Shown here piece after piece: positions 1-64,000 of a DNA stretch of 64,000 nt. Position 1 is the stretch's first letter; the number at the start of each line of letters is the position of its first letter. Origin of the DNA: an uncultured Acidobacteriota bacterium (GTDB taxonomy: Bacteria; Acidobacteriota; Thermoanaerobaculia; UBA5066; Gp7-AA6); NCBI GenBank assembly GCA_963805495.1, contig CAWDUQ010000002.1, positions 164,138-228,137 on the forward strand, written 5' to 3'. The notes under the pieces are model-generated. The model was not told the DNA's origin, did no database searches, and was given only the letters and a program-made list of their open reading frames with translations. Made by a program: the position numbers and the translations under genes.

Positions 1-370
1 GGTCGCGATCCGGCCAGCGCCCGCGGCACCAGCGGATCGAAGGCGCGTGGACGTCGAAGCCGATGTAGCGGCCGCCCGGGGGCAGGCGCCGGGCGAGTTC
101 CTCGACCATCGCCCCCGCGCCGCAGCCGATGTCGAGGACAGAGCGGGCACCCGCGAGGAGGCCGAGCCGGTCGATCAACGCCGCGGTCTCGCGGGCCGCG
201 CTCTCGAACGCGGACGGGGAGCCCGTGTGGCGCCGCAGCCACAGCGGCGGCAGATGCGGCCGTCCCGTGGCCCGAAGCCAGAGGCGGTCGAACGGGGTGG
301 CGATTCGGAAGGCCGCGGTGCGGAGCGCTCGCAGAATGACTGAAAATCCGGACCGTGCGTCGAGCCTCAT
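1..370 (-). CDS. Class I SAM-dependent methyltransferase. The 5' end is complete; the 3' end runs off the window.
   Basis: Minus-strand translation gives the motif VLDIGCGAGAMVEELARRLPPGGRYIGFDV (SAM-binding motif I). The ATG start overlaps the upstream gene's stop in an ATGA arrangement at 367-370. Confidence 0.6.
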   Translation of the reverse strand, partial: MRLDARSGFSVILRALRTAAFRIATPFDRLWLRATGRPHLPPLWLRRHTGSPSAFESAARETAALIDRLGLLAGARSVLDIGCGAGAMVEELARRLPPGGRYIGFDVHAPSIRWCRGRWPDRD

Positions 371-1647
371 GCGGCGGCCGGTGCGGGCGCGGCGCGACGC
401 CGGAGCACCAGCGCGGCCCCGGGGACGGCATAGAGGAGGAGCACGGGGTCCCAGTAGGCCGCGCGGTATCGCCAGCTCGTTTCGAATGCCAGGTGGAATG
501 CGAACGTCATTGCGAGAAACGCGAGGGCGAAGGCCCGCGCGCCCCGCCGGTCCGCCCGTGCCAGGCCGATCGCGGCGGCGAGGTACAGGAGCGTGAAATA
601 CAGGCCGAGCCCGACGACGGCCTCGCGCCGCCAGAACCTCGGGTCCGGATAGGGCCGAAGCCAGTCGCGGGCCTTCCATGCGATCAGCCGCGCCGACGCG
701 GCCGGCGGCCCCGCCAGTCTCTCGGCCAGGGCCTCGGCCATGAGGGCGCGCGACAGCCGGCCGGGCGACTCGCGGACCTCCGTCGGCAGCGCCGAGATGA
801 ACTCGATCCGGCGGCGCTCGAGCTCGTCCGCGGCCGCGGCGAGCTCTGCGCGGGTCTCGGCGGCGGCGAGCCCGAGAGCCGCGTCGGAGTTGCGTCCGTA
901 GAAGACGTACCCGGCGCCGTCGTTGACGAGGATGAGCTCCCCGAAGGCGAGCGCATTGCGAACGACCCAGGGCAGGAGCGCGAGGCCGAACCCCAGGAGG
1001 GCGGAGAGGGCGACGTGGGCGCCGGCGCGACGCGGGTAGCGCCGATCGAAGAGGGGAGCGAGGAGGAGCGGCGCGAGGACGAGCGCCGAGGAGCGCGTCA
1101 ATGCCGCCAGCGCGAGGAGGACGCCGGCGCACAGCGCCAGGTTCGAGGAGGGGCGGTCGGCGGCCGCGAGCAGGACGTAGCCGGACGAGAGGAGCAACAC
1201 GAGAAAGAGGGGCTCGGACTGAATGTCGGCGGAGGCGAGGACGAGAGTCGGATGGAGGGCCGCGATCGCGCCGGTCACGACGGCGAGGCCACGCCGGCGA
1301 AAGAGGCGGGCCGAGAGGGCGGCGAGGAGCACGGCGGACAGGGCGCCGGCGACCGCGCCCCCGACCTTGGCGGCGGCGATCCGCTCGGGCCGGCCGAGCG
1401 TGACGGCGGCGAGAAAGACGGCGTAGCCGGGGGGCCGGAAGAGGAAGGCATCGGTCCGCCGCGGATAGTGGCCCGTCTCGACGAGGGCCCGGGCGCCGAA
1501 GAGGTAGGAGGGTGCGTCGGCGAACCGCGGGGTCGAAAAGCCGACGGCCGCCGCGGCCGCGAGGCGGGCCGCGAGGGCGAGGAGAAAGATCGCCGCGCAG
1601 GCGCGGCTGCCGAGCCGGGGAATTGCCGGGGGACTACCCGAGATCAA
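367..1647 (-). CDS. GT39/ArnT-like (PMT_2 family) integral-membrane glycosyltransferase
   Basis: 426-aa ORF with about 10 hydrophobic helices and an Ala/Leu-rich membrane topology typical of undecaprenyl/dolichyl-phosphate-sugar dependent GT-C enzymes. The start appears to be TTG. It overlaps the E2 gene's end by 14 nt. Confidence 0.55.
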   Translation of the reverse strand: MISGSPPAIPRLGSRACAAIFLLALAARLAAAAAVGFSTPRFADAPSYLFGARALVETGHYPRRTDAFLFRPPGYAVFLAAVTLGRPERIAAAKVGGAVAGALSAVLLAALSARLFRRRGLAVVTGAIAALHPTLVLASADIQSEPLFLVLLLSSGYVLLAAADRPSSNLALCAGVLLALAALTRSSALVLAPLLLAPLFDRRYPRRAGAHVALSALLGFGLALLPWVVRNALAFGELILVNDGAGYVFYGRNSDAALGLAAAETRAELAAAADELERRRIEFISALPTEVRESPGRLSRALMAEALAERLAGPPAASARLIAWKARDWLRPYPDPRFWRREAVVGLGLYFTLLYLAAAIGLARADRRGARAFALAFLAMTFAFHLAFETSWRYRAAYWDPVLLLYAVPGAALVLRRRAAPAPAAA

Positions 1648-3020
1648 ACTCTCCCGTCTCGAGCGTCGTCTTGATCGCCGCCATGAACCGGTCGGCGTCG
1701 GCTCCGTCGATCAGCCGGTGGTCGAACGAGAGGGCGAGGTACCCGACCGTGCGGATGCCGAGCGCGTCCTGCCCGTCCTCGTCGGTCACCACGACGGGCC
1801 GCTTCTCGATGGTTCCCACGCCGAGGATCGCGACCTGGGGCTGGGGAATGATCGGCGTTCCAAAGAGCCCGCCGTAGACCCCGGGATTCGTGACGCTGAA
1901 GGTCCCGCCCTGGATCTCCTCGGGCCTCAACCGCTTGGTGCGCGCCCGCTCGGCGAGGTCCTGCGAAGACCGCGCGAGGCCCAGGATCGACTTCTCGTCG
2001 GCGTTCTTGATCACGGGCACGATCAGTCCCCAGTCGAGCGCGACGGCCATGCCGAGGTTGACGTCCTTGTGGTAGACGATGTTCTCGCCGTCGATCGAGG
2101 CGTTGACCTGCGGGAACTGGCGGATCGCCTGGATCGCGGCCCGGAAGATGAACGGGAGATAGGTCAGCTTCACGCCGTTCTTGGCGAGGAAGTCGTCCTT
2201 GTGCCTGGCCCGGATCTTCGCGATGTTCGAGTAGTCGACCTGGAAGACGGTCGTCACGTGGGCCGAAGTCCTCTTGGAGAGCATCATGTTCTCGGCCGTG
2301 ATCCTGCGGATCTTCGTCATCGCGACGACCTCGTCGCGATCCGTCACGGAGATGGCGGGGCGGGGCGGCGCCGGAACCTCGACGGGCTCGGCGCGTCCGA
2401 GGGACGGGGCTTCCGCAGGAACGGCGGATCCGCGGATCGGCGCCTGGGCCACCTTGCGGTTCTCGAGGTAGGAGAGGACGTCGTTCTTCGTGACGCGGTT
2501 GTGAATGCCGGTCCCTTCGATGTCGCCGATGTCGAGCGAGTTCTCCTGGGCGATCTTGCGCACGAGCGGAGAGGACTTGCGGCGGATCCGCTCCTCGATC
2601 GACTCGACCTGTCCGCCCGCGGACGGCTCGATCCGGGGGGCCGGGACCGGTGCCGGTGCGGGCGCCGGCTTCGCCTCGGCCTTCGGGGCCGGCGCCGGTT
2701 CCGGGGCTTTCGGAGCGGCGGGCGGGGGCGCGGCCGGCGCGGGGGCCGGAGCGGCCGGCGACGGGGCGGAAGCCGCGGCCGATCCCGCCTCGCCGATGAC
2801 GGCGACGACGGTGTTGATGGCGACGGTCTGCCCTTCGGCGACCTTGATCTCGGTCAGCGTGCCGGCGACCGGGGAGGGGATCTCGGCGTCCACCTTGTCC
2901 GTCGAGATTTCGAAGATCGGCTCGTCGCGCTTGATGGTGTCGCCGACTTTCTTGAGCCACTTGGTGATGGTGCCTTCGGCGATGGACTCGCCCATCTGGG
3001 GCATGATGACCGGAGTCGAC
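1634..3020 (-). CDS. Dihydrolipoamide acyltransferase, the E2 component of a 2-oxoacid dehydrogenase complex
   Basis: N-terminal lipoyl domain (MPQMGESIAEGTITKW...ISTDKVDAEIPSP). Ala/Pro-rich linker. E3-binding domain. C-terminal catalytic domain ending DHRLIDGADADRF. The true start is the ATG at 3020 (MSTPVIMPQMGE), inside the longer ORF-track entry 1634..3457. Confidence 0.85.
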
Positions 3021-3183
3021 ATAGGGTGCTCTCCTCGTTGGCCCGGAGTCCGGGCGGGTTCGTCCCCGCCCGCGGGCTCGCCACGCCGAAGAATAGCATC
3101 CGTTCGCCGGGGGAAACAGGCGGTTGGCCGATTCGCAGCCGACAGTTGGGCCGCGGTCTCGTAGATTGGGGGGGAGGTCAAAC

Positions 3184-3967
3184 GATGAACGAAGCGCGAC
3201 GGTCCAACTTCACACCCCGCATCCTCGCGGGCCTCGTCCTGATCGCTCTGGGAATCGTCTTCACGCTCGACAGCTTCGGCGTGATCGACGCCGGATCCAT
3301 CGGCGACTACTGGCCGCTCTTCCTGATCATCCCGGGCTTCGCGAGCCTCGCCTGGCCGCGCAAGAACGCCGACCGGCTCTGGGGAGCCATCCTCGTCAGC
3401 GTCGGGACGCTGTTTCTTCTGCGCAATCTGGGCATTTTCTGGATCAGCTTCCGGCACGTCTGGCCGGTGGTGCTCGTCGCGGTCGGCGTCTATCTCATCT
3501 GGCGGGCGATCGATTCACGCCTCCCGCCAGGGGGCGGCGAGACCGATTCGGTTGGCTCTCGGGGGCACGACGGCGTGATGGCCGGCTTCGATGCAAGCCG
3601 CGATCTGCGCGCTCCGGCGTCTTCGGCGGGCGATCGCCTCGACGAGTTCGCCATGTTCGGGGGCGGGGACCGCACCATCCTGTCCCAGGCCTTCCGGGGC
3701 GGAAACGTCACGGCGATTCTCGGGGGCTTCGACATCGACATGCGGGACGCCGTGATGGCGGGCGACGCCGCCGCCATCGAAGTGTTCGTCATGATGGGAG
3801 GCATCGATCTCAAGGTCCCCGAGAGCTGGACGATCGTGATCGACGTGACGCCCTTCATGGGAGGGGCGAGCTACCGGCGGCGTGGCCAGGCGCCCGGGGA
3901 GGGCCCGCCGAAGGTCCTGACGGTTCGCGGCTTCGTGTTCATGGGCGGCGTCGAGATCAAGCACTGA
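3184..3967 (+). CDS. LiaF-like / DUF2154 putative cell-envelope stress membrane protein
   Basis: N-terminal multi-TM segment (ILAGLVLIALGIVFTLDSF..., LFLLRNLGIFWISF...) followed by a C-terminal beta-rich domain (FGGGDRTILSQAFRGGNVTAILGGFDIDMRDA...). Sits immediately upstream of a LytS/LytTR two-component pair. Confidence 0.5.
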
Positions 3968-3976
3968 GCTCGAGCG

Positions 3977-5038
3977 ATGCATCCGATCCTCGCCCGACCC
4001 GGCCGCCTGCTTCCGTATCTGGCGGCCTGCCTGCCGCTGGCGGCGATCCTCACGGCCCTCCTCGCGCGGCGCGGGGGTCTCTTCCTGGGGGAATCGATCG
4101 CCCTGGCCGTTCCGCTGACCGTGGCGTACGCGTTCATGGGGCTGTCCGCCTGGTACCCCTGCCGCCAGTTTCCCCTGACCCGGACGCGGGCCCTGCCGCT
4201 CGCCCTCACCCACGCTCTCGCGGCGGCGATCATCGCGGGGATCTGGGTCGTGCTCGCGGTGCTCCTCGGCGCGGCCTACGGCTCGCTGCCCGCTTTCGAA
4301 GGGCTCCCCGGGCGCCTCGCGTCACAGGGCGGGACCCTTTTCGCGGCGGGCGTGCTTCTTTACCTGCTCGCGGCCGCGTTGAGCTACGTCCTCCTGTCGC
4401 TCGAAGTCGCGGCGGAGGCCGAGCAACGCGAAGCGCAGATGCAGGTTCTCGCGCGCGAAGCGGAACTCGCCGTCCTGCGCGCCCAGATCCGACCGCACTT
4501 CCTGTTCAACAGCCTCAACTCGATCTCGGGCCTCACCACTTCGGAGCCGGCGAAAGCGCAGGAGATGTGCTTGCGGTTGGCGGACTTCCTGCGCAAGAGC
4601 CTCGCCGTGGGGGAACGCCCGACGATTTCGATTGCCGAGGAGCTCGCGCTGTCGCGGTCGTATCTCCAGGTCGAGGCACTGCGCTTCGGCGAGCGGCTTC
4701 AAGTCGAGGAGGACCTCGACGAGCGGGGGGACGCCTGCCAGGTGCCCCCGCTCCTGCTCCAGCCCCTGATCGAGAACGCCGTCCGCCACGGCATCGCCTC
4801 GCGGATCGAAGGAGGCAAGGTGCGCGTCAGCGTCGCCTGCTCGGCCGGGCGGCTGCGGATCCTGATCGAGAACCCGCTCGACCCGGAGGCCCCGTCGCAG
4901 CCGGGCACAGGCGTCGGACTCTCGAACGTCCGGCAGCGACTGGCGGCGCGCTGGGGGTCGGAAGGCCTCTTCGCGGCCCGGCGCCTGGCCGACCGCTACC
5001 TCGTGGTCATCTCGGTGCCCGTGGAGGTCCGGGCGTGA
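3977..5038 (+). CDS. Sensor histidine kinase of the LytS/YehU type (5TM-less His_kinase + HATPase_c)
   Basis: Four to five TM helices, then the H-box region RPHFLFNSLNSISGL, then the ATPase motifs LLLQPLIENAVRHG and GTGVGLSNVRQRL. The stop overlaps the response regulator's GTG start by 4 nt. Confidence 0.8.
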   Translation: MHPILARPGRLLPYLAACLPLAAILTALLARRGGLFLGESIALAVPLTVAYAFMGLSAWYPCRQFPLTRTRALPLALTHALAAAIIAGIWVVLAVLLGAAYGSLPAFEGLPGRLASQGGTLFAAGVLLYLLAAALSYVLLSLEVAAEAEQREAQMQVLAREAELAVLRAQIRPHFLFNSLNSISGLTTSEPAKAQEMCLRLADFLRKSLAVGERPTISIAEELALSRSYLQVEALRFGERLQVEEDLDERGDACQVPPLLLQPLIENAVRHGIASRIEGGKVRVSVACSAGRLRILIENPLDPEAPSQPGTGVGLSNVRQRLAARWGSEGLFAARRLADRYLVVISVPVEVRA

Positions 5039-5796
5039 ACCCGGCCGCGGATGCCGGGGAGGTCGGCGTGCTCATCGTGGACGACGAGGCGCCGGCGCGG
5101 AGCATCCTGCGACAGCACCTCGGGACGGTTCCGGGTGTGCGCGTTCTCGCCGACTGCGCCAACGGAATCGAGGCCCTGCGGGCCGCCTCCGAATTGTCGC
5201 CGCAGATCGTGTTTCTCGACATCGAGATGCCGAAACTGTCGGGGTTCGAGGTCCTCGAGCTCCTCGATCCCGGGATCGCGGCCGTCTTCGTGACGGCGTA
5301 CGACGCCTGGGCCGTCAAGGCCTTCGAAGTCCACGCCGTCGACTACGTCCTCAAGCCCTTCGGGCCCGGTCGGATCGCGGCCGCGGTCGAGCGGGCGCGG
5401 GAGCGGTTGCGTTCCCGGGCGACGCGCGACGTGCCGGCCCTCGCGGCGGCGGCTCGGCCGGCGGGCACCTGGCAGGAAAGGATCGTCGTGCGCGACGGCT
5501 CGCGGGTTCACATCATCCCCGCCGAGAAACTCCTCGCGGCGCGGGCGCAGGACGACTACGTCGAGCTCACGAGCGAGGGAAAGACGTATCTGAAGCCGCA
5601 GACCCTGGCGAGCCTCGCCGCCGCGCTCGATCCGCGGCGCTTCGTGCGCATTCACCGCTCGCACCTCGTGCGCCTCGACGCGATTGCGCGCCTGGAGACC
5701 TTCGCGAGGGGAAGCTACGTGGCGGTCCTTTCCGACGGCGCCCGCGTCCCGGTGAGCCGCGAGGGCCATGCCCGGTTGAAGCGGCTGCTGGGATGA
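5035..5796 (+). CDS. LytTR-family response regulator
   Basis: Receiver domain (VLIVDDEAPAR...FLDIEMPKLSGFEVL...) followed by a LytTR DNA-binding domain (RIVVRDGSRVHIIPAEKLLAARAQDDYVELT...RIHRSHLVRLDAI). Confidence 0.85.
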   Translation: MNPAADAGEVGVLIVDDEAPARSILRQHLGTVPGVRVLADCANGIEALRAASELSPQIVFLDIEMPKLSGFEVLELLDPGIAAVFVTAYDAWAVKAFEVHAVDYVLKPFGPGRIAAAVERARERLRSRATRDVPALAAAARPAGTWQERIVVRDGSRVHIIPAEKLLAARAQDDYVELTSEGKTYLKPQTLASLAAALDPRRFVRIHRSHLVRLDAIARLETFARGSYVAVLSDGARVPVSREGHARLKRLLG

Positions 5797-7139
5797 GGCT
5801 TCGGCGGGATCCGACGGGGCCCCGCCTTCGCCGAACTCTCGTTTTCCCGGCGATCGTTTTTCTCGTGCGATGCGCGGGAGCGCCGGGTACGCCGGACTCC
5901 TTCTATGCGACTCCGAGGAGCGAACTCCCGCCTCCCGGCGGGTTGATCCGCTCCGAGAAGCTCGACGGAGGACCGCCGGGCGCGCGGGCCTGGAAGGTGC
6001 TTTACGCGTCGACCGGTCTCGATGGCCGGCCGATCGCGGTCTCCGGAGTGGTTATCGCGCCCGATCTGCCCGCTCCGGCCGCGGGCCGCCCGGTCGTGGC
6101 CTGGGCCCATCCGACGACCGGAGTCGCGGACGACTGCGCGCCGTCGGTGAACCCGGATTTCTTCGACACCATTCCGCACCTGACGGCGTTGATCGCCCTC
6201 GACTACGTCGTCGTCGCCACGGACTACGCGGGCCTCGGGACGGCCGGAGTCCACCCGTACCTCGTCGGGGAGAGCGAAGGGCGAGCGGTGCTCGACTCGG
6301 TCCGGGCCGCGAAGGAGATCCCGGCGGCGGGGGCGGGCGCGCGCTTTGCGGTATGGGGGCACTCGCAGGGGGGCCACGCCGCCCTCTTCGCGGGTCAGCT
6401 CGCGCGCGCGTACGCGCCGGAGCTCTCACTCTCGGGGGTCGCCGCCATCGCCCCGGCGACGAACCTCGGAGTCCTCATCGAGGACGACATTTCCGAGCGC
6501 GCCGGGCGGATTCTCGGAGCCTACGCCCTCTGGAGCTGGTCCCAGGTCTTCGGCGCTCCGCTCGACGAGGTCGTCGCGCCCTCAGACCGTCCCGCGATCG
6601 ACCGGACCGCGCGGGTCTGCGTCGAGAACGAGAACGAAGCGTACCGGGCCGCCTTCGACTCCCTGCCGCTTCCCCGAGACATGCTCCTTCCGGGAGCGTT
6701 CGCCCGCGAGCCCTGGAAGCGACTGCTCGAAGAGAACCGTCCCGGGAGGTCGCGGATCGGGGCGCCCGTCTATGTCGCCCAGGGAAGCGAGGATGCGATC
6801 GTCCGCCCCTCGGTGACCTCCGATTTCGTTGCCGCGCTCTGCCGGGCGGGAGAGATCGTGCGGTACGAAGTGCTCCCCGGCATCGACCACCATCGGGCGG
6901 GGCGCGCGAGCGCGACGAGCGCGGTCCAGTGGATTCGTGATCGCCTCGACGGAAAGCCGGCGAAAAACGGATGCGCCGTGCCCGAGCTGACGGAACCGCC
7001 AACCGGTTTTCCGCCCGGTTCGGCCGGCGTCAGCTCTTCGGCGGGGCCGGGGCCGGGGTCGCGGCCGGGGTCGTGGCCGGGGTCGGCGTCGTCGCCGGCG
7101 CGGGCTTCTCGAACAGCTTCGGATCGACGCCCGCGTTGA
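5793..7139 (+). CDS. Secreted lipase of the LIP (secretory lipase) family, alpha/beta hydrolase fold
   Basis: Signal peptide. GHSQGG nucleophile elbow. LIP-family architecture (VVAWAHPTTG...DYAGLG...VWGHSQGGHAAL). Start overlaps the response regulator's stop (ATGA). The C-terminal tail is Gly/Ser/Pro-rich and overlaps the convergent gene by about 110 nt. Confidence 0.55.
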   Translation: MRLRRDPTGPRLRRTLVFPAIVFLVRCAGAPGTPDSFYATPRSELPPPGGLIRSEKLDGGPPGARAWKVLYASTGLDGRPIAVSGVVIAPDLPAPAAGRPVVAWAHPTTGVADDCAPSVNPDFFDTIPHLTALIALDYVVVATDYAGLGTAGVHPYLVGESEGRAVLDSVRAAKEIPAAGAGARFAVWGHSQGGHAALFAGQLARAYAPELSLSGVAAIAPATNLGVLIEDDISERAGRILGAYALWSWSQVFGAPLDEVVAPSDRPAIDRTARVCVENENEAYRAAFDSLPLPRDMLLPGAFAREPWKRLLEENRPGRSRIGAPVYVAQGSEDAIVRPSVTSDFVAALCRAGEIVRYEVLPGIDHHRAGRASATSAVQWIRDRLDGKPAKNGCAVPELTEPPTGFPPGSAGVSSSAGPGPGSRPGSWPGSASSPARASRTASDRRPR

Positions 7140-7903
7140 TCTTGCACTCCTCCATCACGAGGGTCTGGTCCTTCTCGCCATTGGTCGAGACGTCCAGGCG
7201 GTGGGCGATCGGGAAGCCGTCGATGGGCCGGTAGTCGGAGTAGTCCGAGACCATCTGCGCGGACTTGCCGTCGGGAGTGGTCGTGGTGTGCTCGGTGCGC
7301 ACGATCCTTCCGGTCGCGGGCTCCACGAACCAGCGCACGGCGACCTCGCCGTATCGGATGTCGAGCAGGGCGGCATCGACGTCTCCGACTTTCGCTGTGC
7401 CGGCCGCGGCCGCCACGAGCCCCGGGTCGGAGGCCTTCTGGACGAGGTGCAGCGGGATGCGCTGGATCTGCTTGAGCAGCTCGGACCGGACGATGGGAGG
7501 CAGGTCCTGCGAGCCGTTCGCGGCGAAGAGAAAGGCCTCGCGCGGAGTCACGACCATGGCGATGCGGCCGTAGGGGGAGTCGATCTCCTGGTAGAGGTGG
7601 TCGGGAAACACCATGGCGCTCTGGACTTCCATGGTGGCGTCGCCCTCGGGAGTCTTCGCCGTGAGCTGGCCTTTTGTCTGGACGTCCCGCACGCCGGCGA
7701 CCTTCTTTTCGCCGCCGAGCCAGGCCACGACTTTCGCCATGAGCGCCTTGCCGGCCGCCTGCGCTTCGGCCGAGGGGGGGGCCGGGGTCGCGGCCTTCGG
7801 CGCGGGCGAGGGCGCCGGCGCGGCCTCCGGGGCCTGCCCGAGAGCGGACGCCGAAAGCGCGAGCGACAGGGCGGCCGCGCGGATGGCGCGAATCGTAGTC
7901 ATG
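7030..7903 (-). CDS. Secreted LolA-like / outer-membrane-lipoprotein-sorting-fold protein. The family assignment is tentative.
   Basis: The real start is MTTIRAIRAAALSLALSASALG (signal peptide) at 7903, inside the longer ORF 7030..8625. Pro/Ala/Thr-rich tails at both ends. No catalytic motif recognised. Confidence 0.4.
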
Positions 7904-7938
7904 GTTCCTCCGAGCGGCGGAGCATATATCGAAGTAGC

Positions 7939-9639
7939 ATGCGCGCCGTGCCGAGCCGAGCCGAAACGATCCTGCGCCGACTGGAAGAGGCCCGTCATCG
8001 ACGGCCCGGCGCGCGCGCGGCCGAGCGCGCGATCCGCTCGGCGCGCGGCCTCGCCGTGCGCGACGCGGACGGCCTCGTCCGGCTGCACGACGCGCTCTGT
8101 TTTCTCCGCGCGTATCCGCACAGCCGCCGCGTGCTCGACCTCGCCGAAGGTGCCCTCGCGACGATCGCGCGGCGCGTGGCCGCGCTGGAGGCGGCCGGCG
8201 AGGACCTCTCGCCGTTCGATGCCCCGGAGGTCGCCGGCATCGCGGGGACGACGATCGGCACCGACTTCTCTTTCGAGCTCGTCCGCTGGCTCTCGCGCCG
8301 CTTTCCGCGCCGCGTACGGCTCGCCTGGGACGCGGGGGGCTCGGAGGATCGCATGCGGACGGCATGGCCCGAGTTCGTGCCGCTGCTCGAGGAGGAGGCG
8401 CTCGCCGACGCCAACGTCCCGTACCTCGAATGGCTGGGCGCGGCGGCGGGGCGGCGCCGGGACGACCCGGCCTGGCTGCTCGACCGCTACGAGCGCCTGC
8501 CGGGGCCGCCGGAGGTCGCCGCCGATCGCTTCGATTCCCTCGAGGTCCCGATCACCTGGGAACTCGGGAACGGGAGCGCGTCCCGGACGCGGATGCGGCT
8601 GCCGGGGCCGCCGCCCTTCTTTCACGACGAACCGTTTCTCTCGCGGCGGGATGTCTCTCTCGACGCCGTGATGTCCGGGCCGCCTCTCGCGCTCCGGAAG
8701 CTCTCACGGCGGGAAGGGGAGCGTCTCTGCGACCGGGTGCGCGAGGCCACCACGGCCCGGTACCGCGAGTTCTACACGTTCACCCACGCCGACCCGACGT
8801 CGGTCCTCGCGGCGCGTCCCGGCCGCGGAGTCGAACTCTTCCTCGTCGGGGTGCGGCCCGAGCGGCGGCTTCCCCTGCGCTCGGCGTACGGCGGCTTCGT
8901 CGTCAAGAATGGCGTGCCGATCGGGTACATCGAGGGCCTCGCGTTCTTCGAGCGGCTGGAGATCGGCTTCAACATGTACTACACGTTCCGGGACGGCGAG
9001 TCGGCCTGGATCTACGCGCAGGTCCTGAAGCTCCACCGCGACGCCCTCGGCGTGACGTCGTTCTCGATCGACCCTTACCAGCTCGGCTACGAGAACGAGG
9101 AGGCGCTCGCGTCCGGGGCCTTCTGGTTCTACCGGAAGCTCGGTTTCCGGCCGACGAGCCGCGAGGCCCGGGCGCTCGTCGGGCGCGAGGAGGCCCGCAT
9201 CGCGCGGGACCCCGGCCATCGTTCCTCCCGCGCGACTTTGAATCGTCTCGTCCAGCGCAACCTGATCTACGACGCGCCCGGCACCGCGGTCGGTGCATGG
9301 GACCGCTTCCACGTCCGCCGCATCGGCCTTCAGATCAACCGCCGGATGCGCGAGCGGGGTCTCGACGCGGCGGGGCTGCGGGAGAAGGCGGCGGTCCGTG
9401 TCGCGCGCCGGCTCGGCCTCGCGCTTGGATCACTCCCAACCCGCGCCCGGCGCTTCTTCGGCGACTTCGCGCTGGCCCTCGATCTCGTTCCGGATCTCTC
9501 GCGCTGGACCGCCGCGGAGAGGACGGGCATAGCGGAGGTCGTCCGGGCCAAGGCCGGGCGGCACGAGAGGCGTTACCTGCGCCTCCTTCAGAGGCACGCG
9601 AGGCTCAGGGAGGCGCTGCTCCGTCTCGGTTCCGGCTGA
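7939..9639 (+). CDS. Hypothetical protein with a C-terminal GNAT-like (FemAB/CelD-type acetyltransferase fold) region
   Basis: 566-aa ORF starting MRAVPSRAETILRRLEE. The C-terminal part (GFVVKNGVPIGYIEGLAFFERLEIGFNMYY...AFWFYRKLGFRP) resembles BioF2/CelD-like GNAT folds. Family not firmly recognised. Confidence 0.35.
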   Translation: MRAVPSRAETILRRLEEARHRRPGARAAERAIRSARGLAVRDADGLVRLHDALCFLRAYPHSRRVLDLAEGALATIARRVAALEAAGEDLSPFDAPEVAGIAGTTIGTDFSFELVRWLSRRFPRRVRLAWDAGGSEDRMRTAWPEFVPLLEEEALADANVPYLEWLGAAAGRRRDDPAWLLDRYERLPGPPEVAADRFDSLEVPITWELGNGSASRTRMRLPGPPPFFHDEPFLSRRDVSLDAVMSGPPLALRKLSRREGERLCDRVREATTARYREFYTFTHADPTSVLAARPGRGVELFLVGVRPERRLPLRSAYGGFVVKNGVPIGYIEGLAFFERLEIGFNMYYTFRDGESAWIYAQVLKLHRDALGVTSFSIDPYQLGYENEEALASGAFWFYRKLGFRPTSREARALVGREEARIARDPGHRSSRATLNRLVQRNLIYDAPGTAVGAWDRFHVRRIGLQINRRMRERGLDAAGLREKAAVRVARRLGLALGSLPTRARRFFGDFALALDLVPDLSRWTAAERTGIAEVVRAKAGRHERRYLRLLQRHARLREALLRLGSG

Positions 9640-9663
9640 AGAGGGCGGGGACGAGCCCCGCCC

Positions 9664-10678
9664 CTACGCCGCCTTGTTTCGCGTCGCGACGATCTCGGCG
9701 AGGATGGCGACTGCGATTTCCTCGGGCGATCGGCCGCCGAGCGGCAGGCCGATGGGCCCGTGGAGCCGGGCGAGCGCGGCTGCGGGGAGGCCCGCCTCCG
9801 TCAGGCGCGCCCTCCGCTTCTCCTGGGTGCGCCGGGAGCCGAGTGCCCCGACATAGAACGCGCGGCCGGGAAGGGCGGCCAGCAGCGCCGGGTCGTCGAG
9901 CTTGGGATCGTGGGTGAGGACGGCGATCGCCGTCGATCCGTCCGGCGCGATCCGCGCGAGCGCCTTGTCCGGCCAGTCGTTGACGATCTCGTCGGCATGC
10001 GGGAACCGCTTCGCGTTGCCGAAGGCCTCGCGGGGATCGACCAGGATCGTCCGGAATCCGAGCGTCTTCGCGAGCGTCACGAGCGTGACCGCGATGTGCA
10101 CGCCCCCCACGATGACCAGGCGCGGCGCCGGCAGCAGCACGTCGACGAAGAGCTCCCGGGCCTCGGTCTTCACGCGCCGGCTCGCGCCCTCCGACTGCGC
10201 CGAGCGCGCCTCGGAGAGCGCCGCCTCGTCGATCTCGCCCCGGAGGCTGCCGTCCTCGAAAATAGCGAGCTTGCGCCCGACTTCTCCCTCGGGACCGCGG
10301 ATCACCGTCGCGACCGCGACCGGCTTCTCGCCGCGGATCGCCGATTCGGACCGGAGCGAAGATCGCCGGATCGAGCGGCTCGACGAAGACGTCGAGCGAG
10401 CCCCCGCACGCCAGCCCCACGCTCCACGCCGTGTCGTCCGAGACCCCGTAGTGGAGCAGCTGCGGCTTCCCGCTCGCGAGCGTCTTCTTTCCCGCCTCGA
10501 CGACCGCGTTCTCGACGCAACCGCCCGAGACCGATCCCGCGATCCGGCCGTCGGCCGTCAGAGCCATCTTCCCGCCCGCCGGCCGGGGAGCCGAGCCCCA
10601 GGTCTCGACCACCGTCGCGATCGCGACGGTTGCTCCCTCGGCCCGCCAGCGCTCGATGTCGGAAAGGACGTCGCGCAT
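9664..10678 (-). CDS. xdhC: XdhC/CoxI-family molybdoenzyme maturation factor, interrupted by a single-base frameshift near 10,330-10,350
   Basis: N-terminal XdhC_CoxI domain (ATVVETWGSAPRPAGGKMALTADGRIAGSVSGGCVENAVV...LACGGSLDVFVEPL) in one frame. The protein continues in the +1 frame (IRGEKPVAVATVIRGPEGEVGRKLAIFEDG...LVIVGGVHIAVTLVTLAKTLGF, a Rossmann fold). Confidence 0.6.
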
Positions 10679-10763
10679 GCCGCCGGGGATTATGTCTGCG
10701 GCGGCCGGTGGAGTTCCAGCGGGAAGGGGGCGGAGGCGAGTAATGGGTTCTGAGGCCGACTCC

Positions 10764-13670
10764 TCAGAAGGACACTTTCACCGCCGCCCGGAAGACCCTC
10801 GGGTCCTGGCGGTTGGTGACCTTGCCGTACTCGAGGTTCGTCTGCTCCTGGTTTGGGTCGTAAATCGTGGCCGGGAAGTTTTCCGGAGGAAAGTCAGACC
10901 AGGTGTTGTCGCGCGCGATTGCGATCTGCTGATTGAAGACGTTGAAGAGGTACGCCTGCAGGGTCACGATCGTCGGACCGACGACGATGGGGTAGGACAA
11001 CGAGAGATTCGTTCCCCAGAGGGTTGGCAGCCGCCCGGCCGACCCTCGAGGGACGAGGAAGACGACAGCTCCATACCCCGAGTTGAAGAAGCCCATCTGG
11101 TTGAGTGGGGCGCCGGATTCCACGAACGCCTGAAGCCCGACCGAGAGGTGCCAGGGTGTGACGTAATAGCCGTCAAGCCGGAACCGGTGCGGCCGATCGA
11201 GGTACAGCGTTCCATAGGCGTTGTGCCACATTGCCGGGTAATCGAAGTCCATGTTGACGCTCGGCCAGGTCAGGCCTTCGGCGCCCTGGTTGACACCACC
11301 GTCGTAGTTGCCGCGCAGCGACGAATAGACGTAGCTCGCCTGAAGCCAGAGACTGTTGCCGACGGTCTCGCGGGCCATGACTTCGACGCCACGGTAGATG
11401 CGCCGCGCTTCGGGCGTGGCCGGGCCTGCCGCATCGCACCGATACCAGTCCGGGTCGTCAAACAGTCCGTTGCACGTGGGCGCGTCTCCACTCGCGAACT
11501 GTCCTTTCGAGCCGGGATTGATCAGGGCACATCCAAAGCCGGTCTCCACATAGTCGAAGTCGCAGCGATCCTCGAGCGCGCGGTTGAGACGGCGATACGT
11601 GCCCTTGATGCCGACGGTCAGAGACGGCGCCAGCAGACGCTCGATCCCGACCGTCAGCTCGTCCTGGGATGAAGCCCGGGCGCCTGTATCCACCGGATCG
11701 TCAAAGGCACTGGTTGCCAGAGGGACGATGTCCTCATGCCTCAGCACGTTCGGGTCCTGAACGACGCTGACCGGATCGAAGTTGAACGTCCGCAGCAACG
11801 TGTTGCCGCTGTAGACGAGAGCGGCGGCAACCGTCGGCAGCGCGTAGGAGAATCGCCCGGCAAAGGCAAGGACCTTCGTCTTGCCGTCGTTCCAGGGGTC
11901 CCACGTCACTCCGATGCGCGGCTGCCATTGGTTGTTGAAGCGCAGAACCGTCTGGCCGGTCTGGCTTCGCGTCTCCTCGCCGTCCCAGCGGAGCCCCAGG
12001 TTGATGGTCAGGCCCGGCGCGGCCCTCCAGGAGTCCTGGACGTAGGCTCCGTAGTCGAGGACCCGTGCCCCGACCGGCCTGTAGGGGATTACGGTCGGAT
12101 CGTCCAGGCTCACCGCAAAGAATTGGTGCATGAAGTATGGCTGGCCGTATTCGTTCCGAATCCAGACGAGTTGCCCTCCCGTGGCGGATCCGGCGGCGTC
12201 CGTCTTTCCATACATGTAGTCGCCTCCGGCCTTCACCTCGTGGTTGCCCGCGTAACGGGTGACGTTGGCCGCATACTGCTGGCGGGAGGACTTGCTGTGA
12301 TCACCCGAGCCGCCGATGAAGCCGTACCCTCCGGAAACGGAATGCGGCTCGTGCGGGAAGGGACATCGGTGATCTGGCAAACCACCCACGCAGGTGTCGT
12401 CCGTGTAGCGGATGAGATCGGAGGCGGTCAGTGCATTCTGATCGGCGTGGTGCGCGTACTGCAGGGTCGCGATCGCGTTCGATCCGAAGATCTGCGTCAG
12501 ACGGACGCCGAAGTCCGTACCGCCTTGCGCACGCTCCGAGTACCAGGTCGATGGCTCGAGGCTGACGGGCGGTTCGACGTCGCCCACGCCGAGGCCCTGT
12601 CGGGGGTCGGCGCCCGCGGCGCCGACCGTCGTGGAAGGATCCCCGAAGACCGTGCCGACGACCGAGGTGGAGGACGCGATATTCCAGGTGAGCTTTCCCG
12701 AGTAGAGATTGTCGGCGGAGTCGAAGGGGAACTTCGCATCCGCCGGAACATGGGTCGACGACTGGACCCGGGACAGATCGCCGTCCAGCGTGACCCGGTT
12801 GTAGGCCCCGAAGAACCACAACCGGTCCTTCAGCAAGAATCCGCCGAGGTCCGCGCCGTAGTCGTACCTTCGTCCGTCCGCCACGCGCATCGTGGCGATT
12901 CCCGAGTCGCCGGGCTTGAATTGCTTCTCGGCGGCCGTGCCCGTCGAATCGTAGTAGCCGAAGGCGTCGCCATGGACCTCGTTGCCGCCCGACTTGGTGA
13001 TGACGTTGACGACGCCACCGAGGGCCCGCCCGTACTCGGCCTGGTAGCCGCCGGTCTTGACCTCGACCTCCTGCACGAACTCGTTGTTGATGGCCTTGCC
13101 CTGGACGCCCTTGAAGACGTTGGTCGTGTTGACGCCGTCGATGATCCACTGGTTTTCGGCCGAGGTCGCGCCGTAGATCGACAGGGCGAGGGAGCGCCCC
13201 TCCGTGACGCCCCGATCGGTCGAGACGCCGGGGTTGGACTTGACGATGTCCGCGTAGTTGCGGGCCACCGGCAGGTGGTCGATGACTTCGCTCGTGTAGT
13301 TCGTGCCGGTCGTCGTCGACGACCGGTCGATGGACGGGGCCTCGCCCGACACTATGACCTCCTCGCTGGTCTCCAGCCGGAGTGTGAGGTCGGCCGCCAC
13401 GGACGCGTCGAGTGTGACCGTCAACGTCATGCTGGCCGGCCAGAATCCGGACAGACTCGCCTGGACGCGGTAGTTGCCCGGCGGGATCGCCGGAAACCGG
13501 AAGAGACCATCCGGATCCGTGACGCCGGAGCGCGTGCCCTGGAGGCTCGGACTCGTGATTTCGACGGTCACGCCCGGCAGCGGTGTGCCCGAGGGATCCG
13601 TGATCCGGCCCGAGATCTTGCCGGTCGTCTGACCGCTCGACGTTCCCGTGTCGAATGTCAGAAGACACAC
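10764..13670 (-). CDS. TonB-dependent outer-membrane receptor with an N-terminal carboxypeptidase-regulatory-like (CarboxypepD_reg) domain
   Basis: The sequence GKISGRITDPSGTPLPGVTVEITS...DGLFRFPAIPPGNYRV is a CarboxypepD_reg domain. The plug region is EEVIVSGEAPSIDR...TEGRSLALSIYGAT. A long beta-barrel follows, ending ...AAVKVSF. No canonical start codon precedes the predicted signal peptide. Confidence 0.75.
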   Translation of the reverse strand: MCLLTFDTGTSSGQTTGKISGRITDPSGTPLPGVTVEITSPSLQGTRSGVTDPDGLFRFPAIPPGNYRVQASLSGFWPASMTLTVTLDASVAADLTLRLETSEEVIVSGEAPSIDRSSTTTGTNYTSEVIDHLPVARNYADIVKSNPGVSTDRGVTEGRSLALSIYGATSAENQWIIDGVNTTNVFKGVQGKAINNEFVQEVEVKTGGYQAEYGRALGGVVNVITKSGGNEVHGDAFGYYDSTGTAAEKQFKPGDSGIATMRVADGRRYDYGADLGGFLLKDRLWFFGAYNRVTLDGDLSRVQSSTHVPADAKFPFDSADNLYSGKLTWNIASSTSVVGTVFGDPSTTVGAAGADPRQGLGVGDVEPPVSLEPSTWYSERAQGGTDFGVRLTQIFGSNAIATLQYAHHADQNALTASDLIRYTDDTCVGGLPDHRCPFPHEPHSVSGGYGFIGGSGDHSKSSRQQYAANVTRYAGNHEVKAGGDYMYGKTDAAGSATGGQLVWIRNEYGQPYFMHQFFAVSLDDPTVIPYRPVGARVLDYGAYVQDSWRAAPGLTINLGLRWDGEETRSQTGQTVLRFNNQWQPRIGVTWDPWNDGKTKVLAFAGRFSYALPTVAAALVYSGNTLLRTFNFDPVSVVQDPNVLRHEDIVPLATSAFDDPVDTGARASSQDELTVGIERLLAPSLTVGIKGTYRRLNRALEDRCDFDYVETGFGCALINPGSKGQFASGDAPTCNGLFDDPDWYRCDAAGPATPEARRIYRGVEVMARETVGNSLWLQASYVYSSLRGNYDGGVNQGAEGLTWPSVNMDFDYPAMWHNAYGTLYLDRPHRFRLDGYYVTPWHLSVGLQAFVESGAPLNQMGFFNSGYGAVVFLVPRGSAGRLPTLWGTNLSLSYPIVVGPTIVTLQAYLFNVFNQQIAIARDNTWSDFPPENFPATIYDPNQEQTNLEYGKVTNRQDPRVFRAAVKVSF

Positions 13671-13936
13671 GAGCAGCGCGAATACGCCCGCGCCCCCTCT
13701 CCGTGTCTTCAGAAGGCACTCCCGTCGCTTCCTCGATAGCGGAGCCGGGCAGCGGCGCTGGACGAACCCGCTTCAAGTGAGAACGACTATTGGGCGAGAT
13801 CTTCCGCCCGGTATCGACGAGAAGTCAATCCGGAACCGGACTGGAAGAAACGCGCCGCGGCGTCAGCCCCATGAGACCTCTTGAAGCGGGAAGAGAAGTC
13901 CCACATTAGCGAGCCTGAGCGGGCGTCGACCCGCTC

Positions 13937-16900
13937 CTATGACGCCGACCGATGCTGGAGCTCGAGCCGAATCGGATGATCGGAGTCCGCGAGGGCGAGC
14001 AGCATTGTGAGCTCCGCTTCGACGATCTGTGCATCGTCTTCGCGGCCAACACGCCGATAGAGCGTGGCGAGCTTCAGGCGGTTCCTCAGCCAATAGGCCG
14101 CCGTGTTGCCCCGGATCACGGCATAGCGTCGGTCTGAGGATTCCTCGAGGATTCGGATGGCATGGGGCACGTCACCCCGCTGCGCGAGGGCATCCGCCAG
14201 GGATTCCGCGCCGAGATAAAAGCCGGGCCTCGCTCCGCGGTCGTCGAGCTTGAGTGCCTCTTGGAGCCTCATGGCGTCTTCGAGCTCCAGAACCGCTCCG
14301 GGAAGGTCTTTTCGGGCCAGCGCGAGCTCCCCGCGCACCGTATGGAGCTCCGCCGAGTTCTCCTGCGGCTGGAGGAATCGACGAGCCTCCGATGTCAAAC
14401 CCGCCCGCGCCTGGAGGATGCTGGTCGTTTCCCGCCATGTCAGCGGAAATCCCCCTTCCGATGGCCGAGCTCCCACAAACCGCAGATGGCGGTCGAGGGC
14501 ATGGGTATCACCCTTGTTGAAACTGATCTGGGCGAGCATGTCGTTGCGGGCGACCGGGTCGGCCATCTGCTGGGCCATCCGCGAAGCCTTCTGGAGTTGG
14601 CCCAGCGTCATGTAGCCGAGAGCTGTTGCGAGGCCAAACCGATCCCTGGCAGGGCCGTTGAGCGAGTCCACCTTGGCGGCGACGCGGTCGATGTCGCTCG
14701 ACGCGGCTGCAAGGTCTCCCTTCAGCCAGTCCTCGGTGAAGGGGAGGAGGTCCAACCAGCTGACGAAGTGTGGAAAGTCTTCCGTGACTCCTGGGGTAAC
14801 GAGTTCGGCCGCTCGATCCAGATATGATCCCGCCTGAGCTCGATCGGGCACAAAGACCACGAAGTCATACCCCGCATTCCAGTTCCAGAAAAAGTTCTTC
14901 GGGTGCAAATCCGCGAGCCTGGCCTCCATCGCCGCGCTCTTGCCCAGGGCTCGTGGATCGTGCGCCCAGTCGTAGAGATTGACCAGGTTCCATGCCGCCC
15001 AGAGGTGGTCGGGATAAAGGTCGAGAAGAGCCTCGTACGCGGCGATGGCCTTGTCCTTTTGGCCGAGCAGCGCGTAGTAGCTCCCCCGGATGAAATACCG
15101 CTCCCGCTCGCTCGTCTCGTCCGCCAGTCGAAGCGCCGTTTCCGCGTAGGGCTGGAACTCTTCGAGAGGCTTGCCCTGATTGCGAAGCGTCCATGCGAGA
15201 TGGATCCAGGCCGAGGCGAACGAGGGGTCTTCGGCGACGGCCTGTCGCAGAAGCTCCTCCGCGACTGGCTGGGAGTCGCGGAGATGCCCGGGCTGCATCA
15301 AGAGGTCTGCCCGGGAGTAGAGCTGTAGCGCTCTCAGGTTGGTCGTGGTGACTCTGGCCAGTCCGGTCGCGTCGGGGTCGCCGCGGTCGGCAGTGTCACC
15401 AAGGGCCACGCGGAGACGATCCGAAATGCGCCCGATGGCTGCGAGAGTGCCGTCCGCCCCAGCGCTCTCCTCCCGGAACCCGGCCAGAGTCGATCCCTGC
15501 TTCGGGTCCACGAGTTCCACGCTCAAGAGATAGTTGGATCCGAGCTTCTCGACCCGGCCGGTCAGCAAAGCCCGAATGCCGCCGTCCCGGAGGCAGACCT
15601 CGCGCGCCAGCCCGGCATCGATCGAAGAGTCCGGAGGCTTCCGCATCAGCCGCAGCGCGTCCGCGACGCGTTCCCTCGGGACGACGTTGACGTGGCGCGA
15701 GTTGGAGAGTTCCAGTCCGAGTGCGTAGTCGAGCGTTCCGTCGAAGAGACTGTCCCCGGTGCGGTTCTCGAAACCAGCGACCAGGATCCAGTCGCGGGGC
15801 TGGAAGGGAAGGGCCTGAAGTGTCCCCGCGGAGGGTGAAGAACCGGTCCGCGAGAGCCAGGCGACGGCGCCGACCACGAGAATCGCCAGCCCGAAGCCGG
15901 CGGCAATCAACGCGGCCCGGCGAGGCTTCTCTGTTCTGCGCTGGAGGTTCTCGAGCGCCGCGAGCATGCCTCGCGCAGACTCGAATCGCTTCGGCGAATC
16001 ATGCTCGATCGCCCGACCGATCACGGCGGCGAGGGCCTTTTTCGCCGCCGGAGCCCCTTCCGCAAGATCCAACCGCTCTCCGCGCGCGTGTGCCTCGGCG
16101 ACTTCCTTGACGGTCGCTCCGCGAACCGGATACGCGCCGGTGAGGAGATGGAAAAGCAGGACGCCCGTGCTGTAGATGTCGGTCCGGACCGTTGCCTGAG
16201 CCCCCTGGAAGATTTCCGGAGCGAGATACAAGGGCGTTCCTGCCGCGTCCAGGCTCGAGCCCGGAGTCTCTTCCAGCTCCCGTCCCGTCCCGAAGTCCAT
16301 CAGAACGAGACGGCCGTCTCCCGTCTGCATGAGGTTCTGCGCCTTGATGTCCCGATGGAGCAGGCCCGCATCGTGAACCGCCGAGAGTGCCCGGCAGACT
16401 TCGATGCCGATTCGCGTCACTTCGCGGTCGTCGAATTTCCCTCGTTCTCCGAGAACCTGTTCCAGGTTCCGACCGTGAATGAACTCCATCCAGAGGCCAA
16501 CCCGGCCTTCGATCTCGTCGGCGTCATAAACGGTGACGACGTTCGGATGGCGAACCCGCGCAAGCAGGCGCGCTTCCCTGAGTACCGTGGCGCCCTCCGG
16601 TTGCTCCTTGCCCCCGTGCAGCAGCTTGACCGCCACTTCGCGGTCGAGTTTCGGATCCCGGGCCCGGTAGACTTCGCCAAAGGACCCTCTTCCGATGCGT
16701 TCGAGGATCTCCAGCCTGCCCCAGTGTTCCAGCTTTTCCTCAGGAATCGTGCACGAGTCCGATAGAAGGGGATCGCGGGCAAGACTTCGGTGAAGCTCTG
16801 CGATCCCCGCGAGGACTCTCAGCTGCTGTAGAGCCTCGCGGTCCCTCTCGTCTGCAGAGGATTCCGCAAGGGCCCAGTCGACGGATTGACCATCGAGGAC

Positions 16901-16999
16901 GGCTCCCGCGAACTCGTCCAGCGGCCGATCCTCATCGTCCACGGGCCATCTCCTCGGCCAGACGAACCAGTGCGCGCTTCGTCGCCTTGTGCGCGGCAC
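13937..16999 (-). CDS. Transmembrane Ser/Thr protein kinase with a large TPR-rich extracytoplasmic sensor domain
   Basis: Hanks kinase motifs: GRGSFGEVYRA (P-loop), VAVK, HRDIKAQNLM, DFGTG, GTPLYLAPE. A single TM helix (ALIAAGFGLAILVVGAVAWL). About 600 aa of TPR-like repeats. The N-terminus overlaps the sigma gene's end; an alternative GTG start near 16942 would reduce the overlap to about 11 nt. Confidence 0.8.
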   Translation of the reverse strand: MPRTRRRSAHWFVWPRRWPVDDEDRPLDEFAGAVLDGQSVDWALAESSADERDREALQQLRVLAGIAELHRSLARDPLLSDSCTIPEEKLEHWGRLEILERIGRGSFGEVYRARDPKLDREVAVKLLHGGKEQPEGATVLREARLLARVRHPNVVTVYDADEIEGRVGLWMEFIHGRNLEQVLGERGKFDDREVTRIGIEVCRALSAVHDAGLLHRDIKAQNLMQTGDGRLVLMDFGTGRELEETPGSSLDAAGTPLYLAPEIFQGAQATVRTDIYSTGVLLFHLLTGAYPVRGATVKEVAEAHARGERLDLAEGAPAAKKALAAVIGRAIEHDSPKRFESARGMLAALENLQRRTEKPRRAALIAAGFGLAILVVGAVAWLSRTGSSPSAGTLQALPFQPRDWILVAGFENRTGDSLFDGTLDYALGLELSNSRHVNVVPRERVADALRLMRKPPDSSIDAGLAREVCLRDGGIRALLTGRVEKLGSNYLLSVELVDPKQGSTLAGFREESAGADGTLAAIGRISDRLRVALGDTADRGDPDATGLARVTTTNLRALQLYSRADLLMQPGHLRDSQPVAEELLRQAVAEDPSFASAWIHLAWTLRNQGKPLEEFQPYAETALRLADETSERERYFIRGSYYALLGQKDKAIAAYEALLDLYPDHLWAAWNLVNLYDWAHDPRALGKSAAMEARLADLHPKNFFWNWNAGYDFVVFVPDRAQAGSYLDRAAELVTPGVTEDFPHFVSWLDLLPFTEDWLKGDLAAASSDIDRVAAKVDSLNGPARDRFGLATALGYMTLGQLQKASRMAQQMADPVARNDMLAQISFNKGDTHALDRHLRFVGARPSEGGFPLTWRETTSILQARAGLTSEARRFLQPQENSAELHTVRGELALARKDLPGAVLELEDAMRLQEALKLDDRGARPGFYLGAESLADALAQRGDVPHAIRILEESSDRRYAVIRGNTAAYWLRNRLKLATLYRRVGREDDAQIVEAELTMLLALADSDHPIRLELQHRSAS

Positions 17000-17519
17000 C
17001 CGAGGTCGGCTTCCCGAGAAGGCGGGCGAGCTCCTCGTAGGAATACCCGAGCTCGACGCGGAGGATGATCGACTCGCGTTCTACTGGCCGCAGCCGCCCG
17101 AGAGCGTCTTCGTACCGTTCGATTTCTTCCATGCCGACAGCCTTCTCGAGAGGCGACCGCGCCGGGTCGACCTCGGTCCCTTCAAGCTCTCCGTGCGCCG
17201 GCCGCCTTGCCACCCGGCGGATCTCGTCGCGTATCCGGTTCATCACCGCCTGACGGAGGTAGGCCTGCAGGGCACCCTCCCGCTCGGGTGTGAAGACGTC
17301 CATCCTGTTAAACGTCTGAAGCAGGGTTTCCTGGACAAGATCCTGAGTGTCGGCCAGATCGCGCGCCCATTTGGGCAGCCGGCCCCTTGCCCAGCGCTGC
17401 AGCCGGGGCAGGTGGCGCGCGAAGAGCAGTTCGAGCGCCGGCTTGTCTCCCTCGCGAAACCGCTGGATGAGGCGGAACGTGGATTCGGCCTCGCCGCCGG
17501 GAGCGGGTTCGGGGGACAC
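16932..17519 (-). CDS. ECF (extracytoplasmic function) RNA polymerase sigma-70 factor
   Basis: Region 2 (LVQETLLQTFNRMDVF...YLRQAVMNRIRDEIRR) and region 4 (ESIILRVELGYSYEELARLLGKPTSGAAHKATKRALVRL). GTG start. No anti-sigma factor gene adjacent; a Ser/Thr kinase takes its place. Confidence 0.8.
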   Translation of the reverse strand: MSPEPAPGGEAESTFRLIQRFREGDKPALELLFARHLPRLQRWARGRLPKWARDLADTQDLVQETLLQTFNRMDVFTPEREGALQAYLRQAVMNRIRDEIRRVARRPAHGELEGTEVDPARSPLEKAVGMEEIERYEDALGRLRPVERESIILRVELGYSYEELARLLGKPTSGAAHKATKRALVRLAEEMARGR

Positions 17520-17990
17520 GGTTAGCGCCTAGTCTATTCCGCAGGCCACCCACCCACGGGTTTCCGCGGATTTTGAGCGATTTCGCGTCGAGAAAGCCTG
17601 CCGCGGTCGTTACTTGAGAAAAGGGCATGGTTGTGTACGCGACGCCGTCCAAGTCAGAGACCTGTTGCGAAACGCGGCTGGTCGAGAATCTGACACCTTC
17701 GTCGCTCGCCTGGCGCACGTCGCTCGCGTTTTTGCCGACAAGCGCTGCAGCGACTGGCTGCGGGAACTCGCGGCGAGAAACCTCCAGATCGTGACGATGC
17801 CGTCAGGCGGGGCGGGTATGGGGAGAGCCGGACGGCTTCTTGCCCTGCTCCGACAAAACATGCAAAAGGACCGAGGTGCCGAACCCTACCTACCCAGTCT
17901 AGCGAGGGTGCCCAGCCTCTGGATCGCCAGATCGCCTGCGTCACCAGAATCGCCAAGCCTACCGATGCGCCGACTGCCCGAGGAGGACAC

Positions 17991-20900
17991 ATGAGGGCTT
18001 CCCTTCGTTCCGGCCTCCATCTCGCGATTCTTCTCGGCATCGCGACCCACGTCGGTCTGCGAGGTCAGCTCGCCGCTTCGGACATCTGGGTCGGCAACGG
18101 GCCCGAGGGCGGGATCGTCAACGCGCTGGTCGTCGACCCATCTGACTCGAGCACGCTCTACGCCGGAACGACCTGGGGTGGAGTCTTCAAGAGTGTCGAC
18201 AGCGGCGCGAGCTGGAGTCCATCAAACCTCGGTCTCACGGGTAGGTCGGTCATCGCGCTCGCGATCGATCCCAGCAATCCGGCCACGATCTTCGCGGGGA
18301 CGATGCCGCAGGGGGAAGGCCAGGTCGGGCTGTTCAAGAGCACCGACGCTGGCGGCTCGTGGGCGCCATCCGCCGCCGGGATGATCTATTTCTTTGGATA
18401 CTACGCTGCGGTGGAGAACATCGAGGTCGACCCTCTATCGTCCTCCATCGTCTACGCGGGAACCCAGGCCGGCGCCTACAAGAGCATCGACGGAGGGGCT
18501 ACCTGGGAGAGTATCGGTGACTTCAACACGGGCTGTTTTGTGGCGATTGATCCTTCGACGCCCACAACCCTCTACGTCGGTGCAGGAGGCGCGGTCTACC
18601 GGAGCACGGACTCCGGGGCTAACTGGTTGCCGACCGGCGAGTTCAGTGGGGCGACGGTTCTCGGGATCATCGTCGATCCTACCGATAGCCAAGTGGTCTA
18701 CACGGTTGACAGCAACGGCGTCTCAAAGAGCATGGACAGCGGATCCTCATGGCAGAGCCTCCCGACAGGTCTCACGTATCCAAGCCTCTGGGAGCTCGCC
18801 ATGGATCCGCTCGACCACAACGTTCTCTACGTCGGAGCGCGATCAGGGTATCTCGACGAGTACGGTGTTCTAAAGACCACGGATGGGGGCGCGAGCTGGA
18901 ACCCGGTCAATTTCGGCATCGAGGATCAATTCAGTGTGGGGGCCATCGCAATCAGCCCTTCGACGCGCGGCATCGTCTACGCGGGCGGCTGGTCGTCGAA
19001 CTACAACTCGAACTCGCGCTCGTCTCCAGGAGGCGTCTACAAGACCACGAACGGCGCGGCTGTCTGGGCTCCTGCAAACAGTGGCCTGGCAAATTCCTTC
19101 GTCCACAGCGTCACGATCGATCCCGTCAATCCCGATATCCTGTATGCGGGGCTTTCGAGCTACGTCTCTCCATCCACAACCAACTTTGGCGTCTCGCGAA
19201 GCCTCGACGGTGGCGCCTCCTGGGGGCTTGCGAGTGAAGGATTGCTCGACCCCTATTCCGCCAAGACATCGCCTGTCTACGACGTCGTCGTCGATCCGAC
19301 CAACTCGAGCAGGGTCTACGCTGCTGGAGTCGGCGGCGTGTTTCGGTCGCTTGACGGCGGCGACTCCTGGGACCTGTTCGGCACTGGAATTAGCCCGACT
19401 CAGAACGGTGTCGAAATCGCGATCGACCCGGCCACGCCTTCCACGCTCTATCTCGCCACGTCCAACGGCTACGGGTTGTACAGGAGCACGGGTGCCGGCG
19501 GCGTCTGGTCGCCGATAGGCTCGGCCTACACATTTGCTCTCGATCCAGCCTCGCCCAACGTCCTCTACGGCGCAGAGATCGGTGGAATCGTCCGGAGCTC
19601 CGATGGAGGCGACACCTGGAGCACCCCGGTACCAGTCTGCTACAACGTCTACGCCCTCGCTGTTGCTGCCAATTCCTCCGCCGTCTACGCCGGTTGCTAC
19701 CTGGACGGAGTCTGGAAGTCTACTGACGACGGCGCGAACTGGTCCCACACGGATGAGGGCCTGGGCAATTGGTCGGTAGTTTCCCTCTTGGCGGACCCGG
19801 TCGATCCAAACACGATCTACGCCGGCGCAAATCAGAATCAGTTCGACACCGGCGCCGTCTACCGCTCGACCGATGCCGGGGTTCATTGGACGACCGTCGG
19901 CCAGGGGTTCCCGCCTCTGTTTGCCTACGGGCTGGCCCTTTCGCCGACAGGCAAGCTCTACGCAGCCACGGAGGGAGCGGGCGTCCTTGTCGTCGATGTC
20001 TGCGCCCCCGTCGGGCCTCCGACAGCCGGCAACGACGGACCTATTTTCTGTGAGGGGCAGACCATCAACCTGACCGCCTCGACGATAACCGGAGCAACCT
20101 ATGGGTGGACGGGACCCGGCGGCTTCACATCTAGTCTCCAGAACCCGACCATCTCCAACGCAACCCTCGCCGCCTCAGGGACGTATTCTGTCGTCGCGAC
20201 TGTGGACAACTGTGACACGTCGCCGGCGGACACAACGGTCGCCCTCAACGAGGCTCCGATCGCGACCGCCACGGGGTCGGCGACGATCACGGTCGGCCAG
20301 TCGACGCCTCTCTCGGGGTCGGGAGGTATTTCGTGCGTGTGGTCGCCGCCGACCGGCCTCGACGACGCCAATTCGTGCTCGCCGAACGCGAGCCCTTCGG
20401 TGTCCACTGTCTACTCGCTCGTCGTGACCGGTGCGAACGGCTGTGGCTCGACCAACGGAGCGGACGCCACAGTCACTGTAACCGGGGTAGGCATCCCACC
20501 TTCTGAGCGGGCTGCCCTGATTGCGCTGTACAACAGCACGAATGGTCCCGGCTGGACAAACAACACGAACTGGCTCGGGGCGCCGGGGACCGAATGCACC
20601 TGGTCTGGGGTGACTTGCGGTGCCAGTGGCACTACAGTCACCCAACTCATACTCTCGAGCAGGAATCTCACCGGCACGCTGCCTCCGGAGCTGGGCCAGC
20701 TCACCAACTTGCAGTTCCTTCGCTTCGGTCTTAATCACTTGAGTGGGGGGCTTCCACCAGAGCTCGGGAGCCTCGCCAACCTTGTTGTTCTCGATTTGCA
20801 ACTGAATCAGCAGCTCACCGGTCCGATGCCTCCCGAGCTGGCGTCCCTCACTAGCCTTCAGACCCTCATCGTCGACTACAACCAACTGTCTGGAAGTATC

Positions 20901-23900
20901 CCGGCGTGGCTGAGCAACCTGCCCTCCCTCAAGGTCCTTAGTCTCTTGGCGAACCGCTTCACTGGGTCGATACCTCCCGAGCTGGGGAACAGCCAGACGC
21001 TTCAGGAGCTGAGCCTCGGGTCGAACCAGCTCACCGGGCCAATCCCGGCTGAGTTGGGCAACCTTCAGAGCCTCACCTATCTCATCCTCGGACCGAATCA
21101 ACTGACAGGCGGAATTCCACCGGAGCTCGGCAACCTCGGCCAACTCAGAACGCTCAACCTGGCCTACAATCCGCTGGGCGGTGTCGTACCCGCCGCCCTT
21201 GGGAACCTCTCACAGCTCACATCGCTCTACCTCCAGGCCGACGGACTCACGGGAACGATTCCCGCCGAGCTCGGCAATCTGTCGACGCTGGCTAATCTCT
21301 ACCTGAATGGCAACCTGCTGAGCGGGCCGATTCCGCCAGAACTGGGGAACCTTGCCGCCGCCCGCTTCGTTGACCTCGAAGGCAATCAGCTCTCGGGAGC
21401 GATACCAATCCAACTCGGAGGCGCTTCTCTTCTGCTCGAGTTGTACCTCCAGGGAAATCGCCTGGAGGGCACGATCCCAGCCGAGATCGGCGACCTGACG
21501 GCTCTTCACATACTGAAACTCAACTCGAACAAGCTCGCCGGGCCGGTTCCCGGCAGCCTGTCCAACCTCACACAGCTACAGTCAGGCGGCCTGGATCTCC
21601 GGTGGAACGCTCTCGACACATCGGACTCGGCGCTTCTGGCGTTTCTAAATTCCAGGCAGATCGGCGGTGACTGGGAGGGCACCCAAACCGTGGCGCCTAC
21701 AAGCCCGAGCCTCGAAAGCGCGACTCCAAATGGCGTAAGCGTCGGCTGGACACCGATTCTCTACGCCGGAGACCCGGGCTTCTATCAAGTCATCTATGGA
21801 ACGACGACCGGCGGCCCTTACACGCCCTTTGCGACGACGACGACCGACAAATCAGCGTCCGGGCTTGCCGTGAACGGGCTCACACCCGGCACGGCCTACT
21901 ACTTCGTCGTGCAGACGACGACGCTGCCCCACTCGAATAACCAGAACACGGTAGCCAGCAACCCGAGTGTCGAGATCTCCGGGTCGACACTGAGCGGCAC
22001 CCCTACCCCCACAACGACGCCAACGGCAACCAGCACAGCGACATCCACCCCCACACCTACCGCTACCGGAACACCAACCTCAACCAGCACGCCCACAAAC
22101 ACTCCGACGCCCACTCAAACGCCGACGGCCACTCCGACACCGACGCTCACGCCTACCCAGACCCCGACGCAGACGAGCACGCCCACCCCGGTTCCGACCC
22201 CTACGACCACCAGTACCCCTCCGAGCACGCCAACGAGCACTGCGACTCAAACGCCGACCCCCGCTCCGACGGTAACGCCGCCTCCAACCCTGACCCCGAC
22301 GAAAACGTCAACGAACGTCGCTACGATCACGTCAACGGCGACCAGCACACCACCGCCTGCACCCACAAACACGCCGACGCCAACCCAGACGCCGGCACCG
22401 CTTCCGTGCGGCCCGACGCCCGACGAGTTTCCAATCCCAACGGCTGTCAGTGGGCCTTTCTTGATTGCTGCCGGATCCGATGGCGCCATTTGGTTCAGTG
22501 AGAATGGCGCCGACAAAATCGGCCGAATCACTACAGAGGGTGTCATTGCTGAATTCGCGCTTCCAATAGGTAGTGTACCTACCGGCATAACCGCTGGGCC
22601 GGATGGCAACCTCTGGTTCACGGAAACTGGCGCCAACAAGATTGGTCAGATCACTACCGGAGGCGTCATCACGGAATTCGCTGTCCCGACCGTCTCTTTC
22701 CCTTTCGACATCACCGCGGGACCGGATGGCGCTCTCTGGTTCACCGAAAGGAATCCAGCGCAGATCGGCCGGATATCGACATCTGGCGCTATCACCGAGT
22801 TTGCCCTCTCCGATCCCAGCAGCTTTCCATCCGGCATCACTGCGGGACCTGACGACGCCCTCTGGTTCACAGAATCCGCTGGTATTGGCAAGATCGGCCG
22901 AATCACTACGGCCGGCGATATTACTGAATTCGCGATCCCCACGGCCAACAGCTTTCCCTTTGACATCGTCGCGGGACCCGACGGGGCCCTGTGGTTCACG
23001 AGCAACGAGAAGATAGGCCGAATCACTGTCGGTGGCGTGGTCACGGAATTCGGGCTGCCCTCTCCCGGCAGTTACGGCATTGCAGTCGGGGTCGATGGCG
23101 CCCTCTGGTTCACGAAGCCAAACACGAATAGCATCGGGCGGATCACCATTGCGGGTGTCATCACGTTTTTCGCCCTCCCGCCCCCGGTCGGCAGCTTTCC
23201 GCTAGGCATTGTCGCGGGACCCGACGGCGCCTTTTGGTTTACCGAGTCTCAAGGCAACAAGATTGGCCGGATCTGCACGGCGGTGACGCCGAGTCCGACC
23301 AATACACCGACGCCGACGGTCATGCCGTCTGACACACCGACGAGTACTCCGAGCTTTACGCCTACCGTTACGCCAACCAACACGCCGACACAGACTGTCA
23401 CGGCCACACCGAGTCCGTCGCCAACCCCCACGCCAACGCCAACGGCGGTGCCGACGAACACGCCAACGAACGTCGCTACGATCACGCCAACGGCGACCAG
23501 CACACCACCGCCTGCACCCACAAACACGCCGACGCCAACCCAGACGCCGGCACCGCTTCCGTGCGGCCCGACGCCCGACGACTTTCCGGTCCCAACACCC
23601 TACAGCCAGGCTTTCGGTATCGCCGCCACGCCCGATGGTCCTCTCTGGTTCACGGAACTGAGCGGCAACAAGATCGGTCAAATCACCACGGCCGGGGTCA
23701 TCACCGAGTTCCCTATCCCTACGGCCGACAGTCAGCCTACTGGCATAGCGATGGGTTCGGACGGCGCTTTCTGGTTCACCGATCGAACGTCAACCAGGTC
23801 GGCCGAATCACTACGGCTGGCACAATTACCGAGTTTCCAATTCCCACGGCGAACAGTCGGCCTATAGGCATTACGCCGGGGCCGGACGGCGCCCTCTGGT

Positions 23901-24700
23901 TCACAGAGACCAACGGCAACCAGATCGGCCGGATCACCACGGCCGGGGCCATCACGGAGTTCCCAATCCCCACGGTCAGCAGTCGGCCTGTCGGGATCGC
24001 TGCGGGGGTTGACGATGCCCTCTGGTTCACCGAGACCAACGGCAACCAGATCGGTCGAATAGCAACGGACGGCGCTATCACAGAGTTCACAATCCCTACG
24101 GCGGGCGGCCCCCCCTATGCCATCGCGCCAGGGCCCGACGGCGCGCTGTGGTTTACCAAGCCGAACGCCGATCAGATTGGCCGAATAACGACGGCCGGCG
24201 TCATTACTGAGTTTTCCGTTCCCACCGACGGTCACCCCATCGGCATCACCGCCGGCGCGGACGGCGCTCTCTGGTTCGCCGAGAACGTCGTGAACCGAGT
24301 CGGCCGGATAACAACGACCGGCGCCATCACTGAGTATGACCTTACACCTTCGGGTCCGCCCGACCACATTGCCGCTGGATCGGATGGAGCCCTTTGGTTC
24401 ACGCGCGACATCGGCGACGCCATCGGGCGCATCTGCACGACTGCGGCACCGAACCCGACGAACACACCGACACCGACGATCACGTCGTCCAACACACCGA
24501 CGAAGAGTCCTAGCAACACGCCTACCGTTACGCCAACCAACACGCCGACACAAGCTGTCACGGCCACACCGAGTCCGTCGCCAACCCCAACGCCAACGGC
24601 GGTGCTGACCAATACCCCGAAACCGACGAAGACGCCGAACCCGACAAAGACGCCGAAGCCTACGAAGACGCCGAAGCCTAGGAAGACGCCGAAGCCATGA
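17991..24700 (+). CDS. Giant secreted mosaic surface protein, about 2,230 aa if one frameshift near 23,786 is bridged. Domains: BNR/Asp-box beta-propeller, Ig-like, about 13 plant-type LRRs, FN3, Thr/Pro linkers, two Vgb (streptogramin-lyase)-like beta-propellers, and a Lys/Pro/Thr-rich tail.
   Basis: Strong RBS GAGGAGG 7 nt upstream of the ATG, then a signal peptide. About 13 S-x-D-x-G-x-x-W repeats ([18 protein letters not shown] and so on). 24-residue LRRs (LxxLxxLxLxxNxLSGxIPxELGNL). An FN3-like domain. TPTPT linkers. WFTE...IGRIT..G.ITEF repeats characteristic of the virginiamycin B lyase fold, present in two copies. The ORF-track pieces are 17991..23867 and 23561..24700. Confidence 0.7.
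22309..22426. repeat. 118-bp direct repeat R1, copy 1 (linker preceding the first Vgb-like propeller)
   Basis: About 99% identical to 23464..23581, with one mismatch. Encodes ...[37 protein letters not shown]. Confidence 0.85.
23358..23455. repeat. About 95-bp direct repeat R2, copy 1 (linker following propeller 1). Copy 2 lies at 24518..24608.
   Basis: The string acgcctaccgttacgccaaccaacacgccgacaca[g/a][a/g]ctgtcacggccacaccgagtccgtcgccaacccc... occurs twice. Copy 1 carries a 6-nt insertion. Confidence 0.8.
23464..23581. repeat. 118-bp direct repeat R1, copy 2 (linker preceding the second Vgb-like propeller)
   Basis: See copy 1; seen directly in the sequence. Confidence 0.85.
24518..24608. 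repeat. About 91-bp direct repeat R2, copy 2 (linker following propeller 2)
   Basis: Near-identical to 23358..23455. Confidence 0.8.
24623..24694. repeat. Four 18-bp in-frame tandem repeats (cc[g/t]a[c/g][g/a]aagacgccgaa[c/g]) encoding (P)TKTPKP units at the C-terminus of the giant protein
   Basis: Direct reading of 24623-24694. Encodes [26 protein letters not shown]. Confidence 0.8.
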
Positions 24701-24830
24701 GAGGACCTACAAACCTAGCGCTTCGCCGCCGGCGCGAACGGGAGCCACAACGGAGGCGATGCGCGTTTGCTGGACCGGTTCGTACCCGCATGTCGACTTC
24801 GGGAGGACCTCCTTTGTCACCGAGAGATGA

Positions 24831-27800
24831 ATGGACGGCTCCCTGGCGGATTCCCCCGCAATCACAGCGCTTGCGAAGGGAGGCTCGCATGAATCCGGAT
24901 TCCGGACTTCAGATCAAGGGACAACTCCGGCTATCACGAGAGTTCTTGTCTGCTTTTTTCTCGGCGTCCTCTTGCTTCGACTTGTTGCCGGCGCTCAGAT
25001 CATCAGCGACTCTCGAGTCGCCGGTCACGCTGGCGCATTTAGAGAGCGCATTGGCGACATACGCATGCCTTTTGTCTCGAATGCCGGGCAGAGCGACCCT
25101 GCGGTTGCGTTCTACGCTCGGACCTTCGCCGGCACCGTCTTTGTCACTCGAAGGGGCGAGATCGTCTATTCGCTTCCACGGGCGGTCAGAGACGCCGGAG
25201 CGACTCAAAAACCCCGAGGACCCGCTCTCGAGGCGGATGCCGCGGGCTGGAGCCTGAGCGAGACGCCTGTCGCCGGGAAGGGTCGAGTTACCCCAGGCCA
25301 AAGGGCACCCGCCCTTGTCAGCTACTTCACTGGCTCTGATCCTGCTCGGTGGCGAACGGGCGTTCGCACATACGAGACCGTAGTGCTTGGCGAGGTCTGG
25401 CCGGGCGTGAGCCTGTCCCTGCGCGCCAGCGGTAACAATGTGGAAAAGGTCTTCACGATACGGCCCGGAGCGGACTTCTCTCGCATCCGGATGCGCGTCG
25501 CCGGCACACGGTCGCTCCGAATCGACGACGACGGTGCACTCATTGCGGCAACGGGGCTGGGAGAGGTGACGTTTACGCGCCCTCTTGGCTACCAGGAGCG
25601 GGACGGCGCGCGCCTGCCCGTCAAGGTGGGATACCGCGCGCAAGGTCGGCAATACGGCTTTTCAATCGGCGAACATGACCCTGCGCTGCCAGTAGTCATC
25701 GACCCCCTGTTGCAGGCGACATATTTGGGTGGCAGTGGCATGGAAGGTCAGTACTCCGTCGCTCTCGCTATCCACCCGACGACGGCGAAGTGTTCCTCGC
25801 TGGGTACACGTTCTCCGCCGACTTTCCTGGAACTGCCGGAGGGGCACAGCCGGCGAGCGGAGGCAGTATCGACTGTTTTGCGCGCGCCTGGACGCTGCTC
25901 TCACCACGCTGAGCCAGGCGACCTATTTCGGCGGCAGCTCCTTCGACCTCGCCTTTAGTCTCGCCGTCGAGCCAACGTCCGGCGACGTACTCATGGCCGG
26001 ATAACATCCTCCACCAACCTTCCGGGCACTACGGGTGGGGCCCAGCCGGTGAACGCGGGCAATCAGGACGCTTTCATCGCGCGCTTTGACGCTACTCTTG
26101 ACACGCTGTACCAGGCGGTCCTATCTCGGAGGCAGCTCCGACGAGTTGGCCTATTTCCTTGCTCTCGCGATTCACCCGACCTCAGGCGAAGTTCTCGTCT
26201 CCGGGTCAACGGACTCGTTCAATTTTCCCGGTACAGTCGGTGGGGCGCAACCCTCGAAAGGCACCTTCGGTGATGCTTTTGTTGCACGCTTGAACGCCGG
26301 CCTCACTACGCTCAACCAAGCGACCTATCTCGGCGGCAATGGTGACGATCTTGGCGGCGCCATGGCCATCGACCCTGGGTCTGACGATGTGCTCGTAGCC
26401 GGGAGCACGAACTCCACCGATTTTCCCGGGATAGCCGGAGGAGCCCAGGCTTCGAACGCGGTGACGGGGACGCTTTCATCGCGCGCTTGAACTTCAGTCT
26501 CACAGCGCTGAACCAAGCGACGTATCTCGGTGGTGGGGACACGAAAGCTGGCCGCGCTTGCCATCCATTCGAGCTCCGGGGACGTGTACATCTCCGGGGC
26601 CACGCTCTCCACTGACTTCCCGGGCACCGCGGGCGGCGCGCAGCCGGCCCATGGCGGCGGTTTCTACGACGCCTTTGTGGCGCGCTTGAATGGAAGCCTA
26701 ACGATACTGAACCAGGCGACCTATCTTGGTGGTGGTCGCCGAGACTCTTTTCTGCGCTCGCTATTCATCCGGCCTGGGGAGAAGTGTTCATTGCGGGCCA
26801 GACGTTTTCAGCCAATTTTCCCGGCACTGCCGGGGGAGCCCAGCCGGCATTCGGCGGTGGTAGTGGTGACGTCTTCGTCGGGCGGCTAAGCGTCAGTCTC
26901 ACGACGCTGAACCAGGCGACTTTTCTCGGAGGCAGCGGGGGCGACGCGTTCAAGGTGTCGCCATCGATCCGACTTCCGGCGACGTGTTTGTTGCCGGTCA
27001 GACGACTTCAACCGACTTTCCCGGCACCGTCGGTGGTGCCCAGCCAGCGAACGCTGGCGGTAGCGGCGACACGTTCATTGCGCGCCTGACGCCTGACCTG
27101 GCCGGCATTCCCACGATCGCACCCTCTTCAGGGCCCGCGTCGGGTGGGACCGTGGTCACGATTACTGGTAGCGGGTTTCAGGTCGGCGCCACCGTCACGA
27201 TCGGGAATGCACCGGCAACGGGAGTTTCCGTCGTCAACTCTCACCAGATCACCGCTACCACTCCGGCACTTGCTGCTGGCTCCCTGAACGACGTTGTCGT
27301 CACCAATCCGGGATCCTTGCCGATGTCGCCGCAGCTCGTGCTCGTCGGGGGGTTTTTCGCGGACTTTCCGACGTACCTCTCCCAGACCCGTTCCATACCT
27401 TCATCGAGAAGGTCTTCCGCAAGGGCATCACCGCCGGCTGTGGCGGGGGCAACTATTGCCGCGACAACTCCGTCACGCGGGCGCAGATGGCGGTGTTCCT
27501 GCTGAAGGCGGAGCATGGCGCCATTTTCGACCCACCTGATTGCGCCGGCATTTTTCCGCGATGTTCCCTGTACTCCTGGTATGGGCTTTTCGGACTGGAT
27601 CGAGCAGCTCGCGGCCGAGGGAATCACGGGTGGCTGCGGAGGTGGTAACTACTGCCCCAACGACCCCGTTACGCGGCAGCAGATGGCGGTCTTTCTCCTG
27701 AAGACCAAACATGGCCCGGGCTACGCGCCGCCGTCCTGCGCGGAATCTTCGGCGACGTTCCCTGCCCGAGCACGTTTGCGATTGGATCGAGCAGCCCGCT

Positions 27801-27908
27801 GCCGAAAACATCACCGGAGGTTGCGGCGGCGGGAACTACTGTCCTTCGTACCCGAACACGCGGGGGCAGATGGCGGTGTTTCTCGTGAAGACGTTCAATC
27901 TGCAATGA
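24831..27908 (+). pseudogene. SBBP (seven-bladed beta-propeller) repeat protein with an N-terminal DUF7948-like domain and C-terminal SLH-like domains. It is broken into at least 8 frame segments: either a decayed pseudogene or a region dense in sequencing errors.
   Basis: The first segment has a signal/TM stretch, then ...RMPFVSNAGQSDPAVAFYARTFAGTVFVTRRGEIVYSLP (DUF7948-like). The unit LNQATYLGGsg.D.a.aiAid..g.v.vAG.T.S.dFPGTaGGAQP..gG..DaFvArL recurs in ORF fragments 25729-26004, 26086-26490, 26530-26889, 26784-27089 and 26984-27505. The 3' end encodes two GCGGGNYCP-type SLH-like modules (27391-27908), again split across three frames. Confidence 0.55.
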
Positions 27909-27942
27909 CCGACTGTGTGGCCGAGAGAGGAAGTCGCGAGGG

Positions 27943-30900
27943 ATGTTGACAGTGAGGTGTGATGTGCTACGCGCTCGGCGAATGGAGCCAACGCTGTTGG
28001 TGGCTTTCGCCATCGCAGCGCTGACCGTACGGCCCCTCGCGGCGCAGACTTATCAGGTGCTTCACAATTTCGAACCGGTGCCGCCAGCCCTTCCGCTCGC
28101 AGGGCTGATAGCAGATTCGGTAGGTAATCTGTACGGTACGACGGTAAGCGGTGGGGTATGGGGCCACGGGACAGTATTCAAAGTCGACACCTCAGGCGCG
28201 CTGACGATCCTTCACAACTTTGGCTACTCCGAAGGGACCGGTCCGTGGGCGTCGTTGATTTGGGACGGCTTTGGAAACCTGTATGGAACGACTTGTTGCG
28301 GCGGCGCCGGCGGTCGTGGAACCGTGTTCAAGTTGGACAGCACGGGGGACCTCACGGCGTTGCATAGCTTCAGTGGCGGCGACGGCGCCGCTCCAACGGC
28401 CGCCTTGATTTCAGATGCCTCGGGAACCTTTATGGGACGACGTTGACTGGTGGCGTGGGTGATCACGGAACAGCGTTCAAGGTTGATCCTTCGGGCACGC
28501 TGACTACACTGCATGCATTTGGCGGCCCTGACGGTGACCAGCCGTGGGGAGCGCTGATCCGGGACGGTGGGGGCAACCTCTACGGGACGACTCTCTACGG
28601 TGGCGCTGGAGATCTCGGGACGGTCTTCAAGCTGGACATAGCTGGAACGCTGACGACGCTGCACGCGTTCGACGGCTCAGACGGGATTGTCCCGTGGGCT
28701 TCTCTGATTCAGGATGGCGCGGGCAACTTCTACGGCACGACGGCATACGGGGGCGTGAACGGGCGAGGAACCATTTTCAGGCTCGACCCCTCTGGGACCC
28801 TAGTCACCCTCCACAGTTTTTCGGATTCAGAGGGGGCAGTCCCGAGCGCCGGACTCCTCCGAGACGGGGCCGGGACTCTTTACGGGACAACCACCTTGGG
28901 TGGCGCAAGCGATCTCGGGACGGTGTTTGCGCTCGACACGTCTGGATTGCTAACGACGCTCTACGGCTTCAGTGGTCTCGACGGTAGCGCGCCTGAAAGC
29001 GCTCTAATCCAGGACAGTTTCGGCAACCTCTATGGGACGACGTACACGGGTGGCTCAGGCGGAGGTGGGACCCTCTTCAAGCTCGGCGCCAGCGGAGGAC
29101 TGACCACGCTCGTCACGTTCAACGACTCGGACGGTGCGTACCCGGCCGCTGCCTTGATTCAGGACGCCTCGGGCAACCTTTTCGGCGGAACGTCGTACGG
29201 CGGCGTGAACGGTGACGGAACGATCTTCAAGCTCGAGTCGTCTGGGGCGTTGACGGTGCTGCACAGGTTCAGCCGTTTTGTCGACGGTGCCAGCCCCTAC
29301 GCGGCACTTTGCCAAGACGGCCTGGGAAACCTTTACGGAACGACCGTCCTCGGTGGCGTGGGAGACAACGGAACGATCTTTAAGCTCGATGGCTCGCAAA
29401 CACTGACGAGGCTGCATAGCTTCAGCGGCTCGGGTGGCTCCGTCCCGATCGGCGCTCTGATTCAGGACGCCTCGGGAACCCTCTACGGCACAACTGCGAG
29501 CGGCGGGGCGAGCGGGATGGGCACGGTCTTCAAGTTCGACACGTCAGGAGTGCTGACTACGATACACAGTTTCACCGGTTCTGACGGTGCGGCTCCAGAT
29601 GCCGGGCTGATTCGGGACGGCACGGGAAACCTCTACGGAACGACCTCCGGCGGTGCAAGCGGCCATGGAACAGTTTTCAAGCTGGAACCCGCCGGATCGC
29701 TGACGACGCTACACAGTTTCAACGGTGCAGACGGGTCTTCTCCGTCGGCCGCCCTGATTCAAGACGGCTCGGGCAATCTATACGGGACGACTGCCAGCGG
29801 CGGCGCAAGCGGCTTCGGCTCTGGAACGGTTTTCCGGCTCGACACCGCAGGGACACTGACGACGCTGCACACCTTTGACGGCTCCGACGGTGCCAACCCC
29901 CGAGCCGCACTGGTCGGGGACGGCTCCGGCAACCTTTACGGGACGACTGTGGGCGGGGGGGGGGTGGGCTCTGGAACGATCTTCAAGCTCGACTCGGCTG
30001 GGATTCTGACGACACTGCACAGTTTCGACAAGTCCGATGGCGCTTTCCCGCTGGCTGGCTTGATGCAAGACACCTCTGGCAATCTCTTCGGCACGACCTC
30101 GGGAGGAGGCACGAACGGAACCGGCGTCGTCTTCTTTTTCGGAACGGCCACCGCGCCTTTTGCAGTTTCGGCTATCGACCCAGCGTCGGCCCCAGCGTTC
30201 CCCGAGACGTTCGTGAGGGTCGCGGGAGCGGGATTTCTGAGCGGGGCAACTCTCAGTATCGGAAGCGTCGTGGCCACGAACACCGCCGTCGTCGACTCAA
30301 CGAAGATTGAAGCGTCGACACCCGCGCTTTCGCCCGGAACGCTGAATGACGTTGCGGTTTCAAACCCGTGGTCATCGCCGACGGTTCTGGCCAAGGGCTT
30401 TTTCGCGGACTTCCTCGACGTGACGCAGGCAGACATCTTCCACAACGACGTTGAAAAGGTGTTCCGAAACGGCATCACCGCGGGATGTGGGGGTGGCAAC
30501 TACTGCCGGAATAGTCCGGTCACGCGCGCCCAGATGGCCGTGTTTCTGTTGAAGGCCGACCACGGATCCGCCTATCTACCGCCAGCGTGCTCGGGTATCT
30601 TCCCGGATGTCGAGTGCACGCCGTCACCCGCTTTTGCGGTCAACTGGATCGAGCGGCTCTACAAGGAAGCGATCACCGGCGGGTGTGGCGGGGGCAACTA
30701 CTGTCCTGGCAACTCCGTCACGCGCGCTCAGATGGCGGTTTTCCTCCTCAAGTCGGAGCATGGGGCGACCTACGTGCCGCCGCCGTGTACCGGCATCTTC
30801 CCCGACGTTGAGTGCACGCCGACACCCGCCTTCGCCGTCAACTGGATCGAGCAGCTGCACAACGAAGGCATCACCGGAGGCTGCGGTGGCGGCAACTACT

Positions 30901-30968
30901 GCCCGGGCAACTCCGTCACCCGTGGCCAGATGGCGGTGTTTCTGGTCAAGACGTTCGGTTTGCCGTGA
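27943..30968 (+). CDS. Secreted GloVer-type (Gloeobacter/Verrucomicrobium tandem repeat, 'choice-of-anchor') beta-propeller repeat protein with three C-terminal SLH-like domains. One frameshift near 28,425.
   Basis: Signal peptide MEPTLLVAFAIAALTVRPLAAQ. About 17 tandem repeats of about 46 aa (LTTLHSFsGsDGa.P.aaLiqDasGNLYGTT..GGa.G.GTVFKLd.sG). An IPT/TIG-like domain. Three copies of FPDVEC/FHNDV...W/FIE.L...GITGGCGGGNYCPGNSVTRAQMAVFLLK. ORF-track pieces are 27943..28446 and 28443..30968. Confidence 0.7.
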
Positions 30969-30974
30969 CGGGCG

Positions 30975-31015
30975 AAAGGACGGCCAAGGACCACGCGGCT
31001 CAGTCCTTGCCGTCC
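30975..31015 (+). terminator. Imperfect GC-rich hairpin just after the stop of the GloVer gene (aaggacggccaagga...tccttgccgtcc); no U-tract
   Basis: Inverted repeat ggacggc(c)aagga / tccttgccgtcc, 7 nt beyond the TGA at 30966-30968. Confidence 0.3.
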
Positions 31016-31145
31016 GTGTCTCCGCTCCTCAGCGGTGAATCGTCAGGTTGTCCACAGAATGACGCTGGCGCCACCGACCCGACAAGGAAACAGAGCCGTC
31101 GATCTGGAGAGCCCCGCGCTGACGCTGTTTGAAAGGAGAATCGAA

Positions 31146-31952
31146 ATGGAACCATTCCGAACCCCTACAAATGCCCCTACCAGACAGCGACGACTAGGCA
31201 TTGCGACCTTCGCACTAACACTCCTGTTTTGTCAGCCGCGTCGCGGCCTGGCAGACCCCCCCCGGTAAGCCCCCGAAGGCCACGGACATCCCCGTGACGA
31301 CGACGATCAGCGACGAGGATTCGGACGGAAACACCTACACCGTTGCGAGCGAGGGCGGGGCACCTACTTCAACGGGGTGGACAACGTCATGGCGATCCTG
31401 ACCTGCAACGGTTACAACGGAATCAAGAATGGCGACTGGCAGTTCAACAAGCCCGTCAGTGGCAAGAAGGGACAGCGGCAAAACGGACGCGGGATCACGA
31501 TGAGTCTCAACGTTTCCGACGCGGTCCAAGTCGGTGACCCGCACTATACGGCGCCGGCCGCCCCTCCGTACTGGGGCAGCGCGACCCTGTACGGCTATTC
31601 GGAGGTCAAGTGCACGTTGGTAGGCAAGAGCATGCTGACGATGGCGTCCGACACGGCAATGACTTGTCCTCTGCTGATCAACTTCTTCCCGGGAAATCCG
31701 GAGGTCGGCTACGGCCTGAATCCCGCGCACTCTGTCAATAACTTTCCCGAGGTCACGGACGCTCAGATCACTTGCGAATCAGCGGACTCCGGTGGCTGCA
31801 ATTCGTGGTCCATCGAGCCTTATGCCAACCCCGACCCCTGGGATGGTCGAGATCCGTTCGAAGCCGTCGGACGTTTGGTCCCGCACTCGAACACGAGCAT
31901 CAACAAGGGCGACTTCTACATGCGGTTCCACATTCACGTGACTCGGCCTTAG
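31146..31952 (+). CDS. Small secreted hypothetical protein, about 270 aa if intact. Split by two homopolymer frameshifts: a C8 tract at 31256-31263 and a G4 tract near 31358.
   Basis: Good SD (AAAGGAGAAtcgaaATG). N-terminus MEPFRTPTNAPTRQRRLGIATFALTLLFCQP is a signal peptide with an RR motif. The reading frame continues across the C8 run into ...KPPKATDIPVTTTISDEDSDGNTYTVASEGG and then into the ORF 31377..31952. Local GC is visibly lower than the flanks. Confidence 0.45.
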
Positions 31953-32023
31953 AGCCAGCGTAGTTTCCAGCAAGGGTCGGGCCCGGAGCGACGACACGCC
32001 GCGGCCCGACCCCTTTTTTGCGC

Positions 32024-32890
32024 CTAACTGCGGGCGCGTCCGGCGGCGGTGGCGAGGGCGCGTTTCGCCAGCACCGTGGCGAGGTTGACGCGGAACTCTC
32101 CGGACGCGTAGTGGTCGCTCAGGGGATCCTCGAGGGCCGCAGCGACCTTGGCGGCGGCGGCCGCGATCGAGGCATCGCCCGGCTTCTGCCCGGTGAGCGC
32201 GGCCTCGGCGGCCGAGGCGCGAACGGGGGTGTGCGTGACGCCGCCGATGACGAGGCTCGTTCGGGCGACCTTGCCGTCTTTGATGTCGACGATGGCCGCG
32301 ACGCCGACGACCGCGTAGCGGGACGCCGGGTGCGGATGCTTGAGGTAGGCGCCGCCGGTGCCCTTGCCGGAGGCCGGCACGAGGATGGCGGTGAGGATTT
32401 CGGTCGGCTTGAGGGCGGTCGTGAAGAGGTCGAGGAAGAATTTCTCGGCCGGGATTTTCCGCGCGCCCTTGTGCTCCCTTGACGAGGATCGTCGCGCCGA
32501 CGGCGACGAGCACCGTCGGGAGGTCCGCCGCCGGATCGGCGTGGGCGATCGATCCGCCGATGGTGCCGCGGTTGCGGACCTGGATGTCGCCGATCTGGGC
32601 GGCGGCCTCGGCGAGGATGGGGCAGGCCTTTGCACCGCCGCGGAGGCCGCGATCTCGGCGTGGGTCGTGGTGGCGCCGATCTCGAGCGTCTTGCCCTTCG
32701 CCTTGATGCCGGAGAGGCCCTTGATGGCGCCGATGTCGATCAGCGCTTTGGCCGAAGCGAGGCGAAACTTCATGGCGGGAAGGAGGCTGTGGCCGCCGGC
32801 CAGGACGCGCGCCCCCCGGTGCTTCTTCAGGAGCCGCGCCGCTTCGGAGAGCGTCTTCGGGCGGAAGTACTCGAAGTGCGAGGAATACAT
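32024..32890 (-). CDS. coxM: CoxM-like FAD-binding medium subunit of a xanthine dehydrogenase/CODH-family molybdoenzyme. It contains two compensating single-base frameshifts, near 32,630 and 32,467.
   Basis: N-terminus MYSSHFEYFRPKTLSEAARLLKKHRGARVLAGGHSLLPAMKFRL (FAD_binding_5), with SD ggaggtaaga before the ATG. Between the two frameshift sites the conserved sequence KACPILAEAAAQIGDIQVRNRGTIGGSIAHADPAADLP is encoded in another frame. The C-terminal part (IPAEKFFLDLFTTALKPTEILTAILVP, the CO_deh_flav_C domain) is back in the original frame. Confidence 0.65.
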   Translation of the reverse strand: MYSSHFEYFRPKTLSEAARLLKKHRGARVLAGGHSLLPAMKFRLASAKALIDIGAIKGLSGIKAKGKTLEIGATTTHAEIAASAAVQRPAPSSPRPPPRSATSRSATAAPSADRSPTPIRRRTSRRCSSPSARRSSSREHKGARKIPAEKFFLDLFTTALKPTEILTAILVPASGKGTGGAYLKHPHPASRYAVVGVAAIVDIKDGKVARTSLVIGGVTHTPVRASAAEAALTGQKPGDASIAAAAAKVAAALEDPLSDHYASGEFRVNLATVLAKRALATAAGRARS

Positions 32891-32892
32891 TC

Positions 32893-35244
32893 TTACCTCC
32901 GCGCGTCCCGGATCGCGCGCCACACGCGCTCGGGCGTGAGCGGCATGTCGAGCTTCGTGACGCCCAGGGGAGCGAGGGCGTCGATGACGGCGTTGTAGAC
33001 GGCGGGCGTGGAGGCGATCGTGCCGGTCTCGCCGATTCCCTTGACGCCGAGCGGGTTCACGGTGGTCGGCGTCTCGGTCATGCCGAGCTCGAAGACCGGG
33101 AAGGCGTCGGCTTTCGGGAGAGCATAGTCCATCATCGAGCTCGTCAGGAGCTGGCCGGCGTCGTCGTACGCCGCGCCCTCCCAGAGCGCCTGGCCGATGC
33201 CCTGGACGATGCCGCCGTGGATCTGGCCCTCGACGATCATCGGGTTGATGACGCGGCCGCAGTCGTCGACGGCGACGTAGCGCTCGAGCTCGATCTCGCC
33301 CGTCTCGGCGTCGATACGCACGACGGCGGCGTGCGCGCCGAAGGGGTAAACGAAGTTGGACGGGTCGAAGAAGGCCGAGGCCTCGAGTCCCGGCTCGAGG
33401 CCGCTCGGGTAGTTCCAGGCGACGTTCGCCATCAGGGCGATGTCCTGGATGGTCTTCGACTTCGAGGGCACGCCCCGTACGGAGAACTTCCCGTCGGCGT
33501 ACTCGATGTCCTCGACCGCCGCCTCGAGAAGGTGCGCCGCCACGATCTTCGCCTTCTCCTTGATCTTGCCGATCGCGCCCATGAGCGCGCCGCTGCCGAC
33601 GGGCGTCGAGCGGCTCCCGTAGCTGCCCCAGCCCATCGGCGTCTGGGCCGTGTCGCCGTGGAAGACCTCGACATCCTCGACGGGGACGCCGAGCTCGCTC
33701 GAGACGATCTGGGCGAACGTCGTCTCCTCGCCCTGGCCGTGCGGCGAGATGCCGACGAAGACGTTGACCTTCCCGGACGGGTGGAAGCGCACGATCGCGC
33801 TCTCCCACAGCCCGCCGCCGAAGCCCACGGCGCCGGCGACCTGGGAGGGTCCGAGGCCGCAGATCTCGGCGTATGTCGAGAACCCGATGCCGACGTGCTC
33901 GCCCTTGCGGCGCCGTTCGTCCTGCTTGCGGCGCATTCCGCGGTAGTCGAGCATCTCGAGAAGCTTTTCCAGGGAGCCGGCGTAGTTGCCGGAGTCGTAC
34001 GTCAGCCCCGTGGCCACGGTGTGCCCGTCCGTGAAGGGCGGGATGAAGTTCTTCTTCCGGAGCTCCACCGGGTCCATCTTGAGCTTGCGGGCGAGACGGT
34101 CCACCAGGGTCTCCACCATGAAGATCGCCTCGGGCCGCCCCGCCCCGCGGTAGGCATCGGTCGGAGTCGTGTTGGTGAACACGCCGAATACGTCCTCGTG
34201 GATGTTCTTGATGTCGTAGGCGCCCGAGAGCATCAGGCCGTGGAGGATCGTGGGGATGCCGGTCGAGGCCGTCGAGAGGTAGGCGCCCAGGTTCGCCCAG
34301 ACCTTCGCGCGCAGGGCGAGGATGGTGCCGTCTTTCTTCGCGGCCATCTCGACGTCCTGGATGTGGTCGCGGCCGTGGATCGTCGAGCGGTAGTTCTCGC
34401 TTCGGGTCTCCGTCCACTTGACCGGGCAATCCAGCATCTTCGACGCGAAGATCACCATGGTGTCTTCCGGGTAGTGGGGGATCTTGGAGCCGAAGCCGCC
34501 GCCGACCTCGGGCGCCACGACCCGGATCTTGTTTTCCGGGATGCCGGTGTCGAGCGAGAGGAGGAATCGGACGATGTGGGGGTTTTGCGACGTGACCCAG
34601 AGCGTGACGTCGCCCGAGCCCGACTGGTAGTTCGCCAGGGCCGCCCGCGGCTCCATGGCGTTGGGGATGAGGCGCTGGTTGATGATGCGTTCCTGGACGA
34701 CGACGTCGGCGGCCTTGAAGGCCGCGTCCACGTCTCCGCCGGAGACCTTCCAGTGAAAACAGACGTTGTTCGGCGCTTCCGCGTGGAGCTGCGGCTGCCC
34801 CTTGCCGGTCGCCTTCTCCGCGTCGGTGACCGACGGCAGCGGCTCGTAGTCCACTTCGACGGCATCGGCGGCGTCCCGCGCGGCGTAGCGGTCGGTCGCG
34901 ACGACGATCGCGACGGCGTTGCCGGCGTAGCGGACGACGTCGATGGCGATCGGGAGATAGGCCGGGGTCTTCGTGTCGGACCCGGGGACGACCCACGCGC
35001 AGGGGATCCCGCCGAACCCGGCGTCCTTCATCTGCTTCCCGGTGAAGACGCCGAGGACGCCCTCCATCGCGGCGGCCTTCTTCGTGCGGATCGCCTTGAT
35101 CCGGGCGTGGGCGTAGTGCGACCGGACGACCGCCATGTGGGCCATGTTCGGAAGGACGAGGTCGTCGGTGTACTTCGCCTGTCCGGTGATGAGCCGCGGG
35201 TCCTCGCGGCGCTTGACGCGGGAGCCGAATGCGGGCGTTGCCAT
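32893..35244 (-). CDS. coxL: Molybdopterin-binding large subunit of a xanthine dehydrogenase family enzyme. It is a form-II CoxL-like protein with the active-site loop AYRGAGR, not a bona fide form-I CO dehydrogenase.
   Basis: 783 aa. Ald_Xan_dh_C and C2 domains. The motif [14 protein letters not shown] distinguishes form II from the form-I AYXCSFR motif. GQGHETxxAQ-like region present as [14 protein letters not shown]. Confidence 0.8.
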
Positions 35245-35254
35245 GGCCGCCCTC

Positions 35255-35728
<474 letters not shown>

Positions 35729-35775
35729 GAACTGCCTCCCGCTGAGTGGCGGGAGTCTAACACCGCGATGCGAGG

Positions 35776-36225
35776 CTACGCCTTCCCCTCGATCTCCTCG
35801 CGCACCTTGTCGAAGAACGCCGACGTCAGCTTCTTCGTGACGCCGCCCATGAGGCGCGCGGCCATGCTCGCGACCGTCCCGACGACGTTCACGTCGGCCG
35901 TCCACGCGAGATCGGTGGCGCCGTCCTGACCGTCGGTCAGCGTCATCGACGTCGTCGCGTCGACGCCCGAGCCCGGCGCGGTGCCGTGCGCCTTCATGCG
36001 GGCCATGTTCGGCGGATCGAGCTCGACCCACTCGACGTCGTTGACGAAGCGGACCTTCACCGCGCCGAAGCCGACCGAGGTCGTCGCGCGGAATTTCTTC
36101 CCCGGCTCGACGATCTCGAGTTTCTCGAGGCCGGGCGCGCTCTTGGCGACCTTGTCGGGGTCGGTCAGGTAGTCCCAGACGGCCGCGCGGGGAGCCTTGA
36201 TCGTGACCGTGCCGTCGAACTTCAT
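35776..36225 (-). CDS. coxG: CoxG-like SRPBCC-family protein (carbon monoxide dehydrogenase subunit G family)
   Basis: [42 protein letters not shown]...; 149 aa, the typical CoxG size and fold signature. Confidence 0.6.
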
Positions 36226-36233
36226 GTCCGGTC

Positions 36234-37256
36234 TCAGTACCCGGCGAGGGCCCTCGCCGCCTTGCAGACCTTCTCGGAGTTCGGGAGAAAGAACTCCTCG
36301 AGCGGAGGCGAATAGGGGACCGGGGTATCGGGCGCCGTGACGCGCACGAGCGGCCCGTCGAGATACTCGAAGCAGCGTTCCGAGAGCACGGCGGCGATCT
36401 CGGCGCCGATCCCCCCGGTGCGCGTGGCCTCGTGGAGCAGGATCGCCTTGTTGGTCCGGGCGACCGACTCGAGGATCGTCTGCTCGTCCAGGGGAAAGAG
36501 CGTCCGCAGGTCCACGACCTCGGCGTCGATGCCTTCGGCCTCCAGCGTTTTCGCGGCCTCGAGCGCCGTCCACACCATCGCGCCGTAGGTGATGATCGAG
36601 AGGTCGCGCCCGGCGCGGCGAACGGCCGCCTTCCCGATCGGGACGACGTAGTCTTCGGAGGGAAGCTCCTCCTTGATGCGCCGGTAGAGAAACTTGTGCT
36701 CGAAGAAGAGCACCGGGTCGTCGTCGCGGATCGCCGCCTTGATGAGCCCTTTGGCGTCGTAAGCCGTGGCCGGCTGCACGATCTTCAAGCCCGGCGTGTG
36801 TGCGAAGTAGGCCTCGGGATTCTGCGAGTGGAACGGACCGCCGTGGACGCCGCCGCCGGACGGGCCACGGATCACGAGGGGAACGCCGACGCCGGTGCGG
36901 TAGCGGGACTTGGCGGCGAAGTTCGTGATCATGTCGAAGGCGCAGGAGATGAAGTCGATGAACTGCATCTCGGCCACGGGACGCATCCCCATCATCGCGG
37001 CCCCGACCGCGGCGCCGACGATCGCCGTCTCCGCGATCGGCGTGTCGATGACCCGGTCCTCGCCGAACTCGCCGATGAGGCCGTCGGTGACCTTGAAGGC
37101 GCCGCCGTAGACGCCGATGTCCTCGCCCAGCAGGAATACCCGCTCGTCGCGGGCCATCTCCTCCCGGAGCCCTTCGCGAATCGCTTCGACGTAGGTGGTC
37201 TGGCCCTTGACGGCCGGGCCGCCGGCATCGCCACCGAAGTGGGGAGCGCTGCTCAC
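36234..37256 (-). CDS. 2-oxoacid (pyruvate/branched-chain/acetoin) dehydrogenase E1 component beta subunit
   Basis: [56 protein letters not shown]...: transketolase-like pyrimidine-binding and C-terminal domains. The GTG start overlaps the E1-alpha stop (GTGA). Confidence 0.85.
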
Positions 37257-38269
37257 GGCCGCCTCCGGGCGATCGATCCCGACGGCGACGGCGCGGCCGG
37301 GGCGGCGGGGCGGGCGTAGACGCCCTCCACCGCGAACTCCGGCGCCGGCAGGGGGCTCGCGTCGGCGCGCTCGACATCGCGGTCGACCTCTTCGGCGATC
37401 GCCTGGTCGATGGCGGCGAGCTCGTTCGGCGAGGCCGCACCCGATTCGACGAGGGCGGCCGAGTAGCGCGCGATCGGATCCTTCTGCTTCCACTCCTCGA
37501 GCTCCGCCTTCGGGACGTAGGCCTGCGCATCGTGCTCGGCGTGCCCCTTCATGCGGTAGGTCATGGCCTCGACGAGCGTCGGGCCTGCGCCCGAGCGCGC
37601 CCGATCGACCGCGCGCCGCGCCGCGGCGTAGACCGCGAGCACGTCGTTGCCGTCGACCTGCTCTCCCGGGATCCCGTAGGCGGCAGCCTTGTCGGCGAGG
37701 CAGCGCGCCGCGGTCTGTTTGCGGAAGGGGGTCGAGTACGCCCAGCCGTTGTTCTCGGCGATGACGACGAGCGGCAGATTCTGCACCGCGGCGAAGTTGA
37801 GGCCCTCGTGGAAGGCCCCGGTCGAGGTCCCCCCGTCGCCGATCCAGGTCATCGTGACCAGGTCCTTCTTCTGCATGCGCGCCGCGAGCGCGATCCCGGC
37901 CATGACCGGCACGAGGGCGCCGAGCATCGAGATGGGGGAGATGACACCGCGGTCGGGCCGCCCGAAATGGAGGTTGCAGTCCTTGCCGCCCGACGGCGAG
38001 GTGGCGCGGGCCATGTACTGGGTCATGACGTCCCGGGGCGTGTAACCCATGACGAGCACGACGCCGAGGTTGCGGATGAGCGGCCCGACGATGTCGCCTT
38101 TGCGCAGAGCGTAGGCCGTTCCGACGGACGTGGCCTCCTGGCCGAGCGAGCGGTAGAGGCCGCCGACGACCTTTCCCTGGCGGTAGAGGTTCACGAGCCG
38201 CTCCTCGACGACGCGGTTCAGCCGCATGAAGCGATAAAGCTCGAGCTTCTGTTCGCGGGTCAGGTCCAA
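37253..38269 (-). CDS. 2-oxoacid dehydrogenase E1 component alpha subunit (TPP-binding)
   Basis: MDLTREQKLELYRFMRLNRVVEERL...YRSLGQEATSVG...TWIGDGGTSTGAFHEGLNFAAV...IAENNGWAYSTP. This is the TPP motif GDG-(x)n-N. Confidence 0.85.
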   Translation of the reverse strand: MDLTREQKLELYRFMRLNRVVEERLVNLYRQGKVVGGLYRSLGQEATSVGTAYALRKGDIVGPLIRNLGVVLVMGYTPRDVMTQYMARATSPSGGKDCNLHFGRPDRGVISPISMLGALVPVMAGIALAARMQKKDLVTMTWIGDGGTSTGAFHEGLNFAAVQNLPLVVIAENNGWAYSTPFRKQTAARCLADKAAAYGIPGEQVDGNDVLAVYAAARRAVDRARSGAGPTLVEAMTYRMKGHAEHDAQAYVPKAELEEWKQKDPIARYSAALVESGAASPNELAAIDQAIAEEVDRDVERADASPLPAPEFAVEGVYARPAAPAAPSPSGSIARRRP

Positions 38270-38342
38270 GCAGGCTCCAGAAACCGGGAGTCTACACGAC
38301 GCGGATTCGCGCTCGGCGACGACCGGCGCTTATCATCGGGGC

Positions 38343-39311
38343 GTGGAGCCCGCCGTTTCCGTCCTCATCGCCTCCGACCGCGTCGGGACCCTCCTGCCGG
38401 ACTGCCTCCGCTCGCTCGACGCGCAGCGCGGCGGGCCCGAGTTCGAGGCCATCGTCTGCTCGGCGACGGCCCCCGCGATCGACGGGCTCACCTTCCCGGT
38501 CCGCTGGGTCCGGGCGGACGCCCCGAATCCGGCGCGGCGGCGCAACGCGGCCGCGAGAGAAGCCCGGGGGAGCGTCCTGGCGTTCCTCGACGACGACGCC
38601 ACGGCCGAGCCGGGCTGGCTCGCCGCAGGGGCCGCCGCCTGCGGCGGGGCCGACGTCGTCGGCGGGCCCGACCCGGGGCCCCGCGACGCGCCCTACGGGG
38701 AGCGGCTCTCGAACCTGCTGCTGGCGACGCCCGGCATCGGCAGCGGAGTCCCCGCGCACGAATGGAACCCGCGCGGGGGGCCGGTGCGATCGGCGCACGA
38801 CGTCGCGCTCTGCAACCTCTTCGTGCGGCGCGACCGGTTCGAGGCATTGAAGGGATTCGACGAATCCTTCGGCTACATCGGCGAGGACACCGACTTCGTC
38901 CGCCGGGCGCTCGACGGCGGGGCGAGGGTCATCCTCGACCCCTCGGTGCGCGTCCGGCACCGGCGGCGCGCGTTTCCCGGTCCCTACCTCGCACAGCGCT
39001 GGCGGTACCGCGTGAAGACCGGGAGGATGCTCGTCGAGAGGCCCGGGCTCCACGCGCGCGGACGCGTGGCCGCGTTCCTCTCCGGGGCGTTCGCGGTCTC
39101 GGCCGGCGGAGCGATGTGGGGGACGGGATTCCTGCTTCCCGCCGCCGCCGCCTACGCGCTCCTCGCGTGGGCCCTCTCGTTCCCGATCTGGCGCCGCGAC
39201 GTCGCGCTCTTTGCGGCCGTGCCGTTCGCGTTCGCGATCCACCACGCGACGTATCTCGCGGGCCTGCTGACGGGGATCGGGCGCGGGGTCCTCGGGGCGG
39301 CGGCTCGATGA
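38343..39311 (+). CDS. Family 2 glycosyltransferase with a C-terminal membrane-spanning region
   Basis: VSVLIASDRVGTLLPDCLRSLDAQ...VLAFLDDDATAEPGWL (GT-A fold, DxD-like DDD motif). The C-terminus has 3-4 hydrophobic helices. Divergent from E1 alpha. Confidence 0.7.
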   Translation: MEPAVSVLIASDRVGTLLPDCLRSLDAQRGGPEFEAIVCSATAPAIDGLTFPVRWVRADAPNPARRRNAAAREARGSVLAFLDDDATAEPGWLAAGAAACGGADVVGGPDPGPRDAPYGERLSNLLLATPGIGSGVPAHEWNPRGGPVRSAHDVALCNLFVRRDRFEALKGFDESFGYIGEDTDFVRRALDGGARVILDPSVRVRHRRRAFPGPYLAQRWRYRVKTGRMLVERPGLHARGRVAAFLSGAFAVSAGGAMWGTGFLLPAAAAYALLAWALSFPIWRRDVALFAAVPFAFAIHHATYLAGLLTGIGRGVLGAAAR

Positions 39312-40381
39312 ACTCCCTCGAGCTGGCCGCGCACTGGCTGCGGGGGCGGGAGACGCTGCCCCGCTACCTCATCCTCGGAATGACGAACCTCTGCAACTCC
39401 AAGTGCGTGACCTGTTTCTACTGGGACCACCTGAACGTGAACCGCCACCTGGAGATGAGGCTCGAGGAGTACGACCGGGCCCTGTCGGACCTCGGGGCGC
39501 TCTACTCGGTGGTCCTGACGGGCGGGGAGCCGACGTTGAACCGCGAGCTGCCCGAGATCACGAGGCTCCTGTACCGGCGCCACGACGCGTCGAACGTGAC
39601 GATGCCGACCAACTCGATCATCCCCGAGCAGGTCGAGTCGATCGTGGCGCGGGTGCTCGAGTCGCGCCGGGACGAGCGCCAGACCTTCACCGTCGGTCTT
39701 TCGCTGGATCACCTGGGCGAGCGGCACGATTTCATCCGCGGCGCGCCCGGCAATTTCGTGAAGCTCGAGGAGACCTACCGGCGGCTCGCGGCCCTGAAGC
39801 GCCGGTCCCGGGGCTTCACGCTCAACGTGCAGACGGTCCTGGCGTCGTTCAACATGAACGAACTCGGCGAGATCACGACCTGGGTCTCGGCCAACCTGCC
39901 GGAGATCAACTTCCATTCCTTCGAGCTCCTTCGGCCGCCGTTTCCGGACCCCTCGATCCGGGCGCTCACGCCCGCCGAGTACGCCGAAGCCCTCCGGTTT
40001 CTCCGGCCCTACTGGTCGAAGTTCGGCAACTACAACCCGGTCCTGCGCAATCTCAAGGTCGGCGCCCGGACGGCCGAGCTCGAGACGCTCGAGCAGGAGC
40101 GCATGGTTTATCCCTGCTACGCGGGCACGATCTCGGGCGTCCTCAACCCCGAGGGCACGGTCTCGCTCTGCGAAGTGCAGTGGGAGATCGGCAACATCCG
40201 GGATTTCGACTACTCCTTCAAAAAGGCCTGGTTCTCGGAGAAGGCCGTCGCCATGCGGCGGCGGATTGCCAATCGTGAATGCTGGTGCACGCATTCCTGC
40301 TTCATGACGTCCTCCCTGCCGTTCTCCGTCTCCGGCGCGGCGCACCTCGTCAAGTCGGCGGTGCTTCCGGGAGCGAGATGA
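39308..40381 (+). CDS. Radical SAM enzyme with a C-terminal SPASM/twitch-like Cys-rich domain
   Basis: CNSKCVTCFYW (CxxxCxxC) and TGGEPTL. C-terminal cysteines: CYAGTISGVLNPEGTVSLCE ... CWCTHSCF. The ATG overlaps the GT2 stop (ATGA). Confidence 0.75.
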   Translation: MNSLELAAHWLRGRETLPRYLILGMTNLCNSKCVTCFYWDHLNVNRHLEMRLEEYDRALSDLGALYSVVLTGGEPTLNRELPEITRLLYRRHDASNVTMPTNSIIPEQVESIVARVLESRRDERQTFTVGLSLDHLGERHDFIRGAPGNFVKLEETYRRLAALKRRSRGFTLNVQTVLASFNMNELGEITTWVSANLPEINFHSFELLRPPFPDPSIRALTPAEYAEALRFLRPYWSKFGNYNPVLRNLKVGARTAELETLEQERMVYPCYAGTISGVLNPEGTVSLCEVQWEIGNIRDFDYSFKKAWFSEKAVAMRRRIANRECWCTHSCFMTSSLPFSVSGAAHLVKSAVLPGAR

Positions 40382-40402
40382 GGACGGCGGATCGGCGCCC
40401 GA

Positions 40403-41203
40403 CTAGGCGCGAAGGACGAGCAACCGGTCCTCGACCCGCGCGACGCCCGCGGCGCGGCGGGCGGCTTCGAGCGCCTGGGCTCTTTCGAGGTCCGTGTCGA
40501 CAACTCCCGACAGAGTGACGACTCCCCGGCGTGTCGTGACCTGGACACGGCCGCTGGGAACCGCTTCCTCGACCCTCGCGTGGACGTCGACGGAGATCGC
40601 GGCATCCTCCTCCGACATCGTCGCCGGGAAACCGGAGGCCGGGGCCGGCAGGAGCATGTCGGGCCCGGCCGCCGCCGGGGCCTCGCCGATCGAACCGTCG
40701 ACTTCGGGCGCGGGCTCGATTCCCGCGGCGGCGCGCCACTCGGCCGCCGGGGCCGGCGGGGCGAGCTCGACTTCAGCCGTTCCGGCTGGAACGAGTTCCG
40801 GCGCGCGGTCCGGAACGGCGGCCTCCCCTGCCGCCGCGGGCGCCGGCTCGAGGCGCGGGAAGGGCAGCGCGGCCCGCACGGCCCGCGGCACGACGACAGG
40901 GGCTTCGGCCGGCAGCCCGACGGGGGGCATCCGGAGGCGGTCGACGACCTGGACGACACTGGACGCCCGGCGAACGATCTCGAGGACGCGGCGGTGCGCG
41001 ACCTCGTCCGGGACTTCTCCCTCGAGAGTGACGACCCCCGCGCTCGTCGTGACGCTCAGATCGCGGGTCCGGACGATCGGATCGCTCTCCATCATCGAGA
41101 GGACGCGCTCGGTGATCGCCGCATCCCGCCGGCCGGATCCCGAACAGCCGGTGGCCATTGCCAGAAGAAGGAGGGGCAGGGGAAGAAGCGTCGCACGTTT
41201 CAT
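40403..41203 (-). CDS. Lipoprotein with two BON domains
   Basis: Lipobox [11 protein letters not shown]. Two BON-like segments: [35 protein letters not shown] and [36 protein letters not shown]. Confidence 0.65.
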
Positions 41204-41284
41204 CGGGGTGCCTCCAGTGCCATCCGACGAGGACGCCTGGAGGGAATGCAGGAGTCGTGCCGGGGCGTGGAGCGCCCCCGGCCC

Positions 41285-41755
41285 TCAGGCCTCGATCTGC
41301 TGGGCGAGGTAGTTCGCGGCCCCGATGTCGCTGATCTGCTGGAGCTGGGCCTCGATCCAGTCGATGTGCTCCTCTTCGGAGATCAGGATCCGCTCGAAGA
41401 GGGAGCGGGACCCGTTGTCGCCCTTCTGGGTCGCGAGGTGGATGCCGGCGTTCAGGCGCTGGACCGCGTCGAGCTCGAGGCCGAGATCGACCTTCATCAT
41501 CTCGGGGACCGTCTTGCCGACGTTGATCTTCATGTACTTCTGCATGTTCGGCGACGCGTCGAAATAGAGGATCCGGTCCATGACCTCCTGAGCGTGCTTC
41601 ATCTCGCCGATCGACTCTTTCTCGGTGTGGTCCGCCAGCCGCATGTAGCGCCAGTTTCGGAGCATCCGGGCGTGGATGAAGTACTGGTTGATCGCCGTCA
41701 GCTCGGCCGACAGGACCTCCTGGAGGACCTTGAGAATCTCGGGATCACCCTTCAC
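41285..41755 (-). CDS. bfr: Bacterioferritin
   Basis: (M)[36 protein letters not shown]... The GTG start at 41755 is preceded by GGAGGT. The ORF-track entry 41285..43372 is a long GC-driven upstream extension. Confidence 0.85.
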
Positions 41756-41817
41756 GCGCACCTCCCCGATCGATGCCGGGATCTTATCCCGCGGACCGGC
41801 TCGTCGTATCATTTCGG

Positions 41818-43501
41818 AATGAGCGACAAAGACCCGCTGGTGCCCGAGGCCGTGGCGGCCGGCCGCCGGCGCTGGGCCGAGAAGTCCGGCAAGGCATTCG
41901 AGAAGGCGGCGGCCTGGAAGAAGGACTGGACCACGGTTTCGGGCGCGGCGGTCGAGCCGCTCGCGGCCCCCGATACGCAATCGGGCTTCGATTTCGAGCG
42001 GGACCTCGGATGGCCGGGGGAGCATCCGTTCACCCGAGGCGTGCAGGCGACGGGGTACCGCGGCAAGCTCTGGACCATGCGGCAGTTCGCCGGCTACGGA
42101 ACGGCAAAGCAGACTAACCAGCGGTTCCACTACCTCCTCGAGAACGGCCAGACCGGGCTCTCGACGGCCTTCCACCTGCCGACGCTCTACGGCTACGACT
42201 CGGACCACGAGATGGCTCGGGGCGAGGTCGGCAAGTGCGGCGTCGCGATCGACTCGCTCCGCGACATGGAGGTCCTGTTCGACGGCATCGACCTCGGGCG
42301 CGTCACCACGTCGATGACGATCAACTCCACGGCCCCGATCGCCCTGGCGATGTACCTCGCGGTCGCCGAGAAGCACGGGACGTCGTGGGAGAAGGTCGGC
42401 GGGACGCTCCAGAACGATATCCTCAAGGAGTACATCGCGCAGAAGGAATACATCTTTCCGCCGCGGCCGTCGATGCGGCTGGTGACGGACCAGTTCGCCT
42501 TCTGCGCGAAGCACGTTCCGAAGTGGAACACCATCTCGATCTCCGGGTACCACATCCGTGAGGCCGGTTCGACGGCCCTCCAGGAGCTCGCCTTCACGCT
42601 CCGCGACGGCGTCGAGTACGTGAAGTACGGAATCGACGCGGGCCTGCCGGTCGACGAGTTCGCGCCGCGCCTCTCCTTCTTCTTCAACTCGCACAACGAC
42701 TTCTTCGAGGAGATCGCCAAGTTCCGCGCCGCGCGCCGGATCTGGTCGAAGACCATGCGGGAACGCTTCGGCGCGAAGGACCCGCGGTCCTGGATGTGCC
42801 GTTTTCACACCCAGACGGCGGGATGTTCGCTCACGGCCCAGCAGCCGTACAACAACGTCGTGCGCACCGCCATCCAGGCGCTCGCGGGCGTGCTCGGCGG
42901 AACGAACTCCCTCCACACCAATTCGCTCGACGAGACCCTCGCGCTGCCCACGGACTTCGCCGTGAAGCTCGCCCTGCGGACGCAGCAGGTCATCGCCCAC
43001 GAGTCGGGTGTCGCGAACACGATCGATCCGCTCGGCGGGTCCTACTTCGTCGAGGACCTGACGACGAAGATGGAGCGCGGATGCTTCGACTACTTCCGCC
43101 GGATCGACGACCTCGGGGGAATGGTCGAGGCGATCGAGGCCGGTTTTCCGCAGCGCGAGATCATGGACGCGGCGTACGCCTACCAGCGGGCGGTCGACTC
43201 GAAGGAGAAGATCGTCGTCGGCGTCAACGACTTCATCGACGAGGAGGAGCACCCCCTCGAGATCCTGTACATCGACGACTCCGTCGAGGACGTGCAGAAG
43301 AAGGCCGTGGGGGAGCTTCGGCGGACGCGGGACGGCAAGGCGGTTTCGGCTGCGCTCGCCGCCCTGCGGCAAGCCTGCCGGGACGGCAAGAACGTCATGC
43401 CGCCGCTCGTCGAGGCGGTCAAGACCTACGCGACGGTGGGCGAAATCTCCGACGTCATGCGCGAGGTGTTCGCGACGTACGAGGAACCCGCGGTCTTTTG
43501 A
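41818..43501 (+). CDS. Acyl-CoA mutase large (catalytic, TIM-barrel) subunit of the methylmalonyl-CoA mutase family. It has no B12-binding domain, so this is a split-type mutase.
   Basis: MSDKDPL... then [66 protein letters not shown], a canonical MCM N-terminal substrate-binding domain. Ends ...EEPAVF at about 560 aa, with no C-terminal B12-binding Rossmann domain. Confidence 0.8.
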
Positions 43502-43736
43502 CGTCGCTCCGGCTTGCGGACGGCCTGCGCCCCTTCGGGCGCACCGGCCCGCGGCTCGCGCGGATGCGCGCTCGACCGCTGGCCTGGCCCTCCGCCGCGC
43601 CTTCGCTCCCGCGGCGCGGGGCTCCTCCCTCGGTGACTTCGGGAGACTCCCCGCGCCGCGGGCTCGAGTTCCAGTGCGGCGAGGAAAAAGTGCCCGCGGG
43701 ACGCCCCGGCCGGCGCCGTTCTACAATAGCGGGCTC

Positions 43737-44948
43737 ATGTCCGACACGCCGTTCTCGACCATCGAACAGGCCCTCGAGGACCTCCGGGCGGGAAAGTTCG
43801 TCGTCGTGGTCGACGACGAGGACCGGGAAAACGAGGGCGACCTCGTCCTCGCCGCCGAAAAGGCCTCGCCTCAGGCCATCAACTTCATGGCGCGGGAGGG
43901 GCGCGGCCTCATCTGCCTGGCCCTGACCGAGGAGCGTTGCGCGGAACTGGGGCTTCCCCCGATGGTCGAGGAGAACACGTCCAATTTCGGAACCGCGTTC
44001 ACGGTCTCGATCGAGGCACGCGGACGAACGACGACGGGCATCTCCGCGGCGGACCGGGCGGCCACGGTGCTGACGGCGATCGACCCGGCGACCCGGCCCT
44101 CCGACCTGAATCGCCCCGGCCACATGTTTCCGCTGCAGGCGCGGGTCGGCGGAGTGCTGAAGCGGGCGGGGCAGACCGAGGCATCGGTCGACCTGGCGCG
44201 CATCGCGGGCCTCAACCCGTCGGCCGTTCTCTGCGAGATCATGAACGAGGACGGCACCATGGCGCGCGTGCCTGACCTCGGGAAGTTCTGCTCGCGGCAC
44301 GGCCTCGCGATGGTGACGGTGGCCGACCTCATCCGCTACCGGCTGAAGACGGAACGGCTGGTGCACCGGATCGCGTCGCCGCACCTGCCGACGCGGATGG
44401 GCGAGTTCCAGCTGTACGCCTACCGGAGCGAGGTCACCCACGAGGAGCATCTCGCACTCGTGCACGGCGACATCGGCGAGGAGGAGCCGATCCTCGTGCG
44501 CGTCCACTCCCAGTGCCTGACGGGCGACGTCTTCGGCTCGGCCCGCTGCGATTGCGGCGAGCAGCTCGAGCTCGCCATGGAAAAGATCGTCGAAGCCGGA
44601 CGGGGCGTCTTCCTGTATCTCCTGCAGGAGGGGCGGGGGATCGGCCTCGTCAACAAGCTCAGGGCCTACGAGCTCCAGGACCAGGGCCACGACACCGTCT
44701 CGGCCAACGAGAAGCTCGGCTTCCCGCCCGACATCCGCAACTACGGGGTCGGCTGCCAGATCCTGCGCGACCTCGGTGTGCGCAGGATGCGCCTGATGAC
44801 GAACAACCCGTCCAAGTACGTGGCGATCGACGGCTTCGGCCTGGAGATCGTGGAGCGGGTCCCGCTCGAGGTCAAACCGACCGACCGCTCCCGCAAGTAC
44901 CTCGAGGCCAAGAAAAACAAGATGGGGCACCTGCTCAAGCTCGTCTAG
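43737..44948 (+). CDS. ribBA: Bifunctional 3,4-dihydroxy-2-butanone-4-phosphate synthase / GTP cyclohydrolase II
   Basis: RibB domain: [22 protein letters not shown]. RibA domain: [24 protein letters not shown]...[22 protein letters not shown]. Confidence 0.9.
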
Positions 44949-44979
44949 ATCCGCCGCCCCGGCGCAGCCAGGAGAACAC

Positions 44980-45819
44980 ATGACCAAGACTTTCGAGATC
45001 GTTCCGCCCTCGGGTTCCAGCCCCCGTTTCGCCCGCAACGCGATCATCGCCCTCGTCCTCTTCGTTCTGATCGTCGTCGGCGGGCCGATCACGGTCGTGC
45101 CCGCAGGCCACGTCGGGGTCAAGGACCTGTTCGGCAACGTGTCCTCGAGCGTCCTGCCGCCGGGCGTCCACCTGGTCTTCCCGTTCACGCGGGTCATCAA
45201 GATGTCGATCCAGACGCAGGAGGTCAAGGAGACGACCGAAGTGCCCTCGAAGGAAGGCCTGATGATGGACCTCGAGGGCTCGCTCCTCTTCCGGCTCGAT
45301 CCGACGAAGGCCGCCGACATCTACAAGACCGTCGGCAAGAACTACCAGGAGATCGCGGTGCATCCTCAGATGCGCTCGGCGATCCGCGAAATCACCGCCT
45401 CCTACGAGGCCAAGGCCCTCTACTCGGCCGAGCGCGAGCAGATCGCCCGTGAAACCTTCGAGCTCTTCCAGAAGATGGCAAGCGGGAGAGGGATCATCAC
45501 CGAGGCGGTGCTGCTGCGGAAGATCGGCCTGCCCCCGATCGTGGCCAACGCGATCCAGGAGAAGTTGAAGCGCGAGCAGGAGGCCGAGCAGATGAAGTTC
45601 GTCCTTCAAAAGGAGTCGCAGGAGGCCGAGAGGAAGCGCATCGAGGCCCAGGGCATTTCCGACTTCCAGAAGATCGTGGCGCAGGGCATCTCGGCGCAGC
45701 TCCTGGAGTGGAAGGGCATCGAGGCGACCGAGAAGCTGGCGTCGAGCCCCAACTCGAAGATCGTCGTCATCGGGAACTCGAAGGGCCTGCCGCTGATCCT
45801 GGGCGGCGACTCCAAGTAG
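44980..45819 (+). CDS. SPFH/Band-7 (prohibitin/HflC-like) membrane protein
   Basis: N-terminal TM helix, then the SPFH core (VVPAGHVGVKDLFGNVSS...) and a coiled-coil (KLKREQEAEQMKFVLQKESQEAERKRIEAQG). Confidence 0.7.
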   Translation: MTKTFEIVPPSGSSPRFARNAIIALVLFVLIVVGGPITVVPAGHVGVKDLFGNVSSSVLPPGVHLVFPFTRVIKMSIQTQEVKETTEVPSKEGLMMDLEGSLLFRLDPTKAADIYKTVGKNYQEIAVHPQMRSAIREITASYEAKALYSAEREQIARETFELFQKMASGRGIITEAVLLRKIGLPPIVANAIQEKLKREQEAEQMKFVLQKESQEAERKRIEAQGISDFQKIVAQGISAQLLEWKGIEATEKLASSPNSKIVVIGNSKGLPLILGGDSK

Positions 45820-45847
45820 ACGGTTCGAGGCCGCCGTGCGGATCTCC

Positions 45848-46426
45848 ATGCCCGCCGCGGTCCTCGCGGGCGGCGCCTCGCGGCGGATGGGGCGGCCGAA
45901 GGCGGCGCTGCCTTACGGGGCGACGTCGCTCCTCGCGTTCCAGACGCAGCGGCTCGCTGAGATCTTCGAGGACGTGATGATCGTCGTCAAGGAGCCGCCC
46001 GATTTCCCGGCCGGACCCGCCCGCATCGTGCGCGATGCCGTCGCGGAGCGCGCCGCGATCCACGGCCTCGTCCGCGCCCTCGAGGAGGCGGCGGACCGCG
46101 TCTTCGTCCTGGCCGTCGACCTGCCGGCTCTGCCCGCGGCTCTGATCCGCGCGATCGCGGAGCGAAGTCTTGCAAGCGACGCGGCCGCGGTGGTGCCCCG
46201 GGCGGAGGAGCGCCTCCAGCCGCTCGCGGCGGTCTGGCGCCGTGCGGCGCTGCCGATCGCGCGGGGGCGCATCGACGCGGGCGAGCTTTCCCTGAACGGG
46301 CTCGCCACGGAAGCCGGGGCCGAGATCTTCGAGGAGCCGGCGTGGAGGGAGATCGACCCCTCCGGAAACGCCTTCGAGAACCTGAACACGCTCGAGCGTT
46401 ATGCGGCGCTCCGGGAGAGGGCGTGA
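45848..46426 (+). CDS. mobA: Molybdenum cofactor guanylyltransferase
   Basis: MPAAVLAGGASRRMGRPKAALPYGATSLL... The ORF-track entry starts 12 nt earlier at 45836. Confidence 0.75.
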   Translation: MPAAVLAGGASRRMGRPKAALPYGATSLLAFQTQRLAEIFEDVMIVVKEPPDFPAGPARIVRDAVAERAAIHGLVRALEEAADRVFVLAVDLPALPAALIRAIAERSLASDAAAVVPRAEERLQPLAAVWRRAALPIARGRIDAGELSLNGLATEAGAEIFEEPAWREIDPSGNAFENLNTLERYAALRERA

Positions 46427-46959
46427 GCGACGAGAAGACCCTTCCGGGCAAGCCCCGGCGGCCCCGGGGCGGGGCGCGCCTTCGCGGCAGCGTCCTCCAC
46501 GTCGACGCCCGGGGCCGCGCGCGGATGGTCGACGTCGGCGCCAAGCGGGTGACGCGGCGGGTTGCCGTCGCGCGCGGCGTGGTCGCCGTCAACCGCACGG
46601 CCTTCGCGGCGCTCGCTTCGGGGCGTCTCGCCAAGGGAGACGCGCTCGCCGTGGCGCGCCTGGCCGGCATCCAGGCCGCCAAGCGCACCTCCGAGATCGT
46701 GCCGCTCTGCCACCCTCTCGCGCTCGAGTCGGTCGAGGTCGACGTCGTGCTCGACGCCACTCGCCGGGAAGCGGTCGTGACCGCGACCGCCCGGATCACC
46801 GGCAAGACGGGCGTCGAGATGGAGGCCCTGACCGCCGCGAGCGCGGCGTGCCTCGCCCTCTACGACATGATCAAGGCGCTCGACCGATCGGCGTCGATCC
46901 GGGAAATCGTGCTGGTCGAGAAGACCGGCGGCCGGTCCGGCGCGTACAGGCGCGCCTGA
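46423..46959 (+). CDS. moaC: Cyclic pyranopterin monophosphate synthase
   Basis: LHVDARGRARMVDVGAKRVTRRVAVARG...EIVPLCHPLAL...TGKTGVEMEALTAASAACLALYDM. The GTG start overlaps the mobA stop (GTGA). Confidence 0.8.
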   Translation: MSDEKTLPGKPRRPRGGARLRGSVLHVDARGRARMVDVGAKRVTRRVAVARGVVAVNRTAFAALASGRLAKGDALAVARLAGIQAAKRTSEIVPLCHPLALESVEVDVVLDATRREAVVTATARITGKTGVEMEALTAASAACLALYDMIKALDRSASIREIVLVEKTGGRSGAYRRA

Positions 46960-46966
46960 GCCGGCG

Positions 46967-47866
46967 GTGCGCTACCGCTATTTCCTCTGCGACGTCTTCA
47001 CGGACCGGCTGTTCGGCGGCAACCCCCTCGCCGTGCTGCCGGACGCCCGCGGACTGTCCGACCGCCTGATGCAGCAGATCGCCCGCGAGTTCAACTTCTC
47101 CGAGAGCGCCTTCGTGCTCCCGCCGGAGCAGGGCCGGACCCGGCGGGTCCGGATCTTCACGCCGACGAAGGAGGTGCCCTTCGCCGGGCACCCGAACGTC
47201 GGCACCGCCTTCGCCCTGGCGCGCGCGGGGGAGCTCGGTCCGCTCGACGGTCCGCTCGAGGTCACGTTCGAGGAAGGGGCCGGCCTGGTTCCGATCACGA
47301 TCCGGCGGCAGCCGGACGGCGCGATCGCTTGCGAGCTCGCGGCGCCTGAACCCCTGTCGCTCGGCGCGACCGTCGGTCCGGGCGCGCTCGCCTCGGCGGT
47401 GTCGCTTTCCATCGACGACATCGTCACGCGGACGCACCCGCCGCGGGTGGCTTCGGTCGGTCTGCCGTTTCTCGTGGCGGAGGTCGCGGACCGGGCGGCG
47501 CTCGAACGCGCCCGCACCCACATGCCCGGCGTCGAAGCGCTCGTGGCGGAGGGCGTGGTGCCGGACGTCCACCTGTACGTCCGGAGCGGCGACGAGTTCG
47601 ACATCCGCGCGCGCATGTTCGCGCCGCTCGACGGCGTGCCCGAAGATCCGGCGACGGGCAGCGCCAACTGCGCCCTGGCCGCGCTGCTCGGCCACTGCGA
47701 TCCGCGCGACGACGGGGACTTCGGGTGGCGCATCGCGCAGGGCGTCGAGATGGGCCGGCCGAGCATTCTCGCCGCGCGGGCGCGCAAGAAGGGCGGAACG
47801 GTGGTCGGGGCCTGGATCGGCGGGACGAGTGTCCTCGTCGGCGAGGGATGGCTCGAGATCCCGTAG
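46967..47866 (+). CDS. PhzF-family (phenazine biosynthesis-like) isomerase
   Basis: RYFLCDVFTDRLFGGNPLAVLPDARGLSDRLMQQIAREFNFSESAFVLPP...; the PhzF/DAP-epimerase-like fold. Confidence 0.75.
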   Translation: MRYRYFLCDVFTDRLFGGNPLAVLPDARGLSDRLMQQIAREFNFSESAFVLPPEQGRTRRVRIFTPTKEVPFAGHPNVGTAFALARAGELGPLDGPLEVTFEEGAGLVPITIRRQPDGAIACELAAPEPLSLGATVGPGALASAVSLSIDDIVTRTHPPRVASVGLPFLVAEVADRAALERARTHMPGVEALVAEGVVPDVHLYVRSGDEFDIRARMFAPLDGVPEDPATGSANCALAALLGHCDPRDDGDFGWRIAQGVEMGRPSILAARARKKGGTVVGAWIGGTSVLVGEGWLEIP

Positions 47867-47872
47867 CCGGGC

Positions 47873-48895
47873 TCAGCCCCCGCGCGTGTGCATCTCGAGG
47901 TGCGGGTCGCGCACGAGCTCGACCCGCGGGAGCAAGGGCGAGCGCTCGGCGAGCCGGAGACGTTCCTCCGCTCCCCGGTCCTCGCGGCGACGCCAGGTCG
48001 AGGACACGAGTTCCCGGAGATCCGCGTCGGTCGCGCCGGCCCGCAGCGGGCCGCGCAGGTCGATTCCGCGGGCGGCGTAGAGGCACAGGTACCAGTGGCC
48101 GTCCGCCGTCAGGCGACTCCGGTCGCAGGCCTGGCAGAACGGAGCGGTGGTCGAGGCGATGATGCCGAAGGCGAGACCGTCGGGCAGCCGGAACCGCTCG
48201 GCGGGCGCCGAGCCCTGCCCGGCGATCGGGGAGATCGCGCCGTAGCGCGCCGCGAGCGTCGCGAGGATCTCGGCCCGCGAGACGACGCGTTCGCGCGACC
48301 ACTGGGTCGCTCCGCCGACGTCCATGTATTCGATGAAGCGGACCTCCGCACCCCATGCGCGCCCGCGCTCGAGCAGCGCCGGGATCTCGTCGTCGTTGAC
48401 GCCGCGGATCACGACCGAGTCGAGTTTGAGCGAGCCGAATCCCGCCGCGGCGGCCGCGTCGATGCCCTCGAGGACCTGCGGGAGGTTGTCGAAGCGGGTC
48501 AGTCGCCGGAACCGCTCGGCGTCGAGCGTGTCGAGGCTGATCGTGACGCGATGGAGGCCGGCCGCCTTGAGCGCCGCCGCATGGTCGGCGAGGAGGACGC
48601 CGTTGGACGTCATCGCGATGTCGGTCAGCGCGGCCTTCCCGGCCAGGATCTCGACGAGTTCGGGAAGGTCCCGCCGGACGAGCGGCTCGCCGCCCGTGAG
48701 CCGCACCTTGTCGACCCCCAGCCCCGTAAAGACGTCCACGAGCCGGCCGATCTCCTCGAAGTGCAGCAGGTCCTGGCGCGGCAGCCAGGTGTAGTTCGGC
48801 TCGGGCATGCAGTAGGCGCACCGGAGGTTGCAGCGGTCGGTCACCGACAGCCGGAGATTCCGGAGGGGCCGGCCGAGGGAGTCGGAGATCGCCAT
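47873..48895 (-). CDS. moaA: GTP 3',8-cyclase (radical SAM)
   Basis: LRLSVTDRCNLRCAYCMPE...VRLTGGEPLVRRDL. C-terminal second cluster CQACDRSRLTADGHWYLC. Confidence 0.9.
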   Translation of the reverse strand: MAISDSLGRPLRNLRLSVTDRCNLRCAYCMPEPNYTWLPRQDLLHFEEIGRLVDVFTGLGVDKVRLTGGEPLVRRDLPELVEILAGKAALTDIAMTSNGVLLADHAAALKAAGLHRVTISLDTLDAERFRRLTRFDNLPQVLEGIDAAAAAGFGSLKLDSVVIRGVNDDEIPALLERGRAWGAEVRFIEYMDVGGATQWSRERVVSRAEILATLAARYGAISPIAGQGSAPAERFRLPDGLAFGIIASTTAPFCQACDRSRLTADGHWYLCLYAARGIDLRGPLRAGATDADLRELVSSTWRRREDRGAEERLRLAERSPLLPRVELVRDPHLEMHTRGG

Positions 48896-48929
48896 GGGAG
48901 GTCTATATTAATCGCGTGCCGGGCCCCGC

Positions 48930-49433
48930 ATGAGCATCCGCATCGCCATCGTCACCGTCTCCGACGGCGTCGCCGCCGGAGCGCGGGAGGACCGCGGCGG
49001 TCCGGCCTGCGAGGAGGTCCTGCGCTCCTCGGGTATCGACCACCGCATCGTCTCCCGCGAGACGATTCCCGACGAGCCCGGGCTCGTGGCCCGAGCCGTC
49101 GCGACGCGGGCCGACGCGGAGGAGGCGGACCTGATCGTCCTGACCGGCGGAACGGGCGTCTCGCCCCGCGACCGGACGCCCGAGGGCGTGCGGCAGGCGA
49201 TCGAGTTCGAGGTCCCCGGCCTCTCCGAGAAGATGCGCGCCGACACGTCCCGGGGGTTTCCGGCCGCCTACCTGTCGCGTCAGGTGGCCGGCGTGCGCCG
49301 GAAGACCCTCGTCGTCGCCCTGCCCGGTTCGCCCCGGGGCGCGGCCGATTGCCTGACGGCGATCCTCGAGCTCCTGCCGCACGCGGTCTCGCTCCTCCAG
49401 GGCCGCCGTCCCGACCATCCGAGCGCTCCGTGA
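48930..49433 (+). CDS. mog: MogA/MoaB-family molybdopterin adenylyltransferase
   Basis: IAIVTVSDGVAAGAREDRGGP...LIVLTGGTGVSPRDRTPEG. Confidence 0.8.
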   Translation: MSIRIAIVTVSDGVAAGAREDRGGPACEEVLRSSGIDHRIVSRETIPDEPGLVARAVATRADAEEADLIVLTGGTGVSPRDRTPEGVRQAIEFEVPGLSEKMRADTSRGFPAAYLSRQVAGVRRKTLVVALPGSPRGAADCLTAILELLPHAVSLLQGRRPDHPSAP

Positions 49434-49464
49434 CGCGCTGATGAGCCGGCGCGGATAAGATCGC

Positions 49465-51165
49465 GTGCCGATCATGGGAAAGGTGCGCTTCGGAATCGAC
49501 GTCCTTCTCGAAAGCCCCTGGCCTGTGGCCGGGCGGCGAATCGGGCTGATCACCAATGGCTCCGGGATGACCTCGGCGGGCGTGCCGACCTGGAAGGCGC
49601 TGCGCGCGGCCCAGAACGTCCGGCTCGTGCGCCTCTTCGGGCCCGAGCACGGTCTCGAGGGCGGCGCCGTCTACATGGAGGCCGTCGGCTCGGCGATCCA
49701 TCCGCCCTCGGGCCTTCCGGTCGTATCGCTCTACGGGGCGACGGCCGAAGACCTGAAGCCCAGGCGAGAGGACTTCGCCGACCTCGAAGCGATCGTCTTC
49801 GACGTGGCGGACGTGGGCAGCCGGTACTACACGTACATCTGGACGATGCTCCTCGCGATGGAAGCCTGTGCGGGCTCGCGGCTGCGCTTCGTCGTGTGCG
49901 ACCGGCCGAATCCGATCGGCGGAGCCGTCGAGGGCGCGCCCCAGGCCACGGGGTACCTGACCTTCGTCGGTCTTCACCCGATCCCGGTGCGCCACGGCAT
50001 GACCGCCGGCGAGCTCGCGCGCCTCTTTGCCGCCGAGCGGCGGCTCGATCTCGACCTCGTCGTCTGTCCGGCCGCGGGGTGGGCGCGCGGGACGCCGTAC
50101 GGGGAGACCGGGCTGCCGTGGGTGGCGCCGTCGCCGAACATGCCGACGACCGACACGGCCCTGGTGTATCCGGGGATGTGCCTGCTCGAGGGAACGAACC
50201 TCTCCGAGGGCCGGGGAACGACGCGCCCGTTCGAGGTCTTCGGCGCGCCGTGGCTCGAACCGATTGCGGTCGCGGAGGCGCTCAACGCGCTGGCGCTGCC
50301 CGGGGTCCAGTTCCTGCCCCACAAGTTCCGGCCCATGTTCGACAAGCATGCCGGCCAGGTCTGCGGAGGCGCGCAGATCCACCTGACCGACCGTTCCGCC
50401 TTCCGACCGTTCCAGACCGGGCTGCGCCTGGTCGAGACGGTCCGGCGAATGGGCCCGATCGACTTCCGGTGGAGGACGGAGCGCTACGAATACGACGATC
50501 GCCCCGCGATCGACCTGCTGACCGGATCCGAACGATTTCGCGAGATCGTCGAGCGCAACGGCAACCTGCGGGCCGAGATCGCCCGCCACTTCGACGCCGC
50601 GCAGCCGTTCGTCGCGCGCCGGGAGCCGTTCCTGCTCTACCCGGACCGCAAGCCCGCGGTGGTCGCGTTCGTGGGAGGCCACGATTCGGGCAAGACGTCG
50701 ATCATCGTCGAAGTGCTGCCGCGCCTGAAGGCGCGGGGTCTCTCGGTCGGGACGGTGAAGCACACGACCAAGGACGCCGAGGATGACGTGCCGGGTAAGG
50801 ACTCGCATCGCCATGCGGGGTCAGGCGCCGCGGCCGGGGCGTTCGTGACGCCGCGGCGGACGACCGTGAGGCGCTTCGGCGAGGAGGAAGCCCTCGAGCA
50901 GGTCCTCCGTCGCGACTTCGCCGGCTGCGACCTGGTCCTCGTCGAGGGGTACAAGTCCCTGCCGATTCCGAAAATCGAGGTCGTGCGGACGGGGGTCGCG
51001 CGGCCCGACGTCGTCGAGCCCGCGTTGAGGATCTCGGACGGGCCGTTTGCCGGGTCGGTGCCGACGCTCTCCTTCGGCGACTGGGACGCCATCGCGTCGG
51101 CGGTGGTGCGGCTGGCGGGGCTCGACCGGACGGAATCGACGGTCGGCGCGCGGAAAACCGGTTGA
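49465..51165 (+). CDS. Apparent fusion protein: a DUF1343 (NamZ-like exo-beta-N-acetylmuramidase family) domain followed by a MobB (molybdopterin-guanine dinucleotide biosynthesis protein B) P-loop domain
   Basis: Residues 1-395 contain RIGLITNGSGMTSAG...YGATAEDLKP...FDVADVGSRYYTYIWTM...PNMPTTDTALVYPGMCLLEGTNLSEGRGTTRPFE, which is DUF1343. Residues 400-566 contain VAFVGGHDSGKTSIIVEVL (Walker A)...LVLVEGYKSLPIPKIEV, which is MobB. A single ORF with no stop between the two parts. Confidence 0.65.
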   Translation: MPIMGKVRFGIDVLLESPWPVAGRRIGLITNGSGMTSAGVPTWKALRAAQNVRLVRLFGPEHGLEGGAVYMEAVGSAIHPPSGLPVVSLYGATAEDLKPRREDFADLEAIVFDVADVGSRYYTYIWTMLLAMEACAGSRLRFVVCDRPNPIGGAVEGAPQATGYLTFVGLHPIPVRHGMTAGELARLFAAERRLDLDLVVCPAAGWARGTPYGETGLPWVAPSPNMPTTDTALVYPGMCLLEGTNLSEGRGTTRPFEVFGAPWLEPIAVAEALNALALPGVQFLPHKFRPMFDKHAGQVCGGAQIHLTDRSAFRPFQTGLRLVETVRRMGPIDFRWRTERYEYDDRPAIDLLTGSERFREIVERNGNLRAEIARHFDAAQPFVARREPFLLYPDRKPAVVAFVGGHDSGKTSIIVEVLPRLKARGLSVGTVKHTTKDAEDDVPGKDSHRHAGSGAAAGAFVTPRRTTVRRFGEEEALEQVLRRDFAGCDLVLVEGYKSLPIPKIEVVRTGVARPDVVEPALRISDGPFAGSVPTLSFGDWDAIASAVVRLAGLDRTESTVGARKTG

Positions 51166-51803
51166 GCGGGCTTGCGTTCCTCGTCTTCGACCTCGACGGG
51201 ACGCTGATCGACGGCTACGACGCCATCGGCGATGCGCTCGGCTTCGCGATGCGAGCGCTCGGCGAGGAGCCGCTGCCGAACATCCGCATCCGGACGATGG
51301 TCGGCCACGGCCTCGAGAAGCTCGTGGCGGACGCCGTGGGGCCGGAGCGGGCGGCCGAGGGCGTGCGGCTCTTTCGCGAGCGGTATCCGCAAGTCGCCGT
51401 CGAGAAGTCGCACCTGCTGCCCGGCGTCGCGGACGTCCTCGCCGGGCTTCGGGCGCGCGGCCACCGGATGGCGCTCGCATCCAACAAGCCGGCCCCGTTT
51501 TCGCGGATGATCCTCGAGGCCAAGGGCATCATTTCGAGGTTCGAGGCGGTCGCCGGGCCGGACGCGGCGACGCCGGCCAAGCCCGACCCGGCCATGCTCC
51601 GGCGTTTGATGGCCGGAGCGGGAGCGTCCGCCGAGCGGACGATCTGCATCGGCGACATGGAGGTCGACTCGGATTTCGCCCGGGCCGCGGGGTGCCGCGT
51701 CGTTCTGATCCCGGGCGGTTCACGGACCCGTGAGCAACTTCTTGGCGTCTCCGCCGACGGTTTTCTCGATTCGATCTCGGACCTTCCCGGATTCCTGGCG
51801 TAG
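51162..51803 (+). CDS. HAD-superfamily phosphatase (phosphoglycolate/phosphoserine phosphatase-like)
   Basis: FLVFDLDGTLIDGYD (motif I)...ALASNKP (motif II)...CIGDMEVDSDFARAAG (motif IV). TTG start overlapping the previous stop. Confidence 0.7.
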   Translation: MSGLAFLVFDLDGTLIDGYDAIGDALGFAMRALGEEPLPNIRIRTMVGHGLEKLVADAVGPERAAEGVRLFRERYPQVAVEKSHLLPGVADVLAGLRARGHRMALASNKPAPFSRMILEAKGIISRFEAVAGPDAATPAKPDPAMLRRLMAGAGASAERTICIGDMEVDSDFARAAGCRVVLIPGGSRTREQLLGVSADGFLDSISDLPGFLA

Positions 51804-51887
51804 GGGCGGGGCTCGTCCCCGCCCGTCAACTCCGGGCGGCGACAAGGGCCGCCCCGACTTTGAATCACAAGTAGAATCCGGATCCGC

Positions 51888-52997
51888 ATGACGACATCCT
51901 TCGATCCCACCGGCGGGCGGCCGGGGCAGGTGCGCTTTTTTCTTCCCGGACCCGTCTGGGTCCGCGACGCGGTGCGGCAGGCCATGGCCCACGAGGCGAT
52001 CGGGCATCGGGGAAAGGCCTTCGCGGATCTCTATTCGCGCATTCCGCCGCGGCTGAAGAAGGTCTTCCGCACGGAGAAGTTCGTCTTCACGGCGACCTCG
52101 GCTGCGACCGGCCTCTGGGAAGCGGCCCTCCTGAATCTCGCACCCGAGCGCGTGCTCGCCGTGACCTCGGGCGCCTTCTCCGAGCGCTGGGCGGCCTGCG
52201 CGCGGGACCTCGGCATCCCGGTCGACGTTCTCGAGGTCCCGTGGGGAACTCCGGTCGACCCCGCGGACGTGGCGAAGGCACTGGGGCGGTCGCGGTACGA
52301 AGCGGTCACGGCGGTGCACTCGGAGACTTCGACCGGAACGCTCAACGATCTCGAGGCGATCGCGCGGGCGGTGCGCGCGTCGTCGGAAGCCTTCTTGCTG
52401 TGCGACGTCGTGACCTCGCTCGCCGGGTCGCCGGTCGAGTGCGACGCGTGGGGACTCGATTTCGCGCTCGCGGGCTCGCAGAAAGCCCTCGCTCTTCCGC
52501 CGGGCCTCGGCGTGGCGTTCGCCTCCGACCGCTACCGTGCGCGGGCGCGGGAGCGTTCGCGCGCTCACTACCTGCGCCTGTCGGAGGCCGAGTCGTTCGC
52601 GGAAAAGAACCAGACGCCCTACACCCCCTCGACGCCGCACCTCTTCGCGCTCGACGTTCAGCTCGATCACATCCTGGAGGAAGGGGTCGAAGGCCGGTGG
52701 GCGCGCCACGATGCGATGCGGCGGCGCGTCGAGGCCTGGGCCGGCGAGCGCGGCCACGGTTTCGCGCCTCCCGCGGGAGCGCGCTCCTGGACCGTCTCCT
52801 GTCTGAAGCCGCGCGCCGGCGTGTCCTCGGAAGCGCTGGTCGCGAAGGTCAAGGAGCGCGGATTCACGATCGGCGGCGGGTACGGCAAGTGGAAGCCGAC
52901 GAGCTTCCGCATCGGTCACATGGGAGACGTCGACCTCGCCTCCCTCGACCGCCTTCTCGAGGCGCTCGACGAGGCGGCGGGAGACGCCGCCGCTTGA
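51888..52997 (+). CDS. Class V aminotransferase (serine-glyoxylate / phosphoserine aminotransferase-like)
   Basis: FLPGPVWVRDAVRQAMAHEAIGHRGKAF...LLCDVVTSLAG...ALAGSQKALALPPGLG (PLP-lysine region). Confidence 0.75.
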   Translation: MTTSFDPTGGRPGQVRFFLPGPVWVRDAVRQAMAHEAIGHRGKAFADLYSRIPPRLKKVFRTEKFVFTATSAATGLWEAALLNLAPERVLAVTSGAFSERWAACARDLGIPVDVLEVPWGTPVDPADVAKALGRSRYEAVTAVHSETSTGTLNDLEAIARAVRASSEAFLLCDVVTSLAGSPVECDAWGLDFALAGSQKALALPPGLGVAFASDRYRARARERSRAHYLRLSEAESFAEKNQTPYTPSTPHLFALDVQLDHILEEGVEGRWARHDAMRRRVEAWAGERGHGFAPPAGARSWTVSCLKPRAGVSSEALVAKVKERGFTIGGGYGKWKPTSFRIGHMGDVDLASLDRLLEALDEAAGDAAA

Positions 52998-54571
52998 GCC
53001 GCGTCATCGTCGCCGAGAAGGTCTCGGGCGCCGGGCTCGCGCTCCTGCGCAAGGCCGGGCACGAAGTCGTCGACATGGCCGGGGCGTCGCGGGAGGAGCT
53101 CCTCGCGGCCCTGAAGGACGCCGACGCTCTTCTCGTCCGCAGCGCCACGAAGGTCGATGCGGCCCTCCTTGCGGCCGCTCCGAAGCTCACCGTCGTCGGG
53201 CGGGCCGGCGTCGGGGTCGACAACGTCGACGTGCCCGCGGCCTCCGCGCGCGGCGTCATGGTCCTCAATTCGCCGACGGGCAACGTGGTCTCGGCCGTCG
53301 AGCACACGTTCGCGGTGCTTCTCGCCCTTCTGCGGCGCGTGCCGGAGGCGGCGGCTTCGATGGCGCAGGGCCGCTGGGAGAAGTCGAAGTTCGTCGGCTC
53401 CGAGCTCGCCGGCAAGACCGTCGGCATCGTGGGCCTCGGCCAGGTCGGCTCCCGCGTGGCGGCGCGCGCCCGCGCCTTCGAAGCGAAGCTGCTGGGCCAC
53501 GACCCGTTTCTCCCGGTCGAGAAGGCCCATGAGATGGGCGTGCCGCTCGTCCCCCTCGAGGACCTGCTGCGGCAGTCGGACGTCGTGACGCTCCACTCGA
53601 CCGCCACCGAGAAGGGCCGGCCGCTCCTGGGGCCGGCGGAGCTCGCCCTGATGAAACCGTCGGCCGTCCTCGTCAACGTCGCGCGGGGGAGCCTGGTCGA
53701 CCGCGTCGCCTTGACCGAAGCGCTGCGGAGCGGGAAGCTTGCCGGGGCGGCGCTCGACGTCTTCGACCCGGAACCTCCCGCCCCGGACGATCCTCTGCCG
53801 AAACTCCCCAACGTCGTCGCGACCCCGCATCTGGGCGCCTCGACCGTAGAAGCGCAGGAACGCGTCTCGGTCCAGACCGTCGAGGCCCTGCTCGAGGCCC
53901 TCGCGGGCGCGGCCTACGTTCCGGCGGTCAACCTCCCGTTTCGCGGCCCCAAGGACGCGAGCGGCGCGGCGGGCTGGATGCGCCTGGCGGAGCGGACCGC
54001 CCACTTCCTCTCGGCCCTCTCGGGCGGCCGCCTCACGCGCCTCGCGGTCGAGACCTGGGGCCTGCCCGAGGACATGGTGCGGCCGGTGGCCGTCGCCGCG
54101 GCCAAGGGAGCGCTCGAGGCCCAGACCCCGGACGTCGTCAACTACGTCAATGCGCTCTACATGGCGTCCGACCGTGGCCTCGCCGTCTCGGACACCCGCC
54201 ACGGAGACCCCGGGACTTACGCGCGTTCGATCCGCGTCACCCTCACGGGCGCCTCGTCGAAAGGCAGCGCCGACGCGACCCTCTTCATCGGGCGCGACGC
54301 GCGTGTCGTCGAGGTCGACGGACTCCCGCTCGAGTTCCACCCGGAAGGGACGGTCGTCTTCATCCGCAACCACGACGTCCCCGGCGTCGTCGGCGCCGTC
54401 GGCACCGTTCTGGGCCAGGCCGGGATCAACATCGCCAACTTCTCGCTCGCCCGCGGGGACGGCTCGCGCGCGGCGGCCGTGATCGCGGTCGACTCGGCTC
54501 CCCCCGCCGCGGTGCTCGACCTGCTGCGCGCCCTGCCGGCGGTCGAGGAGGTTCGGGTGGTGACCTGGTGA
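52994..54571 (+). CDS. serA: D-3-phosphoglycerate dehydrogenase with a C-terminal ACT domain
   Basis: KTVGIVGLGQVGSRVA (NAD-binding GxGxxG)...VNVARGSLVD...TPHLGAST. ACT domain: VFIRNHDVPGVVGAVGTVLGQAGINIANF. TTG start overlaps the upstream stop. Confidence 0.85.
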   Translation: MSRVIVAEKVSGAGLALLRKAGHEVVDMAGASREELLAALKDADALLVRSATKVDAALLAAAPKLTVVGRAGVGVDNVDVPAASARGVMVLNSPTGNVVSAVEHTFAVLLALLRRVPEAAASMAQGRWEKSKFVGSELAGKTVGIVGLGQVGSRVAARARAFEAKLLGHDPFLPVEKAHEMGVPLVPLEDLLRQSDVVTLHSTATEKGRPLLGPAELALMKPSAVLVNVARGSLVDRVALTEALRSGKLAGAALDVFDPEPPAPDDPLPKLPNVVATPHLGASTVEAQERVSVQTVEALLEALAGAAYVPAVNLPFRGPKDASGAAGWMRLAERTAHFLSALSGGRLTRLAVETWGLPEDMVRPVAVAAAKGALEAQTPDVVNYVNALYMASDRGLAVSDTRHGDPGTYARSIRVTLTGASSKGSADATLFIGRDARVVEVDGLPLEFHPEGTVVFIRNHDVPGVVGAVGTVLGQAGINIANFSLARGDGSRAAAVIAVDSAPPAAVLDLLRALPAVEEVRVVTW

Positions 54572-55647
54572 GCCGGACCCGGGTCGCCGTGGTCTTCGGA
54601 GGCAAGTCGGTCGAGCGCGAGGTCTCGCGGATCTCGGCCCGTACGATCGCCGGCGCCCTCGATCCGGCCCGCTACGAGGTCGTGCCCGTGGCCGTGGGGG
54701 AGGACGGCCGCTTCCTGCCGGCCGCCGAGTCGGGGCGGCTGCTCGCGGCGGGCCCCGTCCCGGAGCGGTTCCGCCGCGGCGACCAGGGGACGGGCGCGCT
54801 CGTTCCCTCGGAGCTCGCCCCCGGCCGCGTCGACGTGGTCTTTCCCATCATCCATGGAACCAGCGGCGAGGACGGCGCGCTCCAGGGGTTTCTCGAGACG
54901 CTCGGCGTGCCGTACGTCGGCGCCGGCGTGACGGGTTCCGCGGTCGGGATGGACAAGTCGGTGTTCAAGGCGCTCATGCGCGACGCCGGGATCCCGACCC
55001 CGGCGGCGGCCGTCGTCGACGCGGCGAAGGACGCGACGCGCTGCCGCGAAGAGCTCGAGCGCGCGGGCGTCGGGCTTCCCGTTTTCGTCAAGCCATCCGG
55101 CGGCGGCTCCTCGGTGGGCGTGACCAAGGTGAAGCGCTGGGAGGACCTGGGGGCGGCCGTCGCGGCGGCCCTCGCCTACGACGAGCGGGCCCTGGTGGAG
55201 GAGGGGATCGACGGGCGCGAGCTCGAGTGCGCCGTCCTCGGCAACGACACGCCCCGGGCGACGGTTCCGGGCGAGATCGTTCCCGGGCACGAGTTCTACG
55301 ACTACGACGACAAGTACCGCGACGACAAGGCGAAGCTGCTGGTGCCGGCCCCCGTGACGCCGGCCGTTGCGGAAGAGGCGAAGGCCATGGCGATCCGGGT
55401 GTTCCGCGCCTGCCGGCTCTCGGGAATGGCGCGGGTGGATTTTTTTCTCGAGCGCGTCGGCGGGCGGCTGCTCGTCAACGAGGTCAACACGCTGCCGGGC
55501 TTCACCGCGATCTCGATGTATCCGAAACTGTGGGAGGCGAGCGGACTGTCGCTGGCGGCGCTCCTCGACGAGCTCATCCGGCTGGCGTTCGAACGGCGCG
55601 ACCGCCGCGCCCGCCTGCGCACCTCGCCGCCGGCGGAGCTCGCATGA
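54568..55647 (+). CDS. ddl: D-alanine--D-alanine ligase family (ATP-grasp)
   Basis: RVAVVFGGKSVEREVS...FPIIHGTSGEDGALQGFLETLGVPYVGAGV...FVKPSGGGSSVGVTKV...LLVNEVNTLPGFT. GTG start overlaps the serA stop. Confidence 0.85.
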   Translation: MSRTRVAVVFGGKSVEREVSRISARTIAGALDPARYEVVPVAVGEDGRFLPAAESGRLLAAGPVPERFRRGDQGTGALVPSELAPGRVDVVFPIIHGTSGEDGALQGFLETLGVPYVGAGVTGSAVGMDKSVFKALMRDAGIPTPAAAVVDAAKDATRCREELERAGVGLPVFVKPSGGGSSVGVTKVKRWEDLGAAVAAALAYDERALVEEGIDGRELECAVLGNDTPRATVPGEIVPGHEFYDYDDKYRDDKAKLLVPAPVTPAVAEEAKAMAIRVFRACRLSGMARVDFFLERVGGRLLVNEVNTLPGFTAISMYPKLWEASGLSLAALLDELIRLAFERRDRRARLRTSPPAELA

Positions 55648-56735
55648 AAAGGCCGTGGCGCTCGGTTCTCGCGGTGTCGCTCCTGTGTCCGGCAGCCGGT
55701 GCGCTCCGGGCGCAGGAACCGGTCCAGGAGCAGGTCACGGTCTCACGGGTCGAGGTCACGCTCCACGTGACGGACAAACAGGGGCGCGTCGTGCCCGACC
55801 TCCGGAAGGAAGACTTCCAGCTCTTCGTCGACGACGAACCCGTTTCGATCGAGTCCCTCGAGTGGGAGGGAACCCTGACCGCCGCGGTGCCGAGCCGCAG
55901 CGCGACGCTCGTCCGCACCGACGCACCCGGCCCCGATACCGACGCCGAGGCGTCGGCCGCGCCCGCCGGAAGACTCTTCGTCATGGTCTTTCAGTCCCAC
56001 ATCGAAGGCCAGAAGGACGAGGGCCTGATGCGGATGAAGCAGCAGGCCCTCGGTTTTCTCGACACGCTCGGGCCCTCCGACGAGGTCGCCCTCCTGGTGT
56101 TCGGCTCGAGGTTGTGGCTTTCCGAGGACTTCACCGCCGATCACGCCGTGATCCGGAAGGCGATCCGGTCGGCGCCGCGAAAGGAAGAGACGCCGCGTTC
56201 CGAGAACCCGCCCGCACTCTCGATCGGCGCGCACCTGTCGCACGAGGAGGAGCGCGCCGCGACCTCGATGGAGAAGGGCCTGACGGCGATCGGGCGGGCG
56301 CTGCGGCCGCTGCCGGGCTCGAAAGCAATCCTCTTCTTCGGGTACGCCGTGGGCCGCTGGAACGCCCTGTCCGAGACGGCGTCCAACGCGAGCATGGGGT
56401 ATTTCGCCTCCACGGAGGACCTGGAGACGGCGCAGAGGGCGCTCGCGTCCGCGCAGGCCCCCGTGTTCGCTCTCGACATCAGCGCGGGCGCGCACCAGCT
56501 CGGCGGCGGCCTGAAGCAGCTGGCCTTCGAGACCGGCGGCTTTTACATGCGGACCGAGACGTTTCCGGAGTGGGCGATGGGCGTCGTGCGCGAGGCGGTC
56601 AAGGGCCACTACGTCCTGACGTTTGCCAAACCCGCGCGCAAGCCCGGGCCCCATCGGATCCGGATCGACAAGCTGCGCGGCGCGGCACCCTGGGTCCTGC
56701 TGTACCGGCAGGAGTACGACGACGGCCCGCCGTAG
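55644..56735 (+). CDS. Secreted hypothetical protein with a VWA-like fold
   Basis: Signal peptide MKRPWRSVLAVSLLCPAAGALRAQ. The stretch ...RLFVMVFQSHIEGQKDEGLMRMKQQALGFLDTLGPSDEVALLVFGS is a VWA/MIDAS-like beta-alpha core. ATG overlaps the ddl stop. Confidence 0.45.
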   Translation: MKRPWRSVLAVSLLCPAAGALRAQEPVQEQVTVSRVEVTLHVTDKQGRVVPDLRKEDFQLFVDDEPVSIESLEWEGTLTAAVPSRSATLVRTDAPGPDTDAEASAAPAGRLFVMVFQSHIEGQKDEGLMRMKQQALGFLDTLGPSDEVALLVFGSRLWLSEDFTADHAVIRKAIRSAPRKEETPRSENPPALSIGAHLSHEEERAATSMEKGLTAIGRALRPLPGSKAILFFGYAVGRWNALSETASNASMGYFASTEDLETAQRALASAQAPVFALDISAGAHQLGGGLKQLAFETGGFYMRTETFPEWAMGVVREAVKGHYVLTFAKPARKPGPHRIRIDKLRGAAPWVLLYRQEYDDGPP

Positions 56736-56736
56736 G

Positions 56737-56822
56737 GGGTCAGGTCTTCATTTTTCGGGCCCCGGCGCCCTCCCGGCTCAGACCGCTGTTTCCAGGGGCC
56801 GTCGAAAAAGTGAAGACCTGAC
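56737..56822. terminator. Bidirectional terminator-like stem-loop between convergent genes: 22-bp arms ggggtcaggtcttca(t/c)ttttcg separated by a 41-nt loop that is itself GC-palindromic
   Basis: 56737-56758 is the reverse complement of 56800-56822 with one mismatch. It sits exactly between the VWA gene stop (56735) and the deacetylase stop (56825). Confidence 0.6.
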
Positions 56823-56824
56823 CC

Positions 56825-57769
56825 CTACTCGCCGTCGACGCCGGCGATCTCGAGGACGAACTTCGGCACGGTCGGCTCGTCCGGCAGGACGAGGCCCTTC
56901 TCTCCGCGCGTCAGGGCCCAGCGGTGGAGCCACGAGATCCCGCCGGCTCCCGTGAAGGTGTCCGGTGAGCCGAAGGCGGGGTCCGCGAGCGCCGAATCGA
57001 GCGGGACGAACGCGTAGCCGCGCGCCTTCATCATCCGCGCGAGGTCCGGGTAGGCATCGGCATTCAGCGAGTTGGCGTGGATGAGGAGCACCTGCGGGAT
57101 CTCGCGGCCGAAGAGGGCGCGGGACTCGCGCTCGAAGTAGTCGAACTTCGACTCCATGTAGGGGACGTAGGCCTCGATGAGCATGCGCTGCGTTGCGGAA
57201 TCTCCCCGGTTGCCGGCCTTCGCGTAGGCGCTGGCGAAGATCCACTCGCCGTTGTCGTGCGTGACGGGAGCGATGGTGTAGCCGCGGGCAGAGAGGAAGG
57301 CGTCGAAGGCCTTCTTCGTCTCGAGGCTCCGGCCCGTGTGGAGAAACGGATGGCGGAAGTAGCGCAGCGTCCGGCCGCGCTCGGCGAGAAGGGCCCGGGT
57401 CGTCTCCTCGCCGCGGACCGTGTCCCGCTCGAAGTCCTCGAGCGGCGTGCGGTGAAGGTCGAAGTGGGAGTACGTGTGGTTGCCGAGGTCCAACCCCGCG
57501 TCGAGCCAGGCCCGCAGAAGCGCCACCCGGGCCTCCTCACGCGTCCCGTGCGGCGCGAGCTTGCCCTCGTTCACGAAGCCGATCGCGGGAGCGCCGGACG
57601 CCTTCACGGCCGCGAGGAGCTTCGCGGTCATGGCCTGGAAGGCCGCGAGATCGCCGCCGATGCAGGCCGCGGGGGCGCCCGGGAGGTCGTCGATCGTCAC
57701 CACGACGCGCCGCGCGGGCACCGGGGCCGCGGCGAGCCAGGCGAAGGCGAGCGCTGCGAGCGCCGTCAT
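56825..57769 (-). CDS. Polysaccharide deacetylase (NodB homology / CE4) family protein, secreted
   Basis: Signal peptide MTALAALAFAWLAAAPVPA, then VVVTIDDLPG (the TFDDG-like motif 1)...LGNHTYSH (HxxH motif)...; the ATG overlaps the NmrA gene's stop. Confidence 0.7.
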   Translation of the reverse strand: MTALAALAFAWLAAAPVPARRVVVTIDDLPGAPAACIGGDLAAFQAMTAKLLAAVKASGAPAIGFVNEGKLAPHGTREEARVALLRAWLDAGLDLGNHTYSHFDLHRTPLEDFERDTVRGEETTRALLAERGRTLRYFRHPFLHTGRSLETKKAFDAFLSARGYTIAPVTHDNGEWIFASAYAKAGNRGDSATQRMLIEAYVPYMESKFDYFERESRALFGREIPQVLLIHANSLNADAYPDLARMMKARGYAFVPLDSALADPAFGSPDTFTGAGGISWLHRWALTRGEKGLVLPDEPTVPKFVLEIAGVDGE

Positions 57770-58635
57770 CCGCCGAAGTCGTGGACGTGGTGGCGCACGA
57801 AGCTTTCGAAGGACCGGGGCGCGCGGTCGAGGACCTCCTCGACGCCGAGCGCGACGGCGGAGCCGTTGGTCGTGCCCTGGCCCTGCTGGAACCACGCGTA
57901 GAGCTCGACGAAGGCGTCGGCGCTCCACTCCGACTCGCCCACGCCCATCAGGCTGCGGCGTCCCTCGGCCGGCGAGAGATCCACGAAACGCACCTCGCGG
58001 CCCGCGATCATCGTGATGCGGCGGGCGACGTCCGCGAACGACTGGGCCTCCGGACCCGTCAGCTCGTAGGCCCGGCCTTCGTGTCCCGGCTCTGTCAGCA
58101 CCCGCGCCGCGACCGCCGCGACGTCGTGCGCGTCGACGTCGGCATGCCGCCCGTTCCCCGCCGGCGCCGCGATCACGCCCTGTGTGCGAATTGCGTCGGC
58201 ATAGCCCAGATAGTTCTGCATGAAGAAGTTCGGCCGGAGGAACGTCCAGGCGAGGCCCGAGGCTTCGATGTGACGCTCGGCGTCCCCGTGGAGCTTCAGG
58301 AAGAGGGGAGCCTTCTCGGCGTCCGCGCCGACGGAGGAGAGCTTTACGACGTGCTCGACGCCGGCGGCCCTCGCGGCGTCGACGATGCGCGCCTCCGTCT
58401 CGGGCTGGTCGGGAAGCGAGTTCGTCAGCAGGAAGAGCTTCGCGATCCCTCGCAGCGCGGCCTCGACCGAGGCGTGGTCCGCGAACTCGCCCACCACGGC
58501 ATCGCCCCCGGCCTCCCGGATCGACTGCGCCTTCCCGACGCTCCGCACGAGTGCCCGGAACGGCGTGCGGCCGGCGGACAGGAGTCGGACGAGCTCCCGA
58601 CCGATCGTTCCCGTGGCGCCGGTGACGAGGATCAT
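57766..58635 (-). CDS. NmrA-like / atypical SDR NAD(P)H-binding protein
   Basis: MILVTGATGTIGRELVRLL (GxxGxxG)...HVVKLSS... Confidence 0.7.
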   Translation of the reverse strand: MILVTGATGTIGRELVRLLSAGRTPFRALVRSVGKAQSIREAGGDAVVGEFADHASVEAALRGIAKLFLLTNSLPDQPETEARIVDAARAAGVEHVVKLSSVGADAEKAPLFLKLHGDAERHIEASGLAWTFLRPNFFMQNYLGYADAIRTQGVIAAPAGNGRHADVDAHDVAAVAARVLTEPGHEGRAYELTGPEAQSFADVARRITMIAGREVRFVDLSPAEGRRSLMGVGESEWSADAFVELYAWFQQGQGTTNGSAVALGVEEVLDRAPRSFESFVRHHVHDFGG

Positions 58636-58695
58636 GCGAGCGGGCGAGTCTAGCGCAGGCAGGTCCGGCGACAGGGGCTTGTTCGGAAACGCGGC

Positions 58696-59802
58696 CTACG
58701 GACGGGGCTCGATCGGTCGGGGTTCCCGAGTGCCCGCTTCCACGCGCAATGGACACACCTCGCAGAGGCTGTAGCCGTAGACCCCCTGCAGGGTTCCCGC
58801 GTATAGCGTCATCGCGTCGGCGTTCACCGCGAGAGACGAGATCGGCTCCGGCCACGGCGATGTCGGGAAACGTCCGAGGGGCGACCAGGTCTCGCCCGCG
58901 TCCGAGCTGACGAAGACGACCCCGCCGATGGCAACGAAGAGCGATCCAGTACGCACGGGGTCGGCCGCGAACGCCTCTGGCGGCTCGGTCCAGCGGGGAT
59001 CCCGGAGGAGCGTCCAGTGGATGCCGCGATCGTCGCTGCGGTAGAGGGCGGCGTTGGAACGGTCCAGCCCGTAGAGACGATCGACGTCGACGGCGTCCGG
59101 CTGGATTTCGATCTGTGTCAGGTTCCCGTCCCACACGCCCATCGCGGCCGCTCCGTTGGAGTCGACTCGATAGAGCATTCCGTCGATGAGCGATGAAGCG
59201 AACGTGAGTGGCTCAAGGCCCGGGACTGCGAAGATCGGAAAGAGTCCGCCGTCCACGGGCGCGCAGGGGCGATCCACGCGGGGACATCGATAGTCTCGCG
59301 ACTCGTAAGGACGTGGTTGCCAGCACCAGAATGGCCCCGGTCGTACACACGGAACTTGAACGTACGCCCGCATGTAGACCGTCGGATCGCCCGCGAGATC
59401 GGCCGTGACGTGCTGCACCCAAGCGCCCGGCGGATCGGGCCACGCGGCCCAGGTCGAACCGTGATCCGAGGACAGCACGACGTTGCCGCTGCCCACCACG
59501 TAGACGACTTCCGGCGGCACCCGGCTGACGACGACCTGATCCGCCGAGGGCCCGAGCTTCAGCCCCGCCGGCCTCCACGTGCGCCCGAGGTCGTCCGAAA
59601 CGGACACGACGTTGGCCCCTCCGGCCGCGTAGACGATTCCCGGTTCGTCGCGAGAGGTGGCGATCCGGAGCCCCGCAACCGGTCCGTCCGCGAGCAGGGT
59701 CCACTGGTTCTGGCCCGCGCCGGCAGTCGCGGCGGTCAGCAGCGGGACGAACGACGCCAAGAGCCAGCGTGCGGCGCCGCGGGTGCAGAAGCTCATACCC
59801 AA
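58696..59802 (-). CDS. Secreted BNR/Asp-box repeat beta-propeller protein (sialidase/Ycf48-like fold, function unknown)
   Basis: Signal peptide, then four S-x-D-x-G-x-T/H-W repeats (SDDLGRTW, SSDHGSTW, RSDDRGIHW, SSDAGETW). Confidence 0.6.
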   Translation of the reverse strand: MGMSFCTRGAARWLLASFVPLLTAATAGAGQNQWTLLADGPVAGLRIATSRDEPGIVYAAGGANVVSVSDDLGRTWRPAGLKLGPSADQVVVSRVPPEVVYVVGSGNVVLSSDHGSTWAAWPDPPGAWVQHVTADLAGDPTVYMRAYVQVPCVRPGPFWCWQPRPYESRDYRCPRVDRPCAPVDGGLFPIFAVPGLEPLTFASSLIDGMLYRVDSNGAAAMGVWDGNLTQIEIQPDAVDVDRLYGLDRSNAALYRSDDRGIHWTLLRDPRWTEPPEAFAADPVRTGSLFVAIGGVVFVSSDAGETWSPLGRFPTSPWPEPISSLAVNADAMTLYAGTLQGVYGYSLCEVCPLRVEAGTREPRPIEPRP

Positions 59803-59838
59803 GTGTACGGAGGAAGTCGAAGCGGTGCCAGGGGCGGA

Positions 59839-60177
59839 TCAGGCTCCGATGATCTCTTCGAGCCCCTCGGTGACCTGCATCAGCTCCTCGGGGGATGCCG
59901 AGCCGAGCCGCTTCCCGAGCCGGTCGACCGAAAGCGTTCGCACCTGGCCGACCTTGACCCAGGACGGCTTCGGGAGCGATCGCTCACGCAGAGCCACGGT
60001 CAGAGGAAAACCTTCGCGGGGCTCGTGGCTCGTGACCGCCATGGCGATGACGGTACCCGTCCGTTGATTGAAGACCTCGTGACTGATGATGAGAACGGGG
60101 CGACGGCCGGCCTGCTCGTGTCCGCGCACCGGATCGAGCTCGGCCCAGAGGATGTCGCCCCTCAGTACTCGGGCCAT
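59839..60177 (-). CDS. mazF: PemK/MazF-family type II toxin (mRNA interferase)
   Basis: MARVLRGDILWAELDPVRGHEQAGRRPVLIISHEVFNQRTGTVIAMAVTSHEP..., the canonical MazF fold sequence. The true start is at 60177, inside the longer ORF 59839..60423. Confidence 0.8.
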   Translation of the reverse strand: MARVLRGDILWAELDPVRGHEQAGRRPVLIISHEVFNQRTGTVIAMAVTSHEPREGFPLTVALRERSLPKPSWVKVGQVRTLSVDRLGKRLGSASPEELMQVTEGLEEIIGA

Positions 60178-60416
60178 CCCTCGAGGTCGTAGGAGGCCCC
60201 TTCTTCGGCCAGGGCCTGCTCGGCGCCGGCGTCGACCTTCGCGCACTCGCGTGCGAGGCGGCGCCGTTCGACTCGCGCGATCTGCGCTTCGACGGCGAGC
60301 TGGATGGCCCGGCTCCGGCTGGGGAACCGCCCCGCCTCGACGAGACGATCGAGTCGAGCCAGAACGTCGCGGTCGAGGGAGATCGCAATCTTCGAGACAG
60401 CCATTGGTATGACCAT
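60162..60416 (-). CDS. Ribbon-helix-helix (CopG/MazE-like) antitoxin
   Basis: MAVSKIAISLDRDVLARLDRLVEAGRFPSRSRAIQLAVE is an RHH motif. It overlaps the toxin start by about 16 nt. Confidence 0.7.
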   Translation of the reverse strand: MVIPMAVSKIAISLDRDVLARLDRLVEAGRFPSRSRAIQLAVEAQIARVERRRLARECAKVDAGAEQALAEEGASYDLEGWPEY

Positions 60417-60427
60417 ACGTCATACCA
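60405..60427. promoter_or_regulatory. Perfect 9-bp inverted repeat with a 5-nt spacer (TGGTATGAC-catac-GTCATACCA) overlapping the antitoxin start. Putative autoregulatory operator of the toxin-antitoxin operon.
   Basis: Read directly from 60405-60427. The position at the start of the RHH antitoxin gene is typical of TA autorepression sites. Confidence 0.5.
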
Positions 60428-60472
60428 ACCCGCGAGTCAAGGCTCCGCCGCTCGGGCTAAGCTCGCGCCGGC

Positions 60473-61378
60473 ATGCCGGAGCTCCCGGACATCCTCGGCT
60501 ACCTCGCTGCGCTCGAGCCGCGCGTCGTCGGAAAACGGCTCGAGGCCGTGCGGCTCGGAAGTCCCTTTCTGCTGCGCTCCGTCTCGCCGCCGCTGTCGGC
60601 GGCCGAGGGTCGGTCAGTCATCGGGCTGCGCCGAATCGGCAAGCGAATCGTCCTCGCTCTCGAGGGCGGGCTCTTTCTCGTCCTGCACCTGATGGTCGCC
60701 GGCCGGCTGCACTGGAAGAAGCGGCCGGGCAGGGTGGGGGGCCGCGGAGCACTCGCGTCCTTCGACTTTCCGGACGGATCGCTCGTCCTCTCCGAGGCGA
60801 GCACGAAGAAGCGGGCGTCGCTTCACATCGTCGCGGGCGAGGCGAATCTCGAGGAGCTCGACCGCGGGGGAATCGAAGTGCTCGAGGCCGACCTGCCGCG
60901 ATTTCGCGACGCCCTCCTCCGGGAGAATCACACGTTGAAGCGCGCGCTCACGGACCCGCGCCTCTTCTCGGGCATCGGCAACGCGTATTCGGACGAAATC
61001 CTCCACCGCGCCCGGCTCTCGCCGGCGAAGCTGACGCAGAGAATGTCGGAGGAGGAGATCGGGCGGCTCCACGCGGCGACTCGCGCGGTGCTCGGAGAGT
61101 GGGTTGAAAAGCTGTCTGCCGAAGCAGGGAAGACGTTCCCCGAGAAAGTCACGGCGTTTCGCGAGGGGATGGCCGTGCACGGGCGCTACGGCAAGCCGTG
61201 CCCGGTCTGCGGCTCGCCCGTGCAGCGAATCGTCTACGCGGAAAACGAGGCGAACTACTGCGCCACCTGCCAGACCGGTGGGAAGCTCCTCGCCGACCGG
61301 GCCCTCTCGCAGCTTCTGCGCGGCGACTGGCCCCGCACGCTCGAGGAGCTCGAAGAGCGCATGAGGCCGGTCGGTTGA
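60473..61378 (+). CDS. Fpg/Nei-family DNA glycosylase/AP lyase
   Basis: N-terminal MPELPD (catalytic Pro2/Glu3). H2TH region. C-terminal zinc finger CPVCGSPVQRIVYAENEANYCATCQ. Confidence 0.85.
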   Translation: MPELPDILGYLAALEPRVVGKRLEAVRLGSPFLLRSVSPPLSAAEGRSVIGLRRIGKRIVLALEGGLFLVLHLMVAGRLHWKKRPGRVGGRGALASFDFPDGSLVLSEASTKKRASLHIVAGEANLEELDRGGIEVLEADLPRFRDALLRENHTLKRALTDPRLFSGIGNAYSDEILHRARLSPAKLTQRMSEEEIGRLHAATRAVLGEWVEKLSAEAGKTFPEKVTAFREGMAVHGRYGKPCPVCGSPVQRIVYAENEANYCATCQTGGKLLADRALSQLLRGDWPRTLEELEERMRPVG

Positions 61379-61416
61379 GGGCGCGCCCGGGCGCGGCCGG
61401 AACGCCCGCCGCCGGA

Positions 61417-61947
61417 ATGCTCGCACTCTTCCTGCTCTCCGTGTCGGCAGTGCGCGCCGAAGGGCCGCTCGCGGTGGGACGCCCGCCGGAGTGGGGAGTC
61501 GTGGCGGGCTACGCGATCCCGGCGGACCTCGGCCCCGGGGACTCCGAGGAGCACCAGGTCGTGATTTCGCCCTCGGTCGGCTTCCGGCTTTCGTCGCGGC
61601 TCGAGTGGCTGGCCGCGGCGACCTTCGAGCGGTACGTCTCGCCCGACGCCTACTTCGTGGGCATCCTTCCCGGCGGGCTGCGTCTCACGCTCCTCGACGG
61701 TCCGTGGCTGCCGTACGCCGCGCTCGGTCTCGGAGTCGGCTGGACGGACCTGGTCGAGAAAATCCCCGAGATCAACCGCCGCTTCAATTTCCGGATCGAG
61801 GGGGCGGTCGGAATCCGCCGGGAAGTCACGGAAACGTCCGGGTGGACGCTCGAGGTCCGCTACCAGCACACGTCCAACGCCGGCACGGTGCCGCCCAACT
61901 ACGGTTTGAATTCGTTCGCCTTTCTCGGGGGTTGGCGCTTCCGGTGA
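61417..61947 (+). CDS. PagL-like lipid A 3-O-deacylase / acyloxyacyl hydrolase family outer-membrane beta-barrel
   Basis: Signal peptide MLALFLLSVSAVRA. Small beta-barrel ending ...YQHTSNAGTVPPNYGLNSFAFLGGWRF (PagL His/Ser/Asn region). Confidence 0.55.
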   Translation: MLALFLLSVSAVRAEGPLAVGRPPEWGVVAGYAIPADLGPGDSEEHQVVISPSVGFRLSSRLEWLAAATFERYVSPDAYFVGILPGGLRLTLLDGPWLPYAALGLGVGWTDLVEKIPEINRRFNFRIEGAVGIRREVTETSGWTLEVRYQHTSNAGTVPPNYGLNSFAFLGGWRFR

Positions 61948-61951
61948 CGTC

Positions 61952-62892
61952 CTAGGGCGTCGCGCCCGCGAGGATCGAAGCCAGCACGGGGGCGTCGATG
62001 TTGCCGCCGGAGACGACGCAGACGAGCCTGCCTGCCGGCGCGCCGGCGGATGCGGCGGCTGCGACCGATGCGCCTGCGGCTCCCTCCGCCACGACGCGCG
62101 CCCGCGCGGCGAGGAGCCGGACCGCGGCGGCGATCTCGGCGAGCGAAACGACGATCGAGCCGGCGAGCAGCGCCGAGGCCAGCGGCCACATGTCGGCCAG
62201 GACGCTGCGGCCTCCGATGCCGTCGACGAAGCTCGGCGTGTACTCGACGGAGACGGGCCGCCCGGCCGCGAGGGCGGCGGCGAACGGCGCGGCCGTTTCG
62301 ACTTCGCAGGCGTAGACCTTCGCGTCCGGCCGGATGGCGCGCACCGCGGACGCGATTCCGCAGGAGAGGCCGCCGCCCCCGTACGGCACGAGCACGGCGT
62401 CGACGTCCGGAAGCTCCTCGAGAATCTCGAGGCCGATCGTCCCGTTGCCGGCGATGACGGCCCGGTCCGCGAAGGGATGGATCATGAGTCCCTCCATTCC
62501 CGGGTACGCGTGATCGACGAAGACCTGCCACCATCTCTGGAACGGCACCTTGACGACCTTGCCGCCGAGCCGCTCGATCGCGGCGATCTTCGCCTGCGGC
62601 GCGTGGTCGGGCACGATGACCGTGCAGGGGACACCGGCCTTTTTCGCGCACCAGGCGACGCCCTGTGCCATGTTGCCGGCGCTCGCGGTCCACACGCCGC
62701 GGGCGAGCGTCCCGGTCGGCGCGAGGGTCATCGCGCTGGCGGCCCCGCGCAGCTTGAAGGAGCCGATCGGCTGAAGGCACTCGAGCTTCAACCAGATCTC
62801 GCGGCCGGAGTCGAGGGAGAGGGGGATGAGCGGGGTTCGGGCCGCGGTCCCGGAAATGCGGTCCCGGGCCTCGCGGATCTCCCGGAGGCCGA
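61952..62892 (-). CDS. PLP-dependent threonine/serine dehydratase-fold enzyme (EutB-like)
   Basis: KLECLQPIGSFKLRGA is the PLP-lysine motif of the threonine dehydratase/serine racemase subfamily. GGGGLSCG is the Gly loop. The conserved N-terminal region (PIEPVGLREIREARDRISGTAARTPLIPL) lies upstream of the first canonical start (TTG at 62791). There is no ATG, GTG or TTG in-frame back to the upstream stop, so the 5' end at an ATT near 62892 is uncertain. Confidence 0.6.
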
Positions 62893-62897
62893 CCGGC

Positions 62898-63890
62898 TCA
62901 ATCGGCGTCGTGGCGGCTCCCTCCGAACTCGACGAACTGGCCGAAGCCGGAGCCCCTCGCCTTGGCGTAGATGTGCTGCGCCGCGGCGATGTCCTCGATC
63001 GCGAGGCCGACCGACTTGAAGAGCGTGACGTCGGAGGGCGACGTGCGGCCGGGAACGGATCCGTTCAACACCTCGCCCAGATCGCCGCGGATGTGAGCGT
63101 CGCTCACGGCCCCCTCCGCGCGCGGGATGAGGAAGTCGCCCGCCTCCTGGAGAGCCGAGGCGCGGTGGTCGACGAAGAGGCGCGAACGGACGACGGCGGC
63201 CGTGTCGACCTCCCGGGCGGTCGCGACGCTCGAGCCGACGACGTTGAGGTGCGCGCCGTCCTTGAGCCATTCCCCGCGGACGACCGGCTCGCGCGAGGAA
63301 GTCACCGTGCAGACGATGTCGGCGCCCGAAACCGCTTCCTGCACGGAAGCGCACGGGGTGATCGCGAGCTCGTGGCGCTTGCCCTCCCGCTCGGCGAAGC
63401 GCTTCGCGCGGGCGAGGGTCTGGCTCGCGACCCGGACGCGGCGGATGGGGCGCACGGCGCGCATGGCCTCGAGGTGCGTGCGGGCCTGCACCCCCGACCC
63501 GACGAGCGCGAGGTCGCCGGCGTCCTCGCGCGCGAGCAGGCGCGTGGCGAGCCCGCTGACCGCGGCGGTGCGGACCGCCGTCACCGACGTGGCGTCGATG
63601 ACCGCGAGCAGGCGCCCCCGCCCCGCTTCGAAGAGCAGAACGGCGCCCTGGTGCGAGTCGAGGTCGGTGCCTTCGTTGCGGGGAAAGAACGTCACGGCCT
63701 TCAGGCCCACGGCCGCGAGCCCCGTCAGGTGCGCCGGCATGAGTCCGAGGGCGCCTGTCTTGCCCGGGAGCCAGAGGATCTGCCGGATCGGCATCTCGGC
63801 CTCGCCCCGCGCGAGGGCGGCGAAGGCGCGCGCCATGACGTCGACGCAGTCTTTCACCGGAAGAAGGCGGGGGACCTCGCTCTGATTCAC
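62898..63890 (-). CDS. Ornithine cyclodeaminase / mu-crystallin family NAD-dependent enzyme
   Basis: VNQSEVPRLLPVKDCVDVMARAFAAL...LALVGSGVQARTHLEAM (Rossmann)...TVTSSREPVV...NVVGSS. GTG start. Confidence 0.8.
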   Translation of the reverse strand: MNQSEVPRLLPVKDCVDVMARAFAALARGEAEMPIRQILWLPGKTGALGLMPAHLTGLAAVGLKAVTFFPRNEGTDLDSHQGAVLLFEAGRGRLLAVIDATSVTAVRTAAVSGLATRLLAREDAGDLALVGSGVQARTHLEAMRAVRPIRRVRVASQTLARAKRFAEREGKRHELAITPCASVQEAVSGADIVCTVTSSREPVVRGEWLKDGAHLNVVGSSVATAREVDTAAVVRSRLFVDHRASALQEAGDFLIPRAEGAVSDAHIRGDLGEVLNGSVPGRTSPSDVTLFKSVGLAIEDIAAAQHIYAKARGSGFGQFVEFGGSRHDAD

Positions 63891-64000
63891 GATGAGGACT
63901 TCGATGACGCACGCTCCTCTTCCGCCGGTGTCAAAAGGGAATACGAAACCACGAAACTGCCGCCGAGGATATGCCCGCCGGGGGCCTCACTGCCAGCGGA

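What the first reader, a model, noticed from the sequence alone, without database searches (positions are those of the whole stretch)
38343..40381. Translationally coupled GT2 glycosyltransferase and radical-SAM/SPASM enzyme: a candidate uncharacterised glycan or peptide modification pair
The GT2 gene encodes a GT-A catalytic domain followed by a C-terminal multi-TM region. It ends in an ATGA overlap with a radical SAM protein (CNSKCVTC) that has a Cys-rich SPASM/twitch-like tail holding at least two auxiliary clusters. SPASM enzymes typically modify peptides (RiPP maturases) or complex cofactors. Here no precursor-peptide ORF is obvious nearby. A membrane GT plus a SPASM enzyme instead suggests radical chemistry on a lipid-linked sugar or polysaccharide, for example C-methylation, epimerisation or dehydration. 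The pair sits next to a BON-domain lipoprotein. The combination is not a named system as far as I can tell.
Basis: partly seen in the sequence, partly recalled or inferred. Interest (0 to 1): 0.6.

Follow-up and report, generated by a model that had tools for sequence, protein, structure and literature searches.

The report
Glycosyltransferase paired with radical SAM enzyme
A membrane-anchored sugar-adding enzyme and an iron-sulfur radical enzyme are encoded as an overlapping gene pair that recurs, sometimes fused into one protein, across many uncultured bacteria and archaea, which points to an undescribed way of chemically altering a membrane-bound sugar.

Summary
A GT2 gene (38343-39311, +) and a radical SAM gene (39308-40381, +) overlap in an ATGA. 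One detail is wrong: the radical SAM tail has only five Cys (270, 288, 325, 327, 331). That is a twitch-like domain able to hold one auxiliary cluster, not two.

The window comes from a Thermoanaerobaculia (Acidobacteriota) genome. The radical SAM belongs to a large family: 574 50%-identity clusters at E<=1e-30. The family occurs in DPANN and other archaea, CPR bacteria, Omnitrophota and Acidobacteriota. No member tested approaches any NCBIfam cut-off.

The pairing is conserved. A GT2 or GT4 gene lies within 1.5 kb on the same strand in 57 of 84 loci. At least 11 fusion proteins join this radical SAM to a GT2 or WecG domain. There is no precursor peptide, RRE domain or sulfatase.

The GT2 resembles the minimal cellulose-synthase-like membrane enzyme PcManGT. 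Some lineages carry compact rSAM-GT2-PMT_2 (GT-C) operons, and a PMT_2 gene is linked in Thermoanaerobaculia.

Best reading: the GT2 puts a sugar on a membrane-bound acceptor, and the twitch radical SAM then tailors that sugar, probably by oxidation or epimerisation. The exact chemistry is inferred, not shown. This is an uncharacterised variant of a known logic (BlsD/BlsE, HpnI/HpnJ, the proposed GT-then-Cds route).

The parts
38270..38342 (.). 73-bp divergent intergenic region between the 2-oxoacid dehydrogenase E1-alpha start and the GT2 start. It presumably holds back-to-back promoters.
   Evidence: ORF coordinates are. The same divergent E1-alpha | GT2 layout, with gaps of 31-91 bp, occurs in L001, L086, L087, L088 and the JGI contig. 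There is no sigma-70 consensus match, no Rfam match and no free small ORF.
38343..39311 (+). GT2 glycosyltransferase, 322 aa: a GT-A catalytic domain followed by a C-terminal helical membrane region.
   Evidence: PF00535 and PF13632 are above gathering scores. The AF2 model has pLDDT 86.6. The best fold match is the membrane mannosyltransferase PcManGT, 6yv7 (E 8.5e-12). A profile of partner GT2s matches 6yv7 over positions 4-289 and BcsA over 1-293.
38589..38597 (+). DDD (D83-D85), the DxD metal and nucleotide-sugar motif of the GT2.
   Evidence: Read from the sequence. D83 and D85 are at least 90% conserved in partner GT2s. The upstream 'VVDDxSxD' motif is replaced by IVCSATAP in this clade.
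39057..39305 (+). C-terminal hydrophobic helices of the GT2 (residues 239-321), with a conserved ...AFAxHHATY... motif.
   Evidence: AF2 predicts helices 239-259, 261-283 and 287-321. Hydropathy peaks are near residues 251, 265-274 and 296-304. The motif is shared with the GT2s of L039, L040 and L042.
39308..39311 (+). ATGA overlap: the radical SAM start codon overlaps the GT2 stop codon (translational coupling).
   Evidence: Read from the sequence. The same 4-nt overlap occurs in L001, L003, L007, L019 and L053, and other short overlaps occur in L002, L025, L028, L033 and L034.
39308..40381 (+). Radical SAM enzyme, 357 aa, with a twitch-like (truncated SPASM) C-terminal domain.
   Evidence: PF04055 and PF13186. 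AF2 pLDDT is 92.8. Foldseek neighbours are anSME, BlsE, SkfB, SuiB, CteB, MoaA, DesII, EpeE, SpeY and BtrN, with TM about 0.5-0.68. No NCBIfam family is reached.
39392..39415 (+). CX3CX2C (C29, C33, C36), the site of the radical SAM [4Fe-4S] cluster.
   Evidence: Read from the sequence. Invariant in 40 relatives.
40115..40300 (+). Auxiliary-cluster Cys set: C270-X12-G283-X4-C288 ... C325-X-C327-X3-C331.
   Evidence: C270, G283, C288, C325 and C327 are invariant, and C331 is mostly conserved. The same pattern is present in 11 of 12 fusion proteins; P0239 lacks the fifth Cys. The BtrN twitch domain aligns to profile positions 266-343.
370..1710 (-). PMT_2-type GT-C glycosyltransferase, a possible distal third component. 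The link is inferred and it is not adjacent here.
   Evidence: PF13231 scores 37.1 bits against a cut-off of 26.1. It lies directly after E2 (1637-3514). In the JGI relative the order LplA<-PMT_2<-E2<-E1beta<-E1alpha | GT2->rSAM is contiguous. rSAM->GT2->PMT_2 operons occur in L023, L038 and L077.

Best explanation
This is a two-gene operon for a glycosyltransferase-coupled radical tailoring step on a membrane-bound sugar.

Proposed mechanism:
1. The GT2 is a minimal cellulose-synthase-like GT-A enzyme held at the membrane by C-terminal helices. It transfers a sugar from a nucleotide sugar to a membrane-embedded acceptor at the cytoplasmic face. The acceptor would be a polyprenyl-phosphate carrier, a lipid-linked glycan or a membrane lipid.
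2. The co-translated radical SAM enzyme cleaves SAM at its CX3CX2C cluster. The 5'-deoxyadenosyl radical abstracts a hydrogen from that sugar.
3. The single Cys-ligated auxiliary cluster of the twitch domain takes or returns the electron. The outcome is an oxygen-independent oxidation to a keto-sugar, or an epimerisation or rearrangement that proceeds from it.
4. In some lineages, and possibly here, the modified lipid-linked sugar is then used outside the cytoplasmic membrane by a PMT_2-type GT-C transferase.

Shown: the gene pair, the overlap, the domain content, the one-cluster Cys count, conservation of the pairing, the fusions, and the lack of any named family.

Inferred: the identity of the acceptor, that the radical SAM acts on the GT2 product, the type of chemistry, and the link to the GT-C.

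My rough odds:
- About 0.7 that the radical SAM tailors a glycoside made or used by its partner GT.
- About 0.4 that the substrate is lipid-linked.
- About 0.25 that the reaction is a dehydrogenation or epimerisation.
For: Coupling:
- The ATGA overlap.
- The same overlap in all six loci of the window's clade.

Conservation across large distances:
- GT2 on the same strand within 300 bp in 38 of 84 loci, and within 1.5 kb in 52 of 84.
- GT2 or GT4 within 1.5 kb in 57 of 84 loci.
- L002 carries two GT2->rSAM pairs.

Rosetta-stone fusions:
- GT2-rSAM: P0125, P0172, P0178, P0182, P0188, P0196, P0241, P0266.
- rSAM-GT2: P0230, P0245.
- rSAM-WecG: P0149.
- In four GT2-rSAM fusions two hydrophobic helices separate the domains. 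Both domains are therefore on the same side and tethered to the membrane.

Glycan context of relatives:
- GT4, SAM methyltransferases, B12 radical SAMs, Wzx, LPG_synthase_TM, DegT and an epimerase.
- rSAM->GT2->PMT_2 operons in a Woesearchaeote, a Saccharibacterium and a third MAG.
- PMT_2 linked in Thermoanaerobaculia.

GT2 fold:
- PcManGT and BcsA match over nearly the full length.

Radical SAM:
- High-confidence model.
- Its nearest solved folds include the sugar- or cyclitol-acting BlsE, DesII, SpeY and BtrN, and the dehydrogenase anSME.
- Five C-terminal Cys give one auxiliary cluster.
Against: - No biochemical or genetic data exist for any family member.
- 27 of 84 loci show no adjacent GT. 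One Bryobacterales subgroup instead has rSAM->NUDIX, so the family is not uniformly GT-coupled.
- The nearest solved structures also include peptide-modifying enzymes (anSME, SkfB, SuiB, CteB), and all TM-scores are only about 0.5-0.68.
- A PMT_2-like GT-C was found in only 4 of 84 loci. In this window it lies 36 kb away.
- No flippase gene is next to the pair.
- The GT2 clade lacks the first conserved Asp motif of GT2 enzymes, so its donor binding may be atypical.
- The profile matches to polyprenyl-phosphate GT2s (DPMS, ArnC, GtrB) cover only the N-terminal half.
Confidence: 0.55

Rival explanations
1. Head-group remodelling of a membrane glycolipid. The GT2 glycosylates a membrane lipid directly. 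The radical SAM then contracts or rearranges the sugar ring into a carbocyclic pseudo-sugar or an ether-linked head group. Precedents are calditol synthase Cds, which is proposed to act after a glucosyltransferase, and HpnI/HpnK/HpnJ acting on bacteriohopanetetrol.
For: - The proposed GT -> radical SAM -> second GT order for calditol (PMC9385802; PMC13459092) mirrors the GT2-rSAM-GT4 order in L040.
- Pyrinomonadaceae partners are GT21-like (ceramide glucosyltransferase-like) GT2s.
- LPG_synthase_TM plus GT2 plus B12 radical SAM genes in L002 and L003 recall hpnL/hpnI/hpnJ (the hpn comparison is from my own knowledge).
Against: - The family is common in CPR and DPANN organisms, which are generally thought not to make their own lipids (my own knowledge).
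- HpnJ-type enzymes carry a B12-binding domain that is absent here.
- HpnH and Tes models score far below their cut-offs.
- Homology to Cds could not be tested.
Confidence: 0.15
2. A RiPP or peptide system. The radical SAM is a peptide maturase that forms thioether, epimer or cross-link modifications. The GT2 glycosylates the same peptide, as SunS-type GT2s do for glycocins.
For: - SPASM/twitch enzymes are often peptide maturases.
- The profile and fold neighbours include SkfB, CteB, SuiB, PqqE and EpeE.
- The GT2 profile weakly matches SunS.
Against: - No free small ORF flanks the pair.
- The radical SAM motif starts at residue 29, so there is no room for an N-terminal RRE domain, and no PqqD-like Pfam hit was found.
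- The flanking genes are housekeeping genes and the pair is syntenic in all six loci of the window's clade.
- Relatives sit in glycan clusters, not with proteases or transporters of RiPP type.
- The fusions are to membrane GT2s and to WecG.
Confidence: 0.07
3. A protein maturase. The radical SAM is an anSME-like enzyme that oxidises a residue of a target protein (perhaps the GT2 itself or a secreted enzyme), and the GT2 has a separate role.
For: anSME is the best Foldseek match (E 3.5e-11) and aligns over almost the whole profile (positions 21-322).
Against: - anSME has the full seven-Cys SPASM motif with two auxiliary clusters, whereas this protein has five Cys.
- No sulfatase gene is near the pair.
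- TM is only 0.59 and sequence identity about 20%.
- Recurrent fusion to GT domains is not explained.
Confidence: 0.05
4. A glycosylated small-molecule cofactor or metabolite pathway, mycofactocin-like or nucleoside-antibiotic-like. The radical SAM makes or alters a soluble aglycone or glycoside, as BlsE decarboxylates the product of BlsD, and the GT2 glycosylates it.
For: - The best NCBIfam hit of the GT2 is MftF (E 2.8e-22).
- BlsE gives the highest target-normalised TM (0.68) and the best PDB sequence hit.
Against: - The MftF score of 79 bits is far below its cut-off of 280.
- No mftA-E-like genes lie next to the pair in any locus examined.
- The GT2 is membrane-anchored, and the fusions tether the radical SAM to the membrane.
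Confidence: 0.06
5. Incidental adjacency: two unrelated enzymes that merely share an operon in this lineage.
For: All window-clade loci are closely related (rSAM 78-92% identical), so synteny within that clade alone proves little.
Against: Pairing recurs at about 30% identity across phyla and domains. The two enzymes are also fused in at least 11 independent protein clusters.
Confidence: 0.02

Closest known systems
BlsD/BlsE (blasticidin S): a glycosyltransferase makes cytosylglucuronic acid, and the radical SAM BlsE decarboxylates the sugar
   Same: A GT product is tailored on the sugar by a radical SAM of about 360 aa. BlsE is the best PDB sequence hit (E 2.5e-6) and has the highest target-normalised TM (0.68).
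   Different: The BlsE substrate is a soluble nucleoside. Sequence identity is about 15%. The match covers mainly the core barrel. No membrane GT2 is involved (pathway details are from my own knowledge).
BtrN and SpeY: twitch radical SAM dehydrogenases acting on aminocyclitols or inositols
   Same: One auxiliary cluster is held by a CX17C...CxxC-type set. The BtrN twitch domain aligns to profile positions 266-343. Both appear among the fold hits.
   Different: BtrN is about 250 aa and soluble, and acts on a free cyclitol. The match is weak (E about 1e-4 to 1e-5). It is not GT-fused.
anSME (anaerobic sulfatase-maturating enzyme)
   Same: It is the best overall fold match and a full-length profile match. 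Neither protein has an N-terminal RRE. It performs a two-electron oxidation through auxiliary clusters.
   Different: anSME has seven SPASM Cys and two auxiliary clusters, and its substrate is a protein. This protein has five Cys and no sulfatase partner.
HpnI/HpnK/HpnJ (hopanoid cyclitol ether), and Cds (calditol synthase) with the glucosyltransferases proposed to act before and after it
   Same: The logic is GT first, then a radical SAM that remodels the lipid-bound sugar (PMC13459092; PMC9385802). The GT2-rSAM-GT4 order in L040 parallels the proposed GT-Cds-GT order.
   Different: HpnJ has a B12-binding domain, which is absent here. HpnH scores 34.6 bits against a cut-off of 225. Homology to Cds was not testable. 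No hopanoid or GDGT genes are nearby.
Three-component extracytoplasmic glycosylation: a polyprenyl-phosphate sugar synthase, a flippase and a GT-C, with auxiliary epimerases acting on the lipid-linked sugar (Gtr, Arn, DprE1/E2-Emb, GT136 systems)
   Same: A membrane GT2 plus a tailoring enzyme plus a PMT_2-type GT-C occur in one operon in L023, L038 and L077 and are linked in Thermoanaerobaculia. The concept is described in PMC11127046.
   Different: The tailoring enzyme here is a radical SAM, not a flavoenzyme/SDR epimerase or a deformylase. No flippase was identified. The GT2 resembles PcManGT/BcsA more than GtrB/ArnC/DPMS. The GT-C is present in only a few loci.
MftC/MftF (mycofactocin)
   Same: A SPASM-family radical SAM and a membrane GT2 belong to one system. 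MftF is the best NCBIfam hit of the GT2.
   Different: MftF scores 79 bits against a cut-off of 280. MftC acts on the peptide MftA with the help of MftB. No such genes are present here. The best E-value of any of 40 family members to the MftC model is 5.9e-21.
PcManGT (PDB 6yv7), a crenarchaeal membrane GT2 with a minimal cellulose-synthase-like fold
   Same: It is the best fold match of the GT2, and the partner-GT2 profile matches it nearly full-length (E 8.8e-32).
   Different: Identity is about 20% and TM is 0.54. The window GT2 lacks the first Asp motif. PcManGT is not known to have a radical SAM partner (my own knowledge).

Membership tests
Radical SAM superfamily (PF04055) | CX3CX2C cluster motif and a GGE SAM-binding motif in a partial TIM barrel | tested here: met
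   C29/C33/C36 and G72-G73-E74 are invariant in 40 relatives. PF04055 scores 46.1 bits against a cut-off of 29.5. The AF2 model has alternating beta/alpha elements.
SPASM domain (PF13186) | Pfam score at or above the gathering threshold | tested here: met
   26.5 bits against 21.5, residues 270-328.
SPASM domain (full, two auxiliary clusters) | Seven-Cys motif CX9-15GX4C - gap - CX2CX5CX3C - gap - C | tested here: not met
   Only C270, C288, C325, C327 and C331 lie downstream of the core. The pattern is CX12GX4C ... CXCX3C.
Twitch subclass (BtrN, MoaA, SkfB type) | A truncated SPASM fold with Cys ligands for a single auxiliary cluster | tested here: met
   Four invariant Cys plus one mostly conserved Cys. 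The BtrN twitch domain aligns to positions 266-343, and MoaA and SkfB are among the top profile hits. Cluster occupancy itself is not testable here.
RiPP radical SAM maturases | An RRE (PqqD-like) domain, fused or adjacent | tested here: not met
   The radical SAM motif begins at residue 29. The only Pfam hits are PF04055, PF13186 and PF13353. The neighbours are E1-alpha and BON.
RiPP radical SAM maturases | An adjacent precursor peptide gene | tested here: not met
   No free ORF of at least 20 aa lies in the 73-bp and 21-bp intergenic gaps. All small ORFs overlap the two genes.
Anaerobic sulfatase-maturating enzymes | Full SPASM with two auxiliary clusters, and a sulfatase partner | tested here: not met
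   Five Cys only. No sulfatase gene is found in six syntenic loci. Fold TM is 0.59.
Mycofactocin system (MftF TIGR03965, MftC TIGR03962) | Scores above the NCBIfam cut-offs, and mftA-E neighbours | tested here: not met
   MftF scores 79.2 bits against 280. The best E-value to MftC among 40 family members is 5.9e-21. No mft genes appear in the neighbourhoods.
Hopanoid side-chain enzymes (HpnH TIGR03470; HpnJ) | HpnH score above cut-off; for HpnJ a B12-binding domain | tested here: not met
   HpnH scores 34.6 bits against 225. There is no PF02310 hit in the window protein.
Tetraether synthase Tes / GDGT-MAS (NF045702) | Score above the NCBIfam cut-off | tested here: not met
   37.9 bits against 450. 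The PDB 7tol match covers the core only.
Calditol synthase Cds | Sequence homology to Saci_1489 | not tested
Only the pathway logic could be compared.
Glycosyltransferase family 2, GT-A fold | Pfam GT2 models above cut-off, a DxD motif and a GT-A fold | tested here: met
   PF00535 and PF13632. DDD at residues 83-85 and ED at 181-182. The fold hits are all GT-A GT2 enzymes. The first 'DD' motif is missing.
Polyprenyl-phosphate GT2s (GtrB, ArnC, DPMS) | Full-length similarity, including the juxtamembrane and TM region | tested here: inconclusive
   Profile matches to DPMS 5mlz (positions 4-168), ArnC (4-134) and GtrB (5-120) cover only the N-terminal half. PcManGT and BcsA match to about position 290.
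Three-component lipid-linked sugar / GT-C systems | A lipid-linked sugar synthase, a flippase and a GT-C encoded together | tested here: inconclusive
   PMT_2 GT-C genes lie in one operon with the rSAM-GT2 pair in L023, L038 and L077. One is 4.4 kb away in the JGI relative and 36 kb away in the window. Only 4 of 84 loci are positive. No flippase was found next to the window pair.
Anti-phage defence systems (PADLOC) | A match to a defence-system protein model | tested here: not met
   The GT2 has no hit. The radical SAM has only weak core similarity to pVip (34.8 bits).

The most novel reading that the evidence does not exclude
The pair is the core of a widespread, undescribed route in which a twitch radical SAM enzyme oxidises or epimerises a sugar while it is carried on a polyprenyl-phosphate (or other membrane) anchor. 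The route would need no oxygen. The altered sugar would then be handed to GT-C transferases outside the cytoplasmic membrane. This would be a radical counterpart of DprE1/E2-type tailoring of lipid-linked sugars, shared by DPANN archaea, CPR bacteria, Omnitrophota and Acidobacteriota. It would imply envelope sugars in these uncultured lineages that no nucleotide-sugar pathway makes.
Probability: 0.2. Interest if true: 0.8.

Novelty: new variant of a known kind. Interest (0 to 1): 0.55.

Why it matters
Radical SAM enzymes that tailor sugars are known one by one, mostly from antibiotic pathways and two lipid head-group pathways. Here a single uncharacterised family is physically tied to glycosyltransferases by overlap, operon or fusion. 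It has 574 clusters at 50% identity and 557 confirmed hits in species-representative genomes. Its hosts are lineages whose cell envelopes are almost unknown: CPR, DPANN, Omnitrophota and many Acidobacteriota.

If the inferred function is right, the family marks loci that make non-standard envelope sugars. It would also give enzymologists a compact two-protein (or one-protein fusion) system in which the GT supplies the radical enzyme's substrate. The natural fusions are obvious first targets for expression. For genome annotation, it would replace thousands of 'radical SAM protein' and 'MoaA/NifB/PqqE/SkfB family' labels.

Tried and rejected
- The search for related loci with the broad alignments A1 and A2 failed because no conserved stretch was found. 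A narrower alignment, A3, worked. Its patterns do not match the window's own clade, so that clade was traced through exact-protein look-ups instead.
- Four literature searches found no description of a GT-coupled SPASM/twitch radical SAM family. A fifth, combining radical SAM with lipid-linked, glycosyltransferase and polyprenyl, added none either.
- The calditol synthase paper is not held, so homology to Cds remains untested.
- A link between the radical SAM and 2-oxoacid dehydrogenase E1 looked promising. The Bryobacterales locus L082 also has the radical SAM divergent from a fused E1-alpha-beta gene. It occurred in only 1 of 80 scanned loci, so I treat it as chance or lineage synteny.
- 'Small proteins' upstream of the radical SAM in L004 and the Bryobacterales loci have no Pfam hit. 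The two I translated (L082, L004) are low-complexity Arg/Ser/Ala-rich, as expected of spurious frames in high-GC DNA. I rejected them as candidate substrates.
- The BON lipoprotein is rejected as part of the system because its adjacency is not conserved.
- No sigma-70-like promoter was found, and the only terminator-like site lies inside the radical SAM gene at chance frequency. There is no Rfam family. The repeats found are chance-level, apart from the internal BON duplication.


Full report
**1. What is in the sequence**

The frame starting with GTG at 38343 runs to a TGA at 39309-39311 and encodes 322 aa. An ATG at 39308 opens a 357-aa frame that ends at 40381. The two genes therefore overlap in ATGA.

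The first protein reaches Pfam gathering scores for PF00535 and PF13632. The second reaches them for PF04055 and for the SPASM model PF13186, at 26.5 bits against 21.5.

The upstream neighbour (37253-38269, -) is a 2-oxoacid dehydrogenase E1-alpha, transcribed divergently across a 73-bp gap. The downstream neighbour (40403-41203, -) is a convergent two-BON-domain protein whose stop lies 21 bp from the radical SAM stop.

Neither gap can hold a peptide gene, and every small ORF in the region overlaps the two genes in another frame. There is no Rfam match and no sigma-70-type promoter consensus. The repeats are chance-level, apart from the internal duplication of the BON gene.

**2. One detail of the finding is wrong**

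The radical SAM protein has eight Cys in all: C29, C33 and C36 (CX3CX2C), plus C270, C288, C325, C327 and C331. In an alignment of 40 relatives at 29-79% identity, the invariant Cys are C29, C33, C36, C270, C288, C325 and C327. G283 is also invariant, which gives CX12GX4C ... CXC(X3C).

That is the first half of the SPASM motif plus a short second half. It can ligate one auxiliary [4Fe-4S], as in twitch enzymes, and cannot ligate two.

A profile of the family aligns the BtrN twitch domain to positions 266-343. It matches MoaA and SkfB, both twitch enzymes, among its best solved relatives.

**3. Organism and local synteny**

The closest proteins (71-92% identical over more than 70% of the query) come from Thermoanaerobaculia MAGs and carry only generic names.

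In five related contigs the same GT2->rSAM pair with a 4-bp overlap lies divergent from E1-alpha/E1-beta.

BON is not a stable neighbour. L086 and L087 have one or two genes (a beta-elimination lyase, plus a lipocalin-like gene in L086) between the radical SAM and BON. L088 and the JGI contig have no BON gene there. The BON gene should be dropped from the system.

**4. Size and status of the radical SAM family**

A search of 1.84 billion cluster representatives gave 574 full-length relatives at E<=1e-30. A pattern scan of species-representative genomes confirmed 557 relatives. The best 80 come from:
- Woesearchaeota, Iainarchaeota, Aenigmatarchaeota, Nanoarchaeota and Undinarchaeota
- Bathyarchaeia and Methanosarcinales
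- several CPR groups and Omnitrophota
- many Acidobacteriota (Bryobacterales, Pyrinomonadaceae/Blastocatellia, Thermoanaerobaculia, Terriglobia)
- Planctomycetes, Gemmatimonadota, Anaeromyxobacter, Spirochaetes and others

All 80 are MAGs.

The window protein's best NCBIfam hit is 59 bits against a cut-off of 170. When 40 diverse members were scanned, no model did better than E = 5e-26. PADLOC gives only weak core similarity to viperins. The literature searches found no description of such a family.

**5. The pairing is conserved**

I used my own HMMs on six-frame ORFs of 84 loci. A GT2 lies on the same strand within 300 bp of the radical SAM in 38 loci and within 1.5 kb in 52. A GT2 or GT4 lies within 1.5 kb in 57. 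Several loci are cut by contig ends, so these are lower bounds.

- The GT2 is usually immediately upstream, often overlapping.
- In some lineages it is immediately downstream: L021, L023, L029, L038, L077.
- In one Bryobacterales group the order is rSAM-methyltransferase-GT2.
- A distant relative (L002, 31% identity) has two GT2->rSAM pairs in one cluster.

The two activities are also fused in single polypeptides, which is the strongest evidence:
- GT2-rSAM: P0125, P0172, P0178, P0182, P0188, P0196, P0241, P0266
- rSAM-GT2: P0230, P0245
- rSAM-WecG/TagA: P0149

All fusions keep CX17C followed by CXC, and all but P0239 also keep the final X3C Cys. In P0125, P0172, P0182 and P0239 two hydrophobic helices lie between the domains. 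Both domains are therefore on the same side of the membrane and tethered to it.

**6. Exceptions**

In 27 of 84 loci no GT was found nearby. Some of these loci are truncated.

A Bryobacterales subgroup (L032, L050, L057, L064, L072, L080, L082) has rSAM->NUDIX instead. The family is therefore not uniformly GT-coupled, and subfamilies may differ in substrate.

**7. The GT2**

AF2 gives a confident GT-A domain followed by an interface helix and three long helices (pLDDT 86.6). The best fold match is the crenarchaeal membrane mannosyltransferase PcManGT, 6yv7.

A profile of 24 partner GT2s matches PcManGT over positions 4-289 and bacterial cellulose synthase BcsA over 1-293. By contrast, DPMS, ArnC and GtrB match only the N-terminal half.

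The window clade keeps DDD (83-85), ED (181-182) and H206. It has lost the first 'VVDDxSxD' motif, reading IVCSATAP instead.

A second Thermoanaerobaculia clade has a GT2 with the same C-terminal ...AFAxHHATY... motif. Its rSAM is 41-47% identical and its GT2 43-46% identical to the window proteins. It sits in a larger cluster, <-GT2 | GT2-rSAM-GT4-second SPASM rSAM.

**8. The radical SAM fold**

AF2 gives pLDDT 92.8. Foldseek against the PDB finds, in order:
- anSME (E 3.5e-11, TM 0.59)
- BlsE (TM 0.63 on the query, 0.68 on the target)
- SkfB, SuiB, CteB, MoaA, viperin, DesII, PqqE, EpeE, SpeY and BtrN

No solved structure is close. The neighbours are split between sugar- or cyclitol-acting enzymes and peptide- or protein-acting ones.

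The radical SAM motif sits at residue 29, so there is no N-terminal RRE domain.

**9. Wider context**

Genes that recur in the 84 loci:

| Gene type | Loci |
|---|---|
| GT4 | 24 |
| Second SPASM radical SAM | 21 |
| B12-binding radical SAM | 19 |
| SAM methyltransferase | 15 |
| LPG_synthase_TM | 5 |
| Wzx-type flippase | 4 |

L003 also has DegT and an SDR epimerase. This is glycan or glycolipid biosynthetic company.

Three unrelated lineages have compact operons:
- rSAM->GT2->PMT_2->PMT_2 in L023 (Woesearchaeota)
- B12-rSAM->rSAM->GT2->GT2->PMT_2->PMT_2 in L038 (Saccharibacteria)
- rSAM->GT2->PMT/PMT_2 in L077

L002 also has a PMT_2.

In the JGI Thermoanaerobaculia contig the order is LplA<-PMT_2<-E2<-E1beta<-E1alpha | GT2->rSAM. 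In the window the same PMT_2 (370-1710) still follows E2 (1637-3514) but lies 36 kb from the pair.

PMT_2 enzymes are GT-C transferases that use polyprenyl-phosphate sugars as donors (established knowledge of the family). However, my GT-C HMM found them in only 4 of 84 loci.

**10. Mechanism**

Shown:
- a translationally coupled membrane GT2 and a one-auxiliary-cluster twitch radical SAM
- an evolutionarily conserved and sometimes covalent association of this radical SAM family with GTs
- glycan-type genomic company
- absence of peptide-system hallmarks

Inferred:
- The GT2 installs a sugar on a membrane-bound acceptor.
- The radical SAM abstracts a hydrogen from that sugar.
- The auxiliary cluster mediates electron transfer, giving a keto-sugar or an epimer or rearrangement derived from it.
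- In some lineages a GT-C then uses the product outside the membrane, by analogy with systems in which lipid-linked sugars are tailored before GT-C transfer (PMC11127046).

A close alternative is direct remodelling of a glycolipid head group. Cds is proposed to act after a glucosyltransferase and before a second one (PMC9385802; PMC13459092), which parallels GT2-rSAM-GT4 in L040.

**11. Verdict**

The finding is real and its main interpretation stands. It is an uncharacterised variant of a known logic (a GT plus a sugar-tailoring radical SAM), not a new category.

Its value lies in the breadth of the family, the natural fusions and its presence in lineages with unknown envelopes. The chemistry and substrate remain open.

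Noticed in passing
window 10696-32052: A 21.4-kb segment with lower G+C (0.62-0.66, against 0.68-0.74 in the flanks) lies between xdhC and coxM, which abut in the close relatives L086, L087 and L088. It carries a TonB-dependent-receptor-like protein, a Ser/Thr kinase with TPR repeats, an ECF sigma factor, a 2057-aa LRR/Vgb-lyase-repeat protein, a DUF7948 protein and an SLH-domain protein. It looks like an inserted island.
   Followed up: partly
window 370-1710 (-) and 1637-3514 (-): A PMT_2-type GT-C glycosyltransferase lies directly downstream of a 2-oxoacid dehydrogenase E2. The same E2->PMT_2 order occurs in a JGI relative, where it is contiguous with E1-alpha/beta and a lipoate ligase. A GT-C inside a dehydrogenase operon is unusual.
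   Followed up: partly
window 49459-51162 (+): NamZ_N, NamZ_C (exo-beta-N-acetylmuramidase) and MobB domains lie in one reading frame. The same 578-aa product is called as a single gene in L088, so this seems to be a real NamZ-MobB fusion.
   Followed up: no
L040 5620-11205: A second Thermoanaerobaculia clade has a larger cluster: a divergent 459-aa GT2, then GT2 (327 aa) - rSAM - GT4 - a second, 314-aa SPASM radical SAM. Whether genomes of the window's clade also carry this cluster is unknown.
   Followed up: partly
L032, L050, L057, L064, L072, L080, L082 (about 7550-9550 in L082): A Bryobacterales subgroup of the family has no adjacent GT but a conserved downstream NUDIX hydrolase. It also has a conserved stretch of about 370 nt upstream; the L082 copy translates to a low-complexity, probably spurious ORF, so the stretch may be a leader or a gene on the other strand.
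   Followed up: partly
L082 5433-7532 (-): In this Bryobacterales MAG the radical SAM is divergent from a fused E1-alpha-beta 2-oxoacid dehydrogenase, echoing the window's layout. It was the only such case in 80 scanned loci, so it may be chance.
   Followed up: yes
L002 5716-12685; L003 2676-9086: Distant relatives carry two GT2->rSAM pairs (L002), or three tandem B12-binding radical SAM genes upstream of the pair (L003). These sit with LPG_synthase_TM, methyltransferases and an AsnB-like amidotransferase, forming dense radical-enzyme glycan clusters.
   Followed up: no
window 38343-39311, residues 36-44: The GT2 of this clade and of the sister Thermoanaerobaculia clade lacks the first conserved Asp motif of GT2 enzymes (IVCSATAP instead of VVDDxSxD). 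It keeps the DxD and ED motifs.
   Followed up: partly
window 40371-40400, compared with L086 12070-13750: Relative to L086 and L087 the window lacks about 1.3-1.7 kb (a lipocalin-like gene in L086 and a beta-elimination lyase in both) between the radical SAM and BON. As a result the two stop codons are only 21 bp apart here.
   Followed up: yes
window 6991-9636 (+): A long high-GC3 reading frame (882 codons stop to stop) has no Pfam match. Relatives L086 and L087 call a 566-569-aa gene without Pfam hits at the matching place.
   Followed up: no
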